This document shows, piece after piece, positions 1-64,000 of a DNA stretch of 64,000 bases. Origin of the DNA: Hyaloraphidium curvatum SAG 235-1. Taxonomy: Eukaryota; Fungi; Monoblepharomycota. The DNA lies in contig JAIVFI010000014.1 of NCBI GenBank assembly GCA_025558095.1, positions 186,001 through 250,000 of the forward strand. Direction: 5' to 3'. The translations under genes and the position numbers were made by a program. Below the pieces are notes generated by a model, which saw only the letters and a program-made list of their open reading frames with translations, made no database searches and was not told the DNA's origin. Numbering within the stretch: the stretch's first letter is position 1; every line of letters begins with the position of its first letter.

Positions 1-2835
1 GCTGTCGAACAAGTTCGGCACCGCCGCTTCCTCCCGCTTCAGCAGCGCCTTGACCCGTTCCCGTTCGCCGGGCGCCGCGAAGCAGGCCGGGCAGTTCTCG
101 TTGATAATTGGTAGCCCGGCCTTGACGGCAAACTCGCGCGTCTCCTTCTCCCTGACGTAGACCAGCGGCCTGATGATCCTCAGCCCGTCCTTCTCGGCGT
201 AGCACGCCCGCATCGTCCGAAGCTGCCCGTTGCGCGACATGGCCATGTACATGCTCTCGGCGAGGTCGTCCAGGTGCTGCGCAAGGATCAGCGCGGTCAT
301 CCCTTCGCGGCGCGCGGCGGTGTAGAGGTGGCCCCTCTTCATGCGGGCACAGTAAGAGCAGTACTCGTCGGAGCCCTGCGGGAGGGTCTGCCGCGCCATG
401 GCAAAGATCTCGGTGCGCTCGTAGTGGTAGGGAACTCCCAGCCTGGCCATGTACGGGATCAGGGGCGAAGGATCAAAGGCCTCGGTGCCGGGATCGATGG
501 TGCACGCCGCGAGCTCGAAGGGCACCTGGATCTGCCCGCGAAGGTGCAGGAGCACGTGGAGGAGGGACAGCGAGTCCTTGCCGCCCGAGAGGCCAAGTAG
601 CAGGCGGTCGCCGGGGCGGATCATGTCCCATTCCCAGATGGCTTTTCGGCAAAGGAACAGGAGACGTCGAGGCGGAACAGGGTGGAGCTGAGGAGCGGGG
701 GAGGAAAGCAGGCCGAGGACCGCGGATGCGTTCGTGCCCTGATTGCTGGAGGCGGGTTCGACCGGCAAGGCCACGCGCTGCGAGCCGATCTTGCCGTTGA
801 CGCCACGTTTGGGCTGCTTCAGTTCGCGCTTGGTCGGGGTCGGGGCCAGAGAGGCCGTCGGGAGGGGAGGCGGCGTCGGCGAAACCCTCGCCTGTGCCGG
901 AGCGACTGTAATGGTACCCGTCGCGGGATCGTAGGCGTCCGTTCTCCGCGGCGCCAGACAGGGCAAGCAGACCCCGTCCCCGTCGGCCGAAGGCAGCGCG
1001 CAGGCCGATTCGATGCCGTCCAATGACGCACTCTGCCCCAACCCCGCGCGATAGCGCTCGGGATTCACCACGCAAGCAGCATCCACATCGCCGTGCGGCT
1101 CACCCAGGTCCCCTGCCGCCTCAAGCTGGAGCGCCCTCCGGGCTTCGACCGGCATCGCGAACCACCTGAGTCCTCCAAGCAGCTCTTCCTCCGGCTCCGG
1201 CAGCTTCTTCTTAAGCGCTTCGAGCGGCATGGTCTCCATGATCTCCCGCGCACGGCGACGCACTTCGCGGAGGGAAGTCGTGACCGGCGCCTCCTCGACG
1301 GCGGCAGGCCCGAACGGATCAAAATCGATTGCCAGCCACCTCCGCTCGGCAAACTTGCCAAACGCAGCCGAGAATCCCCATTCTCCAGTGTTGGCATCGT
1401 GCCGATAAAGAGGCAACATCCTCCAGCCCATCTCGGCCACCTCCCTCACGGCCTCGAGCACGTGCTCAACCTCCTCCTCTGGGGCAAAGTACGCCAGCGA
1501 GAACCTCACTGCGCCCGGCCGCGCGTGCTCGGCTGGATGCTGGGACCCGACGAGCAGGTCCTCGGTGGCCTGCACAGCCGCAGGCGACAGGCCCAGCAAG
1601 CGTTGTATGTACGGCCCGGCGCACATGCACCCGGCGCGAACCTGAATGCCGTAGAGATCGTTCAGGAGGCGAGCAACAAAGTTGTGGTGGAGAAAGGCGG
1701 CTCGGCCTTCCGAGTTGGGCGGAGGATGAGGGAAGCGAACGAGGAAGGAAAACACGGGGAGCCGCGGGCCATCCTCGGGGCCCAAGAGGCACAAGTTCGG
1801 GGAGCTCCGAAGCAATTTGAGCCCGCGGGCAACCAACTCTCCCTCGCGGTCCATGATAGTCGCGACTCCGACCGCCTGCTTGACCTTGAAGGCCAGGCCC
1901 GCGCGGACACAGCCCACAACGTCCGGCGTGCCGCCTTCCTCCCTTTCGGCGCGGTCGGCGAGGTACCTGTGCCCGTCGGCCGACACGAAAAACACGGATC
2001 CACCACCGGGAAAGGCGGGAGGGACGCGAGGATCGAAGAGGTGCTTCTTGGCGACGAGCACACCGTGAGCGCCGCCTGCGCCTCCGGGGAACTTGTGCGG
2101 GGAGAGGAAGATGGCGTCCTTGGCGGCCAGCGGATCAGAAGCGGGGTTCATGTCGACCGGCACATAGGGGCCGGCGGTCGCATAATCGAAAAAGGCGAAG
2201 GCGCCGCGCCGGTGGAGGGTCGCCGCCAGGCGGTCCGCGTCCTCGAGCAGGCCCGTGACGTTGGACGCGGCCGAAAAGGCACCAATCTTCAGGCTCTTGT
2301 CCGCATGCTGCTGCAGCAACAGATCAAGGACCTCGAGGTCGGTGCCGGTTCCGTCAGGCCTCTCCGGGACATCGATCACCAAGGCTCCGGATTCGCGCCA
2401 CGGGAGCACGTTCGAGTGGTGCTCCCAGGGGCCAAGAAAAACAACGGCATCCACCGCCCTTTCCTTCAGGCCCAGAACGTGAACCAGAAGGTTGACAGCG
2501 CCGGTCGCCCCGGCGCCGGCAAAGAGCACGACGTCCTTTTTCGCGTGCCCATTGACGGCGAGCTGCACGGCCTCCCTCGCCTCGGCCCGGAACGCAGCAG
2601 TCTGCCGGGCGGTGGCAGATGCCGCCGAATGGGTGTTTGCGTAGGCCGGAAGCACGCGTGCCCGCACAAAGGCCTCGACGCGGCCAAGGGCCCGGCCCGA
2701 GGCGGTCCAGTCGGCATAGACGCACGGCACGGGCCCGAACGGCGACGGGACCGGGGCGGAACTGCCGATGACGTCGGCAGCCAGAGCTGCGAGGCGCTCG
2801 GCCGCCTCGTCCGGCGAGGAGGCGCCGTGTGGCAT
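1..2835 (-). CDS. Fusion of class-V aminotransferase/cysteine desulfurase-like domain and TtcA-family PP-loop tRNA thiolase; 3' end beyond window
   Basis: Manual translation from ATG 2835 (MPHGASSPDEAAERLAALAADVIG), apparently one open frame to position 1 (absent from the ORF track because it has no stop in the window). Desulfurase-like motifs: YADWTASGR, VLPAYANTH, SPHKF (PLP Lys), GIQVRAGCMCAGPY. TtcA-like motifs: LSGGKDS, CSYCARMKRG, AQHLDDLAE, IIRPL, ENCPACF. Confidence 0.85.
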   Translation of the reverse strand, partial: MPHGASSPDEAAERLAALAADVIGSSAPVPSPFGPVPCVYADWTASGRALGRVEAFVRARVLPAYANTHSAASATARQTAAFRAEAREAVQLAVNGHAKKDVVLFAGAGATGAVNLLVHVLGLKERAVDAVVFLGPWEHHSNVLPWRESGALVIDVPERPDGTGTDLEVLDLLLQQHADKSLKIGAFSAASNVTGLLEDADRLAATLHRRGAFAFFDYATAGPYVPVDMNPASDPLAAKDAIFLSPHKFPGGAGGAHGVLVAKKHLFDPRVPPAFPGGGSVFFVSADGHRYLADRAEREEGGTPDVVGCVRAGLAFKVKQAVGVATIMDREGELVARGLKLLRSSPNLCLLGPEDGPRLPVFSFLVRFPHPPPNSEGRAAFLHHNFVARLLNDLYGIQVRAGCMCAGPYIQRLLGLSPAAVQATEDLLVGSQHPAEHARPGAVRFSLAYFAPEEEVEHVLEAVREVAEMGWRMLPLYRHDANTGEWGFSAAFGKFAERRWLAIDFDPFGPAAVEEAPVTTSLREVRRRAREIMETMPLEALKKKLPEPEEELLGGLRWFAMPVEARRALQLEAAGDLGEPHGDVDAACVVNPERYRAGLGQSASLDGIESACALPSADGDGVCLPCLAPRRTDAYDPATGTITVAPAQARVSPTPPPLPTASLAPTPTKRELKQPKRGVNGKIGSQRVALPVEPASSNQGTNASAVLGLLSSPAPQLHPVPPRRLLFLCRKAIWEWDMIRPGDRLLLGLSGGKDSLSLLHVLLHLRGQIQVPFELAACTIDPGTEAFDPSPLIPYMARLGVPYHYERTEIFAMARQTLPQGSDEYCSYCARMKRGHLYTAARREGMTALILAQHLDDLAESMYMAMSRNGQLRTMRACYAEKDGLRIIRPLVYVREKETREFAVKAGLPIINENCPACFAAPGERERVKALLKREEAAVPNLFDS

Positions 2836-2968
2836 CTTCGCGGGCGGGCAGAATTTGGTTGTTGATCGATTCTCGCACGACCGGAGGAGTTGAGTTCCCG
2901 CCTCGCCGACTTGGGCCGCCGAAACCCTCTGTTCCTCTTCTCGGTGCCGGTGTCTGGATTTGGAAAGC

Positions 2969-4062
2969 ATGAGCCGCAAGCGGGCGCGCGTGGTCGAATC
3001 CTCGTCCGAGGACCGCTCCTCGGACGTCTCGAGGTCCGCTTCCTGCAGGGCCCCGTGTTCCGCTTCTTCCGCGGCACCATTGTCGCGCGGGCACCCGACT
3101 CCATCTTTGCGCATCATTTCGGCTCCGGAGGGGTCAACGAGGGCAAGACCGAGCTGCCGGAGACCTACACGCTGGACCGCGATCCGGACGTCTTCGCGCG
3201 CTTCTTCGAGCCGTACCTGAGGGGCTATCCGGGCCCGTCGCGCGCGTCGTGGAACGAGCTCCCGGAGGATACGAAGGCCAGGGTGGCCGCGGACGCGGAC
3301 TTTTACGGAATCGACGGCGTGGTGCCACCGCCCCACCCCGACATCATTCGCACGGTGCCGATCGTTGCTTTCAAGAGGGCGGCGCAGCTGCTGGAACAGG
3401 AGGAATGGGTCGACACAGGGGACGAGTGGACTCTTGTGACGTCGTTCCTCGTTGCTAGTCCGAACACGTATGCCGTGGAGTTCAGATTACACTTCTGCGG
3501 CGTCGATCGCGACCTGCAAGCAAGCTATCGGGGGACAGACGATGACGTTCGCGCCCAAATGGATGGCGTGCAACGCTTTGTACAGGTCAACCGTGTTGTG
3601 TACGATGATGCTGACGAGGGATTGTTCTGGACGGAGCTTGAGAAACGCATTGTGGAAACATGCCCGCGTATGATCACCTCCTGGTTCATGACCTCGCGTG
3701 TCATCATTCGGGGCATTCCGGCGGACGACGTGGTTCACTCGGCAGTCCATGCTGGTGAGAGCGTCCCTGAGCTCAGCTTGGACCGGGCATCCCTCCTGCC
3801 CCGGCAGTCGAGCCTGCGGGCGGACCTCGCTGAAGGAACGGACATTACGCATTCTGCATTTGGCCTTGTGCGCTCGCCGTTCCTCGACATTGAGGCCTCA
3901 ATTGACAAAGCCACTGGGATGTGCTTTCTCAGGGTTGACTACCTGGATCTTTGCTCCCTTGAGGAAGTGCCGCACGATCGCGGAATTTCATCTTTTGGGG
4001 GAACCGAACTGAGAAAAGTACTTACGCCATTGTTTAGTGGGCAGCTTCTGCGTACGGGGTGA
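2969..4062 (+). CDS. BTB/POZ (KCTD-type) domain protein
   Basis: VRFLQGPVFRFFRGTIVARAPDSIF...LDRDPDVFARFFEPYLRG resembles the T1/BTB_2 domain. ATG 2969 is in a different frame, so the model needs a weak 44-nt intron (2990-3033) or a frameshift. Confidence 0.55.
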
Positions 4063-4320
4063 TTCGGCAAGATCTGCGTTTGGGTTGGTCCATCTTGCGA
4101 CTAAACGATCGCGGTCGGTGGGGACGGCGCGTTTTAGGAGGCAGTTGTCATCTGTCTATGCGGCGCTTTGTAGGTGTAGCTCTGGACCATTGATCGAACG
4201 GACGGCGGAGCACATGGATCATTGAGGCCACAGTCATGGATTTCATCGGCATTCCAACCCGACAGAGCGTCCCGCGTCCTCGATCCTTTTTCATCCGGCA
4301 ACCCGCCATCCCGGCCCATC

Positions 4321-4857
4321 CTACTTGGCGGCGGGCTGCGCGGCCTTGAGCGAGTCGACGGCGCCCTGCAGCTTGGCGCCGATGGCGGCCTTGAGCGCCT
4401 CGACCTTCTCCTTGTTCTCGGGCTTGGCCAGCTCCTCCTGGAAGTGGGCGATGCCCTCCTTGACCTTCTCGGGGTCGGCGTGCGAGAGCTTCTCCTTGGC
4501 CGCGGCGATCCGTTCCTGGACCGCGGGGTCCTTGGCGGCCTCCTGGAGGTGCTTGATGATCTCTGCGGGGCAAAGAGGAGCGGGGAGCCGCAGATGAAGA
4601 GGAAACGGGGGAGGAAAGAACAGAGACGAGGGGCGGAGAGTCAGGGTCCCGCGGGGAGTGGAGCTGCGACGCCGGGCTCACCCTGGAGCTTGGCCTTGCC
4701 GGCGTCGGTCTGGAGCAGCTCCTTGAGCTCGCCTACGAGGGCTTTGTTGTCGGGGGCTGGGCAAAGAGCGGGGTGGGGGGCAGCGCGGCGGCCGCGGGGC
4801 GGCTGCGGGGTGAGCGCGCGCACGTTACGATCCCGCGCGGCGATGCGTACCGGCCAT
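4321..4857 (-). CDS. Small (107 aa) Ala/Lys/Glu-rich helical protein, hydrophilin/LEA-like; 3 exons
   Basis: Exons 4857-4851, 4756-4682 and 4562-4321 join in frame through GT-AG introns: MAAPDNKALVGELKELLQTDAGKAKLQEIIKHLQEAAKDP...AAQPAAK*. Very strong GC3 bias. Confidence 0.75.
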
Positions 4858-5487
4858 TGCTGCAGGTGCGATGGGCGGAGGGAGGGTGGCTGCTCGGGTT
4901 TGAATGAATGCAAGGGCGGCCACGACGGAGGCCCTGGGGCCGCCGTCCAGGGACCCTCATGCGGAGACCCTGGCGGGTGGCGCCACATCGCGTGGTTGCC
5001 ATGCACGCCATAACGTAGTGAGCCGGTGTCGCATGAACGCTTTGAAGCACTCGGCATGTGAGAACGGATGGTGAATAGCGAGGAGCGAAGCTGAGCGACA
5101 TGTTGCGACCATCGTCCCCGAGGACCTTAATGACTTGGCCGCTCGTCTGATCGGAGCCGTCCTCCATCCGGGCTCTCCGCTGTCGGCGCATCTCGTGATC
5201 CGTGAAATGGGTTCGGGAGGCAGATTTGCTAGGATCTGCACGTCTCTCCCGGGCAGATCCGAGCGCGGCCGCGGGACAAGGGCTAAAGGCGCCGGAAGCC
5301 GGCATCCGCAGACTAGGTGGGCAAGGCAGGTCAGCACGGCCGATTTCGCCGCATTTCTTTGGGGTTCGTCGCGTCTAGCCGGGTGTCCGCAGTGATTGAT
5401 CTGGGGCGGTCTTCCCGCGCCGTGCAGTCGAACGCGCGAACTAAGAACTCCCCTCTCTCCACCCCATGCCGCCGCCCCGCCCCTAGA

Positions 5488-6716
5488 ATGTCCAAACACT
5501 CCTGGTCCTCCCGCCCGACCGCCAACCTCCCCCGCGCCGCCCCCTCCGTCCCCTCCTCCAAACGCCCGCGCGATGCCGCGCCCTCCTCCTCGGCCGCCGA
5601 CCAATCCGCGGGCTACATCTCCCGCCCCGACGACGTCTGCCCCGTCTGCACCCGCGACCGCTTCCTCAACCCCTCCATGCGCCTCCTCGTCAGCCCGTGC
5701 TTCCACCGGGCGTGCTCGGACTGCGTGGACAAGGTCTTTGGCGGGGGCAAGGCGGCGTGCCCCGCGCCCGGGTGCGGCAGGGTGCTGTACAGGAGGGACT
5801 GGGCGGGGCAGACGTTCGAGGATCTGGGGGTGGAGAAGGAGGTGGGGATCCGGAGGGGGCTGGCGAGGATGTGGGTCGCGCCGCGGGTGCCGGGAGGACC
5901 GGGGCGGGGTGCTGACCCGTTCCGCGCCTTCCTTTCACGCGTTCCGGGTTCGCGGGTGCCGTGGAAAGATTCAACAAGAGGGAGGAGGATTTCGCGACGC
6001 CGGAGGAGTACGATGCCTACCTCGAGATGGTCGAGGAGATCGGTGGGCCTCCCCTCGTTCGGCGGCCCGGCCCGCGGACCGTACCGACGCCTTGTCGCCC
6101 CACCACAGTGCAGAACAAGATAACGGGCAGCGACGCGGCGGCCACCGACGCGCTCATCGACAAGTACAGGAAGGAGAACGACGCGGCGATAAAGAAGAAC
6201 GCGCAGCGGCTGGCCGAGGAGCGCAGGCTGGCGTCGTGGCGGGAGCAGGAGCGGCTCCGGAACCTGGCGCGGCGGCGCAAGTTCTACGAAGATCTGGAGG
6301 AGCGCGAGAGGGAGGGGAGGGAGAGGGAGAGAGACGAGTACCTCCGCGCCCTGGGGGAGGTCGGCGGGGACAGGGACAGGGTGGCGAGGCCAAAGGGGGA
6401 GCAGGGGATCAGCTTCCTCCCCGACGCGCCCTTTGCGGCGGACGACGACGGCGTGCCCGCCGAGCCGCCCTGGGCCGCCAAGGAGGAGACCGTCCAGCCG
6501 GGCGCCGAGGACCGAACCTGGCGCACGTGGCGGACGGATGCGCCCGAGTGGGAGGACAGGCCGGGCAGCCTGCAGGTGCCCGAGGTGGGGCGGTACCGCG
6601 ACCCGTGGTGGGAGGCGATGAAGGCCGCCGACCCGGGATGGGAGGCGGGGGGGATGGAGGGGAGGGTGATGTGGGAGAAGGCGCTGCGGGCGGCGGTGGA
6701 GGGGCTGTTTGTTTGA
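5488..6716 (+). CDS. TFB3: TFIIH/CAK assembly factor MAT1 (RING finger)
   Basis: CPVCTRDRFLNPSMRLLVSPCFHRACSDCVDKVF...CPAPGC, then FEDLGVEKEVGIR, FNKREEDF, YDAYLEMVEEI. Introns at 5871-5968 and ~6043-6108. Confidence 0.93.
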
Positions 6717-7589
6717 TGCGCGGTGGCGGATGGGGTGGATGGGAGGGAGCGGCGCGAAACCGGTGGCCATGTGGTTGTCGGGGCTGTGTGCTATCCGGGC
6801 GGAATGGGATCGGCCGGCCGGCCGGACGTCCAAGCGCCGCCGGACCGCCCCGGAAAAATTCGGGACGGACCGTTCGGAAGGTCATGTATCAAATGGGACC
6901 GTGACGGAAGCCGTGGGCGGACATGCGCGCGGCCCAAATCGGACATTCGAAATGGCGCGAGGAACACGGGGCTTTTCCTCGATGTCGGGTCCGGGACGAC
7001 TTTCGCTGGGTGCCGGACCCGGCCGCAAACCGGGCTGCCGGGGCTGAGGGACCGCGAAGGAGAAAGATCGGACGCCCTGCCGGCCGCGAGTCGCGTTTTC
7101 GGATGGGGTCGAAAGTGGCCGAGCGGCAAAGTGGCCCCGTGCCCGTGGTCGGTGTGGCAAAACACCACTTTGCGGAGCTCGCGGAGCTCCCGGGGCCCCG
7201 CGTTCGGCGCCGCGCGCCCCCAAGGACCGCCGTCCCGCAATGCCGCCGCAGCGGATGCACCTCGGGGGCGGGATTTGTCGGGTTCGGGGTTGACCCTGAA
7301 AATAGCTATCCGATCCGCCTGCCTTTGCACCAGCCGCTCTGAGCCAATCACCTCCGGAGCGGGAGGTGCGTCGGAGGCCAGCGCATCCCGCTCGGGAGCG
7401 ACCCATCAGCGCCCTTTTGCGCGGGCCTCCACGGGGCGTGGCGGCGGCGGGGCTCCCGCGGCGTGCGCGGGGTGTTTGCGGGGGTGCCCGGGCCGAGCGG
7501 GATCGGGCCCGGTTCTCCGACGCAAACCTTGCGCGGCAACCCGAAATCGCCAAGACAGCTGGCCGCGCGCCCGACGGACGACGCACGCC

Positions 7590-8857
7590 ATGGCCGCGCC
7601 GGGCCGCGACGGGCGGGCCGACGGCGGGACGGGCGGGGGCGGCGGCGGGCCGCCGGGGGGCGCGTGGGCGCGGGCGGCTCCCGGCTCGCTGGCGGCTCCC
7701 GGCTCGCTGGCGGCGCTGCTGGGCGCCGGGCCGCCGGGCGGCGCGCCGCCGTGGGCCGCGGCTTACGGGGACGCGGGCGGCCGGCCGGCTCCGATCGGCC
7801 TCGGCAGCGCGTCGGCGCCGCAGCTCGCCGGCAGTCTGCGCGCGCAGCTGGGCCTGCGCTCGGCCTCGGCGCCGTTCGCCGGCTCGGACGCCCCGCCGTA
7901 CCTCGGCTCCTCGCCATTCGATCCGTACGCGCAGTTCGGCCCGCACCGCGGCTCCTCCACGCCGCCGCTGCCGGCAGGCTTCCAGCTCCCGGGTCAGCTG
8001 CAGGGGCTCCCTCAGGGCCAGCTGGCGGGGCAACGGCAGCAGCAGCCGCAGCCATCCTACCCCCGCTCGGCAGAGCCCCCCTTCCCCCGCTCCGCGGAAC
8101 CGCCTTTCCCCGTGCAACCGCCCCTCCAATCCCCCCTCCAGCCCCAGCCCCCCTCGCAGCTCCCCTTCCCCCCCTCCGCCGGCGCCTCCCCGCCGCACTA
8201 CCCCCCCAACGCCCCACCTTCCAACACGGGCTACCCCAACCCCGCGTACCCCTCCTTCCCCCCGCCATTCCCCGCCTACCCGCCCTACCCGGGCTACCCC
8301 CCCTACCCTCCCCCTGGGCCGACGCCGCAGCAGCAGGCGCAGGCGCAGCAGCAGGCCGACGACGACGTCGACGCCGAGATCCGCCGCACCTACACGTGCC
8401 CCTTTTGCGGCAAGGGGTACACCACCTCGGGCCACCTGGCCAGGCACAGGCGCACGCACCTGAACATCAACCCGTTCAAGTGCCCCGTCGAGGGTCCGTC
8501 TCCCCGTTTGCGCGCCGCCCGGATTGCCCGCTGACGCCCGCCCCAGGCTGCCCCCTGCGCTTCCACCGCGCCGACAACATGAAATCCCACGCGCGCTCGC
8601 ACGCCCGCCGCCTCGGCATCCCCCTCGCCGAGCTGATGAAGAAGGCGCAGCAGGGCATCCGCCCCCGCAGGGCGGCGCGGTACGTCGACGGCCCGCAGGG
8701 GGGGGCGGGGACGGGGGAGGAGGACGGGGAGTACGAAGTGGACGGGTTCCAGGGGCAGCAGGGGGGCGGACAGGCGGAGGGTGGGGGGGGGAGGAGGGTG
8801 AAGAGGGAGGATGAGGAGGACGATGGCGACGGGGAGTACGTGGACGGGAGGGACTGA
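7590..8857 (+). CDS. Two-finger C2H2 transcription factor, NRG1/NRG2-like, with Pro/Gln-rich N-terminus
   Basis: CPFCGKGYTTSGHLARHRRTH...CPVEG|CPLRFHRADNMKSHARSH, with an intron at ~8494-8546. Confidence 0.85.
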
Positions 8858-9861
8858 GCGGGCGGGGCGGAAGCGAGCTTGGTTTGCGGACGGGCGACGG
8901 CGCGGCGGATAGGGAGGGACGGCGATCGGGGCGGCGGCGGGACCGGGATCGGACGGGGACGGGAGGGGGGGCTGGCTGGGCACGGCTCGGGCACGGCAAG
9001 GGCAAGGCGCGGCGCTGCGGCACGGCTCTTTTCCACGCTACTGCACAACATCATCATCACTAGAGTTGATTATCTTCGCTTCCCCCGCCGCGGGTCCCGT
9101 CAAGGCGTCCCACCGCCCGACGGCCAACTTTCCTTGACTGCGTCCGTGACCCGCAGCATGCGCCTTGTGGCTTGGAGTGCCCTTCTCTGCTTGGAGTAGC
9201 GGGATCTGAAGCGCACTGACGTCGCACAGACAACCCAGCATGGCGACGAGCCGGGGCCGACGAGGGTGCCCGGCAAGAGCAGCGGCGGGAAGGCGCAAGC
9301 GACCCCGACGGAACGAACGGGGCGATCCTCGGGTCGCTGGGCGGGCCGCGGCGTCGAGTCTACCTCGGATCGGCGCGGCGGATCGGGCGGGGTCGAAACC
9401 GTTCCGCCGACGGATGGCATCCGGGCTGCTGCCGCACCGACCTCCCGGCTCTCGCACCGGTGGGGCTTCGCGGCCGAGATGGTCGCAGTCCGCTGCTCGG
9501 CGTACGGTCATAATCGGTTGGTTCCCGGTTGCTGCGGGTTATCCCGCCCGCGGGCTGGTGCTTTTGAGGGCAACGCGGCAATGCTTGCGATAGCTTTGCA
9601 GCATCGACACGCGAAACCACCGATTGAAAAGCGTTAAGCTGCTCGGGGTCATGCCTTTGTCTTGAGCCGCAGTTCCACGGATTTATGCACGTCCGGACGT
9701 TCGGGCAAAGGTGCGAAGGTGACGCAAAGGGTGCGTCGTCAATGTCCTTTCCCGGTCTAGGTCTTCCGAGGAACGAGGCCCCCTAGTGTCCTCATTCCAC
9801 GCTCCGTCGTCGCGGGGCTTCAATCGCCTTTCCCTGCTCCTTCGGCTTGAGATCCCGCACA

Positions 9862-11257
9862 ATGCCCGCGCCGTTCCCAACCGCAGGGCTCCGCGCCCTG
9901 GCCACCGCGGCCTGCGCCGCCCTGGTGGCGTCGGCGGCCGCGCTCCCGACTGGCGAGCAGGACGCCCCGGCCGTCCTGTTCCGACGGTCCTGCCGCGAGT
10001 GTCCCGAGGATTTCATGTGCGAGTTCGGGTACCCCGATGCCCCGGAGGGGTTGCAGGCCTGCGTGGGGTACAGCGAGTCCCTGGAGCACCTCTACCGCCG
10101 CTACGGCGGCGCCGCGGAGGTCGGTGTGGGCGCGCACATGATCCCTGCTTCGCGTCTTGACCGCACTTTGCTTCCAGAGGCAGGCGACCGCCTCCGCCCG
10201 GACGGAGGGGACCAGCTCCACGACCTCGCAGGCGACGCAGACCGGCTCGACGACCAGCTTGTCCGCGACGAGCTCGACCGCTTCGAATTCGCAGACGACG
10301 AGCACCAGGGCCACAACCAGCACCGGGCCGTCCACCAGCACCGGGCCCACAACCACGAAGCCGGTGCGATCCATTTCGCCGCCCGCTTCCGTCGCGCTGG
10401 AGCCTGATTCGATTCCCATCAGACGGTGACGCTCAGCTTCTTGAGCCTCGCTGCCGGGACTTCGGTGTCGACGTCGTTCAACAGCCACGTGGCGTCCAAG
10501 ACGATCGGAATCCACAACGCGGGCTCGTAGCCGGTCACCATCACGGCCGTACAGGTCGAGGGAAGTGGAACGACCAGCGCCTCGTGGACCTATTCCGAGA
10601 TGGCTCCGAGCATCATCGCCGCCGGGCAGACGGCCGACCTCGTGGTGTACGTCACGCACACGGGTACCAGTGCCAACAGGGGAACGGCCACCAACACGTT
10701 CACGGTGTTTGCCACCGCGACGGGGGCGATCGTGACGCCGAGCGCCAAGACCATCAAGGCCACGGGCGTCGTCTCGAAAAGGGTGTGTGCCGAAGCGAGG
10801 CCGGGTCGTGGTGCGGGGCGAGTTCTAAAGGCCCACCTTGCAGGGAGCAACGCTGAGCGTTTTCGGCGTCGCCCAGTCTGGCACTTTCGCAACATCTGTA
10901 CCGACGGTTTCCGCCACTCGGGCGCTCAGGGTGACCAACATTGGCAATGCCCCGCTGACGATCAGCACCGTCTCCGTCGCGGGAAATGCGGACGACGCCC
11001 CGGCCTCCTGGAGCTGCGGCCCGCTCGACACCACGGTCCTCGTCTCCGCCGCCGACGCCACGATGACGTGCACCACGACCGCCGTCAGCCTGGGCAAACC
11101 GTCGGCCACCGCCACGGTTTCGATCCTTGCAGACGGGGAGCCTACGGACGCGCCGGTGGTCTCGAAGACGTACGTCGTCACGCCGATCGCAGCTGTCCGA
11201 TGCGGACGTAACGTTGAGGAAAGCGTCGCGCCGAAGGACGAAATCGGGCATGTGTGA
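9862..11257 (+). pseudogene. Secreted Ser/Thr-rich protein with two Ig-like beta repeats; in-frame TAG at 10528-10530
   Basis: Signal-peptide-like MPAPFPTAGLRALATAACAALVASAAA, Cys-rich N-part, S/T stalk and 3 introns. The repeats IHNAGS*PVTITAVQV and VTNIGNAPLTISTVSV align, and the stop interrupts the first. Confidence 0.6.
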
Positions 11258-11742
11258 ACGGACCTGCGGCCCGTTCAGTGTCATGTCGTGCCTGCTGATG
11301 TCCTACCTAGATGCGAGCCTGTGTACGCCTCATCGCCCGCCCACCGACCTAGACATAGACCCGATACCCCCATTCTCCTGTCGTCTCGCCCCGGTCTCTG
11401 ACGTGGTGCTGCACGCCTGGCAGCCCCGTCCTCAGCATGCGTGCCATCTTGACGTTGGCAAAGGAACCGGGGACGATGGCCTCGTGCAGGGAGCTGCAAT
11501 ATCGCGAAAGCTCAACCAAGTCCTCCTCCATCTCAGTGCGCCGGGCTTCCGGGATGGCGTTGAACAGAAAGCTGCAAGTATCGGCGGCCCACCTTACTTG
11601 CGCAGCGCGGCTGCCAGATCCTTGGCTTTTCCCCCACCAAGAAGAGCAAGTGCGCGGTGAGGATGTACGTGTGATGCAGAGCGGCACCGAGATACTCCTT
11701 TGTGGATTTCCGCGGCCACCGGTCCGTACCAAGTAGGCGTTC

Positions 11743-12218
11743 TGCGAAGGTACAGGACGTCTGACATTCGGACAAGGGTATTTTCATTTTCGGTTCGGAG
11801 GCGTGGAGGCGTCGGTCCTCGCGATCGACTCGTGATCGACTCGCGATCGACTCGCGAGTGACTCGCGAGTCACTCGCGAGCGACTCGCGAGCGACTCGCA
11901 AGTGACTCGGCACAGCCACCCTCCTGGGATATATAAAGAGCGGGACATGTAACAGTACAATCTTGATCGCCAGTTGACTCTACGTGCTCTCCGTGTCGTT
12001 CGACCACCGTGCGGAACCCCGCCCGGCCGGATCCTCGTTCTGAGAGCCCTTGGGACGCACCCCGGGAGACATCCCGTAACCTCTTTCCCCCGGCTACAGT
12101 CAAGTATCTTCAGCGCTGTTCGCTTATTCATATTCAGGGCCTATCCGACCCGAAGAGCCGAGCGGGATTCGCGCGCCGGGTTAGAGCTTCAGGCCCGGTT
12201 CCGACCCGGACCGTCGCA
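11743..12218 (+). repeat. 5' LTR (476 bp)
   Basis: Direct repeat of 21922-22386 with TG...CA ends and 5-bp terminal inverted repeats; carries one extra 11-bp unit. Confidence 0.97.
11816..11937 (+). promoter_or_regulatory. LTR U3 array of 11-bp (G/C)ACTCGCGA(G/T)(T/C) units followed by TATATAAA
   Basis: About 8 units plus a partial (11816-11910), containing a perfect 30-bp palindrome at 11851-11880. TATA at 11930-11937. Confidence 0.75.
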
Positions 12219-12219
12219 C

Positions 12220-12230
12220 TGGTCCGACCT
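12220..12230 (+). other. Primer-binding site, tRNA-Tyr-like
   Basis: TGGTCCGACCT, 1 nt after the LTR, is complementary to ...AGGUCGGA-CCA. That implies C1:G72 and A73, the eukaryotic tRNA-Tyr identity elements. Confidence 0.65.
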
Positions 12231-12385
12231 CCGTGATCCTGCTCTCGGGTCTTCGACACCTCGTTCGACTTCAGTTTCGACTTCGATAATCCAAAAACAA
12301 CTTCGCCTGGCACCGGCGCTTGTCGACTGCCACTCTTTTCTGTCAACCGTATTCCGTCAACCAAGTTCATTCCCCTTCGCCAAAC

Positions 12386-14041
12386 ATGGACCCCGTTCAA
12401 GAAGCCGCCCCTCAGCAGGAGGTTCAGCAGCCTCAGGAAGCTAACGATTTGCAGAACAACCCGCAGGCCCAGGCGATTATCCAAGCTGCGCAGGCCGCGA
12501 TCCAGCAAGTCGGCGCCGCCGCCAACGACGTCGCCCAACTCGCCGCCCAGCAAGCCGCCCAGCAAGCCGTCGCCGATCAGCTTGCCGCTCAGCTCGTGGC
12601 GCAACAGACCGCTCAGCAGTTGCCAGCTGCCCAAGTTCAACAGCAAGCCGCCGCCGAGCAGCTTGCAGCGCAGCAGCTCCAGCAGCTCGCCGCACAGCAG
12701 CAGGGTCAGCGGAGCGAGCAAGCCCCGGCTGTCAACGCTGCCGCCGCTGGTCTCCAGCCGCAGCAGTTCGTCGACGCCGTACGGGCCATCGTTGGCGCTC
12801 AGCCGCCGAACGATGGAAGCACCGGCCTCCCCCAGGCGGATCGCCAGGGCGGAGCCGCCAAGCTCCCGGCTCAGCTGCTGCCTGCTTCTGTTCAGCCCTT
12901 CGATCCCGCTACGCAGGACCCGGAAGACTTCTTCCGCGACCTCACTACGGTTCTCACGGCGTTCGGCTCCATCAACAACCTCGTCAAGGTCTTCCCGGTC
13001 TTCCTTGGGCCTCTGCCGCGCGCAATGTGGCACAACATCACGCCGCAGAACCGCCCTCCGGACTATCCCGCGACGGCCACCTATCCTCCGGTGACCCAGA
13101 ACGATGTGCTTGCCTGGCTACGCTACCACTTCGAGCCCCGCGACGCATCGATGCATTATCGCCGGCACTACAACACGATTCAGATGACCAACGATGAGAC
13201 CCTCGACGCCTTCGTTGCCCGCGTATCCCTGGCCGAGACGCGTTTCCTCTCGCACTGCGGCGATCAGCTTCCTACCAGGGAAGTGCAAGACAGCGTGTAC
13301 GGCCAGAACCTGCTCTACGGACTGCGCCCGGAGCTACGCGGGAAGGCGCTGGAGCTCCTCGGGGATCACCTCATCAACCGCACTTCCGTCACCAAGGTCA
13401 TCGAGAAGATGCGCACCGTCATGCAAGCATCGGGCCCTGCGCAGCCGCGCGACATCCGTTTCCTGGGCCAGAACTCGATTTCGGAGATTCCGGCTCTGGT
13501 CGGCCAGCACTCGTCTTCGGGCTCCTCCAAGGCGACCGACAAGGCGACGACGGAAGTGCTGCTGGCTCATACGCAGGCTCTCACAAAGCTGCTGGAGCCT
13601 AAGGGAGAGCGCAGGCCCACCGGTGGACCGCCGGGGGAGTCTGCGTTCCGGCCTCCGCGCCGTTTCGTCCCCTTCCAGTCTCGTCGGAGCCAGCCGTTGC
13701 CGCCTTCGGGGCCGAACAGCGACCTCGTCGAGATCAAGGAGCTCATCACCAAGCTGCTGCCGTCGCCTCGCCATCAGGTTCAGGCCGCGGAGACCAGGTC
13801 GAACCCCCCCGCGAGGCCTCCTCCGATCGATCGGCCCCGCCAGCAGCAGGAGCGCCAGGATCGCCGGCCCTTCACCTCGGAGTACCGCGACCAGAAGCGC
13901 TTCCAGCCTCGCCACTGCCATCTCTGTGGCATGGATGGGCATGCTCAGGACGAGTGCTGGGAGTTGGAGAAGAATGCCAACCGCCGCCCACTCAACTGGA
14001 AGTCTCGCCTCGGCAACACCCCTTCGATGCCAAAAAACTAG
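12386..14041 (+). CDS. gag: Gag (Q/A-rich N-terminus, retrotransposon capsid, CCHC knuckle)
   Basis: IQMTNDETLDAFVARV (MHR-like), LLYGLRPELR, CHLCGMDGHAQDEC. Confidence 0.93.
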   Translation: MDPVQEAAPQQEVQQPQEANDLQNNPQAQAIIQAAQAAIQQVGAAANDVAQLAAQQAAQQAVADQLAAQLVAQQTAQQLPAAQVQQQAAAEQLAAQQLQQLAAQQQGQRSEQAPAVNAAAAGLQPQQFVDAVRAIVGAQPPNDGSTGLPQADRQGGAAKLPAQLLPASVQPFDPATQDPEDFFRDLTTVLTAFGSINNLVKVFPVFLGPLPRAMWHNITPQNRPPDYPATATYPPVTQNDVLAWLRYHFEPRDASMHYRRHYNTIQMTNDETLDAFVARVSLAETRFLSHCGDQLPTREVQDSVYGQNLLYGLRPELRGKALELLGDHLINRTSVTKVIEKMRTVMQASGPAQPRDIRFLGQNSISEIPALVGQHSSSGSSKATDKATTEVLLAHTQALTKLLEPKGERRPTGGPPGESAFRPPRRFVPFQSRRSQPLPPSGPNSDLVEIKELITKLLPSPRHQVQAAETRSNPPARPPPIDRPRQQQERQDRRPFTSEYRDQKRFQPRHCHLCGMDGHAQDECWELEKNANRRPLNWKSRLGNTPSMPKN

Positions 14042-14080
14042 CTTTGCCCTCAGTGCCGCACGGCCATAGGGGGGCAGAGA
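14032..14080 (+). other. -1 ribosomal frameshift signal (A AAA AAC plus downstream stem-loop)
   Basis: Heptamer 14032-14038 sits immediately before the gag TAG; the -1 frame is pol (KKLALPS). CTTTGCCCTC can pair with GGGGGCAGAG. Confidence 0.85.
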
Positions 14081-17000
14081 TCCAAGCTCTTGAACCACAT
14101 GTGGAACCTCTTCCTGGAACTTCCCCGCTGCCGGACGGCACGGACCCTTCATCTCCTGGCGGATCGCCGGAGTTGTCGGATTCCGCGACCGATGAACCGA
14201 CGGCGGAGGACCACGTTCATCATTGGCCCTTCGGGGGCACGGAGTACATCCTCTTCCTCGAGGCGGAGGCAGCTCGACAGGCCGCCGTTCGTCAGCAGCG
14301 GGAGGCGCTCATGCCGATCGACGAGACCCTGGCCCCGCCGCCGGCAGCGGATTCGGCGTCGCCCGGCTCGGTCGAGGTCGTGGGAAACGGTGAACCGGCG
14401 GCACAGGATGCGGACGCGGGATCAGCGGATGCACCTATGCACGAGGGCCCGACCGTCCGCGCCGTTCCCGGACCTTTCGAAAGGCCCCCTCCTCCTTCCG
14501 CCTACGCACGACCACCGCTGCCTGGCCCTCGGCCTCGCCCGCGGCCACCTGCTCCGGTCGCCCCTCCGCCGGATCGCTGGACGTGGACTTCGCAAGTGCA
14601 GTTCCACTATCAGGCGGCACGCGTTTCGGCATGGGTCAACGGCGTGAATACCCCCGCGGCCCTCGTCGACTCCGGTGCCTCAGTGGTGGCGGTTCGGTCG
14701 TCCTTCTTCTGCCGGATCCACCCGTCGCCACCGATCAAACCATGGACACTCGGCACCCTCAGCACGGCCGCGGCCGGCGGAACCATGTGGGTCCGCGGAG
14801 TTGCTAAGATGGACATCCTGGTCGGGAATCAACACTGCGTCATGGACGTCGCCATCATGGACGGTCTCATGGACGACGTGATCCTCGGCACCCCTTGGCT
14901 CTCCGCCCTACGCGTTCAGATGGACTGGGAGACGCCGGTCCTCTATTTCAAGGACGATCCGGAGGGGGTCGTCGTGCCAATGCACATTGTTGCGCGACCG
15001 CTCTTCGGATCACACCTGGTCGCCCCGCTCCATTCAACCACCTCCATCACGGTCTACCCCAACGAGGACGTCTCGATCACCGCTGAGCTGGCCCCGACGA
15101 CTCCCTTGGCGACCGTCGTGGAGATGGACTTGACAGGGGTCATCGAGACGCCGAACACTTCGCCGTTCGATCGCCTCTTCATCATCCCGTCGGCGACGCC
15201 CGACAGAGACGGTCGGCTGCCGATTCTCATCCGCAACTACGGGACGACACCGGTCACGATCGGCCCGGGCACCCACCTCGGCCGCTTCCGCGTGCGGATT
15301 CCTGGATTTCTCGCTCCGGAACCGCCCACGTATCTGGCTCCCGCGCAGATCTCGATGCTGGAGCCCGAGCTGCCCCACACCGAACCGGCCGAATCCACGC
15401 TCACGGTCGAGGAGACCATCGATCTGTTCGCGGTGCCCTCGCCGGGATCGATTGGACCACCTCAGCCTCCCGGCGTGGAGCCTCCTCCGGTCGAGGCTAT
15501 CGAGCTCAAGATGGACCAAACGATCCTGAGCGAGGGGGACAAACCTCGTTTCCATAAGCTCTGCGACCGCTACCGGGACGTGTTTGGTCCTTGGATCGGC
15601 AAGCTGCGCAACCATCGCTTCCGGATCGACACGGGCGACCTCAAGCCGATCCACCAGATGCCGTACCGGACCCCGTTCCGGCTTCGCGGGGAAATGGACA
15701 AGATCATCGACGACCTGCTCGTGCAGGGCGTAGTCGTCCCCTCGCGAAGCCCCTGGGCCACGCCCTGCATCATGGTGCCAAAAGGGCACGGCTCGGGCGA
15801 ATGGCGCCTGGTGATCGATTACCGGAAGCTCAACGCCGCCACCAAGCGCGACGTCTACCCGATGAAGAACCCAAGCGACACTCTCGCTCTCCTCAGCGCG
15901 GCCAAGGTGTGGAGCGTTTGCGACATCCGCTCCGGCTTTTGGCACGTGGAGGTGGCCGACGAGGACAAGGAAAAGACGGCCTTCACGACGCACCGCGGTC
16001 TCTACCAGTGGGAGCGGATGGCCATGGGCTTTACCAACGCTCCTGCAACCTTTGCTCGGATCATGGACGAGCTCCTCGCCGGCCTCCAGTGGTACTGCTT
16101 GGTGGTCTTCATCGACGACATCATTATCTTCTCGCAGACGGTCGACGAGCACCTCGTGCACCTGGAGCTCCTCTTTGACCGACTGCGCGAGGCCGGGATG
16201 ACTCTGAAGCTGGCCAAATGCAAGTTCTTCCGCCGCGAGGTCAAATACCTCGGGCATTACGTCACCGCCGACGGCCTCAAGGTCGACCCCGAGAAGACCC
16301 GCGCGGTGGACCAGTTCCCCCGCCCAACGACCAAGAAGGAGCTCCAATCGTTTCTCGGCCTCTCCAACTACTATCGCCCCTTCATTGCCGGCTACGCCAA
16401 CATTGCCAGCCCGCTCACCCGCCTGACGCAGGACGGCGTCTCGGTCTCTCGGGCCTGGGACGACGCATGCGAGGCCGCCTTCCGTATGCTAAAGGAACGG
16501 CTTACGTCGGCGCCCGTGCTCCGTCGCCCCGACTTTTCCAAGCGCTTCGTCTTGTTCACGGATGCCAGCGATATCGGCCTCGGCGCGGTGCTCAGCCAGC
16601 GGGACTCCGATGGCAAGGAGTACGTCATCGCCTACGCCAGCCGCGCTCTGCAGCCGAACGAGCGCAAGTGGGACACTCGGGAGCGCGAAGCCCTGGCCGT
16701 TGTTTGGGCATGCGAGCATTTCCGGGCGTATTTGATCGGGGACGAGTTTGAGGTGGTCACCGACCATAGCGCCCTCAAATGGCTCTTGGAGACCTCCAAG
16801 CCGGGCCGCCTACAGCGCTGGATCCTCCGGCTCTCGGACTTCAGGTTCCAGATCATCCATCGCTCGGGCAAAGCGAACTCCAACGCCGACTTCCTGTCTC
16901 GTCAGCTCGTGGCGCCGTCGCCCGACGAGGACGTGCCTATGGGCGACCCCGAGGAAATCTTGGACATCCCTGCCTTTTGGCCCCCAAACCCTCCCGACCC

Positions 17001-19089
17001 CTTGCCTTTTTCTTCTTTTTCTGGGGGGGGACGGGCGCCCGGATTCCTCTCCGGGAGTGATCTCGGTCAGACTTCCCGTTCTTCGTCAACCCCAGTCACC
17101 GAGTCAGACTCGGGACGAGCTACTGCGGGTTCCTCAGTCAATTGTGAATCAATGGAGCGAGTGCTGTCTGGCACGGAGTTCCCGGCCACGGTTGCCGCAG
17201 TGGAGGGAACCCTGTGGAGCGATCCGGGGACCCTGCCCGAGGCTGCGGCACCGGAGACGCAGATCCTCCTGCCGATCCCAACGACGAACGCACAGGTCGA
17301 CCCGGCAGACGTGCCTGAGCGAGACCTGGCGTTCCTTCATCCGGCACTGCTTGAGGTGCTACCCGATGTCGGGGGCATCAGTGCTATTGACCTTGCCGAC
17401 GTCAGATCCCGGGATGCCCTGCGCAAAGTGCAAGAAGCCGACGTCGAGACCAGCGCGCTGATCCGCTTCGTGCGAGACGGGGAGCTCCCTCCCAACGTGA
17501 ATCTGGCCAAATTCTGCAAGAAGTACGGCGAGCAGTACTTCCTCGCTACGGACGGCGTGCTCTGCCGGCGCGATGTACTCGCGACTGGTACCCGTCGTAT
17601 CCCGGTCACCCAGCTCGTGATACCGCACGAGCTGAGGGAGGCCTACCTGCAACGTGCGCACGACGATCCCCTGAGCGGGCACGTCGGGCGACACCGGGCG
17701 TACAGCAATCTGCGGCGCCGCGTATATTGGGTCGGCATGGCGCACGACGTTCGCCGCTGGACGCGAGCCTGCCTTACATGCATGACCCGGAAGATGCCTT
17801 CGGTATCGAACCAGGGCTTACTGAAATCGGTTCCTCTCACTGGTCCCAACGAGGACATCTACATCGACTACATCGGCGAGATCAATCCGGCCACGCCCCG
17901 CGGCAACAAGTACCTTCTCGTCGTCTACGATCCGTTCACTAAATGGGTCGCGGCGTATCCGACTCCGGACCTCTCTGGGCCGACGACGGCGAAGCTGCTC
18001 TATACGCGATGGATTCTCGAGCACGGTCTTCCGAAGCGGATTCACCACGACAACGCCTCGAACCTGGACAACCATTACATGGAGTACCTGCTCAAGCTAC
18101 TCGGCATCAACCGGGGCCTGGTCACGGTTGGGCATCCCAGGGCTTCCCTCGCGGAGCGCCCGAACCGGTGGATCATCGACGCCCTGAGCGCAGCGGTCTC
18201 CAAGAACTACCAGACATGGGACGAGGACATCGTGGGGGTCATCTTTGCCTTCCGGACCTCCATCCACGCGACGACCGGCGAAACTCCGTTCTTTCTGATG
18301 CATGGTCGGGATGCTCGTATTCCGCTCGACCTACTTTACGACGAGACCGAGATTCGCGAGCCAGTGCACCTGCGGGCCAGCGACGAGGAGGACAAGAAGA
18401 CAGAGGATGAGCGCCGGCGGACCTACGTCGTGGAGCTCGTGGCGCAGCTTCGTGCGGCCTACGACCTGGTGGCCGAGAAGATGGCCGCAGCGGCGGAGAC
18501 TCGGAACGCCAAGGCCAACGCTACCCGGCTTCCGATTACCTTCCGCCCCGGCGACCTCGTGCTCATCTGGGGACCAGAACGACCGCGCAAGGGCGAGCCG
18601 GGCAAGTTCGTCTCTCGTTATCTTGGGCCCTACCGCATCGAGGAGTCAGGCCACACCGAGCTCACCTGGAAGTGTAGACACGTCTACGAGACCGACCACG
18701 TCACCACTGTGCATGTGGACCGGCTGGCGCGCTACAAGCCTTGGGAGTCGGCCACCTTCAACGCGCGCTCGTGGAACGCACGCGCCCCGGAGCTCGCCGC
18801 CGGTGAAGAGCTCGATCTCTCGGAACCGGTGAACGAGTTCGAAGAGGAAATCGAGGTCGAGAACGCGCTTGGGAACGAGCAGGAGTACACCGTCGAGGAC
18901 ATCGTCGGCCACGAGGGCCAGGGTCACGGACTCAAGTTCGAGGTCAAGTGGCGGGGCTTCGCTCGCACGACCAAGCTCCCTCTGGACATGTTGCACGGCG
19001 CCATAGGGATCGTCCGCGCCTATGCCGATCGCGTTGGTCTCCAGCTCCCGACGGGTCTCCCCAGGCGCATGCGGACTCGGCGTCGCTAG
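14038..19089 (+). CDS. pol: Pol polyprotein: protease, dUTPase-like spacer, RT, RNase H, integrase, GPY/F, chromodomain
   Basis: ALVDSGAS; VFIDDII; FTDASDIGLGAVL/REALAV/TDH; H...H...CLTC; IDYIG/HHDN/AERPNR; LGPYRI; YTVEDIVGH...FEVKWRGF. No internal stops. Confidence 0.97.
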   Translation, partial: LALPSVPHGHRGAEIQALEPHVEPLPGTSPLPDGTDPSSPGGSPELSDSATDEPTAEDHVHHWPFGGTEYILFLEAEAARQAAVRQQREALMPIDETLAPPPAADSASPGSVEVVGNGEPAAQDADAGSADAPMHEGPTVRAVPGPFERPPPPSAYARPPLPGPRPRPRPPAPVAPPPDRWTWTSQVQFHYQAARVSAWVNGVNTPAALVDSGASVVAVRSSFFCRIHPSPPIKPWTLGTLSTAAAGGTMWVRGVAKMDILVGNQHCVMDVAIMDGLMDDVILGTPWLSALRVQMDWETPVLYFKDDPEGVVVPMHIVARPLFGSHLVAPLHSTTSITVYPNEDVSITAELAPTTPLATVVEMDLTGVIETPNTSPFDRLFIIPSATPDRDGRLPILIRNYGTTPVTIGPGTHLGRFRVRIPGFLAPEPPTYLAPAQISMLEPELPHTEPAESTLTVEETIDLFAVPSPGSIGPPQPPGVEPPPVEAIELKMDQTILSEGDKPRFHKLCDRYRDVFGPWIGKLRNHRFRIDTGDLKPIHQMPYRTPFRLRGEMDKIIDDLLVQGVVVPSRSPWATPCIMVPKGHGSGEWRLVIDYRKLNAATKRDVYPMKNPSDTLALLSAAKVWSVCDIRSGFWHVEVADEDKEKTAFTTHRGLYQWERMAMGFTNAPATFARIMDELLAGLQWYCLVVFIDDIIIFSQTVDEHLVHLELLFDRLREAGMTLKLAKCKFFRREVKYLGHYVTADGLKVDPEKTRAVDQFPRPTTKKELQSFLGLSNYYRPFIAGYANIASPLTRLTQDGVSVSRAWDDACEAAFRMLKERLTSAPVLRRPDFSKRFVLFTDASDIGLGAVLSQRDSDGKEYVIAYASRALQPNERKWDTREREALAVVWACEHFRAYLIGDEFEVVTDHSALKWLLETSKPGRLQRWILRLSDFRFQIIHRSGKANSNADFLSRQLVAPSPDEDVPMGDPEEILDIPAFWPPNPPDPLPFSSFSGGGRAPGFLSGSDLGQTSRSSSTPVTESDSGRATAGSSVNCESMERVLSGTEFPATVAAVEGTLWSDPGTLPEAAAPETQILLPIPTTNAQVDPADVPERDLAFLHPALLEVLPDVGGISAIDLADVRSRDALRKVQEADVETSALIRFVRDGELPPNVNLAKFCKKYGEQYFLATDGVLCRRDVLATGTRRIPVTQLVIPHELREAYLQRAHDDPLSGHVGRHRAYSNLRRRVYWVGMAHDVRRWTRACLTCMTRKMPSVSNQGLLKSVPLTGPNEDIYIDYIGEINPATPRGNKYLLVVYDPFTKWVAAYPTPDLSGPTTAKLLYTRWILEHGLPKRIHHDNASNLDNHYMEYLLKLLGINRGLVTVGHPRASLAERPNRWIIDALSAAVSKNYQTWDEDIVGVIFAFRTSIHATTGETPFFLMHGRDARIPLDLLYDETEIREPVHLRASDEEDKKTEDERRRTYVVELVAQLRAAYDLVAEKMAAAAETRNAKANATRLPITFRPGDLVLIWGPERPRKGEPGKFVSRYLGPYRIEESGHTELTWKCRHVYETDHVTTVHVDRLARYKPWESATFNARSWNARAPELAAGEELDLSEPVNEFEEEIEVENALGNEQEYTVEDIVGHEGQGHGLKFEVKWRGFARTTKLPLDMLHGAIGIVRAYADRVGLQLPTGLPRRMRTRRR
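17011..17033 (+). other. Putative central polypurine tract
   Basis: TCTTCTTTTTCT-G8-ACG resembles the 3' PPT context CCTTCTTTTGGGTGGGGGCG and lies ~40 nt from the element midpoint (17064). Confidence 0.55.
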
Positions 19090-19159
19090 TAACACCAACG
19101 ACGTCTATCCGGTCACAGCACTACCATCTCTGTGCTCCGATCCCCGGCTTTTCACTGAC

Positions 19160-20145
19160 TCAAACCCGACGTACTACCTCGAGCCTATCCTCGACCCCCT
19201 CGAACGCCAACTTGTGATACCCGGACTGAAAATGCGTGTTCAGATTGCCCAGGAGGCCCTTAGCCTTGTGCTTTACCAGATGGCACCACGGGAACGAGCA
19301 TACCGCCACTTCGCCCTTGGTGGGGCTCCGGTACAGTTCGCCGGCGTACGTTCCGGCAATCTTCCATCGGAGGAAGGAGCCTGCCGGCACGGCATCAGGG
19401 ACCTTCTTCGTCACCCGTTCCGCCTTCAAGCCCCAGACCGGCGACGACTTCTTCATCTGGCACATTCAGTGACGATCAGCGCTTGTGGGGCGTACTCCCG
19501 TCGAGCCGTTCACCTGCGCAATCTGCTCCCGGGCCTCCCCGCGCTGCACCACATGCCCCTCGTCTTTACCTGAAGTTGCCGTTTGGGCCGTCTGGAAGGC
19601 GCTCCCTTGTTCAGTGGCGGCCTCGAAGTCGCCTAAGTGGTCCAGCTCCCAAGAGGGCGCATGAAGCGTGACTGACAGCACGGGGACTTCGTCGGCCGCC
19701 TCGAGCTCCTCCCTCGAGTCCGCCGCCGACTCGCCCTCGCCGACGGAAGGCGCACCCTTCGACGACATCGCCGGCAGGAAGACGCCGGAGGTCCGGGTTG
19801 CGGCCGCGGCCGCGATCGGGTCGTTGCCTCTGGCCCCGCCAGCCTCGCGCAGCTTGGCGGTCCCGCCGGCCTCGCGCAGCTCGGCGACGAGCCGACGGAG
19901 CACTCGGACCTCGACAACGACGTTCCCAGCCTCTTCGGCCAGCGGCAACATCCCGCGCATGGCGGCCAGACGCACCAGTTGCAGGAAGCAGTCGACCACG
20001 TCGTCCTCCTGGCGCGGCGCTGAGCTCCCGTTCGAGGACCACGCCGCTACGCTCTTACCTTGGTGCACAGCAGGACGTCGAAGGTCGGCAACCGAACCTC
20101 GAACCACGAACTCGGCGGGACGACGTTCGGCAGCTCCGCACTCAT
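19160..20145 (-). CDS. Spliced antisense accessory gene of the retrotransposon, ~292 aa, C-terminal C2H2-like zinc finger
   Basis: Exons 20145-20059, 20008-19514 and 19456-19160 join in phase 0 through introns GTAAGA..CAG (50 nt) and GTGAAC..GCTGAT..CAG (57 nt). Finger: CSFPWC-x14-NTHFQSGYH. Confidence 0.7.
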
Positions 20146-20284
20146 GACAGGCGCGGAGATCCCCCCAGCTCTTCTGGACCCTACGTCGCGATCCCCCGCG
20201 AGCGCTTTCGTCGACGCAATGGCGTACGGCCCTCGCTCGCGCCCCGTCCCCCGTGGCGGGGACTGGTGACCCGGTGTGCGGGCG

Positions 20285-20445
20285 AACTCGCGGTCGACTC
20301 GACTCGCAGTTGACTCGCGGTTGACTCGCGGTTGGCTCGCGGTTGACTCGCAAGTGACTCGCGAGTCACTCGCGAGTCGCTCGCAAGTCACTCGCGAGCG
20401 ACTTGCGATGCACTCGCGAGTTGCCTGCGCTTCGCACCATATAAG
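20285..20445. promoter_or_regulatory. Internal copy of the 11-bp repeat array plus TATAAG; putative bidirectional promoter
   Basis: About 12 units (GACTCGCGGTT, GACTCGCGAGT, CACTCGCGAGT...) at 20285-20421, with palindrome GTGACTCGCGAGTCAC at 20354-20369. TATAAG at 20440-20445, about the same spacing from the array as in the LTR. Confidence 0.7.
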
Positions 20446-20513
20446 CGGCGGACCACAGGAGGCCGCGGCCGCGGACTACGCACCCAACGTCGACCTCGCC
20501 GCTACCGTCTCCC

Positions 20514-21779
20514 ATGGCGACCCCCACGACTGCCGGCCACAACCTGCGGCCCCGCCGGCCGCATGTGGCCACGGCGCCGCCGCCGGCGACTGCGCCCGTC
20601 GCTGCGTTGCCTGGCGTCGTACCCCCGGACTATCGGTCGGCGCTTGCCTCCCTCTCGACCCGGCTGGACGACCTCCGGGCCGACCTCGACGTCAGACACT
20701 CCCAGACGACGGCCCACTTGCACAAGGTCGAGCAGGCCGCCTTCTCCGCGGTCATGCCCATCCGCGCAGCCCTCGACGCACTCCACCCGGTGCTCAACAC
20801 CCTCGTCAATGTCGGCAACCTGGAGCAGCACGCTCTTGACCGCGTAACGGCGACGCTCGAGCAGCAAGAGGCCCGCCTGGACGCCCAGATCCGCCAGCAG
20901 CGTGACGAGCTCCAGGTGGTCCTCAGTGGCCGCCACCGCGAACTTGAGTTCGCCGTCACCGCCTTGCGCCGGACCGACGACGCTCGTCTCGGTGCCATCG
21001 AGACGCAGCTCGACCGGCTTGCGTTGGTGCTCGAGGCTCAACGTCAGAACTTCAACGGCATTCTCCTGGTGGACGAAGCTACCATCGAGGAGTTGAGGGA
21101 GTTCGGCTCTTCCCTCGCCGGGCTGGTTGCTCAGACCGGGACCAACCTCGAAACCACCATCGAGACCGTCGTCGAGACCAATCTCGCCCGTCACAACAAT
21201 GGCCCCATGGCGGAGTTTGCGGCCGACCTCAAGAGCGTCCTGGCGGCCCATCTGCAGCGATTTGGGTCGGAGCAGCACAAGCAGCTCATGCTTTCAGCTC
21301 AAGACCACACCACGCTCCTCACGGCCGGCCTGAACGCGCAGCGCGAGCACTTCACCAAGACCGCCGACGAGCAACGGGCCCTCCTGCGTCGCTTCCTCGG
21401 CAATCAAGTGGCTCCCCTGGCGGGGCAAACGACGCCCGCCGTGGTCACCTCCACGCCGGTCGGCCGCGTCAAGGACGAGGACCTCGTCACCTCCGACGAT
21501 GAGGCTGGGGATATGCAACCTCCAGCTCCTCGCCCCGAGAGCGTGTCCAGCAGCGACGCCTCCTCCATCGTCTCGCAGGACGACGGCCTCTTGGCCGCCC
21601 TGTACGACGACATCCCGGCCGCTCCCTACAAGTCGACCATGCCCCCGGTCTACACCCCCTCGGCCGCGGACGGCTCAGCCGTGCATGCCGCCTTCGCTCT
21701 CGGCTTTACCCGCCGGCTCCGCGCCCCGCCGCCGAGCGACGACGAGGCGGACGCCGACGTCGACTTTGAGGACGCCTAA
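20514..21779 (+). CDS. Intronless 421-aa coiled-coil accessory ORF in the env position
   Basis: ATG-initiated ORF with strong GC3 bias, heptad-rich core (LSTRLDDLRADLD...LEQQEARLDAQIRQQRDELQ) and acidic tail; no signal peptide or TM seen. Confidence 0.8.
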   Translation: MATPTTAGHNLRPRRPHVATAPPPATAPVAALPGVVPPDYRSALASLSTRLDDLRADLDVRHSQTTAHLHKVEQAAFSAVMPIRAALDALHPVLNTLVNVGNLEQHALDRVTATLEQQEARLDAQIRQQRDELQVVLSGRHRELEFAVTALRRTDDARLGAIETQLDRLALVLEAQRQNFNGILLVDEATIEELREFGSSLAGLVAQTGTNLETTIETVVETNLARHNNGPMAEFAADLKSVLAAHLQRFGSEQHKQLMLSAQDHTTLLTAGLNAQREHFTKTADEQRALLRRFLGNQVAPLAGQTTPAVVTSTPVGRVKDEDLVTSDDEAGDMQPPAPRPESVSSSDASSIVSQDDGLLAALYDDIPAAPYKSTMPPVYTPSAADGSAVHAAFALGFTRRLRAPPPSDDEADADVDFEDA

Positions 21780-21910
21780 GCCACCCTTCGGCCCTACACT
21801 CTCCAACATCTGTTGTCTCCACCTCGGCCTTCAACATCTTCTACTGCAAGCATGACGTCACTCCGCGGAGGATCTTCGATTTCGTGGCGCCGAGGGCGGC
21901 GCCTTCTTTT

Positions 21911-21921
21911 GGGTGGGGGCG
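21911..21921 (+). other. 3' polypurine tract
   Basis: GGGTGGGGGCG preceded by a T-run, abutting the 3' LTR. Confidence 0.8.
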
Positions 21922-22386
21922 TGCGAAGGTACAGGACGTCTGACATTCGGACAAGGGTATTTTCATTTTCGGTTCGGAGGCGTGGAGGCGTCGGTCCTCG
22001 CGATCGACTCGTGATCGACTCGCGATCGACTCGCGAGTGACTCGCGAGTCACTCGCGAGCGACTCGCAAGTGACTCGGCACAGCCACCCTCCTGGGATAT
22101 ATAAAGAGCGGGACATGTAACAGTACAATCTTGATCGCCAGTTGACTCTACGTGCTCTCCGTGTCGTTCGACCACCGTGCGGAACCCCGCCCGGCCGGAT
22201 CCTCGTTCTGAGAGCCCTTGGGACGCACCCCGGGAGACATCCCGTAACCTCTTTCCCCCGGCTACAGTCAAGTATCTTCAGCGCTGTTCGCTTATTCATA
22301 TTCAGGGCCTATCCGACCCGAAGAGCCGAGCGGGATTCGCGCGCCGGGTTAGAGCTTCAGGCCCGGTTCCGACCCGGACCGTCGCA
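21922..22386 (+). repeat. 3' LTR (465 bp)
   Basis: Identical by eye to the 5' LTR except for one fewer 11-bp unit. Confidence 0.97.
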
Positions 22387-23286
22387 GTTCGAGATGACGC
22401 ACCGGGCCAGGTTCTCGACCAAGTCGACGTCCTCCGCAATTCTCCGGCGAAGAGACCTGGACCAACTGATCAGCTTCATCAGCCCCAGGGCGTGGATCGT
22501 TGGGGGCCAGATCAAGCCTGGGAAAACGAGCACGTCAAAGCCGCGCAGAGTAGTGGAGAAGGCGTCGTTGGTGCACCCCACCAGCAAATCCCGAAGCTGG
22601 GGATACCTTCAGCGTAATCGGAGGTCCGCGTCCAGGTACGCCTCCATGCACCGCCGGCCGAGGCCCAAGACGCGGTGGAGCAGCTGACCGAGAACTCGCT
22701 GAGCCATGCCCGCCGGGGGACGCCCTCGCGGCGGGACCATCGGAGGAGTGAAAAAGTTTTCCAGCAGCTCCCGTTCGTCCACGCAGTGCTCTCGTCCCGG
22801 CTCCGACTCCTGTTCGTCGTCCACCAAGCCCCCGAGAAGGACGAGGGCAGCCTCCAGCGACGAAGCAGCCTCCTTTGAGGTATCAAAGGCTTCCAAGGTC
22901 GTGGGGTCGCTGGGAGGGATCGTTTGGTCCTTCCGTCGAGCACGGAGGAACTTGAGGACCTCATCCAAGGCTTCATTCCCAGCAGTGTGCTGGCGCTCGA
23001 TCTCGGCAAGGAAGCCGGCCTCGTCGAAGGCGCTCCAGGACATGGTTGCGGCGAGAATGGAGCACGCGCCGGAATCACGGAGGACGCTGAAAGCACGTCT
23101 GGAGATGCGGCGGTGCGGTTTTCGGGAACAGCAGTACGAGCCGGAAGCTCTCCGCGACTGCTCCCCGCCATCACGGACGACGGGATGGATGATCTGATTG
23201 CCTGCAATCAATTGTCTTCCGAGCGATGCTCGCGACAGCATTTCTTCCCGTGCTTCCTTCACAGAGCAGACCAGAGATCGCCGCCC

Positions 23287-24116
23287 TCAGTTTCCGGTAA
23301 CTTCGCCAAGAGCCACTTTGCGAGCCAAGGCCTGTCTCACTTCGTGATCAACAATCGCATCTACAAGCGACAGTCGGACCGAACCCACTTCAAGGACCAG
23401 CCCCGAGACGACGTGTTTGGCGGCGATCGCGTGCTTCCTGACGTTGGCGACGGTGGTGCAGACCGTGGAGCACATGAAACACTTGAGGTGCCCCTCAGCC
23501 CCGCAAAAGTCGTGTGTCTTGCTGTTCTCCTTCTTCTTAAAGTGAAAGTTGCACACAGAGCACCGGGCCCCGCCCCCGGGGAGCTCGCGGACCACGTTGC
23601 GCATGTTGTCACAGACGCCCTTGTAGTGCCGGGTCTCCATTTTGATCACGGTGTCCTGCCCGTCTTTGTCGGCCGCGAGCTCGACGGCGACCTTGATGCG
23701 CCCCTTGCCCTGGTCATCCTTGTAAACCAGGGCCGTGCGGGGCGTGCAGACCGCCCTCTCTACGTCCTGACTCAGGCAGATCGTCCTGGCCATAGTTTTG
23801 CTCGTGGTGTTGTCGGTGTTGGCCGCTGATGTCCGTCGTCAGGGCCTGAGTCGAACGCTCGCCGCGATCGGGGGGCATGAACGCACCCGTAACCTTGGAG
23901 CGCCCTTTCCCGGCCTTCCTCAGCCCGGCAATCATCCCTCCGCGCTCGGCCTTGCTGCTACGAAAAGGTTGGGTCTCGACGCGGGTACAGCCGGACTTCG
24001 CGCGGGTCCCTGCCGGCATCGGCCGCGGTGAGCTTCTGGCCGGGCCAAAGACGGGGCAGACCGCCCCTACCGTTGCGCGCCTTACTGGCAGCTGCCTTGG
24101 TAGTTTTCCTGGCCAT
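23287..24116 (-). CDS. Basic-tailed Cys/His zinc-finger protein, paralog A
   Basis: First exon MARKTTKAAASKARN. Last exon HYKGVCDNMR...GGGARCSVCNFHFKK...HDFCGAEGHLKCFMC...RKH. Middle exon boundaries are approximate. Confidence 0.65.
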
Positions 24117-25606
24117 TCTCGCGGTTTCTTGGATGGGTTGGTGGGGTCGATTTTTCCTAGTTGCGGATCCGGTTAGCATCAAGCCAGTAGGGGCTCGCCG
24201 CTGCCTCCACGACCCGCGCGATGTGCCAGTCCTGCGGCCATGATCCCGTGGCCACAGCGGCCCCTAGTTGCGCGCAACGGGTTCTGGCCGCCGGCGGCGG
24301 CGCTCCGGCCCGCATGGGGCCGCGGCGCGCGGGCGGGAACGCGGTCCGCCGCGGGCACGAAACTCACGAATGCGCCCGTCGAACGGCTTGCGCGCCCGGC
24401 AACGCGTTGCGGGTGACCTTGGGAGGGTCGCCTTGTGAGTGGATGGGCGAGGCTGCTGGCGGAAGAGGGGGCGCGGCCAGGCGTAGTTGCGGGATGGCTG
24501 CCTTGCCGGCACCGCCAGCACCAGCCCACACATGTCTCGCTTGTACCCGGATCCCACCCAACTGAACGCTCCCGAGCCGATCTGGAAGCATACAGCCGAT
24601 ACCGAATAGGTCCTCCTTTGCCCTTTGACCGCGATTCGCATGGGATTCGGGGCCCCTTCTCCCCCGACGACCACGGCAAGTCGCTCGCATCCGATGGCCG
24701 GATCACGCCTCCATCGAGCCACAAATCTCGTGCCGCATAGAGGAGAGCTCTTTTATGCGTTTGATGGTGCCCAATGCAGCCGCAAAGGTCCCGGCATCCG
24801 CGCGCAGCGCGCTCTTCTACCATAGATCATCCCAAGGAATTTCGGAGAATGGTCGACGCGGCGAGGTCTCTTTTGGCTGTTCCGCACCCGGTCGTGATCA
24901 GCCGAAGGATTCCGATACCGATGGGCTCCGTCACAGTTGCTCCAATCCGACGGCCTCGGCCGCAGAACGAATGCTTGTATTCGTTTGCCAGCGCAGTACT
25001 CTCCACAAGCGGAAAGATCAATCAGTCTGCATCATGGTGCAGGGACACTCACACGCGGTGATGAAATGCCAGGCGACCGACATCGATGATGCTGTCGGTC
25101 GCCCGTCGTCGGGCCGGACTGCGCTTTACCGTCTCCTTATCCTGCATCTCCCACCAAGGCTTGCAGCTTCGAAAATGAAAAACACTGAACTCTCTGCAAT
25201 CCATAAGAACTCGAAGCATAGATGACGAAGACCATCGTGATCGCTGTCTTCGACCAAGGTGCGGGTGAGAGGGTTCACTTGAGACGAGGGTCCGCGGAAA
25301 CCGATACCAGGATCCGTCCCCCATCCGTCTATCCGCAGTCGCCGCGCGGGGCGCAGCCGCGCAAAACGGCTTTGGAAATGAGAGAGACACCACCTCACAG
25401 AAACACTCTATCGTCCCATTTCGCTGCCCGCCAACGCGTTGGTGCGGGAGAGTTTGATCCGCCGCCGCCCGCGTCTCGGCCGCTACCCGGATCCGAGTTG
25501 ACGGCCAAACCCAGACGCTTGTCCAACGGCCTCATCTCGGAATCCCGGTGCTTGCTCGGCTACGCGGGAGCAATGCCGGGACGCTCTGACGTCGTGGTTT
25601 GTACTG

Positions 25607-26179
25607 ATGACGCGGTGCATGTTCGGCCCCGTCTGGATCGAGGACCCGCACCACCCGGTCATCCAAGCGCTCAGACAGCAGGACCGAGCGCTCGTCCTCG
25701 AGGTTGAGACGGAGGGCCAGCTGGCTCAGGCGGTCGCGTTCCTCGGAAAGGCGAAGCGGGACGAGCTCGGCGCCGAGGGCAGCGCGAACCCCGGCGCCGG
25801 GAGGGGCGCCGCCAAGCCCGTCCTGAAGGCGCTGTCGGCCGCCATGGAACTGATCGGATCGAGGCTCGACAAGGTCAAGGACTTCCGCGACCAAGCCGAG
25901 GCGGCGTGCAAGCTCATCCGCCGCGCGGCCGGGGGCGGGGAGCCGACCGAGCTCGAGCTCGGGCTCGCTGCGCTGCCCGCCGTCGTCGACAGGATCACGG
26001 CCGGCATGCCGCCCTCCACCGATCCGTGGCACGCGTTCGCGGTGAAGCACTTCGGTCCGATCGTGCTGGGAGAGCTCGAAACGGCGAAGGAGCGCAAGGA
26101 ATGGAGGTTGGACGATGCGACGGAGAGAGGTTGGGGCAGGGTGCGAGAGAAGCTTGCAGGGATGGGGCACATGGTCTGA
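25607..26179 (+). CDS. Hypothetical helical protein
   Basis: 190-aa ORF with coding-like GC3 bias; no recognisable motif; start uncertain. Confidence 0.5.
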   Translation: MTRCMFGPVWIEDPHHPVIQALRQQDRALVLEVETEGQLAQAVAFLGKAKRDELGAEGSANPGAGRGAAKPVLKALSAAMELIGSRLDKVKDFRDQAEAACKLIRRAAGGGEPTELELGLAALPAVVDRITAGMPPSTDPWHAFAVKHFGPIVLGELETAKERKEWRLDDATERGWGRVREKLAGMGHMV

Positions 26180-27081
26180 GTGGAGATGTCGAACTGGCTT
26201 GAGGTGGTGGCTTTGAAGCAAGGCACCTGATTCTACCGAGTTAAACCCGATACGATGATACGACTTTGGGAAGATACATGTTGTACATTGATACCGAGTA
26301 GAACGAACAACGGCTTCGGAAGCGGCCCAGACTGAGTGACTGGCGCCCGCGATCCGAGGAGTCAAGCTGGGAGCACCAATTCCAAGGGAGAAGCACCCCA
26401 TCGTGACGGCAGATTGACGTAATGGATTGTGGAGCAGTTTGGCTCCGAATCAGGCCCGAATCTTTGTGTGTGAAATAGCTGGTGGTGCGTCCCGTTTCGG
26501 CAAGGCATGCAGGGCGGACGGCATGGCCTCCGAAACCACAAGGTGAACCAAAATCTGCTGTCCGCCCCACACCTCGCACGGTACGTCCATCTCCCCTGCA
26601 CGCGCACCGACGCGTTGGCGCGACGGTCCTCTGATGAGCCTTGGGCCTCCGAAACGCGCGCCGCCGGCAGATGCCCGGCGCCCGCCCGCCCACCCCGGCC
26701 ATGTCGCTCACGCGTTCCCGCCCTTCGCCGCAGCGGATCCCGCCCGACGTTCCCCACGCGCCGAAAACCGACCTAGGACGGCCTGCCGGCGCGGTCCCAA
26801 GCCCGCCGCTCGCTCCTGCGCAAGGTTGCCGCCCACCCCCCGGAGCTGCCAAGAAATCAGCGCGCCAAGGCGCCGTCGCCGACGCTATCCCAGCGGACAC
26901 CGCTGATCTCTGAGTAAGTAGCACATTCGGCGCCTACCCGGCGCACCCGCGATGCCGCACACGTCGTTTTCGCGTCTGGGCAGCGGTCGCGTCGCGCGCG
27001 CTCCGCGTTGGAGCACCTTGTTGGATGGCTGACAGCGACTCCCTCACCCCAAGAAGTTCGACCCCCACTCGCGTTCGCAAA

Positions 27082-27915
27082 ATGCCCAGGAAGGCCAACA
27101 AGAAAATAACCGCGAAAGCCAAGAAGGGTAAGTGCATTGCGGCGCGAGGACGGAGGTGAAAAGAAGGCGTGACGCCTTCTGTACTAGGCGCCGGCTCCGC
27201 CCGCGCGAAGCCCCTCCGCGCCAAGACCAAGGGAGTCCAGAAGCGCCCCGGATCGCCCTCCAAGATCGTCAAGAAGCTACCCAAGATGCGCAGGGCCGGA
27301 GGGCGACGTGGAAGGGCGATTCCCGACCAGCATGTCCCCGGTAAGCGCGGACAGTCCAAGCCAGGTCCGACGCCCTTTGCTCACTTCCACACTCGCACGC
27401 CAGCGAACGCAATCAACAAGACCAACGCCAGGAAAAGGTGCTTCGAAATGGAAGAGAACTTCCGCGCGGAGAACCCCGGGATGTGGCCCGAGCCCGTCAA
27501 GTGCGAGCCTTGGGACTATGTCGCGACCATGCAGGGCGGCGCGGTGCAGGTCAAGCCGGTCCTGCACCCCCAAGGCACCAAGGTGGCGGTTTCCAAGACG
27601 TTCCACGTCAAGCACGTCGACATCTGCCCCAACAAGCGGCGCTACGCGCTGATCTACGCGCTCGGCGGCGTGGCCTGCGTCGCCTGCCAGAGGTTCTTCC
27701 CCAAGGTGCACAACGGCGAAAGCCACGCATTCTGCTCATCGCAGAAACACATCGCCTGCTTCGTGTGCAAGGAGAAATTCAACACCCTGGCTGGGTTCCA
27801 GAGGCACTCGGACAAGGGCACGTGCATCGCCGAAGATCACGGCTACGAGGTCGAGGAAGGTGGGCGGTACGCCGGTATCGAAAGTGCCGAGCTCATGGGC
27901 GATTTGCTCCTCTAG
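27082..27915 (+). CDS. Basic-tailed Cys/His zinc-finger protein, paralog B
   Basis: MPRKANKKITAKAKK followed by a GTAAGT donor. HVDICPNKRR...GGVACVACQRFFPK...HAFCSSQKHIACFVC...QRH aligns with paralog A. Confidence 0.7.
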
Positions 27916-28151
27916 TGTGACTGCAACCACGGAGGAGAAACAGACGAGCTTGTATTGGATGCCGGAACCGCGGCGGCGGGAGTAACATGGCGAAGATGGG
28001 AATGCCACTCACTGTAAATATTCAAATTGAGCTGTTTATCTCTTGATTTGCAGCCTTCTGCTCCAAGAACGGCGGGATCGGGAGGCGTCGAGTAGTGTTG
28101 GCCGGTGTCGCGGGGCCGCGGTCTCACCTGCGCGACGAACCGTTTCCGAAC

Positions 28152-31000
28152 ATGGCCTCCCCGCCGCCCGCCGGGGGCGGCGGCAAGGGCAAGGGCCGGC
28201 GACGCGTGTCGGAGGCGGCGCCGCCCGACCCGGAGGTTTTGGAGGAGCCTGCGGCGGCGGAGGTGCACGGGGGGGACGGCGAGCACGCGCAGCACGACCC
28301 GTTTCACGGCCCGTTCGAGGCCGAGTTCGGCGACGGCGAGCTGCTCGGGGTGGGTCGGCCGTTGATACGCCGGAATCTCGCGTCTAACTGGTGTTTAAAC
28401 CTGTGCGTGGGTGTGCGCTCGCGGAACCGCAGGCCGGGGAGGTCCCGCAGCACCTGCGCGCCATGGAGATGCACCAGTTCTACCGCGACCGCGCCGAGTG
28501 GTGGCACGCGCCGGAGCACCAGGAGTTCCTGCACTATGCCGACGCCGAGCGGGAACGGCGGGCGGCCGGCGGCGACCCGGCCGACGCGCTGCCGCAGCCC
28601 GGTCCGCCCGGCCCGCACGCCGTCGTCGCGCAGACGACGCTGTTCCACGGCGCGGGGCCCGCCGCGGACGTCGTCAACCAGGTCACGGCGCGCTACGAGC
28701 TGTACCGCGGCCGCGGGTCGGGCGTGCCGGGGGGCGAGACCGGCCTGGGCGAGCCGTACCCAACCGAGCGCAATCCGGACGTCGAGCGCGAGTGGCTCAT
28801 GCGGAGCTACAATCTCAAGCTCAGGCCGGTGCTGCCGAGGAACGGGTTCGTCGACGTGGAATCGATCAGGAAGCTGCGCTTCATCAGGGGGATGCCCGTG
28901 AAGCCGCCGCGGCCGCCGGCAACGGGGACTTTCGGAACCGGCGCCGTCAGGCCTGTTCTACCTGCCACTGGGACGTTTGGAGCGAGGCCGATCGGCGCAA
29001 GGCCTTTACCCGTCGGTGCAGGACCCGGCGTCGCCCGCCCAGCGGCTCCTGCCGGAGCGCCCGGCACTCCAGCAAACGCTGCGACACCCGGCGCCCCACC
29101 TGCTCGGCCGCCGATCGCACGTCCTCCACTTGCAAGACCGGCGACTCCAGGAGCGATACCCGCGAGGCCCGGCGTGCCCGGACGCCCGCCCGTTCGCGCG
29201 CCTGGCGTCCCCGTAGGCCCACCTGGGCAGCCTGGTGTTCCGTCACGCCCGCCCGGGCAACCTGGGGATCCCGTACGCCCGCCAGGACGACCCGGCGTGC
29301 CAGTTCGCCCCGTTGGACAGCCAGTGCAGCCTGGACAGCCCGGCCGACCGCCTGTGCGCCCCGTTGTCGCCGGCCGCCCGGGCGCACGCCCGCCTGGACC
29401 TCCCGGAGCACTTGGACGCCCGCCTGCCGCGCCTTTGAACCCCGCTGGACGGCCGCCTGGAGTCGTGGCTAGGCCGCCTGGTGCCGTTGGAAGGCCGCCG
29501 CAGGCCGTTGGCAGGCCTCGGCCGCCGCCTGCCGTCAGGCCGATCGGAGAGGACGCGGGCGATGCGGCGCAAGATGTGGACGTGCGGCCCTCGCTCCCGG
29601 GCCCGGTGGTCCAGTTGCCGGCCGACGGTGCGAGGCCGCCGGCCCGACCTCCGCTTGCGCGACCTCCGCTGGGACGGCCGCCTGCTGGGCGTCCGTCCGT
29701 CGCGGGGCGTCCCCCCGTTGCGCGGGCCCCGATGGCTCGTCCTCCGGCGGTGGCTGCCGGCAGTCCTCCGGGAGAGGCTGGTCGCCCGCCCGTGCCCGTT
29801 CCTGGTGCTGCAGCCAGTGCTGCACCTGGTGCTGCACCTGGCCTTGCGCCCGGCGCTGCTGCTGCTCCTGGCGTGGCACCTGCCGCTGCACCGGGGGCAC
29901 CACTGCCAGGGGCACCCGGAGAACCCGCGCCGCCGCCCGGCGTGCGTGTGCTCCCAAAGCCCCGCCTCGGTCGCCCCCCGAAGAACCCTCCCCCTCCAGG
30001 TGTCGAATACGTGCCCCGCCCGCGCCCCATGCCGGTCGTGCGGGGCCCGCCGCGCGCGGCGCCGACCGTGTTCCGGCCGCTCTCCGCCGGGCTGCCGCAG
30101 GACTCGTTCGCCGTCAAGCGCAAGGCGGAGCCCATGGGCACCGTTCCGCTGGGCGGTGCTAAGAGGCCGCGGTTGGACGGGTCGAGCCCGGCGAGGCCGC
30201 CGGCCACTGCTCCCGGTATGCCGAGGCCGCCCGTCGCTGCTCCCGGTGCGCCGCGGCCGCCCGTCGCTGCTCCTGGTGCGCCGAGGCCGCCCGTCAGTGC
30301 TCCTAGTGCACCGAGGCCGACCGTGGCTCCCTCGGCGCCCGCAGCACCTGCATCTGCACCTGCACCTGCAGCTGCCGCAGCTCCCACGGTGAATCATGTG
30401 GCTCCGGCACCTCGCCCTGCCGCGCAACCCGCCGCCCCGGCGCGGCCGCCCGCGGTGCCCACCCCGGCCGCGGCTTCCTCGCCTCCGTCTGCGACCCACG
30501 GCCCCTCCCCCCACGCCGCAGACTGGCGCTTCCGCCTGCGCTTCGGCGAGTTCGTGGAGGTGCTTTTTGACGAGCTCGGCGCCGCGTACCCGTGCCGCGC
30601 GCTGTGGTATGTCCCCGCAGAGCTTGACCCCGATCCCGAGTCGCCCCAGGCTGGCGAGCCGGCGAGCAAGGGCCATTTCCTGGTTGTTCACGCGATCGGC
30701 TGGCCCACCAAGGAGGACGCGTGGGTGTTCCTCGACCGGTACGGCCTCTCGCTCCTGCGCAAGCCGGGCGAGTCGCCCGATCTCGAGCCGATACCCCCGG
30801 ACAAGGCCGAGAAGGAGGCGTACCTGTTCGATTTCACCTCGCCGTCGTACGTCGAGGACGTGCGCGGGGCGACATGGGACGTGAAGCGGTCCGATCTGCC
30901 GAGCCTGCGGGGGGTCTGGGTGCGGCCCGGGTGGGACAGGGCGGTGGGGAGGCGCAAGTTCGTCAGCGGCAGGCAGAGGGGCAGGATCAGGCCGCTGTAG
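28152..31000 (+). CDS. Pro/Ala/Arg-rich protein with AT-hook-like motif and C-terminal Tudor-knot/chromo-barrel-like domain
   Basis: Intron at ~28350-28432. KPRLGRPPK; FGEFVEV...AYPCRAL...VVHAIGWPTKEDAWV resembles HYxGWxxxxDEWV. PRPPVAAPGA repeats at ~30220-30330. Confidence 0.7.
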
Positions 31001-31195
31001 CCGCCGATGAGGCAGATTTGGATATTCGATTCCACGACACACGAGGTCCGCGCCTTTTGGGGCTCGCGAGATCGCGCGCTTTTCCGCCCGGCCGCGCCGT
31101 CCAAGTTCAACCGCTCTCGTTCGGCCCCCCGGGCCACCAATCCCGGGCAGCGCCCCCTCCACGGGTGCAATTGCGCCCGGCGCTCGCCTGCCACC

Positions 31196-32468
31196 ATGGC
31201 GCCGCCGCTCTTTGCTGTGTGGAACCAGTACATCACCTGGCCCGACGACTACCTCCCCATCATCCCCTACGCGTTCGGCACGGCGTTCGTGCACTGGCTG
31301 ATCAAGGACGCGCTCGTGACCGTGCGTGACCGTATTTCCGAAGTGGGGCGCCGGGTGACCGCGATCCGCAGCCCCTGGCAAAGAAGTACCTCGTCGAGGA
31401 CCAGCTGGCAAAGGAGGTCGCCGCCGCCAAACGAGCCGCCGCGGCGGCCAACGGCGCCGGGAACGGGGTGCAGCCCAACGCGACGGTCGCGGAGCAGCGC
31501 AAGGGCAAGGCGGAGAAGGCCGCGGCGGAGAAGGAGGCGGCGGACAAGGCGGCGGCCGAGGCAAAGAAGAAAGCCAGCGAGGACGATGACGGGCCGCGCT
31601 ACCTGGAGGAGAAATTCGGCATGGCCGTGTGGAACTTTGTCTGCCACGGGTTCCTCTGGTGGGTGTCGAGCGGGCCGTCCGGGGTGCGGGGGAGGCTCAC
31701 CCGTGGGGCAGGCTGTACGGCTGGTACGCGATCCGCGACGAGCCGTGGGTTTCGGACCCGCGGCTGTGGTTCGAGGGCTGGCCGGCGAGCCAGACCATGT
31801 CGCCGCGGATGTTCACGCTCTACTACCTGTTCACGGGGTACTACGTCTACGCCTTTTTCGACCTGTTCCGGCAGCTGCGGCAGAAGGACTTTGCCCAGAT
31901 GGTCGTGCACCACGCCGTCTCGTGCTTCCTCCTGCTGTTCGCGTTCTCGTACGGTTTCCACCGGGTCGGGGCCGTGCTGATGCTGTACCACGAGGCGTCG
32001 GACCCGTTCATGGAGGCGGCAAAGGTGGCCGTATACACTGGTTACCAACGGGTGGGTTACTTAAACCGTTCATTGCGCCAGCAGCACTAACAGCATTGCA
32101 GGTTGCGGATTTGCTGTTTGTGGCGTTCGCCGCCGTTTTTATTGTGACGAGGGACATCCAGTATCCCATCAACGTCATCTACCCCGCGTGGTGGGGACTT
32201 CCCCGGTTACTTTTTGACCACAACTGAGTTTCCGCCCCGGCGCAGGAAGTACGCGCCCACGACCTACCCCGACGGCACGCCCGACCCGGGCATCCTCCCC
32301 GTCATCATTTTCGCCCTCCTAACACTCCTAGCCCTCCACATCTTCTGGTCGGCGATCATCGTCTCGATCGCCATCAAATTTATCCGCGAGGGACAGGTCA
32401 AGGGGGATGTGAGAGACCAGCACTTTGACGAGGCTGAAATGGAGAGGGTAGAGCATGCGGCCGAGTGA
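31196..32468 (+). CDS. TLC-domain ceramide synthase (LAG1/LAC1 family), multi-exon
   Basis: Lag1 motif QKDFAQMVVHH...FHRVGAVLMLYHEASDPFMEAAK, then LHIFW and GDVRD. Confidence 0.88.
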
Positions 32469-32627
32469 ATCAACAAATGGAAACCACGCTCTGCTATCCA
32501 TTCGTCCGAATGCTCAATCACAGAACTCTGTACAAAGCGTCACTACCGGTCCGTATTTACACTCTTGTGGAAGATTTCAGCATTCAGCAACAGTCCACGC
32601 CCGCACAGCGGGCAAGCATGTCCACGA

Positions 32628-34890
32628 TCAGACATTTCCAACGGTTTTGGAGTAGGTGGGCACCGATTTGGACGCCCGCTTGGCCTTGCCCATGACCTGC
32701 TCCACGGCAGCCGCAGCAGCCTCGGCCTCGGCGTTGCGGCGCTTTCTCCGCAGCACCAGCAGGGTGATGAGGCCGGCGATCGCCGCTCCGACGACCGCCC
32801 CCATGGCAGCGATGCCGGCGATCGCCCCCGTCGAGAGCGAGCTCGAGGTCCTGAAGGTCGTTACCGTGCCATCCTTAGAGACTTGCATGTTTTCCGGCAC
32901 CTGGATCGTCACCGGCGAGGTCTGCACCTCCTTTTCGTCCACCGAAACGGCGCGGATCTCGGGCACGTTCGCGTCGCGGTACATCAGGCGCCGGCGGCGC
33001 TGCCCGTTGAAGTTCTGGGTGTCGTCGGCGTACATGCGCAGCAGGATGGTGATGGTGTAGGCGAGCGCGAGGTTGCGATCGTTGGGCATCGAGATCATGT
33101 AGTCGCCGCGGGAGCCGACGGTGCCAAAGCTGGATTGGACGCTCGAGTACAGCTTGATGTTCGGGGTAAAGGAGGTGCGGATGCTCCATTGCCGGTCGCT
33201 GTCGGACGGCGTGATGCTTCGCACGAAGTTGACGTTCTCGCCGACGGTAGTCCTGACGCCGGCGGAGCCCGAGGCGGTGGCGGTCGCAGCAGCGGGAGTA
33301 AGAAGGCTCCAGTAGCCGGTGAGATCGCCGCGGCTGACGCGGTACTCCTTGACGGCGACGGCCGAGAGCTGCTTGGGGTTCGTGAAGGCACCGTTCGCTT
33401 CGATGGTCTGGCCGATGGTACGCGACGTTCTGAAGGGCAAAAGCAAGATCAATTGGGACGACTGTGCATCCATTTGGCGAATGTAACTCACTGCACGACG
33501 TCGAAAGGCGGGCTCCAGGTGATTGGCAGGTTCGACGACGCCGACTTGCAAAAGTCGATGTCGCCGGCGAGCGTGAACTTGCCGACATCCGCGAGGCTCA
33601 GCGATTCGGCCAAGGAGACGTTGCAAATGGACACTGAGCCGTTGTTGTACAGGCAGCCCAGAATGATGTCGAACTGGTACGGTGTAGCCGATGCGATGCT
33701 GCAGGAATCCGGCGTTGAGCCATCCGTCGGCTTCCAAGTGAACTTGAGAATGCCGCTCATGTAGCACTGGTCGCCCGTCTCCGAGCAGGGTGCAGATCCG
33801 CCCGATTGGTGCTGCCCGTCTTCGCCGTTGACGTACGTGTTCGTCCATGCATGCGACGGGTAGGCATCGAGGTCGAGGCCGGCGTATAGCCCTTGGCCGT
33901 CCTCCTTGAGGATATTATACTGCGGCGTTGCCAGCTGCTCCTCCGCGAAGTAGGCGTAATAAGGCCTGGAGGAGGGGGACGCATGCAGTCAGCAGTTGGG
34001 TGGAAGAAGTTCGCAATCACACGCACCAGTTTGTGCTCAGCTGGTAGGCAATGCTAGCTTCGACGAGACCGGCTTCGCTCTTGGAGTACGTCAGGCTGGA
34101 GACCTTGAAGTCGTAGTTGTATGGGATCTCGGTGTTGTTGGTCATCGGGGATGACATGTTGCTCTGACCCGGCGTCTGGGAATCGACGGACGCCGATCGG
34201 CGATCAGGAGAACAGCGTGTTAAAGGAGCTGGCACGGCCAACCTGAAAAGTGACGTCGAAAAAAAGCGAAGTGTTGGCCATGTACGGAGTGGATGTGGTG
34301 AAGTTGGCGTAATCTTCCCACCACACGAATACGCGGCCGTCGTAACGAATGTACGTCTGACCGTTGCCCGTGTCATTTTGGGTCTGGAGGAAGCCGCAGT
34401 TGTCCATGGTGGCGTTCCGGAAGTCCTCCCAGCCAAACTGGTATTTGTGCACGAAGTAGCAAGTGCTTGCCGCTCCGTCAGCCGCTGGGTCCGTCAGATC
34501 CTGGCCCGAGTACACGCTGACGCCAGAGGGAATCGATGAGAACTGGAAGCGGTCCCACTCGCGCCGGCATCCGGCGGGTCGGTTGTTCGAAACGGCGGCA
34601 TCGTACGTGGTAGTATTGGGATCCGAGAGCTGAATGACCAGCTTCCGGGTGAACGCATCGTTGGTGACAGGACCGACGCCGGGAAACGATTGCACGTAAA
34701 TTTCGATGCTGTCCAGAACGTCGTTGATGAGAAAGGGATAGCCCGGGGCCGGCGGCGTCAGAAGGAGGGGCCCAATCAAAGTCACAAGAGAACCGTCGGC
34801 GTCCGGGCCGGGGTGGGCCATATCGGCGCAAGTGGAGAGCGCGCCGGCTGCGGGGTGGATAGCGAGCGCGAGGAGAAGAAGGAGAGCCAT
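32628..34890 (-). CDS. Secreted single-pass type I membrane protein, multi-exon
   Basis: Signal MALLLLLALAIHPAAGA; Cys-containing beta-rich ectodomain; RRRRL site; TM LSTGAIAGIAAMGAVVGAAIAGLITLLVL followed by RRKRR. Confidence 0.75.
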
Positions 34891-35790
34891 GGCGGGGCCG
34901 CGCAGGACGGTGTGGGCTCTATGGGGCGGGGCGCGTGCGGCCGCGCGGCCGCTGCACGGCGCCATAACGCCTCGCGCCGATCAAATGTCTGTGCTGAACG
35001 CGTCGGAAGGCTACCCAGAGCTAGCCTGCGGAATCTTCGGTCGGTGGCGGTTTTGGGATCGGTGCGTCCTCGGACGTCATCAAGGGGCGGGTTCGTCAGC
35101 GGCCGGCGGCGCCATGACTAAACTCAAGTGACGGCATGCCGACCGCAGCAGCTCCACTACCCCCGGAGAGATGCCAAATCTCTTCAATTGGAAATCCGGT
35201 GGGCATCTGCGGCTCCCTGGGGCAGGAGGAGCAGCCAGAAGCCGGATCCCCGGCACGGGATGCTGCGCTTATGTCATCCGCAGGACACTTCGAGGGTCGG
35301 TCGTCCGGTCGTTCCCGGCCCGAGCCACCAACCGAATGGCAACACAACGGTACAGCCAGAGCTTTGCGCCGCGCCACATCGTTCGATAGTGGACTTCTTC
35401 CATTGACGAAGGACTCTCCAGGCTCGAAACGAACGGTGGCGTCGGCCAAAGTGCAGGGCGGCAATTGCACGACACTGCAGCTTTCGCGCCACCAAAAGGG
35501 TAGTTGGGTGTCGCGACCACCTGCGAGACGAGCTCTATCTTCTGGAGGGGACGGAACGAACGGGGCGGGTACTCATAGGTCATGTCATCCCTCCAATGAG
35601 GGATCTCGAAGAGCATAGCCAGGGGACACCGAGGCTTGATCTTGAGAGCTAGAAAGTTGGCGGCGAAGCTTTTCCTCCTGATTGATTACTTCTCTGCGTG
35701 ACTCGGGTTACTCGTGTGGCAGCTGCCCGACTCGGCCCATTGGCCCAATTGGTCACGAAAAGGGGTCCTGGGCTGCCTGGCCTGCCTTCA

Positions 35791-37732
35791 ATGTCCCGCC
35801 GCAAAAGCCCCGGTGCCGTCGACGGCGCGTCGATAGACCAGCAGGACGACGCGGTGCCCGACCGCGATGCCGCGGACGCGTCGGAACGCGAGCGCGGTTT
35901 CCTCGCCAAGTGCTTCTCCCCGACCTCGCCCTACATCTCCGTCCTCGTCTTCGGGACGATCGTCAAACTCTTGCTGATCCCCGCGTACTCGTCGACGGAC
36001 TTTGAGGTCCACCGCAATTGGTTGGCCCTGACACGCGCGCTACCGCTCGGGCGCTGGTACACGGAGGCCACGTCGCAATGGACGCTCGACTACCCTCCCT
36101 TCTTTGCCTGGTTCGAATGGGCACTGGCAAAGATTGCCGAGGCCGTTTCCGCCGCCGGAACGCGCTTTGGCAGGCCGTTGGACGCGTCCATCTTCGGGAT
36201 CAGCGCGGAGCCGCTCATGTCCTGGGACATTCTGCTGTTCCAGCGGCTTACTGTCATTGCGACCGACGTCGTCTATTGGACCGCGGTCGTCAGGCTCTTT
36301 ACGAACCCCTCCCTCTTCCCGGGGATTAGCACTCTTCACAGCCAGATCATGGTCGGCATCGCGTTCCTCAACCCTGGCCTCCTCATGGTGGACCACATTC
36401 ACTTCCAGTACAACGGCTTCCTCTTCGGAATCCTGTGTTGGTCGATTGCCATGGTCGCAGAGGGGCGAGAACTCGTGGCGGCGGCCCTGTTTGCCGCCCT
36501 GCTCAACTTCAAGCATATCTACCTTTACATTGCCCCGGCGTACTTTGTCTACCTGCTGCGGGGATATTGCTTCCGAAAGGATGCTCGGACGGGGCGAGAA
36601 TCGTTCGATCTCGTCCGATTGGTTGCTCTCGGGCTCGTCGTCATTTCCGTCTTTGCTTTGTCTTTCGCACCATTTGCTCTCATAGCCGTGCGCGACCGTG
36701 AACCAAAGAGCTCCGTTACCGAAGCTGTGACGGGCGCACTGGGTGCCATCGCCGGCCGCCTCTTCCCTTTCAAGCGCGGCCTCGTGCACGCGTACTGGGC
36801 CGGCAACTTTTGGGCGCTGTACGTGTTCCTGGATCGCGTGCTGGCTTTCGGCGGCAAGCTGCTCGGTTTCCCGATTGACATGTCGAGCGCGCAATCGGCG
36901 ACGAGGGGCCTGGTGGAGGACGTCTCTTTCGCGGTCCTGAAGGACGTGCGGCCGGGTCCGGCAGCTCTTCTTACCCTGTTGGCACAGATTGTGAGTCGGA
37001 ATCCGTTCATGGCTCTGCAGGAATCAAGCGCACCAGCTCACATTGGAGTGCTTCCTTTAGCCTTCGCTCGTGGTGCTCTGGAGGAAGCCCACGCGCGACC
37101 AGTTTATCAACGCGCTCATTCTCTGCGCGTACTCGAGCTTCTTGTTCGGCTGGCACGTTCACGAGAAGGCCGTGTTGCTCATGACTATCCCCTTTACGTG
37201 GGTACCTTTCCGTGCCCATCATTCCATGCTTGCTGAACCGGAACCGGTTCGCCGACTTCAGGCTGATTGCTTCCCGATCGGCGACCTACACCCGACTGTA
37301 CATGATCCTTTCCCTCGCAGGATACTACGGACTCTTCCCCCTGCTTTTCGGTGGAATGGAATGGCCCCTGAAGTGGAGCGTCTTCAGCTTGTGGACTGTG
37401 TTGTCGGGGCACGGACTCCGCTACATGTGGGTGTCCTCTCGTTTGGTCTGATCGCCGCCTCACCATGCTGGCTCAGACTCAGCAGCAACAAGCCTTCCTC
37501 CGGGCCGGTGAAGCTTTCGCCGGCAATGAAGCTGCTCACGGAAACGCTCCCGGGCATCTACTACTCGAGAACTTTCTTCATCGTCGCATTCGTGCTGCCT
37601 GTGCTCCAGTTTGCGGTCGATCGGGGCAAGAGGTTCGAGTTCCTCGATAACATGGTGACGAGCGTGTGGTGCGCTGCCGGGATCGTGCTCTCGTGGATCG
37701 GAATGTACGCCACTGTGCTGTCCGGTGCATGA
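35791..37732 (+). CDS. ALG8: Dolichyl-P-Glc alpha-1,3-glucosyltransferase
   Basis: STDFEVHRNWLALT, SQWTLDYPPFFAWFEW, VDHIHFQYNG, NFKHIY, RLFPFKRGLVHAYWA, FGWHVHEKA. Confidence 0.95.
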
Positions 37733-38033
37733 ATTGAGATTTCGAACTGTGATTGGTTTGAGCGGCGCAAGGTGAGAGGTCCCAGAAACTGCCGCCTCAG
37801 TCAGGCGCCGCCGGCTTCTCCCTCGTGGCGGACGGACTTGCGCAGCCGCACAGCAAACAACCGGCCCGTCCGTGGCTCGCAGCACCCGACCCTCGTAAGC
37901 AGTCTCTACCGCTTTTTGCCGCCCAAATCATTTCTCTGACGGGCGCTTGCGTTCGCTGCCGTCTCCGCTCAGGGTCTCCCAGAAACAGTGACACCGGTCT
38001 CTGAGCCCTCTGCCGACGAAGGCCCCACGAGCG

Positions 38034-40019
38034 ATGGCATCGAGCATTGACCCGCCCTCCGAGGCGGCCGCTTCCGCCGACGCCTGCTCCATCTGTCTGC
38101 AGGACCTCGAACGCCGTGGCGGGCGCCCTATCATCAACCCCGGCTGCGGGCACGAGCTTCACCTGGCGTGCTTCCACCAGCTCCTCCAGGCGAACCCTGC
38201 CGCCGCATGCCCCGTCTGTCGCAAGCCCCTCGGGGCCGGCGTTCCGAGCCAGGGCCTCCCGCAGACCTTCGTGCGCAACGTCGCCCCGGTCGCTCCGCCC
38301 CCCTTGCAAGCCCCGCAGCAGATGGCCATGCCGCGCCTCTTCCAAGGTCCGCAGCAGATTCGCAGCTTCGGATACGGAAACAGGGCCCGTACTCTCGACC
38401 ACGAGCGGGACTTTGCGGACACGCTGCCTTCCACCCACGACCCGGCCCTGGACGACCCCGTTGCCCCCGCGCCCGACGCTCACAGGCCCGCTGGCACGTA
38501 CGACTACTCGCAAATCGTGCGCCTGAAGCTCGACGCCGAGTCCGACCCGGTCACTGCCGAGGCCACCAAGCTCACGACCATGGTCTCGCTCACCGTTGGT
38601 CCGGATCCGAATGAGAGCGAAGACCGCAACGCAATCGATTTGGTGGTCGTCGTGGACAAGAGCGGCAGCATGTCTGGCTCCAAGATTACCCAGGTCAAGG
38701 ACACGCTGCGCTACATCCTCGAGACCCTCTCGCCTCTTGACCGCGTCAGCATCGTCCTGTTCGACTTCACGGCCAAGATGCTGTGCGGTCTTAAGCGGCT
38801 GACTCCCTCGGGCAAGGCCGAGCTCGGGCTCCTCATCAACAGGATCGACGCTGGCGGCGGCACAACCATCGCAGGCGGCCTGTCCCTCGCCCTGGACGTG
38901 GTTGAAAAGCGCCTGCAGAAGAACTCTAGCTCCGCGATCCTGCTTCTGTCGGACGGGCAAGACTCGCCGGGCAGCGGTGGTGCGGTGTCTCCGTACGAAA
39001 GGCTGAAGCAGAGGGCGCAGCTGGCCAGCTCGCCGGTCTTCTCCTACGGAATCGGAAACGACCATGACGCGAACTGCCTCACGACCCTGGCGTGCCAGGG
39101 GGGGACCTTTACTTTCGTCGACAACATGGAGATGGTCCGCAGTGCCTTTGCCGGAGCGATCGGAGCCCTCAAGGGCATCGCCGTCAAGGACTGCCTCCTC
39201 ACTCTGAAGCTGCCTGCGCAGCTCGGGGGCACGTTCAGCAAGGTGCTCAGCGGATACCCGGTCGAGCGGCAGGATGCCACCACCGTCGTGGTCAAGTTTG
39301 CCGATGCATACTACGAGGAGGAGAGGTGCGTGGAATGCTGCAACGATACTGGATTTCAATGCTAACGACTGCTTCCAATTAGGAACCTACTGGTCGAGAT
39401 CTCCCTCCCTGCGTGCAGGCCCGAGCGGCAGCAAATCCTTGAGTGCTCTGCCGATTACACCATCCTCGACACGAGTGCCGCGGCCGCCGCGTCGGCGACG
39501 CCGCTCAAAGTCGATCGCGTTGCTCCCGCGAACCTGCCGCAGCGCATCACAAAGAACGCCGAAGTGATGCGGCACAAGCTGAGGATCGAGGTCAGCGAAG
39601 CCATCCAGAGGGCGCTGCTCGTCGCAGACGACGAGAACGACCTTGTTCGGGCGCGCCGCATTCTAGCCGAGATGGAGACCGAGGTCCGCGCCTACCGGGA
39701 CACCATCGCGCCTTCCGAAATCACGCTGGCGGTGCCTGGCGCAGAGGCCGTTGGTTCCTCGTCGGCGAACCCTCCCGGCACATCAGCGGATCAGGAGCTT
39801 CTGGAGTTCGTCAACGCCATGCTTGCGGACCTGCGCCGCTGCGCGGAATCGTTCCAGTCGCGCGACAGCCTCGAGCAGGGCGGAAGGGGCTTCATCAGAT
39901 CTACGGTCTCCTCGAACCTCATGCAGCGCACGGTCACTTCGGAGATGCGGAGCGAGACGTCGAGGAACTACCAAAGCAAGAAGAGCAAGGTGTACTCCGA
40001 CCTGAGCAAGAAGGGTTAA
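38034..40019 (+). CDS. RING finger plus vWA domain protein with helical C-terminus
   Basis: CSIC...CGHELHLAC...CPVCR; MIDAS DKSGS, GGGTTI, LLSDG; intron at ~39326-39381. Confidence 0.88.
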
Positions 40020-40134
40020 GTCGGACAGAAGCTGAACCCGGCAGGCGGACACACAGACAAAACGAACATTCAAACAGCCAGCGCTTGAGCTATTTGCAGA
40101 GCTCGCAACATTGTAGATATGTGTCACTACATCA

Positions 40135-40887
40135 TCACTTGAGTTTCGCTCGCTGCTTGCGAACAAAACTTCCGTTTGCCTCCTTCCTGTCAGACTTCGA
40201 GCTGCCAGTAGGCTTTGTCCGGATGTCCAGAGTTTCGGCGCCGGCAGCCTCAAGAAAATCGTCCAAATCGAGGTTCTCGACGGTGGTCACGGTCGTCACC
40301 GAATGAGGTGTCCGGAACACCTTTACCGAGTCCTCCTTCGAGGCACGCTTCGAGGCCGAGCGCTTCCCATCCTTCTGCTTTCTTTTCGGCTGCGTTCCTT
40401 CGTCCTCAGAAGGTGCGCTTCCAAGGGCATCGCCGTCGTCCTGATCGTCGTCCTCCTCGAGCTCCTCGACGGGCCTCTTTCCGGCCACAACGTCCCGAAC
40501 CCGCTCGATTTTCTCCAGGACTTTTGCCGCCCGCCTTTCCTTGTCCCCTCTCCGCTCGCGGCGCTCCTCCTTCCGCTCGGCCTTTTCCCTCTCTTTTGCC
40601 CGCTCCTTCCTCGCGTTTGTCCTCTCAACCTTGCGCTTGTGGAACCCCGTCAGGAACTCGCGCCGGGAGCTTGAGTCGAACTCGATGCTCTTGGGCGCTT
40701 TGCGGCGCTTCCGCGGGGGCTCGGGCGCGAAGGCGGGGGCCTTGAACAGCGAGTCTTCCCGCACTGTCGGGAACTCAAAAATCTCCGCCGGGGGCCGGTT
40801 CGGGACCGAAACTGGGGGCGCAGAAGGCAGGGAAGAGGGGTCGAATATCGATTTCTTCGGCCGGACGGCCTTCCGCTGGCCGAACAT
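40135..40887 (-). CDS. RRP17: Nop25/Rrp17 (NOL12) rRNA-processing protein
   Basis: IEFDSSSRREFLTGFHKRKVER followed by a K/E/R coiled coil. Confidence 0.85.
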   Translation of the reverse strand: MFGQRKAVRPKKSIFDPSSLPSAPPVSVPNRPPAEIFEFPTVREDSLFKAPAFAPEPPRKRRKAPKSIEFDSSSRREFLTGFHKRKVERTNARKERAKEREKAERKEERRERRGDKERRAAKVLEKIERVRDVVAGKRPVEELEEDDDQDDGDALGSAPSEDEGTQPKRKQKDGKRSASKRASKEDSVKVFRTPHSVTTVTTVENLDLDDFLEAAGAETLDIRTKPTGSSKSDRKEANGSFVRKQRAKLK

Positions 40888-41025
40888 CGTGCGAGCAGGG
40901 ATGTTTACTTTACGGGAGCGGGTCGATCCGCAAGCGTCGAGCACCGGCGCTGCGCCAAACCTGCTTCGGATCTTCAAGCAACCAGACGGCTCTCTATACC
41001 GTTATTTCACTCTTTTGACGGAAAG

Positions 41026-42348
41026 ATGACCGGCTTAACTCGTGACCAAGCGTCGGAGCAGGAGCAGCCGCTGCTCGCCAGGCTGTTGGACGAAGTGAGC
41101 TTCCGGGACCGTCTTCGCGACAAGCTCTCATTCCGAGTTGTCCCAAAGGTCGTTTTACGTGCATTTGCCTTCCTCTCTCCGACAGAAGTTATCCGCGTTC
41201 GCCGCGTTTGCCGGCGCCTCGCGGGTTTGGGACACGATCCTGCTCTTTGGCATTCGCTTGTACTCGCGAAGAAAGGAACGGGCGGCTTCAACATCTCCGG
41301 CCTCGCGCTGCGGTCATTGATCGCAAACACGGCCAGGATAGCGGTCGAGCGTGACGGGCGGGGAATCACTTGCGTTGACGTGGACTCCACGCGGCTCTTC
41401 GATCCCGAGGATCCCATGCCCTGGTTCTTTGAAGCACTGCTTCGGCACCACGGCACGTTCTTGGAGCACATACACCTCCTTCATGGACCTCTGGATCCTT
41501 CTCTCCTGGTTGCGCCGTTCAAGGCTTCCAGCGGGCTGCCGAAGCTTCGGACGTTGCAGGTCACTGTCTCACTGAGCAACGCGGAGAGCTTCGCGGACCT
41601 CAACCGTGTGCTCAAGCTCGCGCTCCATAAGAGCCCCTGCCTCGAAGCGCTGGCGCTCCGGACGCGCTTCGGAACTGGCCTTCCAGCTCACCAGGACCTG
41701 CCCTGCCTGTTTGCCGACTGCTATTCCTGCCCCTCAATGCGCCGCTTGGACATCGACGGTTACCTTCTCGGCAATCCGCACGATGGCACCCCTTATTCCC
41801 GCGTGGTCGAGGACGGGTACGGACACATGAAGGCGTCCGTCCTCGCCAGAATCTTCCCCGGTCTGAGGATACTGAACGTTTCCTTCCCGTGGCGGTTCCG
41901 TGATCAAGAGCCCTGGCGCTTCACCCGGGATCCAGAGCTCTCTGCGGGCACGTGGTCCATGCAGCTGCCGCTGGAAAGCATCGGTTTCGGTATTACCTAC
42001 CTGCCCCGGCTGGTCACGCTGTCTCTGTGGCTGGACCGTCCGAGGAGAATACCGCTCGTTCTGGTCCACGCCTCCCAGCCCGGGGTTCTCCCATATTTGA
42101 GTCATCTGGAGATTCGCTCTCTCTCGTCCCGGCGCAATGATCCGGGGAATCAAAGCCTCGCCGCAGCTCTCGACCAGTTCTGGCAGATTCGCCGAAAGAC
42201 CCAAAGGTGGAAGCTCGTCAGGACCTACGATCCGCGTTCTTTCGAACGCGCGGTGATCGTTACCCTCAGTGAAGAGGAGATTTATATCTCCGTCGGACCT
42301 GGCACGCTGACTCCCCTTGGCAAGGCAGCAATTGAAGAGCGAGAGTAG
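41026..42348 (+). CDS. F-box protein with LRR-like C-terminus
   Basis: VPKVVLRAFAFLSPTEVIRVRRVCRRL...DPALW, followed by LxxLxL repeats. Confidence 0.75.
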   Translation: MTGLTRDQASEQEQPLLARLLDEVSFRDRLRDKLSFRVVPKVVLRAFAFLSPTEVIRVRRVCRRLAGLGHDPALWHSLVLAKKGTGGFNISGLALRSLIANTARIAVERDGRGITCVDVDSTRLFDPEDPMPWFFEALLRHHGTFLEHIHLLHGPLDPSLLVAPFKASSGLPKLRTLQVTVSLSNAESFADLNRVLKLALHKSPCLEALALRTRFGTGLPAHQDLPCLFADCYSCPSMRRLDIDGYLLGNPHDGTPYSRVVEDGYGHMKASVLARIFPGLRILNVSFPWRFRDQEPWRFTRDPELSAGTWSMQLPLESIGFGITYLPRLVTLSLWLDRPRRIPLVLVHASQPGVLPYLSHLEIRSLSSRRNDPGNQSLAAALDQFWQIRRKTQRWKLVRTYDPRSFERAVIVTLSEEEIYISVGPGTLTPLGKAAIEERE

Positions 42349-42375
42349 CGCGTATTCCCCAATGACCCAAGACAT

Positions 42376-44583
42376 TCACAGCACCAGCCCCTCGGGCCTC
42401 TCCACGACCCCCAGCGCCCTGACCACCTCGTCCCCACCCCCGACCTTGCTCGTCAGCACCGCCTTCACCACCTTGGGCCCTTTCGCATGCTTCCCCGGCC
42501 TGAGCCCCGCCATCTCGCTCGCATCGAACCGCGGCGCCGGCTTCCACTTGCCCGAGATCAGCCTCCGCACCGCGTCCTCGAGCGCAATGTCGGCGTCGCT
42601 TTCCGGGGGAGGAATGCCGCCGAAGGGGTCCTGCGGCAGCGGGTCGGCGCCGAGGACGTCGCGGAGGGGGTTGGAGGAGAGGCGCACGGAGGGGGGGGTG
42701 GGGGCGGTGGGGGAGCGGCCCTTGCTGGGCTCGGAGAATGAGAGGACGGCGTCGAGGCCGTCGGGGACAGCGGCGGGGGCGGGTCCGAGTGCGATACTAC
42801 GACGCAAGGGGGTGAGCGGGCCCGCGGAACGGAGAACAAGGAGAGAACGCACCCGACGCCGCCCGTCGGCTTTGCGCCGCCCTCGGCCTGCACTTTGGCG
42901 AGCCACCGCGCGATATCCTCGGCGCCCATGTGCGCGGCACCGGGGATGGACGCGGTGCCCTTGGGCGTGACCACCGCCGCGTCGGTGGTCTCGAGCGCGG
43001 TGCCCTGGAGCGCGCGCACGGCGGCAAAGACGAGGAGCGACTGGGTGGTGACCGAAGCCCCGAAGGATTCTGGCGACAGGATCCACGGTCAGAAACACGG
43101 ACGACTCCGGCCGCAGATATGGCACGAACCATTGAGCGCCAGCGCCGTCTCCTCCAACGCCGAAACGTCGAGCACCCTCTCGAACGTCCCCGGCCCCCCC
43201 GTGGGCACCTTCTTCTCCTTGGCCGGCTTGCCGGCCTTGCCCGCCGCCGGGGCAGCCTTGGCCTCGGGCGCCGCCGCGGGCTTGATCTTCCCGCTCTTCA
43301 CCCCCTCCACGTACGCCTCGACGTCGCCCTTGGTCAGGATCGGGTCGCCCCGCGGGGAATGGCCCGACGCGGGGATGGTCCGCGGGTCCAGGTGGTTCTC
43401 GGCGACCACGCGGCGCACGGCGGGGGTCAGGTGCGGCATGGGGCCGGTGGCGGGCTGCGCGGCGGCGGTAGCGGCGGCGCCGGGGGCGGGGGCGGGGGCG
43501 GCGGCGGGTTTGCTCGGGGCCGCGGCGGGCGGGTTCGCGGGGGCTGTGGCTGCGATGGTGAAGTCGGCGAAAGCGGGGACGAGCTCGGCGTCCTCCACGA
43601 TGATGCAGATGGGCTAAAGAGGCGTGACAAGATCAGCTAGAATGCTTGCATTGCCAGACTGTAAGACTCACCTGACCGGTGGGCACGTCCTTTGTCCCCG
43701 ACTCGACGAGCGCCTTTGCAAAGTACCCGTCGTCCCCGCTCTCAAAGTCCATCGTCGCCTTGTCCGTCTCAATCTCCACGAGCGGGTCGCCCGCCGACAC
43801 CTTGTCCCCGGGCTTCTTCTTCCACGTGCCCACGGAGCCGGTCTCCATCGTGGGGGAGAGCGCGGGGAGCGGGACCACGAGGTGGGGTGGGTACCGCTTT
43901 GCCGGGGCGGCCGGTGCGGGCGCCGCTGCGGGAGCAGGTGCTGCGGGTGCCGGCACGGAAGCTGCGGGTGCGGCGCCGCCGACGTCCGCGGCCGTGAACC
44001 CGGCAAATGCAGGCACGTCCCCCTCGCTCTCCACCAGGATCGCGATCGGCTCGCCGACCTTGACGTCCTTGGCGCCCTCCTCGAAGAGCAGCTTGGCGAT
44101 GTACCCCTCGTCGGGGTAGTCGAACCCGATGGAGGCCTTGTCGGTCTCGATCTCGGCGAGGAAGTCGCCGCCGTTGACCTTGTCGCCGACCTTCTTGTGC
44201 CACTTTGTGATCGTGCCTGCGGAACGTGCGCTCAACCATCTCGCTCTTTCAGGTGCAATGGACGCGCATACCGGTCTCCATCGTCGGGCTCAAGGCCGGC
44301 AGGTTGACGACGGTGTGCGGGGGGAACTCTGCTCCGCGCAATCAGCCCTCCGAACGCGCCATCGCTGCTCGCACGCACTCGTGGCATAGTTCCGCCTCGG
44401 CTGCGCGGCCGCCCGCGGGGCAACGGGCGCGGCGCGCGGGGCGGCGCGCGTCCACAATGTGCGCGGCGCGACATGGCCGGCGGCGAAGGCGCACGCGGCG
44501 GCGGGGCGGGGGAGCGCGGCGCCGCGCGGCCGCAGGGAGAGAGCGCGGAGCGCGGGGGGCGCGCGGGCCGGACGCGGGGGCAT
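42376..44583 (-). CDS. PDX1: Pyruvate dehydrogenase E3-binding protein X-like with two lipoyl domains, multi-exon
   Basis: Arg/Ala-rich mitochondrial presequence; [10 protein letters not shown]...EIETDKA twice; [26 protein letters not shown]...LTKGDV; no DHRxxDG acetyltransferase motif seen. Confidence 0.75.
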
Positions 44584-44829
44584 CGCGTCGGTGAGGTGGG
44601 CGCGTCAGGATGGAGGACCCGTGCCCTGCCGGTGTTTGCCCCAAGCTAGGATCAAGGCGAGATTGAGGGGAAAGAGTCCCGGAAACGAGGAAAAGAAAGA
44701 CGATTCTACTAGATGTGCCGCTCAGGTCGCTGATCGCCCGTTTCCCGCTGCTTCCGAGCTGGAACGACGCCCCGAGATGCTCCCCCGAAACCCCTGGCCC
44801 CGATCGACGCCGTCCCGCCGATCCAGGCA

Positions 44830-45407
44830 TCACCCCCTCCCGCCCTCCTTGGTCGCATCACCGAGCTCGGGCCGCATCTCCTCCCGGTTCGAGATGTCGC
44901 CCGCGGGGGCCTCGCGCGCGTCTTCCTCCTGCAGTTCCGCGATGGTCTCCTTCTGCAGCTCGCCGATATCGCCGTCGGGTTCCTGCAAAGGCAGGGGATG
45001 ACGGTAAGTGAAACGGATGGGAAAGTGCAGTGATACGTGCCCTGTCGGCCTTGACCTGTGGAGACGCCGAGCGTCGCGCGAGGCGGCCGTAGATCAGAAC
45101 ATCACCGGCAGCCCGACCACGACGCAGACACCCACCGCGGCCTCGCTGACGCTGGCCAGCTTCTCGTTCCACCCAGGTGCGTTCTTCAGGTGGCTCTTGA
45201 CCTCCCCCTGCCGTCCCCGCCCAGGAACAGTCCGGTTCACTTCTCGGCCCGCGCCTGCGGCGGCCAACCCACCTTCAACGTCCTCTCCTTCTCCTTCTCC
45301 CACACCTCCGGGTCCTGCGTCATGTGCGAGCCGAGCTGCACGCCGCGGCGGGCGGCGGGGAGCAGCAGCGACGGGCGGGGGAGCAGCGGGATGCGGGAGA
45401 GGTGCAT
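44830..45407 (-). CDS. Small mitochondrial-targeted protein (APGWNEKLASVSEAAVKADR), 4 exons
   Basis: Presequence MHLSRIPLLPRPSLLLPAARRG, then QDPEVWEKEKERTLK...ELQKETI. The motif resembles a small conserved fungal protein of unknown function. Confidence 0.65.
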
Positions 45408-45713
45408 GGCGGCGGCGGGCGGCGGGGACGGGAGCGATGCGGGCGGTGTGAGTTGAGGGGAGGTGGGCGGGAAGGGCTCCGTGGAGGGGCCGTTTGGGAA
45501 GGAGCGTGGAGTCGACTGGAGACCGATGACGGTGCGGCAGCGGGCGATTCGAAATCAACTTCTGCCTTCCACACTCCGCTCCCTGTCCCGACAGGAGCCT
45601 CATAAAACCAGCGACACGAGCGAGGTGCGGGCGGTGCCATGACTTTCCGAGCTACAGTTGACGGGGCAACCGCGATTCGTAGCGCCGCCGCCGTCTCGCT
45701 CTCGGTCGCTCCG

Positions 45714-47299
45714 ATGGAGCCCGCCGCGCCGGAACCGCGGGAGCCGCCCACGCTGGCGACGCTGCCGCCCGAAGTGCACCTTTATCTCCTCGCCTTCCTC
45801 TATGCCGACCCGAAATCGCTGCTCATCGCGGGCCGCACCTGCCGCGCGCTCGCCCGCGCCGTAGCGACGCCCGGCGTCGCCTCCGCCGTCGCCCGCCTGC
45901 TCTGGAACGTCAACGACCTCGAGGCCATGCCCTTCCTCTCGTCGCCCCGTAGCGCGTGGACCCCTTCGGGCTACCTCCGCCGCATCCTCCTCCCGCACGG
46001 CCGCCTGCTCGGGCTGTGGCACGGCGACGCGCCGGCCTACGACGGCAGGCTGCTGCACGTCGCGCTGGACCCGCGCTCGGGCTCGCTGGTGGGTTTCGAG
46101 CGCGACCCCGCCGTCCCGGAATCCGTGGGGCCGAGGGGCCAGCCGGGCGCCGTCCCGCTCGCGCGCGAGTTCAGCCTGGACCCCTCGGTCTCGGTGGACG
46201 CGCTGCTGGACTCGCCCGCATTCGCTTCGGACGTCGCCCACCGCGGCGCCACCCTCATCAGCGTGATCGCAGCCCCGTCCCTGCCCTCCCCGGGCGTCTC
46301 GTGCCACGGCCTGCCCCCGCGCTCGAGGCACGCGCGGTGGGTCGGCACCGTCGTTCCGGGGGCCACGCTGCACGCGATCAGGGTGGACTGGGGCGGGCGC
46401 GGGTGGATCGAGGGGCCGAGGGCGCGGATGTGGGATCCGACGAGGGCGTTCGAGAGGCTGCTGGGGATGCCGGGGAGGGAGGAGGGGGACGAGGAGCGGA
46501 CGAGGGGGTTTCCTGACCGTGGGTTGACAGGGGGGTGCCATTGACGTGCGCTGATGGCTTTGACCTTTTTGTCGGACCCACAGAGCCCTTCGGACCGCCC
46601 GACGAATCCGGCCTGCACCCCCCGCCCCGCGCCACCGCGATCCCCGCGCAGCTCCAATTCACCGCCGACAGCAACACCTTCCTCCCTCTCTCCCTCCCCT
46701 CCCCCAATTCCCCCACCCCCGCACCGCACGATACCTTCACCCTCTCCTGCCCCTCGCACTCCCCCCTCCCCGTCATCGTCTGCGAACCCGCCGGCGCCGG
46801 TGCCCCCCCGCGCGCAGCGTACCGCACCGTCTGGTCGCGCATCTCCCTGCCCGCGGCCGCGAAAGCCGGCCCCTTCCGCACCGGCCTTTGGCTGGGGACG
46901 TACGGCGCCCACGGGCTCGAGTACCTCCTGTGCCGTCCCGCGCGCGGCGCCGAGGGCGGCGTCGAGTTCGTCAAGGTCACGGGGGACGCCAACGTCCCCC
47001 GCGGCGCCGTGTCGATCTGGGCGTCGGAGGACGGCGCGCCGGGAAGGAGGGTGCACCACGCGGGGCGGGAATGGCGGATGGACGCGAGCGCAGAGTTCCG
47101 GGCGCGGTACCCGGCCCCCGGCACCAGAGGGTGGGAGCCCACGGTGCACAGGGGGTGGGCGACGGTGGCGCATTCCGGGTACGCCAACCCGTCGCGGATC
47201 GATGCGACGGTGGTGCTGCTGGACGAGGGGGGGACGGACGCGGCGGTGGTGTGGCACGAGCTCGAGAGCGTGGGGAGGCTGCGGCACGTCGGGTCGTGA
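45714..47299 (+). CDS. F-box protein with cyclin-D1-binding/DUF3506-like domain
   Basis: LATLPPEVHLYLLAFL...TCRAL; GLWLGTYGAHGLEYL...VKVTGDANVPRG; frame change (probable intron) at ~46520-46580. Confidence 0.8.
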
Positions 47300-47384
47300 C
47301 GTGCGCGGGGGTTGCTGATTTTGGTATCTTACATGCGTGGAAGGAGTGAAGAAGAGTATCTACATGCTCGGGTGCGCGTGCCCC

Positions 47385-48122
47385 TCAGTCCGCGGTGCGT
47401 GTCGAGTCTGTCTCCAGGAACGGCGGGGGCAGGATCGGCGGGTCCCCGTTCAGCGTGCTGTTCTGGCTGTGTATCGAACCCCCGCGGTCCCGCTTCCTCT
47501 CTGCCGCGGCGTCCAGCGACGCCGCGAGCGCCTCGAGCGAGGGCCGCTGCCCGCCGACCTGGCCGTCCATCCACCCGGGCCTCGCGCGCGGGATGCTGGC
47601 CCCTGCGTTCCGCGGGGGGGCCAGCAGGGGCAGCGACTTTGCCGCCCTGCCCGCCTCCAAATCCGAGCTCGGTGTGCGCGCGACGGGCGCCTCGGGCATC
47701 GACGTGTGCGCGGGCCCCGCCGCAGTCCGGCCGCCCTTCTTGGGCAGGTCCACGCGGAAGGCCGTCCGGCCGGGCAGCAGCGAGAGCGCGAGCACCGGCA
47801 CGCCGTCGTGCAGCGCGCGCCCGCGCTCGTGCCGCGCGGGCAGGCTGGCCGCGGCGTCGCCCCCCGCTGAAGCCGGCCCGGGCACCGCCACGGGCGCCGA
47901 CGGCGCGGGCACCGACGGCCGGCGGCACGCCGCCGAGATGGCGTCCAGCGCCGTCGGCCCCGCCCCGTTCTGCGACAGTCCGCAGTCCCAGCAGTATCCG
48001 TCCTCCGCGCCGGCGTGCGGGCACCGCGGCGGCCGCTCGCCCCGCCCCCGCAAAGGCCCCGGCGCGCCCCCGCCGTGCAAGTCCCGCTCCGGCCAGGTGG
48101 CCATCGTGTGCTCCGCTCCCAT
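47385..48122 (-). CDS. Hypothetical low-complexity protein
   Basis: ORF with GC3 bias and a small Cys cluster (CPH...CWDC); no family recognised. Confidence 0.35.
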   Translation of the reverse strand: MGAEHTMATWPERDLHGGGAPGPLRGRGERPPRCPHAGAEDGYCWDCGLSQNGAGPTALDAISAACRRPSVPAPSAPVAVPGPASAGGDAAASLPARHERGRALHDGVPVLALSLLPGRTAFRVDLPKKGGRTAAGPAHTSMPEAPVARTPSSDLEAGRAAKSLPLLAPPRNAGASIPRARPGWMDGQVGGQRPSLEALAASLDAAAERKRDRGGSIHSQNSTLNGDPPILPPPFLETDSTRTAD

Positions 48123-48755
48123 CCCGGCGAATCCTCGGCTGTGTCCGGGGTCTGACTGACGTTGTGAGGTTCTGGCGTCGGCGTCCCGACCGCAATCCCG
48201 GGGAGTGGGATCATCAAACCCAAACATTTAGCCTCCGCTCCGTGGCCGCTCCCTCCGTCGGTTCGCATCGAAAAACCGGCGGTTGGGGCGCCACACCCTG
48301 GCACGGATGGTACGACAACGGCCCGGTAGGCAAGCCGCGGCACGATGCGTCGCAGGACTTTGGGTCGGGCACTTCGATTCCCCGCGGTGGGAATCTCGTC
48401 CCCCGCGAGAGATGCGCATCCAAAGCCCCGCTTGCGTCTCCTACGTGTGCCTATGGCGTTGAGACGTACCATCAAGGTGCGCAGATTGCACTCCGGGGCC
48501 GCGTGCGCGCGGGCCGCCGCGTTTCCGACCGCTGGTGGGGGGCAGCGCCTTCTTCGCCGCCCATCCCGGCACGTCCCCCGCAAGGGATCGTGGCCAACAT
48601 CGACACTGATGCCAGCAGCGACTCGCATTGATGGAAGCTGCAACGCGACGGCCGTGTGGAGCGTATCTTTGCTCAGGGTCCAAACACCGCCAGGGCATCC
48701 GCGCACTGCGGGTCCAATAAACGCTTTCCGCGCTCGCGGGCCCCGTCCCGCCGCG

Positions 48756-50576
48756 ATGGCGACGCGGCCGCGGACGCTGGAGGAGTACATTGCGGGGGAG
48801 GATCCCGCACGAGTCTGTTGCCCACGATTCGCCTTCCCGGAAGGGGAAACTGACCCCTTGCGGCCCGATAGCGCCAGGGCGTCTTCCGCGCCATGTTCGC
48901 CCAGCTGGACAAGGACGGGTCCGGGACGATCCGGGTGGAGGAGCTGCGGCAGCGGCTGGACGAAATGTCGGCGGCGGCCAGGAAGTTGACCGGCAAGGGC
49001 GCGGACGAGTCGAGGCTGAAGCAGGTCGCGGAGGAGCTCATGGCCAAGGCCGACAGGGACGGCAGCGGCGAGATCACCTACCCCGAGTACGAGGCGTGGA
49101 TCCTGGACAGGGAGAGGAAGCTCTACGACATGTTCCTCTCGGTGGACCATGACCACTCGGGCCGGGTCTCTGTGGACGAGCTCGCCGCGGGCCTCGACAG
49201 GGCCGGGATCAGGGTGCCCGCCGGCGACATCGACCGCTTCCTCCGGCGGATCGACCGCGACGGGAGCGGCGACCTCGACTTTGCCGAGGTCCGGGACGCC
49301 TTCTTCTTCCTCCCCGGCTCGGTGGACCTCGCCTCGGCCTTCTCGTTCTACTACAACGTCTACGATCCCGCGGCAGCGAGCATCGACGGCATCGTCACGC
49401 TCACCCCGGCGCCATCGCAGGCCGGCGGCGCGCTGTCGTGGCTGCCGCCCGCGGCTCGGGTGTTCGTGTCGGGGGCGGCGTCGGGCTCGATTTCCCGGAC
49501 GATGACGGCGCCGGCCGACCGGTTGAGGACGTACTACATGACGTCGGTGACGAGCCCGCGGCCGGGGCTGGGCGGGCTGGCTGCCGACATCCGGGACGCT
49601 TCGGCGGCGATCGCGCGCGAAGGGGGCGCGAGGGCGTTCTGGCGGGGCAACTTCGTCAACGTGTGCAAGGTGATTCCGGAAACTTCGCTGTTCTTTGCCT
49701 TCAAGGAGGCGATGGAGGACCGCCTGAGGCAGCATCAGGGGCTCGGGGAGGGGCAGAACCTCTCCGGCCTCGCGAGGTTCATGATCGGCGGCCTCGCCGG
49801 CTCTTGCTCCATGTTCGTCATCTATCCCTCCGACACCATTCGCACGAGGATGATGTGCTTGGTGGCCGCGGATGCGGGGGCCTCTGGGGGCGGTAAGCCG
49901 GGGACCGGCCAGGCAAGGAGCTTCTCCACCCTCGCTCGCGGGTCACGGGGCTACGGGACCGCTGCTGCTGCCGCACCGCCCGCCAATGAATCTCTGGTGC
50001 TCCGCGTGTTTCGGGACCTTTGGAAGGACGGCGGGATCGCGGGCTTCTACAAGGGCGCCGTCCCTGCCTGCCTCTCCATCTTCCCGTACCAGGCATTGAA
50101 CATTACCGGGTACGAAGGAGCGAAGGACTTTTTCCTCGGACGCCGGGCGAAATCGGAGGGTGTGGACCCGATCAAGGTTCGCCTGAGGAACACGGAGCTG
50201 ATCGCGTGCGGGACATTCTCGTCGACGCTGGCGTCCATGTTCACGGTGGGTGATGGTACGACCACTTTTGCGTCCCCGGCTCTGATTCGCTCCCCGGATA
50301 GTATCCGGCGTATCTGATTCGTGTTCGGTGAGTTGGCCGTCGCCATGCTGTGCGGGCGATGTCCCTGACATCCCAACTCGCAGGCTGCAAGCTCAGGGCA
50401 CACCTTCCCACCCTCAACGATATTCCGGCGTCATGGACTGCATCCTCCGCACCTGGAAGAAGGAGGGGATCTGGGGGCTGTACCGCGGCAACGCGGTCGC
50501 ACTAATGAAGGGCATCCCCTCGACATCCCTCAACTTTCTAATCTACGAGGGCGTCAAGAAGTACCTCGGGAGCTAG
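48756..50576 (+). CDS. SAL1: Ca2+-binding mitochondrial carrier (ATP-Mg/Pi, SCaMC)
   Basis: Four EF-hands (DKDGSG, DRDGSG, DHDHSG, DRDGSG) plus carrier repeats (APADRLR, YPSDTIRTR, RLQAQGT...YSG). Confidence 0.9.
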
Positions 50577-50710
50577 GTGGTCAGCGCGGCACTGTTCGCT
50601 TTGGGGCGCGTTGCTTTCTTTGTGCGCGAACGGTCGACAAGACAGTAGGTTGCCGCAGAACTCGTACTTTCCACCTTGATACAGACATGCTGCGCTAGCA
50701 TCGACTCTCT

Positions 50711-51487
50711 TTACACGTGGAAGACGGATTTGCCCATATTGAGCACCGCGGAACGCCCAAAAGGTATGTACGACAAGCAATACCACGTGAACGCCAGGAA
50801 CTCAATGATCATGAATATAACCGATAGGATCACCGAGTTAAGCTGAGTTGCTTCCGTGTGAGCGAAATAGGCACGCGACTCGATGCGGCGCCCACCGTGA
50901 ACGCAACGACCAGGGTCGCGATGATGGACGTGATGAAGATGAGCGACGTGAGCCATCGGGTGGAGTCGAACACTGCGGAAATCAGCTTCCCGAGGGAGAG
51001 GGAGAGGAGGGGCCACCCACTCATTTTGAGCTGCTTCCATGGCCCCACGAGGAAGCCTGTCGCCGCCAGCGACAGCACGGTGCCGAAGGTGTAGAGTCTG
51101 GAGGTCGCAGAAGGGCCCAACGGGAAGTTGCGAGGTGAACAAGGGTCCTCCAGCGATTCCGAAAGAAATGGCCCCACATTGCGAACCCTCCGAGGTTCAG
51201 GAAAGCTAACGTAACTGTAGACTGTATGTCCCGCAGCGGTCAGACGGCCTCATGACGCGAGATTCGGGAATCCAACCAGGAGGGACACGACAAGGCCCAA
51301 GACAAGGCAAATTCCGAAGCCGTAGAGGCGGTGCGTTCTACTAAGCCCACAGAACGCGCCCTCGTCGAATACTGTGAAGCCAACGCGTCGTAAGGGTGGA
51401 GTTCGGCTGGATGTGCCATGGAGACGCCGCACCCGCCGAGTCTTCTCGCTCTGTTGCCGTTCCCCAAAAGGAGTCCCAATTGACCAT
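50711..51487 (-). CDS. Got1/SFT2-family vesicle transport protein, multi-exon
   Basis: LSRTHRLYGFGICL; LYTFGTVLSLAATGFLVGPWKQLK; WYCLSYIPFGR. Confidence 0.85.
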
Positions 51488-51696
51488 TTCTGTAGCTCGA
51501 CGTCCGAGGATTGGCAGGGGGTTGAGCTGGTGGGCTTGACGACGCGCGTCGTGATCGACGCGAGTTGCCCGGCGCGGAGTTTCACACCTTCGGCCCGCTG
51601 ACTGCCGCGGACACGTTCGCTTTAGTGTGCGCCATTCCAGCGTACGCGAACGCGCAGTGCGTGGAGATCTCCCGACTTCCGGACCAAGATTGAACG

Positions 51697-53109
51697 ATGC
51701 CGTCGCCAACGCCGTTTAAAGTGTCGTGTCCCCCGGAGCTTCTTGCCCGCCTCCGCTCCCGGCTGGACGATGTGGTGTACCCCAAGGCTACTCTCCCGGA
51801 TTCCGAGAGCTGGACCTACGGCATGCCTCCCCGCGTGCTTCGCAGGCTCGTGGAGTCGTGGAAGACCTACCTGAAGGACTGGTCCTCGTGGGAGCGCAAG
51901 CTGAACTCGGTCCCGCATTACAAGATGGACGTGAACGGCCTGAATGTGCACTTTATCCACTACCCGTCTCCCCGGGCCGACGCGATCCCGCTCCTGCTCA
52001 TCCACGGATGGCCGGGATCTTTCTTCGAGTTCCTCCAGATCATTAGGCCGCTCGCCGAGCCGGAAGACTCCAGCGCGCAAGCCTTTCATGTCGTCGTGCC
52101 TAGCCTGCCCGGCTACGGGTTCTCGGACAGTCCTACGAGGAAAGAGTACGCGATTGTTCAATCCGCGCGTGCATTTGATCAGCTCATGAAGGAACTAGGC
52201 TACCCGAAGTACAGTGGGTCCGCCTCAAGCGCCTCCATCTTCGCCTGCTGAAGCTGCTTCATTGCAGTCGCCCAGGGAGGTGATTGGGGCAGTTCGGTGT
52301 CGAAAGCTCTGGCCTTGGTCTGTTCCGACTCCTGTCGCGCCGTTCATGTAAGGAATACTCTGTTCTGCCCGCCCTCCTTCACTCATTTCGAGCCGCAGCT
52401 CAACATGGCACCTTTCTCGAGGCCGCCGAAGTCTGTCAAGATTGATCTGAACTCGGAGGAAGAAGCAAACTTGGAGCGCGGCCGGCGTTGGAGGCGGCAG
52501 GGCGTGGGCTACCAGGAGATTCAAGGGACCAAGCCTCAGACTCTCGGAGTTGCGATCTCTGACAGCCCCGTGGGCTTGTTGGCGTGGATCGGCGAGAAGT
52601 TGTACGTGCCCTGCGTTACTCTCGCGGCTTTCTCCCTCACCTTTTGTCCCTTGCTGCAGCCACGAATGGGTGGACCTTCGTGGAGGTGACGGCGACTTCT
52701 CGCCGACGGTGCCGGACGAGGCGCTCATTACCAATGTCATGATCTACCTCATCTCGTAAGTGTGGGGTACGCCGCTCTCTCGAAGAGAGTCTGATCGCGT
52801 GTGCATTGCAGCAACTGCGCGACTTCGTCGTTCATGCTGTACTACTGGTCCAGGGCCGGTCTGGACGCCAAGCTGCTCAATGAGTCCTTCGTCGAGATCC
52901 CGCTTGGCTTCTACGCCTTCCCTGGAGAGATCTTTGTTCCTCCCAAGGCGTGGGTTGCGTACTGGGCGAAGAGGCTCGTGCACTGGTCCGAGGCGCCTCG
53001 CGGCGGCCACTTTGCAGCTCTCGAGAACGGCAGCTTTTTGGTGTCAGACATCCGGCTCTTTGGGCGGAACCCCGAGGTCCGCAGCAGCCTTGGGCTAAGC
53101 AAATTTTGA
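51697..53109 (+). CDS. Epoxide hydrolase (EHN plus alpha/beta hydrolase), multi-exon
   Basis: LLLIHGWPGSF, VPSLPGYGFS, QGGDWG, QGTKPQT, DSPVGLLAWIGEK, RGGHFAALE. Confidence 0.95.
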
Positions 53110-53759
53110 TATCTGTAGCAATGGTTGAGCATACACGTCGAGCATCCCCTCTTCTCCCTCCCCTCTTCTCCTTCCCCTTCCCCCTCCTTCCTCTTTCCCA
53201 AGGATCGCGGCGTCCTTCTTGTACCCACCGGCGGCCGCTGCTTCGTCGATCGACATGAGCACGGTCTTGTCCGGCGCAACTCCGATGTCCCCGAGCACCC
53301 GGGACAGATCCTTGAGGACGCGCGCCTTCTCCGTCTCGGCATTGCGCCTTCCTCGGCGCGCGCTTGGCTTGCCGCCGTCGCCCTCCTTTTGGGCTTGCGA
53401 TTCTTCCCCATCGGTGTCGGCCGCGCGGGGAGGAGAAGAGTCTGTCCGGCAGGCTAGCGCTCGCGAATCCCGGACGCGATCGTCGGCCGCGTGGAAATGA
53501 AAAAGGATACGATGGAATGACGCGCCCGAAAGGCCACGCCGGGCAGTGCGTCGGGGAGCCGACGTGAAACGGAGCGCGGGACGATGGGACCGCGTCCATC
53601 CGCGTGAAGTCAAGATCGAACCGTACGGCGAATTCAACGCACGGCCGCCGCAACTACAAGTACGACGGCGTCAAGTTCTTCTCCGAGCCCTTCGCTTACG
53701 GCCCAATCGCGTCGCGGCACAGGTGCTCGTCGTGACGATGGACGCCAGATTTTTCCTCG

Positions 53760-54600
53760 CGCAGCGGCGGAGCCCTCCCTCCCTCGGTGGGTTCGACGGA
53801 CGAGAAGACGGCATTCCTCGCTGACTCTCTCCTCCCGTGTCCCTTTCATCTGCTTTGACGCCCGCTGCTGCCCACCCGAAGCCTGTCCCGCCGCTGGGTA
53901 TTCCCATGGCTCGGCCCGATTCGCTTCCTTTCCGTCAGCACGGCGCGCCTCCTTCGGGGGGACTGCCTGCGGAGCTTCGAGCGCCGCAGGTAGGACTGCC
54001 TGTGCGGCCTCGTCGCCGCCGGCGGGGACTTGGATTGCGGCACCTGCGCCGGTCTCCTCGTCTGGCTCCGTTGCGAATCGCATCGGATCGTCTCGTGCTA
54101 GCCGAGCGCATGGGCCCCGCGATGGGATGGGAAGGGATGGGAGGCTCCGCGGTTCTGGTGGTGGCGCCCTCTTACTCTTATTGCTGGACGAGATGCCGGA
54201 CGTCTGGACGTTTGTCGCTGCGCGGCGGAGCCCTCCCTTCCCTCGGTGGGTCCGACGACGGAGACGGCGCCATTCCCTGCTGACCCTCGCCGCCTGCATC
54301 GCTTTCGCCTGCCTTGACGTGCATGGCGGACCAACAAAGCACCTTGTCTGTCTTCGCCGACTGGCACGCTAGCCCATTCCCCGCGCGCGGAGCTCCTCCT
54401 TCGGGGGGACTGCCTACGGAGCTCCGTGCTTCGCTGGTAGGACCATCTGCCTGTGCGGCCTCGTCGCCGCCGGCGGGATATCGAGGTTTGCGGCGCCCGC
54501 GCTGCTTGCCTTGCGAAGCTCCGCGGCGCTCGGATCGGGTTGTGTCTTGCCGACCGAGCGCACGACCTCGGTGACGGGATGGAGGTGGGGTGGGGAGAGT
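53760..54600. repeat. Diverged direct duplication, period ~450 bp
   Basis: Shared blocks GCGGCGGAGCCCTCCCT..CCCTCGGTGGGT, CTCCTTCGGGGGGACTGCCT and CTGCCTGTGCGGCCTCGTCGCCGCCGGCGGG at ~53760-54120 and ~54220-54600. Confidence 0.8.
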
Positions 54601-56347
54601 CCGATCGAGATTCCTGCCCGCCGGGCTGTGGAATCTGTTGCCCTTCCGAGCAGCTTGCCCCGTTTGGTCCGCCGGGGACGAGGAGACGTGCCAACCTGAC
54701 CTTGGAGAACCCGGCCTGCTGCAGCGCGGTTTGTAGCGCGCCGGCGTCGACTACGTTGTCCGCTGTCCGAGAACCTTGGTGCCGGCGCCGGTACGTGGAG
54801 CAGCGTCGTGGTTGATTCGGGGACTCTTTGTTGACCTGGCCGCCGCAATCCTCAAACAGGCCAAAGTCAACTGCCCATCCCGTGCCCGGCGCGCGCCCAG
54901 GGAGCGCTGCGCTACTTTCCGCGGGACCTTTTATTGCTTTTGGGTCGCGATGCTGGCGTCGCGCGGGCAGGATTCGGCGGCTGCGCGGCGGAGGGCAAGC
55001 CTCGGCCGGACGCCGACGGCCGCGATCGTCTGCGGCGGCGCACCCTCCGCTCGCCGGCCGTCGGCCTGTACCGGCAGCAGAGTGACCCATGAACCGCAAG
55101 TGTGGGTGCCCGCGCCGCGATGCTCTCCCTGGTGTCGGCTGACTTCCATTTCCTGTTCGCTGGTTCCCCGGTTGCGATTCCCTCCGTGCGCAGTCCGCGG
55201 CCTGTTCCTGGAACTCTGCCGATGTACGAGCAGCGTGCGCTGCCCTGCCGTCGGGGACCTCGTCGTTTTGGACGGCCGGCAATGCGTTCCGCGTGGAGGG
55301 ACTTGTCCAGCGCGTTGCACCATCTCGTAACCGCAGTCGTCGGGCGTGGAAGCCTCAGACATCTGGACGACGTTTTCTGAACCTGGCGCCATGTGTTCTG
55401 GGATATGTATCGTGTGGAGTGGCGGTCGTTGCTGGGCTCGTGGGCTCGTACGGGCGACCCTGCCCCAACCTGCCTCGCCCTGGCCAGGGCCGAGGTTGGC
55501 GACATACACAGGATGCCGATCCCATGGCTTCTAAATGCTGGATGAACTGGGCTTAGGGATGGCGAGCTCATGGCTTTGGACATGTCGTTGGCACGCCCCA
55601 TCGCACCCGGACAGGTTCCTGCGTCATTGTTCACGGACGTTCCTTGGATCTCGTCTCCTGCAGCGAAGTGGCGCTAACCCGTAGCTCCTGTTGCTTGAGA
55701 AGCCATTACAACGTGCTCTATGTAGGATTTGCCGGGGGATGTGGGATTCTGGACGGCGCGGAGGCGGATCTTTATTCTTCTTGCTCCTCTAGCGCATGTT
55801 CTATAGCTTCTCCCTTTGGATTCTTGATTTTGGTGGATTCCCGGCCCAATGGTGCACGTGGAGGAGCTCGCGGCCGGGACGGGGTCGGACTTGGCGGGGT
55901 CCGGGTTCCGGACTGTGGCGGGCGGCCGGCCGGCTGTCAACAGAGGAACGCGGACTTTTTTCTCGCGTCGCCCCACACGCACCGTCGATCCTGCTACCGT
56001 TAGGCGTGAGTTTCTGGGCCTGCGCGTCGCGCTCTACCGCCGGAGGGCGTGGCGCCGCTCCGGAGCCGGGGGTTCGGCTGCCGGGACGGCCGGGCGCCTC
56101 TCGGGCCGCCCCTTGCCGGCGGCCGACGCCGGAGGCGGGCGCTCCCCTCGCCGCGGCAGTGCACTCTTTGGTGCATGATGCGTGGCTGCGGGGCGTCGGC
56201 GTGCCCGGCGTGGCCCCGGTTCCCGGCGGCGCTCGGGCCTCCAGGGCGCGGTGTGCCTGGTCCCGGCTAAACTCGGTATCCCGCCCCAGATCTCTACTGC
56301 CGACGCATTTGATGCTATTTTGAACGCCTTTACTCGCGATCTCGGTC

Positions 56348-59300
56348 ATGGGCGGGGTACAGTCGGTGCAGGAGCCGCCGCCCGCGCCGGCCCCCGCCGC
56401 GCAGACTCCGGCGGCCGGTGGAGGAGCACAGGGCGAGGCGGGCGCCGCGCAGCCGCCCCCGGTGCCCCTGGCCGCCATGCTGCGGGACTTTGATTCGCGC
56501 TACGTGGCATCGGAGGACCACACGGCGCTGCTGCTCGAACTCACCGAAACGTGGTCGGAGCTTGACACGGGGGCGGAGCTTGACACGGGCCGGCCCCGGC
56601 GCTTCTACCCCAACCGTCTGGCGAGGGGTTGGATACACCAGGGGAGGAAAGATGCGGAGAGGGAGATTTGCGTGAAGATGGCGCAGGCCGCAGCCAAGGG
56701 CGACCGCAGCCAGGTCGACTGGTATCCCGTCTACGCAGGCATCCGCACGCGGAGGGTTGGCCACCTGCTCGTCGCCTACCGGGAAGCGCAGCTCGTGGAT
56801 CAGAAGAAAGCGCTGCGCAGGCTCGCGGTTGAAAAGAAGATCGCGGAGCGCGACGCGGCCAAGGCGGCCAAGGAGGCCGAGCTGCGGGCCGCCGACGAGA
56901 CCAAGAAGGAGGCCGACGCCGCTGCAAAGGCCAAGGCCAAGGCCGAGGTCGAGGCCGCGGTTCAGGCTGCGCGTTGCGCTGTGCATGCGCCGCTCTCGAG
57001 GCCGTCGTGCGGGCCGAAGGCTGCCGTCGACTTTGCCGCCTCCGTGCGCCGGGAGGTGGAGGCCAACGCCGCGGCTGAGCGCCGCAAGAAGGATGCCGAC
57101 GCCGCCGCCGCCAAGCGCCGCGGAATTGGGGCCAAGTCCCCTGCCGAGATCCGGGCGCTTGATGAAGCGGCCGCCGCCGCTGCCGCCGAGCTCCTCGCTG
57201 CCGAGGCCGCAAGCACCCCCGCCGAGCAGATCCCGGGCCTCTGGCCCAAGCGCCGCCCGCGCTTCCGGCCGGCCGGACCCTGGCGCTCCGACCCGCGCGG
57301 ATCCCGCCGCGCAGAGGCGGACCCCGAGGACGACGACCCGTGCTTCGTGGTCAACGTCAAGCTGCCCGTGAGGGAGGCCCAAGGCCACGACGCCATCAAC
57401 GTGGTCAAGCTCCCCGCACGCGGGTCCAACGTCATCGCCGACCTGCAGGTGTGCTCGAGTGCGCTGGCCTTTGATTTGTGGCCATGATTTGATGCTGCCG
57501 TCCTTCCTTCCAGGTCGAAGTCGCAAAGCGGTCCCGGTGCGGCGTGGCCCACGTCTCCATCTCGTCGGACAGCGCCGGCGACCTGAAGCTCCTCCCGGCC
57601 GCGTCGCTCGCCCAGTGCGGCATCGGCCCCGGCTCCACCGTCTACGCGTGGCGCCCGCGCAAGATCGTGATCGACGTCGAAGTCTTCCCCATGGGCGACG
57701 ACCGGAACTCGTTCACCAAGGCCGTGCACGTGTGCATTTCCTCGGACGCGCCCATCGCCGATCTCAAGGTGGGGTGCCCCCGTCGCGTCAGACCGCCTCC
57801 GCGCTCACAGTCCTCCCCGCTCTGTTTCCTCTGCTTCCGCAGCGCCGCGTCACCGTCCGCACCGGCGCCAACCCCGCCGTCTTCTACCTCCGAAAGCGCG
57901 ACGGCAGCAAGCCGCTCAACGAGGGCGGCACGGTCGGCGACCAGCTCAAGCACGGCGACGTCGTCGTGGCCATGGTCCGGCTGCGGGGCGGGGCACCGAA
58001 GAGGAGGCGCGCCGAGGGCGACGGGGATGGGGATGAGGAGGAGGAGGAGGCGCGCAAGAAGTCCGCCGGCGAGGCCGCGCACGGCTCCGGATCTGGCGCC
58101 GCGGCGGGATCTGGCGCACCGACCGGCGGTGCTGCGACGGCTTCGGGATCGGCCTCGACTGCTGCTTCAGGATCGGCTTCTGCTTCAGGATCGGCTCCTG
58201 CTTCTGCTCCGGGATCGGCTTCGGGATCCGGCGGCGCGGGCGGCACCAGCGGCACCGGCGGCCAGCGTGCCGCGACCGGCATCCCCCAGTACGGCACCGC
58301 AGAGGCGCAGCCGGTGCGCTCGGGCGGCGGCAAGAAGAAGAAGAAGCACTCCAAGGGCGGCGGGGCCCTCACGGAGCAGGAGGTGGAGGTGCTCGGAGGC
58401 AAGAGCGGGTCGGGCAAGAAGGACACGAACAAAGCAATTCAACCGTGCCTGTCGCGTTTCCACTCTGGAGCACCCTACACGCTCCAACTGGAGAACCTTT
58501 TGGGCCGACGCGGCATCGCGTTCGACGACCTGTTCATCTGCGTGGACGCGCCGGTCGTGCTTCACGTTCTGTTCGCCGGCGACCGCGGGCACCTTGCCCG
58601 CGAGGCGCTCGCTCCGCTCTTCTTTGGGCTACCCGAAACCATGGCGATCCCTACCGACGAGCAGCAGGTCGAGCCTTGGGCTCGCGGGTGCCTGCGGAAG
58701 CTAGCGGAGCTCATGGTCGAGGAGCTCCACCGCCTCCTGCCGCGGACGGCCGGCTCCGTGGCGCGCAAGGACTCGGTGTGCATCGTCTTCGAGGCCAGCT
58801 CCGGGAAGAACATGCGGAAGCAAGCTCGGACGCCCGCCGACGGCAACAACCAGGCCCCGCCGCCCCTGCTTCCCGTTGTCGCGCCCTGGGTGGAGGACGC
58901 CGAGGGCTGGGAGATCGTCGCGGCCTGCTCAGACGTCGACGGCGGGGATGTCGGGACCGATGGGGGCGCGCAGGGCATCTACTCGCTCCACAAGCAGCCC
59001 TTCGAGGCCGACCGCCGCGGCGCCACGTCTTCCTCTGGCAGCAACAAGGCGATACGCCTGTTCCTCAACGTCGGAGGCACACCCGGCCCGGACGGCCTGC
59101 TTCGGGCCTTTAACCTCGGCGGCGGTGAGCTCGTTTGCCCGCGGCGGCGGCGCCTGGACTGACGCACCTCCCCACCTGCCAGGGCTCGCGGTCAAGAAGG
59201 CGGGCCACGTCGCCAAGACCCTGCGCCTCGGCGTCGCGCACCTCTCCCTCCTCGCGCAGCAGGTCGGCTCCCTGCTGCCGGACGGTGCTCTTCTCGGCGG

Positions 59301-62300
59301 ACCGTGCCGTGTCGTATTTGGCGTGGACGAGGCGGATCCTCACATCATCCGGAGATGCTCGGCCGCGATGGCGGCGCCCGGCGCCGACAAGCGACTGTGC
59401 ATGCCGCTCACGTCCGACCGCGACCTGCTCTACATGAGCGGCAGCAACGACGTCCACGGCATCATCGACCTCTTCACCGACAACAAGGGTGTCTACTTGA
59501 AGCGGGACGTCCTGAAGGAGCTCGACGCGTGGCCTGAGGAGCTCAAGACCTCTGTCCTCGTCGCTGGCAGCCACAACACAATCGGGAACTTCATCGTGAG
59601 TTGGATGCGTGCGGCGGACGGTGCTCCGAGCCAACCCCATTTGCCCTCTTCCAGGGAGCGGACAAGGTGCGGAGGCTGCTGCGCGAGGGCAGAAAGGCGA
59701 TCGAGGACGCTTTGGAAGGCGGCACCACCGACTACATCCGCGCCGCGCTCGACCTGCTCGCGTCCCACCGCGAGTCGAGCCCCAAGACCAAGACCTCGAT
59801 CCGCGCCCAGCGGGACGCCATCGTCAAGGTCTACTACGAGACCGAGGGCAAGGACCCCGACGGGCGGCCGCTCCGCATGCTCGAGATCCCCCTGGATCGG
59901 CCGCCGTCTGGCAAGGCGCTCTTCCCGGACGGCAAGCCGCTCGCCGAGGGCTTTGCGACGGCGGGGCTGTCGCCGAAGCAGCGCGAGCTGCTGACAACGG
60001 AGCAGCGCGAGCTCGAGGCGAAGGTTGCGGCTCTGAAGAGGGCTCTCGGCGAGGTGCAGACCAACTCGGCGCTGAAGAAGCTGAACAACGAGCTCGCACT
60101 CATGAGGCGGAAGCTGGCTGAGAACCTGGTGCGGCCTGGGTTGCGGGACCGGTACATGGTGCTCAAGGTGAGCTGCATGCGAGTGCGCGGTCCCGGTGAC
60201 GGCAGGGCTGACGTGCGACGGACCCGGCAGGCTGCCATTAAACAGCCCGCGCAGCTCGTGCCCGCACCCGAGGTGCAGGCAGCGGCGGCGGCGAACGCGG
60301 GCCTTCCTTTCCTCCCGCTCCAGCGTCCCGCCGCCCCGTACGTGAACCTCGAGCTCGGCCCGGAGCTGGCCAAGATGATGGACCTCATCGTCAAGGCCGT
60401 CAAGGGTAAGCAGAAGCGGTACCGAACCAACGCCGCCGCCAGGAAGGAGCGCGAGGAGACCGTCGCCGACCAGGCAAAGAACTCGGTCATGATCGTCTAC
60501 GACGAGGAGGGGATTCCGACCATGCACGGCAGGGTGAAGGTCGATGTGCTGGTCGCCGCCCCCGCGACGGGTGGCGGTGCGACGGCCGCTGCCGGCGCCG
60601 CGCCTACGCCTATGGACGTGGACTCTGGGGCAGGCGCCGCCGGGAGCGTCGCGGCCGGCGGTGGAGGACCCGCCGCGCCGGATGGCGGGGCGCAGCTCTC
60701 CGCAGCCCCGGACGTCGAGATGCAGGACGCGCCCGCCGGGGCGCCGGCGGGGACCGCGGACGACGACGACGAGCCGCCCGAGGACGAGGAGGTGGTGCGG
60801 AGGCGGCGCGAGGAGAAGGGCAAGTCGAAGCCCGCGGCCACGACCGCCGAACCCGCCGACGCTGCCATGGATCCGGTGGAGAGCATGCCGCTCGACGTCG
60901 GCGACGAATCCGAGGACGACGGCAGCGAGTACGTGGACGAGGAAGGTGCCGGCGAGGCCGACGAGAGCGAGGAGAGCGACGCGGGCAGCAAGGGCGGCCG
61001 GCGCAAGGGCCGGAAGGGAGACGGGGACTCGGGCAAGAAGAAGAGCACGTGGCTGGGCAAGGCGACGATCGCCGGCCCGATCTTGGAGAACATGGCAAGG
61101 CCCGGGTTCGTTGAAGCCATGCGTTTCGCGTCGCGCGAGCTGCAGAAGAAGGGCGAGGCACCCGACCGTTCCGCCATCCAGCACTTCCTCGAGGTCAACG
61201 ACTTTATTCCGTACACTTGGGTGCCGACGGCACGGCGCGCGGCGCAGCTGAAGGAGCTGCAGTTTGCGGACAGGGACTTCCGCGAGCGGGGGAAGCTCGC
61301 CGCGTTCTTGCGCCTTGCGCTCACGACGGATGAGCGGCTCATGATGCTCTGCTACGCGGTGACGCGCATCGCGATGGACGCCTTCCTGTCCAACTCGGAG
61401 GAGGTGCGGACGGCATCTTTCCCGCACCCCTGGCCGAAGAGGGTCAGGGCAACGGCCAAGGAAGTGCAGGATGCAGCATTCTCGGCGACCGTCACCGCCG
61501 TGCGCCTTTCGGGGCGCGAGACCCTGCGAGGTGACCAAGAGGGATCCGCCATCGCCAACTTCCTGGACGATCTCCGCGGAGAGCTCCTGGAACTTGGACT
61601 GGAGGAGTTTGCAGACCCCGTTGCCATCCACGCGGCCTTTGAGCGGAGGGCTACAGACTCTGCGGACAAGGAGGCCGTGATCAAGAAGTTCCCCCGGCTC
61701 TGCCGGGTCTACTCGCACATCGCCAAGGACGAGCTCGGCCTCGAGTTCAGGAAGAACACAACCTCGGACAAGGAGATTGCCGACAAGGATAAGTCCCTCT
61801 TCCTGCACCGCACCATCCTCCGCCTCGCGCCCTTCGCCTCGTGGGCCCCGCGAGCACCCGTGGAGGAGGGTTCCGCTCTCGGAATCCCCGAGGAGCTGGA
61901 CCTCGCTGCCTTCTTCCGCCCGGCCCCCCCCGTCGACGAGGGCAACGCCGTCGGGGACCCGCAGCCGCCGCCGGCTGCGGCTCCCACCTCCGCGGAGCTC
62001 AAGTTCACGGCGGAGCCCTTGACCCCGGCGCGGAGGCAGGAGTACCTCGACGCTACGCGCAATGGACACCTCGCGCAGGCCATGCTGGGCGTGCTGTCGG
62101 CGATGGAGGCGGCTGCCGGGCTCGGGGGCAACGAGTTTATGTCGCGCGTCGAGGCGGTTTATCGCACGACTACGATCGGGGGTTTGGAGCCGCGGCACGG
62201 GAACCCGGCCGACGCCAATGGCCGCTGGGTCTACGGGGACCTGTCCGAGATCGTGGACCCGCGGCTGCCGACGACCGAGATCTGCGCCAACTGCCCCAAG

Positions 62301-64000
62301 GGCGACGTGGTACTGGGCTCCCGCCGCTACTTCCTTAACGAGACCAACAGGATCCTCTTTACCGCCCTGGACACCACCGCTTTGGACCGGCTTCGAGGTC
62401 TGCTGGCCGAGACGAAGGTAGGCTCTCCTACGCCATGCACGCGCGCATGTCTGATTCGCGCACGGCGGTGTCGCAGGACGAGGCGACAAGGACGGCCATC
62501 GGCAATGACATCGCCGTCATCGAGTTCGAGCTGCAGAAGCTGCACGCCCGCGACACGCAGCCCGCCGACTTCGACGATGCGCACTGGCCCAAGGCGATCC
62601 GCGCACGCGCTCGCGTGATGGGCAACCTGGTCTTCACGGATGCCAGCAAAGTGTGCCCCCTCCTATTCGTGGGCATCGCGCGCACGCTGCCTCGGATGCG
62701 TTTCCTGACAGCCCTTTTCCGCCCAGATCGACGGCGACGGTGATTGTTGCTGTTGCGACAGCATGTCGAAGATGATGGGAGGTGGCGACTGGGACGCCGA
62801 CGTTGCGAGGCGCGCTCTGCTCCTTCACCGCCGGATCCAGCTGGAGCACCTCCGGCTGGAATTCGCAGCCTTCCGCCCGACCTTGGTCATCGGCCTGGGG
62901 TCGAACATGGCCCGCATGCTGTGCTCCACGAGCGGAAGCCCCCACCTCCCCAAGCGCGCGCTGCCGTTCGCCACCGGCGGCATCCTCAACGTCGAGGTCG
63001 GCGTGGGCGGCTCCGATCTCGCGACCGCCTTCCAGCTCGCGGTCGCCCCGCACCCCGTGGCGTGCGCACTGCTGCCCTCCCATCTGGCCGACTCGGTCAC
63101 CGCCCTCTGCCTCCTCCCGAACCCTGCCAAGGCGGACGCCGGCGCGGTGTTCGACCCGTCGTCGTACTCAGCGGCGGCGGCACTCAACGCGGCATCGCAG
63201 CTCGCAGCGCACACCATCTTTCCGCAGGTCTTTGCGTTCTGGCCCGAGCGGGGCACCGAGGGCGTCACCCACCTCGAGTCGCTCCCCGCGGCTCACCAGC
63301 CGATACCTGAGTCCTTTATTCCGAGCTGGCTCATTTCGACATGCGCAAACATCTTCACCTCGCGGTTCAAGGAGAAGTTCAAGGACCGTTTCCAGGCCTA
63401 CCTCGAGATCTTTGCCGCAAATGGCCTCGGCGACCTCGCTTTCGGCAAGTCCCGTTCGCACCTGGACTCGGCCACCCGCGCGCGGATCGGGCAAGGCGCG
63501 CCCGCACCGCCGGCAGGCCTCCTGGGCGCGCTGGCCTACCGGGCGCGGTGTCTGCTGGTCCCGCGGTCCGGTCAGGCGGCGTCTGCTGCGGTCGCCGAGG
63601 ATGGGGATGAGGTTGCCGTGCTGCTCGAGGACGACGGGCAGGATGCGGTGGCGCTGACGCCGCGAGAGAGCGTGTCCGCCATCTATGGCCTGAAGCCGCA
63701 GGTTGCGGATATCGTCAAGGATCTGGATGGCCTCGGGCGGCATTTCTTGGACCGTTCGTCGGAGAGGACGCGCCCCAGCACCCAGTCCCTCCTGGATGCC
63801 GCGCGCGACCTTCTCTTTGGAGCTGCGGCCGGCGCCGCGCGCCTCCGTCCGATCGCCGACATCCGCCGCGACGTCGGGCTCGGCGAGGTTGCGTTGACGG
63901 ACTTGAAGCTGGACGATAAGCTTGGCTTTGTCCGGAGCGCCGTCGTGGCCGGGGACCTGAACCAGCGGCTCACGCCGAGGCTCCACGCGGGGGATCGCTT
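56348..64000 (+). CDS. Giant multidomain protein (~2400 aa in window, runs off the edge): MGxxxS, coiled coil, 2 ubiquitin-like domains ending RLRGG, NLS, XPG/FEN1-like PIN nuclease, UDG-like domain
   Basis: Exons 56348-57448, 57514-57768, 57843-59124, 59183-59595, 59655-60167, 60231-62417, 62477-62650 and 62727->64000, all joined in frame through GT-AG introns of 59-76 nt. Confidence 0.8.

Follow-up and report, generated by a model that had tools for sequence, protein, structure and literature searches.

Two extra genes lie head-to-head between pol and the 3' LTR of a retrotransposon in a 64-kb stretch of DNA (the window, analysed over its whole length), and the spacer that separates them carries tandem 11-bp repeats of the type found in the LTRs. 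This arrangement raises the question of how the two genes are expressed, and of which protein might act on a repeat that is common to the LTR and to the interior of the element.

The element is an intact LTR retrotransposon that spans 11743-22386 of the window. Its 5' LTR (11743-12218, plus strand, 476 bp; terminal inverted TGCGA/TCGCA) and 3' LTR (21922-22386, plus strand, 465 bp) differ solely by one 11-bp unit and are flanked by a 4-bp target duplication (GTTC at 11739-11742 and 22387-22390); the element is therefore very young. A primer-binding site that starts with TGG (12220-12230, plus strand) has no complement of at least 8 nt in the LTR, so the element is not self-priming, and a polypurine tract lies at 21911-21919 (plus strand). 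The gag-position open reading frame (ORF) of 551 aa (12386-14041, plus strand) has no Pfam gag match. An A AAA AAC heptamer (14032-14038) stands just ahead of its stop, and pol, which is in the -1 frame relative to it, is open from 13603; we infer that translation passes from gag to pol by frameshift. Pol (14311-19089, plus strand) comprises protease, reverse transcriptase (RT), RNase H, integrase and a C-terminal chromodomain-like segment. The gypsy order of its domains (PR-RT-RH-IN), together with the paired TG..CA LTRs, the target duplication, the primer-binding site and the polypurine tract, places the element in Ty3/gypsy. The C-terminus of pol matches Pfam Chromo weakly (15.3 bits, below the cut-off of 25.1) and matches the C-terminus of a chromo-bearing protein, P0007 (E 2e-8). 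A search with pol returned 596 matches among 7991 scored proteins, none of them a close relative, the best RT identity being about 50% or less.

The extra genes were followed in assembled contigs of sequencing runs, from which starts and strands cannot be read, and in lists of splice joints, which record presence only. Run X1 was taken as RNA, a guess backed by its two GT-AG joints, and X2 and X3 are DNA runs; four freshwater runs (X4-X7) yielded short pieces only. Cover in X1 is nil at the unique flank (23419-24218) and at 12219-12618 and slight past about 22095, and these gaps were not used as evidence.

The antisense gene, on the minus strand throughout, starts with an ATG at 20145. Exon 1 (20059-20145) is followed by a 50-nt GT..AG intron (20009-20058; joint 20007>20058, cut +1, in X1), by exon 2 (19514-20008), which encodes a short amphipathic helix and then an acidic low-complexity region, by a 57-nt GT..AG intron that contains an in-frame stop (19457-19513; joint 19456>19514 in X1), and by exon 3 (19160-19456; 98 codons and a stop), which encodes a beta-rich extension and a C-x4-C-x16-H-x5-H finger. 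Removal of both introns leaves an open frame of 292 aa from the ATG to the stop at 19160, and retention of either one shortens it to 32 or 209 aa. Both joints are absent from X2 and X3, whose contigs run through intron 2 unspliced; a 39-nt version of this intron was ruled out by the 57-nt joint. Spliced contigs alone predict depths of 126.3 and 411.0 in the intron bins and account for those seen (126.3 and 412.3), so the spliced form is the form kept by the assembly. The finger exon has a net charge of +9, and the remainder of the protein one of -14.

The sense gene is an intronless ORF of 421 aa (ORF421; 20514-21779, plus strand) with gene-like codon statistics. Residues 38-299 are predicted to form long helices, which an acidic disordered tail accompanies. 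The product is not env-like, since it lacks both a transmembrane segment (maximum 19-residue hydropathy 1.2) and cysteine; it also has no Trp, and its single furin-site-like R-x-K/R-R is at residue 12. A Foldseek search with the coiled coil found no structural relative, with no match at E<=0.001 among viral structures. Modelled as a trimer, residues 36-300 give an in-register coiled coil with a score of 0.53 (best control, 0.00), and across runs at least 56% of contacts agree, with partner pLDDT of at least 65. In calibration, 21 of 30 solved pairs from microbes attained this mark, as against none of 23 single chains; for eukaryotes the figures were 17 of 29 pairs and none of 30 chains. This supports a protein that would self-associate as a homo-oligomeric coiled coil, its copy number (trimer or dimer) not being fixed by a calibration on two copies and a job run with three.

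That these two genes exist, a spliced antisense zinc-finger gene with its ATG at 20145 and a sense coiled-coil ORF of 421 aa with its ATG at 20514, was the core of the original prediction, and both hold: the first through the two X1 joints and the 292-aa frame, the second as an ORF, with the coiled coil a matter of prediction. Structure prediction of both proteins was of uneven use, giving helices for ORF421 at a weak pLDDT of 52.8 but failing for the single-sequence fold of the finger (pLDDT 39.8). The GC3-GC2 bias of either gene is equalled in 0 of 2000 shuffles; in synonymous-codon scoring, the frame used by the finger gene comes second (0.026 vs 0.051). On splicing, a conserved paralog (described below) and codon-position bias, both extra genes look real. 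Two other ORFs were dropped, namely an overlapping sense ORF of 183 aa (19022-19573), which has a negative codon score and a GC3 of 0.64, and a minus-strand ORF at 20502-21251, which is a codon shadow of ORF421.

In X2 and X3 the whole element is covered and the unique flank is nearly bare, and the depth of long DNA contigs in X2 is 34-40 over the extra genes against 36-43 over gag-pol; although depth does not equal copy number, this suggests that the element belongs to a multi-copy family, most members of which have the module. A variant with 17887-19925 deleted, the joint of which occurs in X1 and in the DNA run X3, has lost the finger and kept the spacer and the sense ORF, which fits either action of the finger protein in trans or its dispensability. 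Among 7995 scored proteins, the only homolog of ORF421 is P0001, which represents another copy and differs in its modelled N-terminus. NCBI labels it as Hyaloraphidium curvatum, an early-diverging fungus that is probably the host here. No host homolog was found among these proteins, and a metagenome scan confirmed none of 598 stretches.

Arrays of period 11 occur at three places in the window. The U3 array of the 5' LTR (11818-11909, plus strand) consists of 8.4 near-palindromic units of the CTCGCGAG type and is followed by TATATAA at 11930-11936; that of the 3' LTR (21997-22077) has 7.4 units and is followed by TATATAA at 22098-22104. The third array lies between the extra genes (20286-20423, no strand assigned); period 11 is seen at 20301-20421, with 11 units at 20303-20423 and degenerate units upstream. 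It is palindromic as a whole, three of its unit variants are identical to LTR units, and a plus-strand TATAA (20440-20444) comes after it. A two-unit pattern has 31 matches in the window, all 31 inside the three arrays, against a chance mean of 0.71, and none of 100 shuffles reaches this number. Plus-strand TATAA occurs only four times in the 64 kb (11932, 20440, 22100 and 50816), in 0.2% of 40-nt windows, and three of the four lie downstream of arrays, at 27 nt (internal) or 26 nt (LTR) from the start of the last unit. This arrangement is well beyond chance. The octamer CTCGCGAG occurs twice in the window outside the arrays and is therefore not a common host promoter motif there, whereas the hexamer TCGCGA is frequent in this CpG-rich DNA (38 in the window, 23 of them outside the arrays).

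Similar arrays were found elsewhere, at six metagenome and three viral loci. Nothing encoded at the former is related to the proteins of the element (best tblastn E, 0.31), and the latter are phage replication-initiator regions; all nine were taken as convergent. At two of the loci (L004 and L005) the 11-mer arrays stand ahead of a transposase-like ORF.

Is the internal array part of a promoter? The stretch from the internal TATAA to 20514 is free of ATGs in the sense direction, as is that from the array to 20145 in the antisense direction, whereas antisense transcripts originating in the 3' LTR would have 21 ATGs ahead of the finger start; the joint lists, which are presence-only data, contain no splice that connects the LTR or leader with the sense ORF. 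From these features we consider it probable that a divergent internal promoter lies between the two genes. Its antisense arm has no TATAA, a motif that is rare throughout the window. The locus had been described as an internal copy of the LTR enhancer within an independent bidirectional transcription unit. What the internal site and the LTR have in common is the three unit variants and the TATA spacing; homology between their flanks is unconvincing, since 37, 75 and 10 of 300 shuffles reach the same scores, and when the sequences immediately after the two arrays are compared, the top alignment is no more than the 6-nt TATA, so the internal site is not a duplicated LTR segment. As to the unit, its anatomy (a rare TATA, LTR-like spacing, no intervening ATGs) fits the description, but the contigs reveal neither start site nor strand.

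If there is such a promoter, the finger protein is its most economical binder, because the motif is private to the element. Exon 3 was compared with 1.84 billion representatives and gave two matches. The credible one is P0003 (KAI9034073.1), a protein of 274 aa also labelled Hyaloraphidium curvatum, which shows 43% identity across 90 residues (E 4e-11) and retains the C, C, H and H ligands, the aromatics and the short N-terminal helix; the other, P0004, is a bacterial Ig-repeat protein and spurious. A search of exon 3 among 36 longer candidates found nothing, no sequence match in the PDB was significant, and neither exon 2 nor exon 3 has a match in Pfam, TRP28 included. Look-alikes of exon 3 in the Atlas include zf-BED (0.92; a family on 12% of the cluster) and Spin-doc fingers (0.90), with recognition at 2277, below the guide value of 2300. 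Spin-doc fingers are linked to DNA transposases. Like the BED fingers of ZBED1/DREF and hAT transposases, as far as the available text describes them, this is a single CCHH finger with conserved aromatics (PMC7471704). It differs from them in its longer beta-rich extension, in the lack of a Pfam match, and in having C-x4-C rather than C-x2-C, so that its spacing departs from the BED signature CX2CXnHX3-5(H/C) given in the same source. The BED protein ZBED1 is described there as binding a site with a TCG(C/T)GA core, which the array core matches, although this hexamer is common in the CpG-rich DNA studied here. We treat the BED-like resemblance of the finger as a lead only.

The explanation that we tentatively favour is that 11-bp repeats of the LTR type and a TATA box form a divergent internal promoter, and that predicted binding by the finger protein regulates both this promoter and that of the LTR. 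Taken by itself, binding of the finger protein to the array is a serious but doubtful possibility, judged from sequence features. The repeats would be candidate protein-binding sites, one per helical turn; the arm with the TATA would give the mRNA for the 421-aa protein, and the TATA-less arm that for the finger protein. The latter is laid out like a transcription factor, with a basic C-terminal finger and an acidic low-complexity middle, and its short conserved helix could dimerise on the palindromes. Its first target would be the internal array of 11 units and its next the U3 array with 7-8 units, producing positive feedback. Because the finger gene is antisense, its introns do not read as introns in the packaged strand and would therefore survive the RNA intermediate, and hence reverse transcription. 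The 421-aa protein would be a soluble coiled-coil scaffold or co-factor, which is a guess, and not an envelope. The full scheme, in which a BED-like finger transactivator made from a divergent internal promoter reads identical phased palindromes there and in U3, and switches on full-length RNA and the coiled-coil protein, is on the unlikely side as a single proposition.

The promoter anatomy would fit equally well if the internal divergent promoter were real and co-regulated with the LTR while a host factor bound the repeats, leaving the finger protein to counter silencing, target integration or bind RNA. Consistent with this, the finger is assigned to no DNA-binding family, and the known antisense extra genes are without an established function (PMC7264820). 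Across 64 kb with many host genes, however, there is no second array and no excess of the octamer, CTCGCGAG being restricted to its two occurrences outside the arrays. A common host motif is thus unlikely, although a rare stress factor is possible, and we regard this alternative as unlikely overall.

A further possibility dispenses with the internal promoter. Antisense RNA could start in the 3' LTR, as for HBZ of HTLV-1, and the sense ORF could be read from LTR-derived RNA, with the array serving as an RNA hairpin or persisting as a vestige. One X1 contig connects spliced exon 2, by way of the array and the sense ORF, with position 21949 in the 3' LTR, so that RNA covers the array; either genomic RNA or antisense RNA begun in the 3' LTR would yield it. 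The TATATA of the LTR is symmetric, a CAG at 20456 is a possible splice acceptor, and the spacer RNA folds strongly (z -4.09, 0 of 100 shuffles), the internal array giving a long hairpin. Such folding, however, follows trivially from palindromic units, and the 21 ATGs would precede the finger start. A strict branch-point scan, which found no sense acceptor ahead of 20514 but would also miss intron 1, was left out of account. The joints listed include none that leads to the sense ORF, and nothing in this reading accounts for a TATAA, rare in the window, that follows the internal array at nearly the LTR distance. Expression from the LTRs alone is thus distinctly unlikely. A last reading, which we hold to be very unlikely, takes the module as cargo: two host genes captured together, or a DNA-transposon relic (a finger gene with phased subterminal repeats), from which the LTR later borrowed its repeat and whose proteins contribute little to retrotransposition. 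The BED and Spin-doc look-alikes, the link of BED fingers to transposases (PMC7471704, in part), the arrays ahead of a transposase-like ORF at L004 and L005, introns that suggest capture at the DNA level or in antisense, and a paralog known as a single sequence all point that way. On the other side, this young element has the module in intact form, and the gag-pol-like DNA depth suggests its presence in most copies; domain searches of the element and of exons 2 and 3 found no transposase remnant, and the search among 7995 scored proteins found no host homolog of the sense ORF beyond another copy.

Each part of the arrangement has a precedent. Antisense additional ORFs between pol and the 3' LTR (aORF-3R) are described for Grande (gene23), rice RIRE2, Retand and the fungal Boty (brtn) (PMC7264820, in part). 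The present gene is of this kind, being a transcribed antisense ORF, with minus-strand GT-AG joints in X1 and a 292-aa frame, in the same position. It differs in having two verified introns and a CCHH finger, in a head-to-head sense gene, and in an array that is the U3 unit and is followed by a matching TATA. According to the available text on Silene, tandem arrays occur in the aORF region of about half of the Retand elements that were active recently (PMC11963269); in contrast to that lineage, our element has no TRP28 match in Pfam and its host is probably a fungus, not a plant. A regulatory role like that of retroviral accessory proteins has been proposed for antisense extra genes, with no target given in the accessible portions of these papers (PMC7264820, PMC11963269). 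The element offers a candidate DNA-binding protein together with a sharply defined candidate site that is confined, within the window, to its LTR and putative internal promoters; with both in the same element, the idea of a regulatory role becomes testable.

Expression from an internal promoter has also been described. Grande gene23 of maize, the product of which is nuclear, is served by an upstream promoter of its own (PMC7264820, in part), and Tor3b and Tor4b of Oikopleura express a third, sense ORF from an internal promoter, Penv, which in Tor4b lies in the space after pol (PMC4402516, in part). These are exceptions to the premise that ORFs in the env position depend on splicing from the LTR, and they make internal expression less surprising than had been claimed. 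Tor Env, however, is a transmembrane glycoprotein, whereas the 421-aa protein lacks such a segment, and the available text on Tor describes neither a divergent partner gene nor a repeat shared with the LTR. By its description, ORF421 also resembles the non-envelope ORF3s of LTR elements in bdelloid rotifers, which are also sense third ORFs without env homology, include a coiled-coil type and, in the text available, typically come from spliced messages (PMC5408684). A literature search that covered few subscription papers found neither a description of the element nor any case of two divergent genes flanking a repeat-plus-TATA block that recurs in U3; the combination is thus without precedent in the literature searched.

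A parallel for the proposed circuit is that of the foamy viruses. Their Tas protein, a DNA-binding regulator of 209-308 aa, is made from an internal promoter and acts there and in U3, which gives positive feedback (PMC3798896, in part). The circuit proposed for the finger protein would work alike, and the units common to U3 and the internal array are candidate response elements. There are differences too, as far as the source describes the viruses: foamy viruses are retroviruses with env, and tas is in the sense orientation, whereas the putative regulator gene is antisense here; and their LTR and internal response elements share little identity, whereas those of our element are near-identical tandem palindromes. 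We take the parallel as a working hypothesis. If it is true, complex retroviruses are not alone in self-transactivation via an internal promoter, which evolved independently in a retrotransposon of a fungus.

Besides the full-length Ty3/gypsy element, a variant exists in which window positions 17887-19925 are deleted, its joint (17886 to 19926) being found both in X1, the sequencing run that we take to be RNA, and in the DNA run X3. What is lost is the zinc finger of the antisense gene and the greater part of the integrase; the sense 421-aa ORF and the spacer that separates the two extra genes are retained. X1 and X3 also contain, at 15820-16272 and 17826-18353, diverged sister elements whose reverse transcriptase is ~88% identical, and 23 of the 24 differences listed for 15858-16053 fall in third codon positions. 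For the extra genes, no long diverged contig was present among the contigs listed, at 80% likeness.

Insertion of the element appears to have interrupted the minus-strand reading frame of a gene; when its flanks (11443-11742 and 22391-22690) are rejoined as an empty site, this frame contains a single stop in 600 bp. Contigs of X1 enter foreign sequence at 18992 and 21920, which suggests that other insertion sites hold a truncated copy and yield RNA that extends across an LTR boundary. The modelled N-terminus of P0001, a relative of the 421-aa protein from another copy of the element, is likewise foreign.

Elsewhere in the window, an intronless single frame of at least 1162 aa (1-3486, minus strand) encodes a class-V aminotransferase domain of cysteine-desulfurase-like type together with a PP-loop ATP_bind_3 domain, a possible sulfur-donor/tRNA-thiolase fusion. 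Close to the element lie two small orphan ORFs (23287-23793, minus strand; 27286-27915, plus strand) with weak Pfam matches to C2H2-like fingers, for which tblastn found no kinship to the element's finger. At 53724-54477 lies a tandem duplication, now diverged, whose period is ~450 bp.

Arrays of 11-mers related to that of the spacer occur in three metagenome loci (L005:41-195, L004:1115-1340 and L001), ahead of a transposase-like ORF that is Cys/His-rich, had no match in Pfam and may resemble GCM-type fungal transposases. Near-identical 11-bp palindromic arrays are found in three viral loci (L007:5990-6033, L008:5044-5220 and L009:5990-6020), inside or directly upstream of phage replication-initiator genes. 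Their likeness to the element's array probably reflects convergence on helically phased binding sites; in their placement at replication-initiator genes, the viral arrays resemble iterons.

What the first reader, a model, noticed from the sequence alone, without database searches (positions are those of the whole stretch)
19160..20145. Intron-containing antisense gene inside a retroelement
Three ORF-track fragments join exactly in phase 0 through two host-sized introns (20009-20058, 19457-19513), giving ~292 aa ending in CSFPWC...NTHFQSGYH. Introns can survive reverse transcription only if they are not spliced from the genomic RNA, which the antisense orientation guarantees. The gene converges on the pol stop with a 70-nt gap and could also supply antisense RNA. 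It may be a captured host gene or an element-evolved one.
Basis: partly seen in the sequence, partly recalled or inferred. Interest (0 to 1): 0.8.

Follow-up and report, generated by a model that had tools for sequence, protein, structure and literature searches.

The report
Spliced antisense gene in fungal retrotransposon
A young Ty3/gypsy retrotransposon of the water fungus Hyaloraphidium curvatum carries, on the strand opposite gag-pol, a three-exon gene for a small protein with a zinc-finger-like motif. A diverged sister element keeps the same exon-intron layout, so the gene is real, and it is a new variant of the known "antisense accessory ORF" of LTR retrotransposons.

Summary
Exons 20145-20059, 20008-19514 and 19456-19160 (minus strand) join in phase 0 across GT-AG introns of 50 and 57 nt. 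The product is 292 aa, and its stop lies 70 nt from the pol stop.

The window is Hyaloraphidium curvatum contig JAIVFI010000014.1. The gene sits in an intact 10.6-kb Ty3/gypsy element (11743-22386) that is unannotated here.

Being able to join ORFs is weak evidence in 65% GC DNA. Three stronger lines support the gene:
- Codon-usage scoring recovers all three exons to within 15 nt.
- A search of 1.84 billion proteins with exon 3 found one real relative, an annotated 274-aa H. curvatum protein (E 3.8e-11).
- That relative lies in a sister element with the same antisense, three-exon layout. Intron 2 is at the homologous residue, both introns hold in-frame stops, and the four Cys/His residues are conserved.

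The two elements share gag-pol (91-96% nt). From the pol stop through U3 their DNA does not align. Each cassette has its own repeat motif, present in both U3 and an internal promoter.

No transcript data could be examined and the function is inferred. The closest known kind is the antisense additional ORF of Grande, Retand and Boty.

The parts
11743..12218 (+). 5' LTR (476 bp, TG..CA). The U3 region holds an 11-nt phased array of the palindrome ACTCGCGAGT at 11818-11909, then a TATA box near 11930; the 4-bp target-site duplication is GTTC.
12386..14041 (+). gag (551 aa from the first ATG), Gln/Ala-rich at the N-terminus, with a CCHC zinc knuckle near the C-terminus. No Pfam hit.
13954..19089 (+). 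pol ORF (1711 codons) with protease, RT, RNase H, integrase zinc-binding domain and integrase core. It overlaps the end of gag in another frame.
19160..19456 (-). Exon 3 of the antisense gene (98 aa plus stop). It holds the conserved C-x4-C-x16-H-x5-H motif at 19300-19214.
19457..19513 (-). Intron 2: 57 nt, GTGAAC...GCTGAT...CAG, phase 0, with an in-frame TGA at 19468-19466. Its position is conserved in the L005 paralogue (51 nt there).
19514..20008 (-). Exon 2 (165 aa): a conserved N-terminal segment and an amphipathic helix (V-x-E-x3-LRR-x-V-x-ELR), then an acidic, low-complexity linker.
20009..20058 (-). Intron 1: 50 nt, GTAAGA...GCTCAG...CAG, phase 0. It holds the stop that ends the exon-1 frame at 20049-20047.
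20059..20145 (-). Exon 1 (29 aa). Its ATG at 20145 is the first ATG downstream of the repeat array on this strand. This is the least supported exon, with no detectable similarity to the paralogue's exon 1.
20146..20513 (.). Spacer between the antisense gene and ORF421, proposed as an internal, possibly bidirectional, promoter. It holds an 11-nt phased ACTCGCGAGT-type array at 20286-20421 like the one in U3, and a TATA-like TATAAG at 20440-20445, 69 nt before the ORF421 ATG.
20514..21779 (+). ORF421, a sense-strand accessory ORF (421 aa). It is identical to an NCBI hypothetical protein annotated on other copies, has a counterpart in the sister element (32% aa identity), and has a conserved C-terminal block that includes a PPxY motif.
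21922..22386 (+). 3' LTR (465 bp), identical to the 5' LTR except for one 11-nt repeat unit. A purine-rich tract at 21908-21921 precedes it.

Best explanation
The feature is a real protein-coding accessory gene of a young, apparently intact Ty3/gypsy LTR retrotransposon of Hyaloraphidium curvatum. It is transcribed from the strand opposite gag-pol. Transcription most likely starts in the 368-bp spacer that it shares, head to head, with a second, sense-strand accessory gene (ORF421).

Two short phase-0 spliceosomal introns are removed from its pre-mRNA. The product is about 292 aa, with an N-terminal amphipathic helix, an acidic linker and a C-terminal domain carrying a conserved Cys2-His2 motif. 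The introns persist through retrotransposition because the genomic RNA is the complementary strand, where they read CT..AC and are not splice substrates (inferred).

The gene belongs to a cassette made of the antisense gene, the internal promoter, the sense ORF and the U3 repeats. This cassette exists in at least two deeply diverged versions attached to nearly identical gag-pol. It is therefore an old, selectively maintained module, not a one-off capture.

Most likely function (inferred, about 0.3): a nucleic-acid-binding regulator of the element's own expression. It could bind the cassette-specific repeats that occur both in U3 and in the internal promoter, in the way retroviral accessory regulators act.
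For: Shown:
- The element anatomy and its pol domains.
- Exon frames carry host-like codon usage, while the introns and upstream DNA do not.
- Exon 3 finds a single real relative among 1.84 billion representative proteins: P0040, H. curvatum, E 3.8e-11. Pairwise BLASTP gives 2e-19 with 43% identity.
- P0040 lies antisense between pol and the LTR of a sister element. Its partner ORF is divergent from it, and it converges on the pol stop.
- P0040 has three exons, and its exon 2/3 junction is at the homologous residue.
- All four introns contain in-frame stops. The GT, GCTGA-type branch site and AG are kept while the intron interiors do not align.
- The residues just after the window's intron-1 acceptor (DDVVDCFLQLV) have a counterpart (GDAVDAFLGLL) starting at an AG in L005. 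No in-frame ATG lies upstream of it in the window, so exon 1 plus splicing is needed to translate it.
- Cys53, Cys58, His75 and His81 are invariant.
- gag-pol is 91-96% identical in DNA, but the cassette is unalignable from the base after the pol stop.
- Each cassette has its own repeat in both U3 and the internal spacer. ACTCGCGAGT occurs 16 times against 3.2 expected in the window and is absent from the L005 cassette. ACGGCGTCGM occurs 9 times against 0.35 expected in L005 and is absent from the window cassette.
- Inferred host introns are 47-67 nt, and one has a GTGAAC donor like intron 2.
Against: - No RNA evidence of any kind was available, so the transcription start, splicing and polyadenylation are all inferred.
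- The window copy is not annotated in GenBank.
- The annotated intron model of P0040 may be ab initio. Another model in the same annotation (P0039) is a chimera with an invented intron at a rearrangement. Its intron 1 (90 nt) also differs from the 54-nt version that homology favours.
- Intron 2 is in frame in both elements and exon 3 begins with ATG in both, so a two-cistron reading is not excluded.
- Intron 1 has no canonical CTRAY branch site, and the intron 2 donor lacks G at +5.
- Exon 1 shows no similarity between the paralogues.
- The zinc-finger reading rests on four residues. Pfam finds nothing even at E 10, PDB sequence searches find nothing significant, and the AlphaFold model is unreliable (pLDDT 45).
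- Only two independent versions of the gene are known. Other copies are near-identical or deleted, so no dN/dS test was possible.
Confidence: 0.7

Rival explanations
1. The minus strand codes for protein but is not spliced. The exon-2 ORF (from ATG 19960 to TGA 19466) and the exon-3 ORF (ATG 19465 or 19456) are separate cistrons, and 'exon 1 plus intron 1' is 5' leader.
For: Intron 2 is a multiple of 3 and in frame in both elements (57 and 51 nt). Exon 3 starts with ATG exactly at the acceptor in both. In the window the stop and an ATG abut (TGAATG). A Met inside exon 2 is conserved.
Against: The stretch between the 'donor' and the stop is not conserved at all (15 against 11 codons, sharing only the first Val), while GT, the GCTGAT branch site and CAG are conserved. 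The conserved residues upstream of the internal Met have no in-frame ATG without exon 1. Bicistronic mRNAs are unusual in fungi (established knowledge). The annotators' model of the paralogue is spliced.
Confidence: 0.12
2. There is no gene: the ORFs are chance open frames in GC-rich spacer DNA and the GT-AG joins are coincidental.
For: At 65% GC, long ORFs occur in all frames here. Alternative GT-AG joins are plentiful. The antisense 'shadow' of gag reaches a similar codon score (50 bits). There is no Pfam family and the window copy is unannotated.
Against: There is significant protein-level similarity to a paralogue whose DNA is otherwise unalignable. The exon-intron layout is the same and the four Cys/His residues are invariant. 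Nucleotide differences are lowest at codon position 2 (0.38, against 0.54 and 0.58). The minus-strand frame outscores the plus-strand frames.
Confidence: 0.03
3. The gene is a host gene captured by transduction, in antisense orientation with its introns, and is a passenger with no role for the element.
For: The presence of introns shows that the gene's own spliced mRNA was not the template for its inherited copies. Transduction of host sequences by LTR elements is documented (PMC7264820).
Against: No host-locus relative was found. Both known copies lie inside elements at the same position with the same partner ORF and promoter design. The two versions are far more diverged than their gag-pol yet both remain open, which points to long residence and selection within elements. 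Word, profile and metagenome searches outside H. curvatum found nothing. An ancient capture cannot be excluded.
Confidence: 0.1
4. The main product is a regulatory antisense RNA that overlaps the 3' end of the genomic RNA, acting through dsRNA or transcriptional interference, and the coding capacity is secondary.
For: The gene converges on pol with only 70 nt between the stops, so its 3' UTR probably overlaps pol. Antisense transcripts regulate Ty1 and other elements (PMC12786077, PMC7264820).
Against: Protein-level conservation across versions whose DNA does not align, together with invariant Cys/His residues, indicates selection on the protein. The two roles are not exclusive.
Confidence: 0.05

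Closest known systems
Antisense additional ORFs between pol and the 3' LTR ('aORF-3R') of plant Ty3/gypsy elements: maize Grande gene23, rice RIRE2, Silene Retand, Phaseolus PvRetro13 (PMC7264820, PMC11963269)
   Same: The position (between pol and the 3' LTR) and the antisense orientation match. These ORFs have their own promoter (shown for Grande), are orphans or poorly characterised, and are suspected to be nuclear or DNA-binding regulators. Tandem repeats lie in the same region. Conservation across family members suggests a role in the element's life cycle.
   Different: The host is an early-diverging fungus rather than a plant. There is no TRP28 (PF04195) or SMC domain. This gene has two conserved spliceosomal introns; the 2020 review never uses the word 'intron' and only calls for a search for spliced antisense transcripts. 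The gene is paired head to head with a sense accessory ORF across a promoter that copies the U3 repeats.
brtn, the antisense gene of Boty-like Ty3/gypsy elements of Botrytis cinerea (Zhao et al. 2011, cited in PMC8365987 and PMC7264820)
   Same: A fungal Ty3/gypsy element with an extra antisense gene downstream of pol, often missing from genome annotations.
   Different: No brtn sequence was available to compare. The exhaustive search with exon 3 found no Botrytis protein, so homology is unlikely but remains untested. The hosts are an ascomycete and a monoblepharidomycete.
HBZ of HTLV-1 and other retroviral antisense accessory genes (as discussed in PMC7264820)
   Same: An antisense-strand, spliced accessory gene at the 3' end of a retroelement, encoding a small nucleic-acid- or transcription-related regulator. 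From my own knowledge, the main HBZ mRNA is spliced.
   Different: There is no sequence relation. HBZ is driven from the 3' LTR, whereas here an internal U3-like promoter is proposed. This element has no env and is not a virus of animals.
C2H2 and BED-type zinc fingers
   Same: The pattern is Cys-x4-Cys-x16-His-x5-His, with aromatic residues before and between the cysteines. The low-confidence model places a beta-hairpin and then a helix around the ligands. The best PDB sequence hit, not significant, is a Krueppel-like factor finger (E 0.42).
   Different: No zinc-finger Pfam family matches even at E 10. The spacing is longer than classical C2H2 (x12). Neither the fold nor metal binding is established.

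Membership tests
Ty3/gypsy (Metaviridae) LTR retrotransposon - the host element | Direct LTRs ending TG..CA, flanked by a short target-site duplication | tested here: met
   The LTRs are 11743-12218 and 21922-22386 and differ only by one 11-nt unit. The flanking duplication is GTTC.
Ty3/gypsy (Metaviridae) LTR retrotransposon - the host element | pol domain order protease, RT, RNase H, integrase | tested here: met
   Pfam hits: Asp_protease_2 at 224-315, RVT_1 at 609-769, RT_RNaseH at 860-963, Integrase_H2C2 at 1223-1281 and rve at 1297-1395.
Antisense additional ORF between pol and the 3' LTR (aORF-3R; PMC7264820) | An ORF between pol and the 3' LTR on the strand opposite gag-pol | tested here: met
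   The gene spans 20145-19160 on the minus strand. pol ends at 19089 and the 3' LTR starts at 21922.
Antisense additional ORF between pol and the 3' LTR (aORF-3R; PMC7264820) | Conserved among copies or family members, rather than present in a single copy | tested here: met
   It is present with the same layout in a sister element carrying a deeply diverged cassette. A partial identical copy lies in L001. It is lost through a 2,033-bp deletion in three tandem copies. Only two independent versions are known.
Antisense additional ORF between pol and the 3' LTR (aORF-3R; PMC7264820) | Transcribed from its own promoter | not testable with these tools
   There is only a candidate promoter, the U3-like repeat array at 20286-20421. 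No expression data were available.
Spliceosomal introns | GT..AG boundaries, host-like length and a branch-site motif | tested here: met
   The introns are 50 and 57 nt. Donors are GTAAGA and GTGAAC, both acceptors are CAG, and the branch candidates are GCTGAT (intron 2) and GCTCAG (intron 1, non-canonical). Introns inferred in host genes are 47-67 nt, and one has a GTGAAC donor.
Spliceosomal introns | Position conserved in homologues while the intron interior diverges | tested here: met
   Intron 2 lies between the same aligned residues in the window and in P0040. The conserved coding sequence starts right after the intron-1 acceptor in both. Stops lie inside all four introns and the interiors do not align.
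Spliceosomal introns | Removal observed in RNA | not testable with these tools
   No transcriptome was accessible. No protein spanning the window's junctions exists in the protein collections.
Retand-type TRP28 antisense protein (PF04195) | A match to the Transposase_28 domain | tested here: not met
   No Pfam family matches any exon at E up to 10, or P0040 at E up to 0.01.
C2H2 or BED zinc finger | A match to a zinc-finger family profile | tested here: not met
   There is no zf-C2H2 or zf-BED hit at E up to 10. The best PDB sequence hit is KLF5 at E 0.42, not significant, and the profile search found nothing.
C2H2 or BED zinc finger | Four conserved metal ligands on a beta-beta-alpha fold | tested here: inconclusive
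   Cys53, Cys58, His75 and His81 are invariant in the two known sequences. The model shows a hairpin and then a helix, but with pLDDT 45. No fold search was run on it.

The most novel reading that the evidence does not exclude
The cassette may be a self-contained 'activator plus its own binding sites' module. In this reading the antisense zinc-finger-like protein (or its partner ORF421) is a retrotransposon-encoded transcription factor. It would recognise the cassette-specific 11-nt phased repeats found in both U3 and the internal bidirectional promoter. The whole unit (factor genes, internal promoter and U3) would be exchanged by recombination between lineages that share gag-pol, as retroviral transactivator/LTR pairs are. 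The intron-bearing antisense gene would then be a fungal counterpart of retroviral regulatory genes, with cis-trans co-variation visible in a single genome.
Probability: 0.2. Interest if true: 0.8.

Novelty: new variant of a known kind. Interest (0 to 1): 0.6.

Why it matters
Antisense accessory ORFs of LTR retrotransposons are widespread, but none has an established function, and reviews explicitly ask for spliced antisense transcripts to be sought (PMC7264820). This case offers a compact and probably active example in a culturable early-diverging fungus.

It shows comparative evidence for two retained spliceosomal introns. These can only persist because the gene lies opposite to the RNA that is reverse-transcribed.

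It also offers a natural experiment. Two versions of the accessory cassette sit on almost identical gag-pol, and each has its own promoter repeats in U3 and in an internal promoter. That makes the hypothesis 'the accessory protein recognises its own element's repeats' directly testable by binding and reporter assays.

It also shows that repeat masking hides such genes: the window copy is unannotated, while its paralogue is filed as a hypothetical host protein.

Tried and rejected
- Pfam on every exon, gag, ORF421 and P0040 found nothing for the accessory proteins.
- PDB sequence and profile searches found nothing significant.
- Word-index protein searches with exon 3, and with exon 2 taken as a region of the uninterrupted 295-codon ORF so that 162-516-aa proteins were eligible, both came back empty.
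- A pol search found only relatives at 35% identity or less, so it did not lead to sister copies.
- A metagenome scan with the exon-3 alignment found no relatives.
- Rfam on the whole element found nothing. The bacterial promoter/terminator scan was uninformative.
- AlphaFold on the exon-3 domain with its two-sequence alignment gave pLDDT 45, so I ran no fold search on it.
- MAFFT alignments of the spacers and of intron 2 between the two elements are meaningless at this divergence. I use them only as evidence that the DNA does not align.
- The second hit of the exhaustive search, a 1752-aa Paenibacillus DUF5011 repeat protein, is a repetitive-sequence artefact.
- A 10-mer (GGGGGATCTC) shared upstream of both start codons is within chance expectation for spacers of this size, so I dropped it.
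- A strict donor filter failed to reconstruct host gene models. The relaxed, codon-scored reconstruction is an inference, not a verified intron set.
- A dN/dS test was abandoned. Copies are either at least 99.5% identical or saturated.
All searches used single exons or uninterrupted ORFs by reference.
- Nothing in the window is human.

Full report
**Setting**

The window has 60-74% GC. An exact look-up shows that ORF 20514-21779 is identical to an NCBI protein of Hyaloraphidium curvatum. The host ORF 25607-26176 places the window on contig JAIVFI010000014.1 of assembly GCA_025558095.1. H. curvatum is a monoblepharidomycete fungus (my own knowledge). The sequence is not human and not from a virus of animals, people or crops.

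The finding lies inside a complete LTR retrotransposon at 11743-22386.
- The LTRs are 476 and 465 bp, end TG..CA, and differ only by one 11-nt repeat unit. The target-site duplication is GTTC.
- gag (12386-14041) has a CCHC knuckle.
- The 1711-codon pol (13954-19089) has protease, RT, RNase H and integrase, the Ty3/gypsy order.
- Identical LTRs and open gag and pol frames indicate a very recent insertion.
- No gene is annotated anywhere in the part of the element that the look-up covered, window 15607-22386.

**The observation**

- Exon 1 (20145-20059, 29 codons), exon 2 (20008-19514, 165 codons) and exon 3 (19456-19163, 98 codons plus stop) join in phase 0 to 292 aa.
- Intron 1 is 50 nt (GTAAGA...CAG) and contains the stop that closes the exon-1 frame.
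- Intron 2 is 57 nt (GTGAAC...GCTGAT...CAG).
- The stop codon lies 70 nt from the pol stop.

Two cautions apply. Exons 2 and 3 are in the same frame and are separated by one TGA, so that join is almost automatic. In DNA this GC-rich, open GT-AG joins are common: annotated host genes admit tens to thousands of alternative solutions. Joinability is therefore not evidence by itself.

**Evidence that the minus strand codes**

- The three exons show the same codon-position GC pattern as gag and pol (middle, low, high). The introns and upstream DNA do not.
- Codon-usage log-odds, trained on gag, pol and two host ORFs, are +0.33, +0.30 and +0.17 bits per codon for the exons. gag scores 0.31 and pol 0.25. 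The introns and the upstream continuation of either frame are negative.
- Maximal-scoring segments on the minus strand are 20139-20059, 20020-19499 and 19459-19178. These are the three exons to within 15 nt, and the end of exon 1 is recovered exactly.
- The best segment (51.9 bits) exceeds all 1000 dinucleotide shuffles (maximum 23.9). The antisense shadow of gag reaches 50 bits, so composition alone is not proof.

**Relatives**

Pfam, PDB and the word-index searches found nothing for any exon.

The exhaustive phmmer search of 1.84 billion representative proteins with the exon-3 ORF gave one real hit. This is P0040 = KAI9034073.1, 'hypothetical protein DFJ74DRAFT_753412' of H. curvatum, 274 aa, E 3.8e-11. 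Pairwise BLASTP gives 43% identity at E 2e-19. Exon 2 matches weakly through an amphipathic helix (E 0.003) and aligns globally at 31%. A metagenome scan found nothing. In available data the family is confined to this genome.

**The paralogue has the same anatomy**

P0040 is encoded at L005:10001-10966 on contig JAIVFI010000001.1. That locus holds a sister element in the opposite orientation.
- It has an LTR pair, gag, and a pol split into two ORFs with the same domains.
- The P0040 gene is antisense and converges on the pol stop.
- A divergent 378-aa ORF is the counterpart of ORF421 (32% identity).

The annotated P0040 model has three exons, with introns of 90 and 51 nt.

Intron 2 evidence:
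- The exon 2/3 junction falls between residues that align with the window's junction: QIAS|MPSD against QIAQ|MKKS.
- Both introns 2 begin GTGA, carry GCTGAT 15-19 nt before a CAG acceptor, and contain an in-frame TGA.
- They are otherwise unalignable.

Intron 1 evidence:
- The window's exon 2 begins with a block (DDVVDCFLQLV) whose counterpart in L005 (GDAVDAFLGLL) lies inside the annotated 90-nt intron, directly after an AG at 10123.
- A 54-nt version of the L005 intron (GTAAGC...GCTGAC...AAG) therefore matches the window's 50-nt intron better. Both versions are in frame.
- In the window no in-frame ATG precedes this conserved block, so it can only be translated from exon 1 after splicing.

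Other points:
- Exon 1 itself shows no similarity between the two and is the weakest part of the model.
- Cys53, Cys58, His75 and His81 of exon 3 are invariant.
- Nucleotide differences in exon 3 are lowest at codon position 2 (0.38, against 0.54 and 0.58).

A caveat on the annotation: another model in the same genome, P0039, joins an exon from antisense pol to ORF421 across a rearrangement using a 62-nt 'intron'. The annotators' introns may therefore be ab initio. My support for the introns rests on the comparison, not on the annotation.

**Host introns**

- A strict motif search in about 70 kb of non-element DNA gives candidates clustered at 40-69 nt: 9 of 12, against about 3 expected.
- Codon-scored reconstruction of seven annotated host genes gives introns mostly of 47-67 nt. 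Donors are GTRNGT-like, and one is GTGAAC. Branch sites are CTGAC or CTGAT and acceptors CAG or TAG. These are inferred, not verified.
- The introns of the antisense gene fit this range.

**A swapped cassette**

- The two elements are 96% (gag) and 91.5% (pol) identical in DNA up to the pol stop (window 19089 = L005 11048). They are 77-89% identical in the downstream (R-U5) part of the LTR.
- Nothing aligns from the base after the pol stop, through both accessory genes, to the U3 repeats.
- That block is contiguous on the genomic RNA. The simplest reading is recombination between lineages carrying anciently diverged cassettes.
- Both versions keep open exons, splice signals and the Cys/His residues. 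This argues for selection on the protein.

Each cassette has its own repeat motif.
- In the window, the palindrome ACTCGCGAGT (at most 1 mismatch) occurs 16 times against 3.2 expected. Fourteen of these lie in three 11-nt phased arrays: the 5' U3, the internal spacer at 20346-20421 and the 3' U3.
- In L005, ACGGCGTCGA/C occurs 9 times against 0.35 expected, with four in U3 and four in the internal spacer.
- Neither motif occurs in the other cassette.
- In the window the internal array is followed by a TATA-like box 69 nt before the ORF421 start, mirroring the U3 array and its TATA.

The spacer is thus a U3-like internal promoter for the sense ORF. The antisense gene starts on its other side. 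That this promoter works in both directions is inference.

**Mechanism**

Shown: an antisense, intron-interrupted coding region conserved in two cassette versions and paired with a sense ORF and a U3-like repeat array.

Inferred:
- Transcription runs from the internal spacer.
- Both introns are spliced out.
- The introns persist because they are antisense in the genomic RNA.
- The protein's role is regulatory and nucleic-acid-binding. This rests only on the Cys2-His2 pattern, a low-confidence hairpin-then-helix model (pLDDT 45) and the analogy to Grande, Retand and retroviral accessory proteins (PMC7264820, PMC11963269).

**Comparison and novelty**

Antisense ORFs between pol and the 3' LTR are known in plant Tat/Retand-type elements and in Boty of Botrytis (PMC7264820, PMC11963269, PMC8365987). 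This gene works like them, but it is not a member of the TRP28 family or of any zinc-finger Pfam family.

What appears new:
- The fungal lineage.
- The two conserved spliceosomal introns.
- The head-to-head pairing with a sense accessory ORF.
- The cassette-specific repeats shared by U3 and the internal promoter.

I rate it a new variant of a known kind, with interest 0.6.

**Left out**

Noticed in passing
window 20514-21779 (+); L005:8378-9514 (-): ORF421 is a second accessory gene on the sense strand. It is helix-rich with no Pfam family. Its C-terminal block, conserved between the two cassette versions, includes a PPxY motif (PPVYTP / PPTYTP), the kind of late-domain motif that retroviral Gag proteins use to recruit Nedd4-type ligases. 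It is annotated as a hypothetical protein on other copies but not in the window.
   Followed up: partly
window 19090-22100 against L005:7991-11047: gag-pol of the two elements is 91-96% identical in DNA. Everything from the first base after the pol stop to the U3 repeats is unalignable, although the architecture is the same. This looks like a recombinational swap of an 'accessory genes plus U3' cassette.
   Followed up: partly
L002-L004 (contig JAIVFI010000011.1, about 498.8-542.2 kb): Three tandem copies of the element lie at a period of 11,078-11,079 bp. All carry the same 2,033-bp deletion (window 17893-19925), which removes the end of pol and most of the antisense gene. Each also has an LTR interrupted by a 1.16-kb insert holding part of an annotated 200-aa minus-strand gene. 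The pattern suggests segmental duplication, not retrotransposition.
   Followed up: partly
L001:1-3600 (end of contig JAIVFI010000045.1): An inverted fragment of pol and exon 3 (window 17442-19413) abuts a 5'-truncated ORF421. The annotated protein KAI9000422.1 (P0039, 411 aa) is a chimera of antisense-pol codons and ORF421, joined by a predicted 62-nt intron.
   Followed up: partly
L005:17752-20746: The sister element's 5' LTR lacks U3: only 168 bp are repeated. It abuts a 982-aa minus-strand ORF with a reverse-transcriptase domain, which belongs to a different retroelement. The sister element's pol is also split into two ORFs near 12781-12815, so that copy is defective, although both of its accessory genes are open.
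   Followed up: partly
window 14257-14700: About 444 bp in the Pro/Ala-rich N-terminal part of pol are present in the window element but have no counterpart in the sister element.
   Followed up: no
window 35698-37236 (+), 41026-42348 (+), 31196-32468 (+): Host genes flank the element: an ALG6/ALG8-family glycosyltransferase, an F-box protein, and an annotated TRAM/LAG1/CLN8-domain gene at L007:15590-16862, which converts to about window 31196-32468.
   Followed up: no
window 6000-10000, 28000-32000, 46000-48000, 56000-62600: These stretches have 70-74% GC and long overlapping ORFs on both strands, for example 59601-62618 (+) and 59493-62489 (-), each about 1000 codons and without a Pfam match. 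They illustrate how unreliable ORF length is in this genome.
   Followed up: no

What the first reader, a model, noticed from the sequence alone, without database searches (positions are those of the whole stretch)
58500..63060. XPG/FEN1-like nuclease and UDG-superfamily-like domain in one giant protein
PIN-like motifs occur in order: FICVDAP, CIVFEASSGK, GVDEADPHI, LTSDRDLL, then an H3TH-like VAGSHN..FI|GADKVRRLL that lacks the usual Asp. About 900 aa later, ICANCPKG..SRRYFLNETNRIL, LVFTDASK, LRLEFAAFRPTLVIGLGSNMARML and VAPHP follow the spacing of family-4/5 UDG motifs, with a CCCC run near the usual KC position. A base-recognition fold coupled to a 5' nuclease suggests a modified-base-directed repair, defence or toxin system, or a large DNA element. 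I do not recognise this architecture. The C-terminus lies beyond the window.
Basis: inference. Interest (0 to 1): 0.8.

Follow-up and report, generated by a model that had tools for sequence, protein, structure and literature searches.

The report
Giant Fanzor with flap-nuclease, glycosylase-like head
A spliced, transcribed gene, likely of an early-branching fungus, encodes one 2,987-residue protein that joins a predicted flap-nuclease domain and a likely DNA-glycosylase-fold domain to a Fanzor-type nuclease (predicted to be RNA-guided), inside what is likely a mobile element; this would be a natural version of fusions that genome engineers build by hand.

Summary
The gene is real. Spliced contigs confirm all seven introns, and the exons match the first 2,362 residues of a 2,987-residue database protein exactly. 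The part beyond the window carries two Zn2Cys6-type clusters and a Fanzor1-like RuvC/zinc-finger end (profile match to TnpB, E 6e-6 to 9e-6). Its D-E-N triad resembles that of the active GtFz1, so I dropped my first 'nuclease-dead' reading. The PIN/H3TH head has six acidic residues in FEN-like register, kept in paralogs, but no significant profile hit. The UDG-like domain has four weak leads to the UDG superfamily (Mug profile E 0.003, Atlas 0.90, non-significant TDG and UDG4 fold rows); the fold is likely, glycosylase activity is untested. A 2,449-residue paralog is collinear at 33% identity; the two named paralogs are Hyaloraphidium curvatum. A second genomic copy joins window ~53,508 to 61,701, an 8.2-kb internal deletion that points to a mobile element of at least 12 kb. 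Best reading: a transposase-less Fanzor1 element whose nuclease carries its own end-processing and base-reading domains. FEN-Fanzor fusions appear in unchecked scan notes; I found neither fusion in the papers searched. No guide RNA, target or element end was identified.

The parts
53110..56476 (.). 3.4-kb non-coding left arm of the likely element, between the epoxide hydrolase gene (stop at 53109) and the start codon; true left end not located (at or left of about 53,390)
   Evidence: No frame has host-like codon bias in 53100-56399 (best per-codon score at most 0.01); epoxide hydrolase by Pfam; 119 loose letters precede the junction in the second copy
53489..53507 (+). Left side of the deletion junction: in a second genomic copy a near-identical stretch is joined directly to position 61701
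   Evidence: Same 30-nt loose end in the RNA run X1 and the DNA run X2; a 19-nt pattern from it matches once in the window, 0 of 100 shuffles
53764..54130 (+). Copy 1 of a ~455-nt non-coding tandem duplication
   Evidence: 71% identity over 374 columns, E 2e-39; spacings 447-459; folding z -1.6; no Rfam match at gathering score
54222..54582 (+). Copy 2 of the tandem duplication
   Evidence: folding z +0.1
55065..56072 (+). Spliced, apparently non-coding RNA or long 5' leader (intron 55102-55193)
   Evidence: 938-nt contig of X1 with a GT..AG joint; no codon bias
56477..64000 (+). Coding sequence, exons 56477-57448, 57514-57768, 57843-59124, 59183-59595, 59655-60167, 60231-62417, 62477-62668, 62727 to beyond the window (an in-frame upstream ATG lies at 56348). 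A further 625 residues lie beyond the window: WED-like strand (~2456-2500), two six-Cys clusters (2519-2545, 2552-2579), RuvC-I D2688, RuvC-II E2903, C4 finger 2910-2935, RuvC-III N2953
57332..57987 (+). Two ~85-residue segments (286-372, 373-458) that look ubiquitin-like by eye; recalled resemblance, not confirmed
   Evidence: No Pfam hit; the two are not significantly alike (72 of 1000 shuffles score as well); the last ~28 residues align with P0004 at 25%
58431..59685 (+). FEN/XPG-like PIN domain plus H3TH (residues 606-985); acidic residues D644 (58545), E726 (58791), E886 (59329), D888 (59335), D915 (59416), D917 (59422); H967 (59572) at the H3TH Asp position
   Evidence: All six kept in P0004, and the four that P0003 covers are kept there; the last four and the H3TH turn fall in register with PolA 5' nuclease, but E 0.1
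61701..61701 (+). Right side of the deletion junction (residue 1636); 8,192 nt are missing in the second copy, including the PIN domain
62211..63122 (+). UDG-superfamily-like domain (residues 1806-2070) with a helical-hairpin insertion (~1861-1915) and a Cys-rich loop; invariant N1848, N1851, D1929, C1934, Q1976, E1978, H2047
   Evidence: 46-60% identity in the core to paralogs against 25-36% in the flanks; profile, Atlas and fold leads
63123..64000 (+). Helical region (residues 2071-2362+), position compatible with a Fanzor REC lobe; fold unassigned
   Evidence: Model of P0002 has pLDDT mostly 60-88 here but only generic helical-bundle matches

Best explanation
This is one spliced, transcribed gene for a 2,987-residue protein ending in a Fanzor1-type RuvC, lying in a likely mobile element of at least 12 kb, and it likely works as an RNA-guided DNA cutter that carries its own predicted flap nuclease and a predicted base-reading (UDG-fold) domain. 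Shown: the gene structure, the domain order in two 33%-identical paralogs, the TnpB-type C-terminus, and an internally deleted second copy. Inferred steps: (1) an omega-RNA from the element's right end would load into the Fanzor part and guide it to DNA next to the insertion site, that is, to alleles lacking the element; (2) the D2688-E2903-N2953 triad would cut, as the D-E-N triad of GtFz1 does; (3) the FEN-like head would trim 5' ends or flaps at the break, pushing repair towards copying from the element-bearing allele and standing in for the transposase I could not find; (4) the UDG-like domain would flip and read, and possibly excise, a base in the opened target; (5) the Zn2Cys6-type clusters would add DNA binding. 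My odds by step: Fanzor1-derived 0.9, mobile element 0.75, FEN-like fold 0.9, UDG fold 0.8, RuvC active 0.65, glycosylase active 0.35.
For: Splicing and ORF. C-terminus against a profile of 17 bacterial TnpBs: whole protein E 1.4e-4 (reversed control 0.045), domain level 83% / E 9e-6, best of 44 tile comparisons at E 6e-6. Fanzor hallmarks of Yoon 2023 are met in both P0001 and P0004: D-P-G at RuvC-I, and Glu six residues before a C4 finger. The RuvC-II/finger/III block is the most conserved part (84 of 120 identical). GtFz1 is active with Asn as third residue, and SpuFz1 D606N is more active (PMC11423790). P0001 and P0004 are collinear over residues 430-2987. UDG: best of 44 tile comparisons with Mug at E 0.0034; Atlas top named hit is the UDG superfamily at 0.90, with 10 of 10 family hits in one family or clan. 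Deletion junction in both RNA and DNA runs, on a different contig if P0002 is that copy (937,392 vs 752,701 nt).
Against: No omega-RNA, TAM, target, terminal repeat, target-site duplication or right end was seen; they would lie beyond the window, and no genome was held. No Pfam, NCBIfam or PDB sequence hit supports any of the three enzyme domains. The PIN profile match is not significant (E 0.08-0.1). Both structure models are low confidence (pLDDT 37.9 and 45.8). Foldseek gave no hit at E <= 0.001 and ranked a tyrosine phosphatase above TDG; UDG4 scored only Z 3.9, rmsd 5.4, 106 aligned, tied with phosphatases. The Mug match covers mainly one motif, and the best unrelated tile reached E 0.014. 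The RuvC-III residue is ambiguous: hhalign puts D2940-R-D2942 of P0001 on the TnpB motif, and P0004 lacks the second Asp. The RuvC-I to RuvC-II spacing (215) exceeds the 120-160 used for TnpBs by Yoon, though it lies within Bao and Jurka's 125-275. Only 4 family members were found, 2 of them lacking the RuvC. A segmental duplication could also explain the second copy.
Confidence: 0.5

Rival explanations
1. RNA-guided base editor or eraser: the Fanzor part mainly targets, and the UDG-like domain excises a modified or deaminated base at the guide-chosen site, with the FEN-like domain removing the flap in long-patch repair. The protein would serve the element (for example by stripping silencing marks) or the host.
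For: The UDG-like core is as conserved as the PIN core, with invariant polar residues at the expected pocket positions (N1848, D1929, H2047). The best leads are Mug/TDG. Glycosylase followed by flap nuclease is the order of long-patch base-excision repair (established knowledge). The third RuvC residue is Asn in both full-length paralogs.
Against: Asn at that position does not mean inactive, and single triad changes gave false 'dead' calls in the TldR study. The first motif is atypical, and P0003 lacks about 10 residues there. No activity data.
Confidence: 0.2
2. Active FEN-Fanzor element in which the UDG-like region is a passive passenger: a non-catalytic nucleic-acid-binding module, or not a UDG fold at all.
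For: All UDG tests are individually weak. Unchecked scan notes describe FEN-Fanzor fusions in other fungi and do not mention a glycosylase.
Against: Four methods converge on the same site and superfamily, and pocket-like residues are invariant in 3 or 4 diverged paralogs.
Confidence: 0.2
3. Domesticated, immobile host gene family; the second copy is a segmental duplication with a later deletion.
For: Host-like introns (58-74 nt), GC3 0.86 against 0.78-0.90 in five host genes; paralogs only 32-33% identical; low copy number; no transposase or terminal repeat seen.
Against: The family is confined to one lineage in 1.84 billion representatives (3 hits). A 3.4-kb non-coding arm travels with the gene in the second copy. 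Internally deleted copies are typical of Fanzor elements (ghost loci).
Confidence: 0.07
4. Crinkler-like toxin or effector polyprotein with a ubiquitin-like header and several nuclease payloads (recalled from the literature, not read here).
For: Two N-terminal segments look ubiquitin-like by eye, and P0004 starts with a similar short stretch.
Against: The ubiquitin-like call is unconfirmed; the Fanzor end and the deletion derivative fit a mobile element better; basic patches suggest nuclear localisation (sequence).
Confidence: 0.03

Closest known systems
Fanzor1, especially GtFz1 (D-E-N triad), SpuFz1 and PpFz1 (PMC10432273, PMC11423790; passages read)
   Same: C-terminal RuvC with D-P-G, shifted Glu six residues before a C4 finger, third residue Asn as in GtFz1; introns as in many Fanzor genes (PMC10530073); no transposase found, and an internally deleted copy reminiscent of Spu-1 ghost loci.
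   Different: 2,987 residues against 633 for the SPu-1 protein; about 2,400 residues of extra head with PIN/H3TH and UDG-like domains; two Zn2Cys6-type clusters before RuvC-I; the deleted copy keeps more than 2 kb of coding sequence; omega-RNA, TAM and ends not identified.
MCi-2 Fanzor1 elements of Mucor circinelloides (Bao and Jurka 2013, PMC3627910; passages read)
   Same: Large fungal Fanzor elements without terminal inverted repeats or a complete transposase, whose copies share the 3' part and differ in the 5' part.
   Different: The passages read mention no PIN or glycosylase domain; MCi-2 copies are 99% identical with 11-12-bp target duplications, whereas here copies are 86-92% or 33% identical at protein level and duplications could not be tested.
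FEN-like PIN nucleases: FEN1/XPG, PolA 5' nuclease (PMC5499597; passages read)
   Same: Six acidic residues in the described order, followed by an H3TH-like turn.
   Different: Second acidic residue is Glu, the H3TH Asp is His, long insertions, and fusion to a Fanzor; no significant profile score.
UDG superfamily, family 2 (Mug/TDG) and family 4
   Same: Order of motifs (first strand and pocket loop, second strand with Asp then Cys, helix-Pro-strand-Gly, last strand then His-Pro); predicted strand/helix order of the C-terminal half.
   Different: A ~55-residue helical hairpin and a Cys-rich loop are inserted; the first motif is atypical; Asp stands where family 4 has Asn (family-6-like, recalled); it is embedded in a 3,000-residue protein.
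TldR nuclease-dead TnpB repressors (PMC10705468; passages read)
   Same: TnpB-family protein with a changed catalytic triad that might act as a guide-directed platform.
   Different: TldRs are defined by two or more triad changes; here there is only one, and it is of a kind known to be active.

Membership tests
Fanzor1 / TnpB superfamily | C-terminal RuvC homologous to TnpB | tested here: met
   hhalign to 17 TnpBs: 83%, E 9e-6; best of 44 tiles, reversed controls 0.028 or worse
Fanzor1 / TnpB superfamily | D-P-G at RuvC-I and Glu six residues before the C4 zinc finger (Yoon 2023) | tested here: met
   D2688-P-G; E2903; C2910, C2913, C2932, C2935; all kept in P0004
Fanzor1 / TnpB superfamily | D-x(125-275)-[TS][TS]-x-x-C4 finger-x(5-50)-RD (Bao and Jurka 2013) | tested here: inconclusive
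   Spacing 217 and T2906-S2907 fit; P0001 has R2941-D2942 but P0004 does not; the invariant position is K2952-N2953 in both. Asn there occurs in the active GtFz1
Fanzor1 / TnpB superfamily | WED and REC lobes | tested here: inconclusive
   A conserved strand at 2456-2500 resembles a WED motif (recalled); the model of P0002 was too poor to test
Fanzor1 / TnpB superfamily | omega-RNA at the right end; TAM- and guide-dependent DNA cleavage | not testable with these tools
   Right end lies beyond the window; no genome held; no relatives found in viral or metagenome contigs
Fanzor1 (vs Fanzor2) | Placement in the Fanzor1 clade; no IS607 serine recombinase | not tested
   No Fanzor sequences were in hand for a tree; Fanzor1 is inferred from fungal host, introns and long insertions
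FEN-like PIN nucleases | Six acidic active-site residues (four Asp plus two Asp/Glu/Gln) | tested here: met
   D644, E726, E886, D888, D915, D917, kept in paralogs; one Asp is Glu; the last four are in register with PolA, the first two are placed by motif only
FEN-like PIN nucleases | H2TH/H3TH motif after the PIN core | tested here: inconclusive
   Aligns in register with the PolA motif, but the Asp is His in 3 of 3 paralogs and E is 0.1
FEN-like PIN nucleases | PIN fold with helical arch by structure or significant profile hit | tested here: inconclusive
   No Pfam or PDB hit; PIN tiles were the best 2 of 30 against PolA but E 0.08-0.1; this domain was not folded; no eukaryotic or archaeal FEN1 profile was in hand
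UDG superfamily | Sequence-profile or embedding similarity | tested here: inconclusive
   Mug E 0.0034, family 4 E 0.03-0.05, families 1, 5, 6 and the GQAP group not significant; Atlas 0.90 top named hit and 0.82 at rank 12; no Pfam hit
UDG superfamily | alpha/beta UDG fold | tested here: inconclusive
   pLDDT 45.8; TDG in 9 of 48 listed Foldseek rows, best E 0.47; UDG4 4zbx Z 3.9, rmsd 5.4, 106 aligned
UDG superfamily | Base-excision activity | not testable with these tools
   Needs assay
TldR | Two or more changes in the D-E-D triad | tested here: not met
   One change at most
Zn2Cys6 binuclear cluster | C-x2-C-x6-C-x5-12-C-x2-C-x6-9-C spacing (recalled pattern) | tested here: met
   Cluster 2 (2552-2579) fits exactly, cluster 1 has x5 at the second gap; Pfam Zn_clus below cut-off (E 0.49); the two clusters are alike, 0 of 1000 shuffles score as well
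DNA transposon / mobile element | Dispersed copies with shared ends, target-site duplications or empty sites; transposase | tested here: inconclusive

The most novel reading that the evidence does not exclude
A natural RNA-guided base-excision machine in a eukaryote: one polypeptide in which a Fanzor finds a guide-specified site, a UDG-fold glycosylase removes a base there and a flap nuclease processes the strand, and which is used by a transposase-less element to move or to escape silencing.
Probability: 0.2. Interest if true: 0.95.

Novelty: new variant of a known kind. Interest (0 to 1): 0.78.

Why it matters
Characterised Fanzors are stand-alone nucleases (the SPu-1 prototype has 633 residues), and how Fanzor-only elements move is an open question. 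A Fanzor that carries a 5' flap nuclease offers a testable answer: the element may spread by guided cutting plus end processing instead of by a transposase. The UDG-like domain adds a step I found in no paper searched; if active, it would be a natural RNA-programmable glycosylase and a source of linker and domain designs for editors. The gene is intact and transcribed, and two diverged full-length paralogs identify the residues to mutate.

Tried and rejected
Nuclease-dead Fanzor (my reading): rejected after reading that GtFz1 is active with Asn as third residue. Several separate genes: rejected by spliced contigs and collinear paralogs. An intron starting at 62651 (my first model): wrong, the RNA gives 62669-62726. 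Pfam on 7 of 7 exon pieces, and Pfam/NCBIfam on P0001: nothing at cut-off. PDB sequence searches: nothing significant. Homolog searches: none in the 805-2,295 range for the middle region, none for the RuvC region among proteins under 1,642 residues; both scored only about 8,000 candidates, so these blanks are weak. No relatives in viral contigs (164 pattern hits, 0 confirmed), metagenome contigs (213 and 252, 0 confirmed) or phages. Two AlphaFold models from 4-sequence alignments were low confidence; VIA lists were filled by generic helical bundles or hairpins, so absence of a family there means nothing. The tandem ~455-nt repeat as a guide-RNA scaffold: both copies share some hairpins, but z-scores are -1.6 and +0.1, no 120-nt window in 53050-56349 passed z -2, and Rfam gave nothing above chance; not supported, not excluded. 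No terminal inverted repeat stood out in 50000-64000. The two ubiquitin-like-looking segments are not significantly alike. Run X1 is not on record as RNA; its spliced contigs are why I treat it as RNA, and contig depths were not used to rank expression. The tile test against PolA covered 15 of 22 tiles (time limit). Literature: 'Fanzor' with 'XPG' as whole words gave 0 papers; the listings showed no title or abstract start describing a natural PIN-, FEN- or glycosylase-Fanzor fusion. No supplements were read; the Fanzor catalogues in the supplements of PMC10432273, PMC10530073 and PMC10711439 may list these proteins.


Full report
1. The observation. The window is compact, GC-rich eukaryotic DNA with short introns. 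No genome was held. Two sequencing runs hold the region. Run X1 is spliced: one 4,113-nt contig spans 57331-61742 and skips five GT..AG introns, and other contigs skip 62418-62476 and 62669-62726. The model built on these seven introns has no stop and equals the first 2,362 residues of P0001, a 2,987-residue NCBI protein found with the middle exon. So this is one transcribed gene, and 625 residues lie beyond the window.

2. After the window come a conserved strand (2456-2500), two six-Cys clusters (2519-2545 and 2552-2579; alike to each other, 0 of 1000 shuffles; Pfam Zn_clus below cut-off), and a TnpB-type end. Against a profile of 17 bacterial TnpBs (picked from the 30 loci), the family profile scores E 1.4e-4 over the whole protein at 2606-2972 (reversed control 0.045), 83% / E 9e-6 at domain level, and E 6e-6 as the best of 44 tile comparisons. 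The Fanzor hallmarks in Yoon 2023 (passages) are present in P0001 and P0004: D2688-P-G, and E2903 six residues before a C4 finger. The third catalytic position is ambiguous. hhalign places D2940-R-D2942 on the TnpB motif, but P0004 lacks the second Asp, and both proteins have an invariant block with N2953 just before the last helix. I first read this as nuclease-dead. Xu 2024 (passages) reports that GtFz1 has Asn there and cleaves, and that SpuFz1 D606N cleaves better; the TldR study warns that single changes give false dead calls. An active D-E-N triad is therefore the better reading.

3. Family. A phmmer search of the last exon against 1.84 billion representatives gave 3 hits: P0002 (661 aa, 86-92% identical, truncated), P0003 (1,772 aa) and P0004 (2,449 aa). 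P0003 and P0004 are labelled Hyaloraphidium curvatum; I infer that the window comes from this species or a close relative. P0004 is collinear with P0001 over 430-2987 at 33% identity, and P0003 over 859-2536 at 32%. Conservation with P0004 peaks at the PIN core (38-51%), the UDG-like core (46-50%; 48-60% with P0003), the WED-like strand (53%) and the RuvC-II/finger/III block (84 of 120), against 25-36% in linkers and helical regions. The architecture has therefore been kept over long divergence. No relatives were confirmed in viral contigs, metagenome contigs or phages.

4. PIN/H3TH. Matelska 2017 (passages) defines FEN-like domains by six acidic residues plus an H2TH/H3TH. Six such residues are present and kept in P0004, and the four that P0003 covers are kept there: D644, E726, E886, D888, D915, D917. 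Against 24 PolA 5' nuclease domains (24 of 30 loci passed the trimming step) the last four residues and the H3TH turn align in register, but E is 0.1; the two PIN tiles were the best of 30 comparisons, at E 0.08-0.1. The H3TH Asp is His in 3 of 3 paralogs. I had no FEN1/XPG profile and did not fold this domain, so the call rests on register and conservation.

5. UDG-like domain. E. coli Mug alone aligns best, in a 2,551-column profile, at 1819-1865 (E 0.39). A five-sequence Mug profile gives E 0.024 over the whole protein and 0.0035 at domain level (reversed 0.54); family 4 gives 0.047, and families 1, 5, 6 and the GQAP group are not significant. Over 44 tile comparisons the three best Mug scores overlap this site (0.0034, 0.0043, 0.011), and the best unrelated tile reaches 0.014. 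Masking the insertions did not strengthen it. The Atlas returned UDG-superfamily clusters as the top two named hits for the P0003 domain (0.90 and 0.89; 10 of 10 family hits in one family or clan; such scores arise for 4-10% of shuffled proteins), and one at rank 12 (0.82) for the window's last exon. The model of the P0004 domain is poor (pLDDT 45.8). Foldseek found nothing at E <= 0.001; human TDG fills 9 of 48 listed rows (best rank 3, E 0.47) behind a tyrosine phosphatase, and VIA gave family-4 UDG Z 3.9, rmsd 5.4, 106 aligned, tied with phosphatases. No single test is decisive, but four methods point to one superfamily at one site; I put the fold at 0.8. Invariant N1848, N1851, D1929, C1934, Q1976, E1978 and H2047 suggest a conserved pocket, but activity is untested.

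6. Surroundings. Both runs hold a diverged second copy from 61,701 on, and both show the same loose end before 61,701. That end matches window ~53,479-53,508 (by eye; a 19-nt pattern occurs once, 0 of 100 shuffles). The second copy thus joins the non-coding left arm to residue 1636, lacking 8,192 nt, and carries a 2-nt deletion at 62539. P0002, on another contig, is probably its product. The duplicated unit therefore runs from at or left of about 53,390 to at least about 65,900 (64,000 plus 1,875 coding nt), if the copy extends to the gene's end; P0002 itself reaches only the first Cys cluster. The left arm has no coding bias, holds a ~455-nt tandem duplication at 71% identity and gives a spliced + strand RNA. 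The repeat copies share some hairpins, but folding statistics and Rfam give no support for a structured RNA. No terminal repeat or transposase was seen. Internally deleted copies recall Spu-1 ghost loci, and shared 3' parts recall MCi-2. A segmental duplication is not excluded.

7. Mechanism. Shown: gene, domain order, TnpB-type end, deleted copy. Inferred from the families: an omega-RNA from the right end guides the Fanzor part to empty alleles; the D-E-N RuvC cuts; the FEN-like head trims 5' ends or flaps so that repair copies the element; the UDG-like domain reads or excises a base in the opened target; the Cys6 clusters add DNA binding. I give this whole chain 0.5. Rivals are a guided base-excision role (0.2), a passive UDG-like passenger (0.2), a domesticated immobile gene (0.07) and a Crinkler-like effector (0.03, recalled).

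8. Novelty. 'Fanzor' with 'XPG' gave 0 papers, and the other listings and the passages read in nine papers describe no such natural fusion. I read passages only (plus part 1 of 7 of Bao and Jurka) and no supplements, where these proteins may be catalogued. Unchecked notes of this scan report FEN-Fanzor fusions or pairs in other fungi (7 findings in at least 2 genomes). These suggest a wider class but are not evidence, and none of the 3 findings holding both 'Fanzor' and 'glycosylase' describes a fusion. Verdict: a new variant of Fanzor1 with an unusual multi-enzyme head; interest 0.78.

Noticed in passing
window 11743-22386: Ty3/gypsy LTR retrotransposon: gag-like ORF 12290-14041 and pol 13603-19089 (protease, RT, RNase H, integrase by Pfam; chromodomain-like tail by eye), 476-nt direct repeats at 11743-12218 and 21922-22386 (97.7% identical), and an extra coiled-coil ORF at 20445-21779 inside the repeats
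   Followed up: partly
window 53764-54582: ~455-nt non-coding tandem duplication (71% identity) with conserved blocks, including a UUCG-loop hairpin in both copies; function unknown, lies inside the likely element
   Followed up: partly
window 55065-56072: Spliced + strand RNA without a convincing ORF upstream of the giant gene; long leader or non-coding RNA
   Followed up: partly
window 62657-63022 and 63153-63466 (X2 records 14 and 16): DNA contigs with a 1-nt deletion at 62915 and with 50 differences in 314 nt hint at a third close copy, or at low-depth errors
   Followed up: no
window 1-3486 (minus strand): One long frame joins a class-V aminotransferase (cysteine-desulfurase-like) domain to a PP-loop ATP_bind_3 domain, suggesting a fused tRNA thiolation enzyme
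   Followed up: no
window 20287-20421 and 21997-22077: Short self-similar repeats shared between the retrotransposon interior and its right terminal repeat, in both orientations
   Followed up: no
window 28388-31000: 870-residue Pro/Ala/Gly-rich open frame with a short globular-looking tail
   Followed up: no
P0003 residues ~1065-1075: This paralog lacks about 10 residues at the first UDG-like motif, and its annotation stops inside the first Cys cluster; gene-model error or true decay
   Followed up: no
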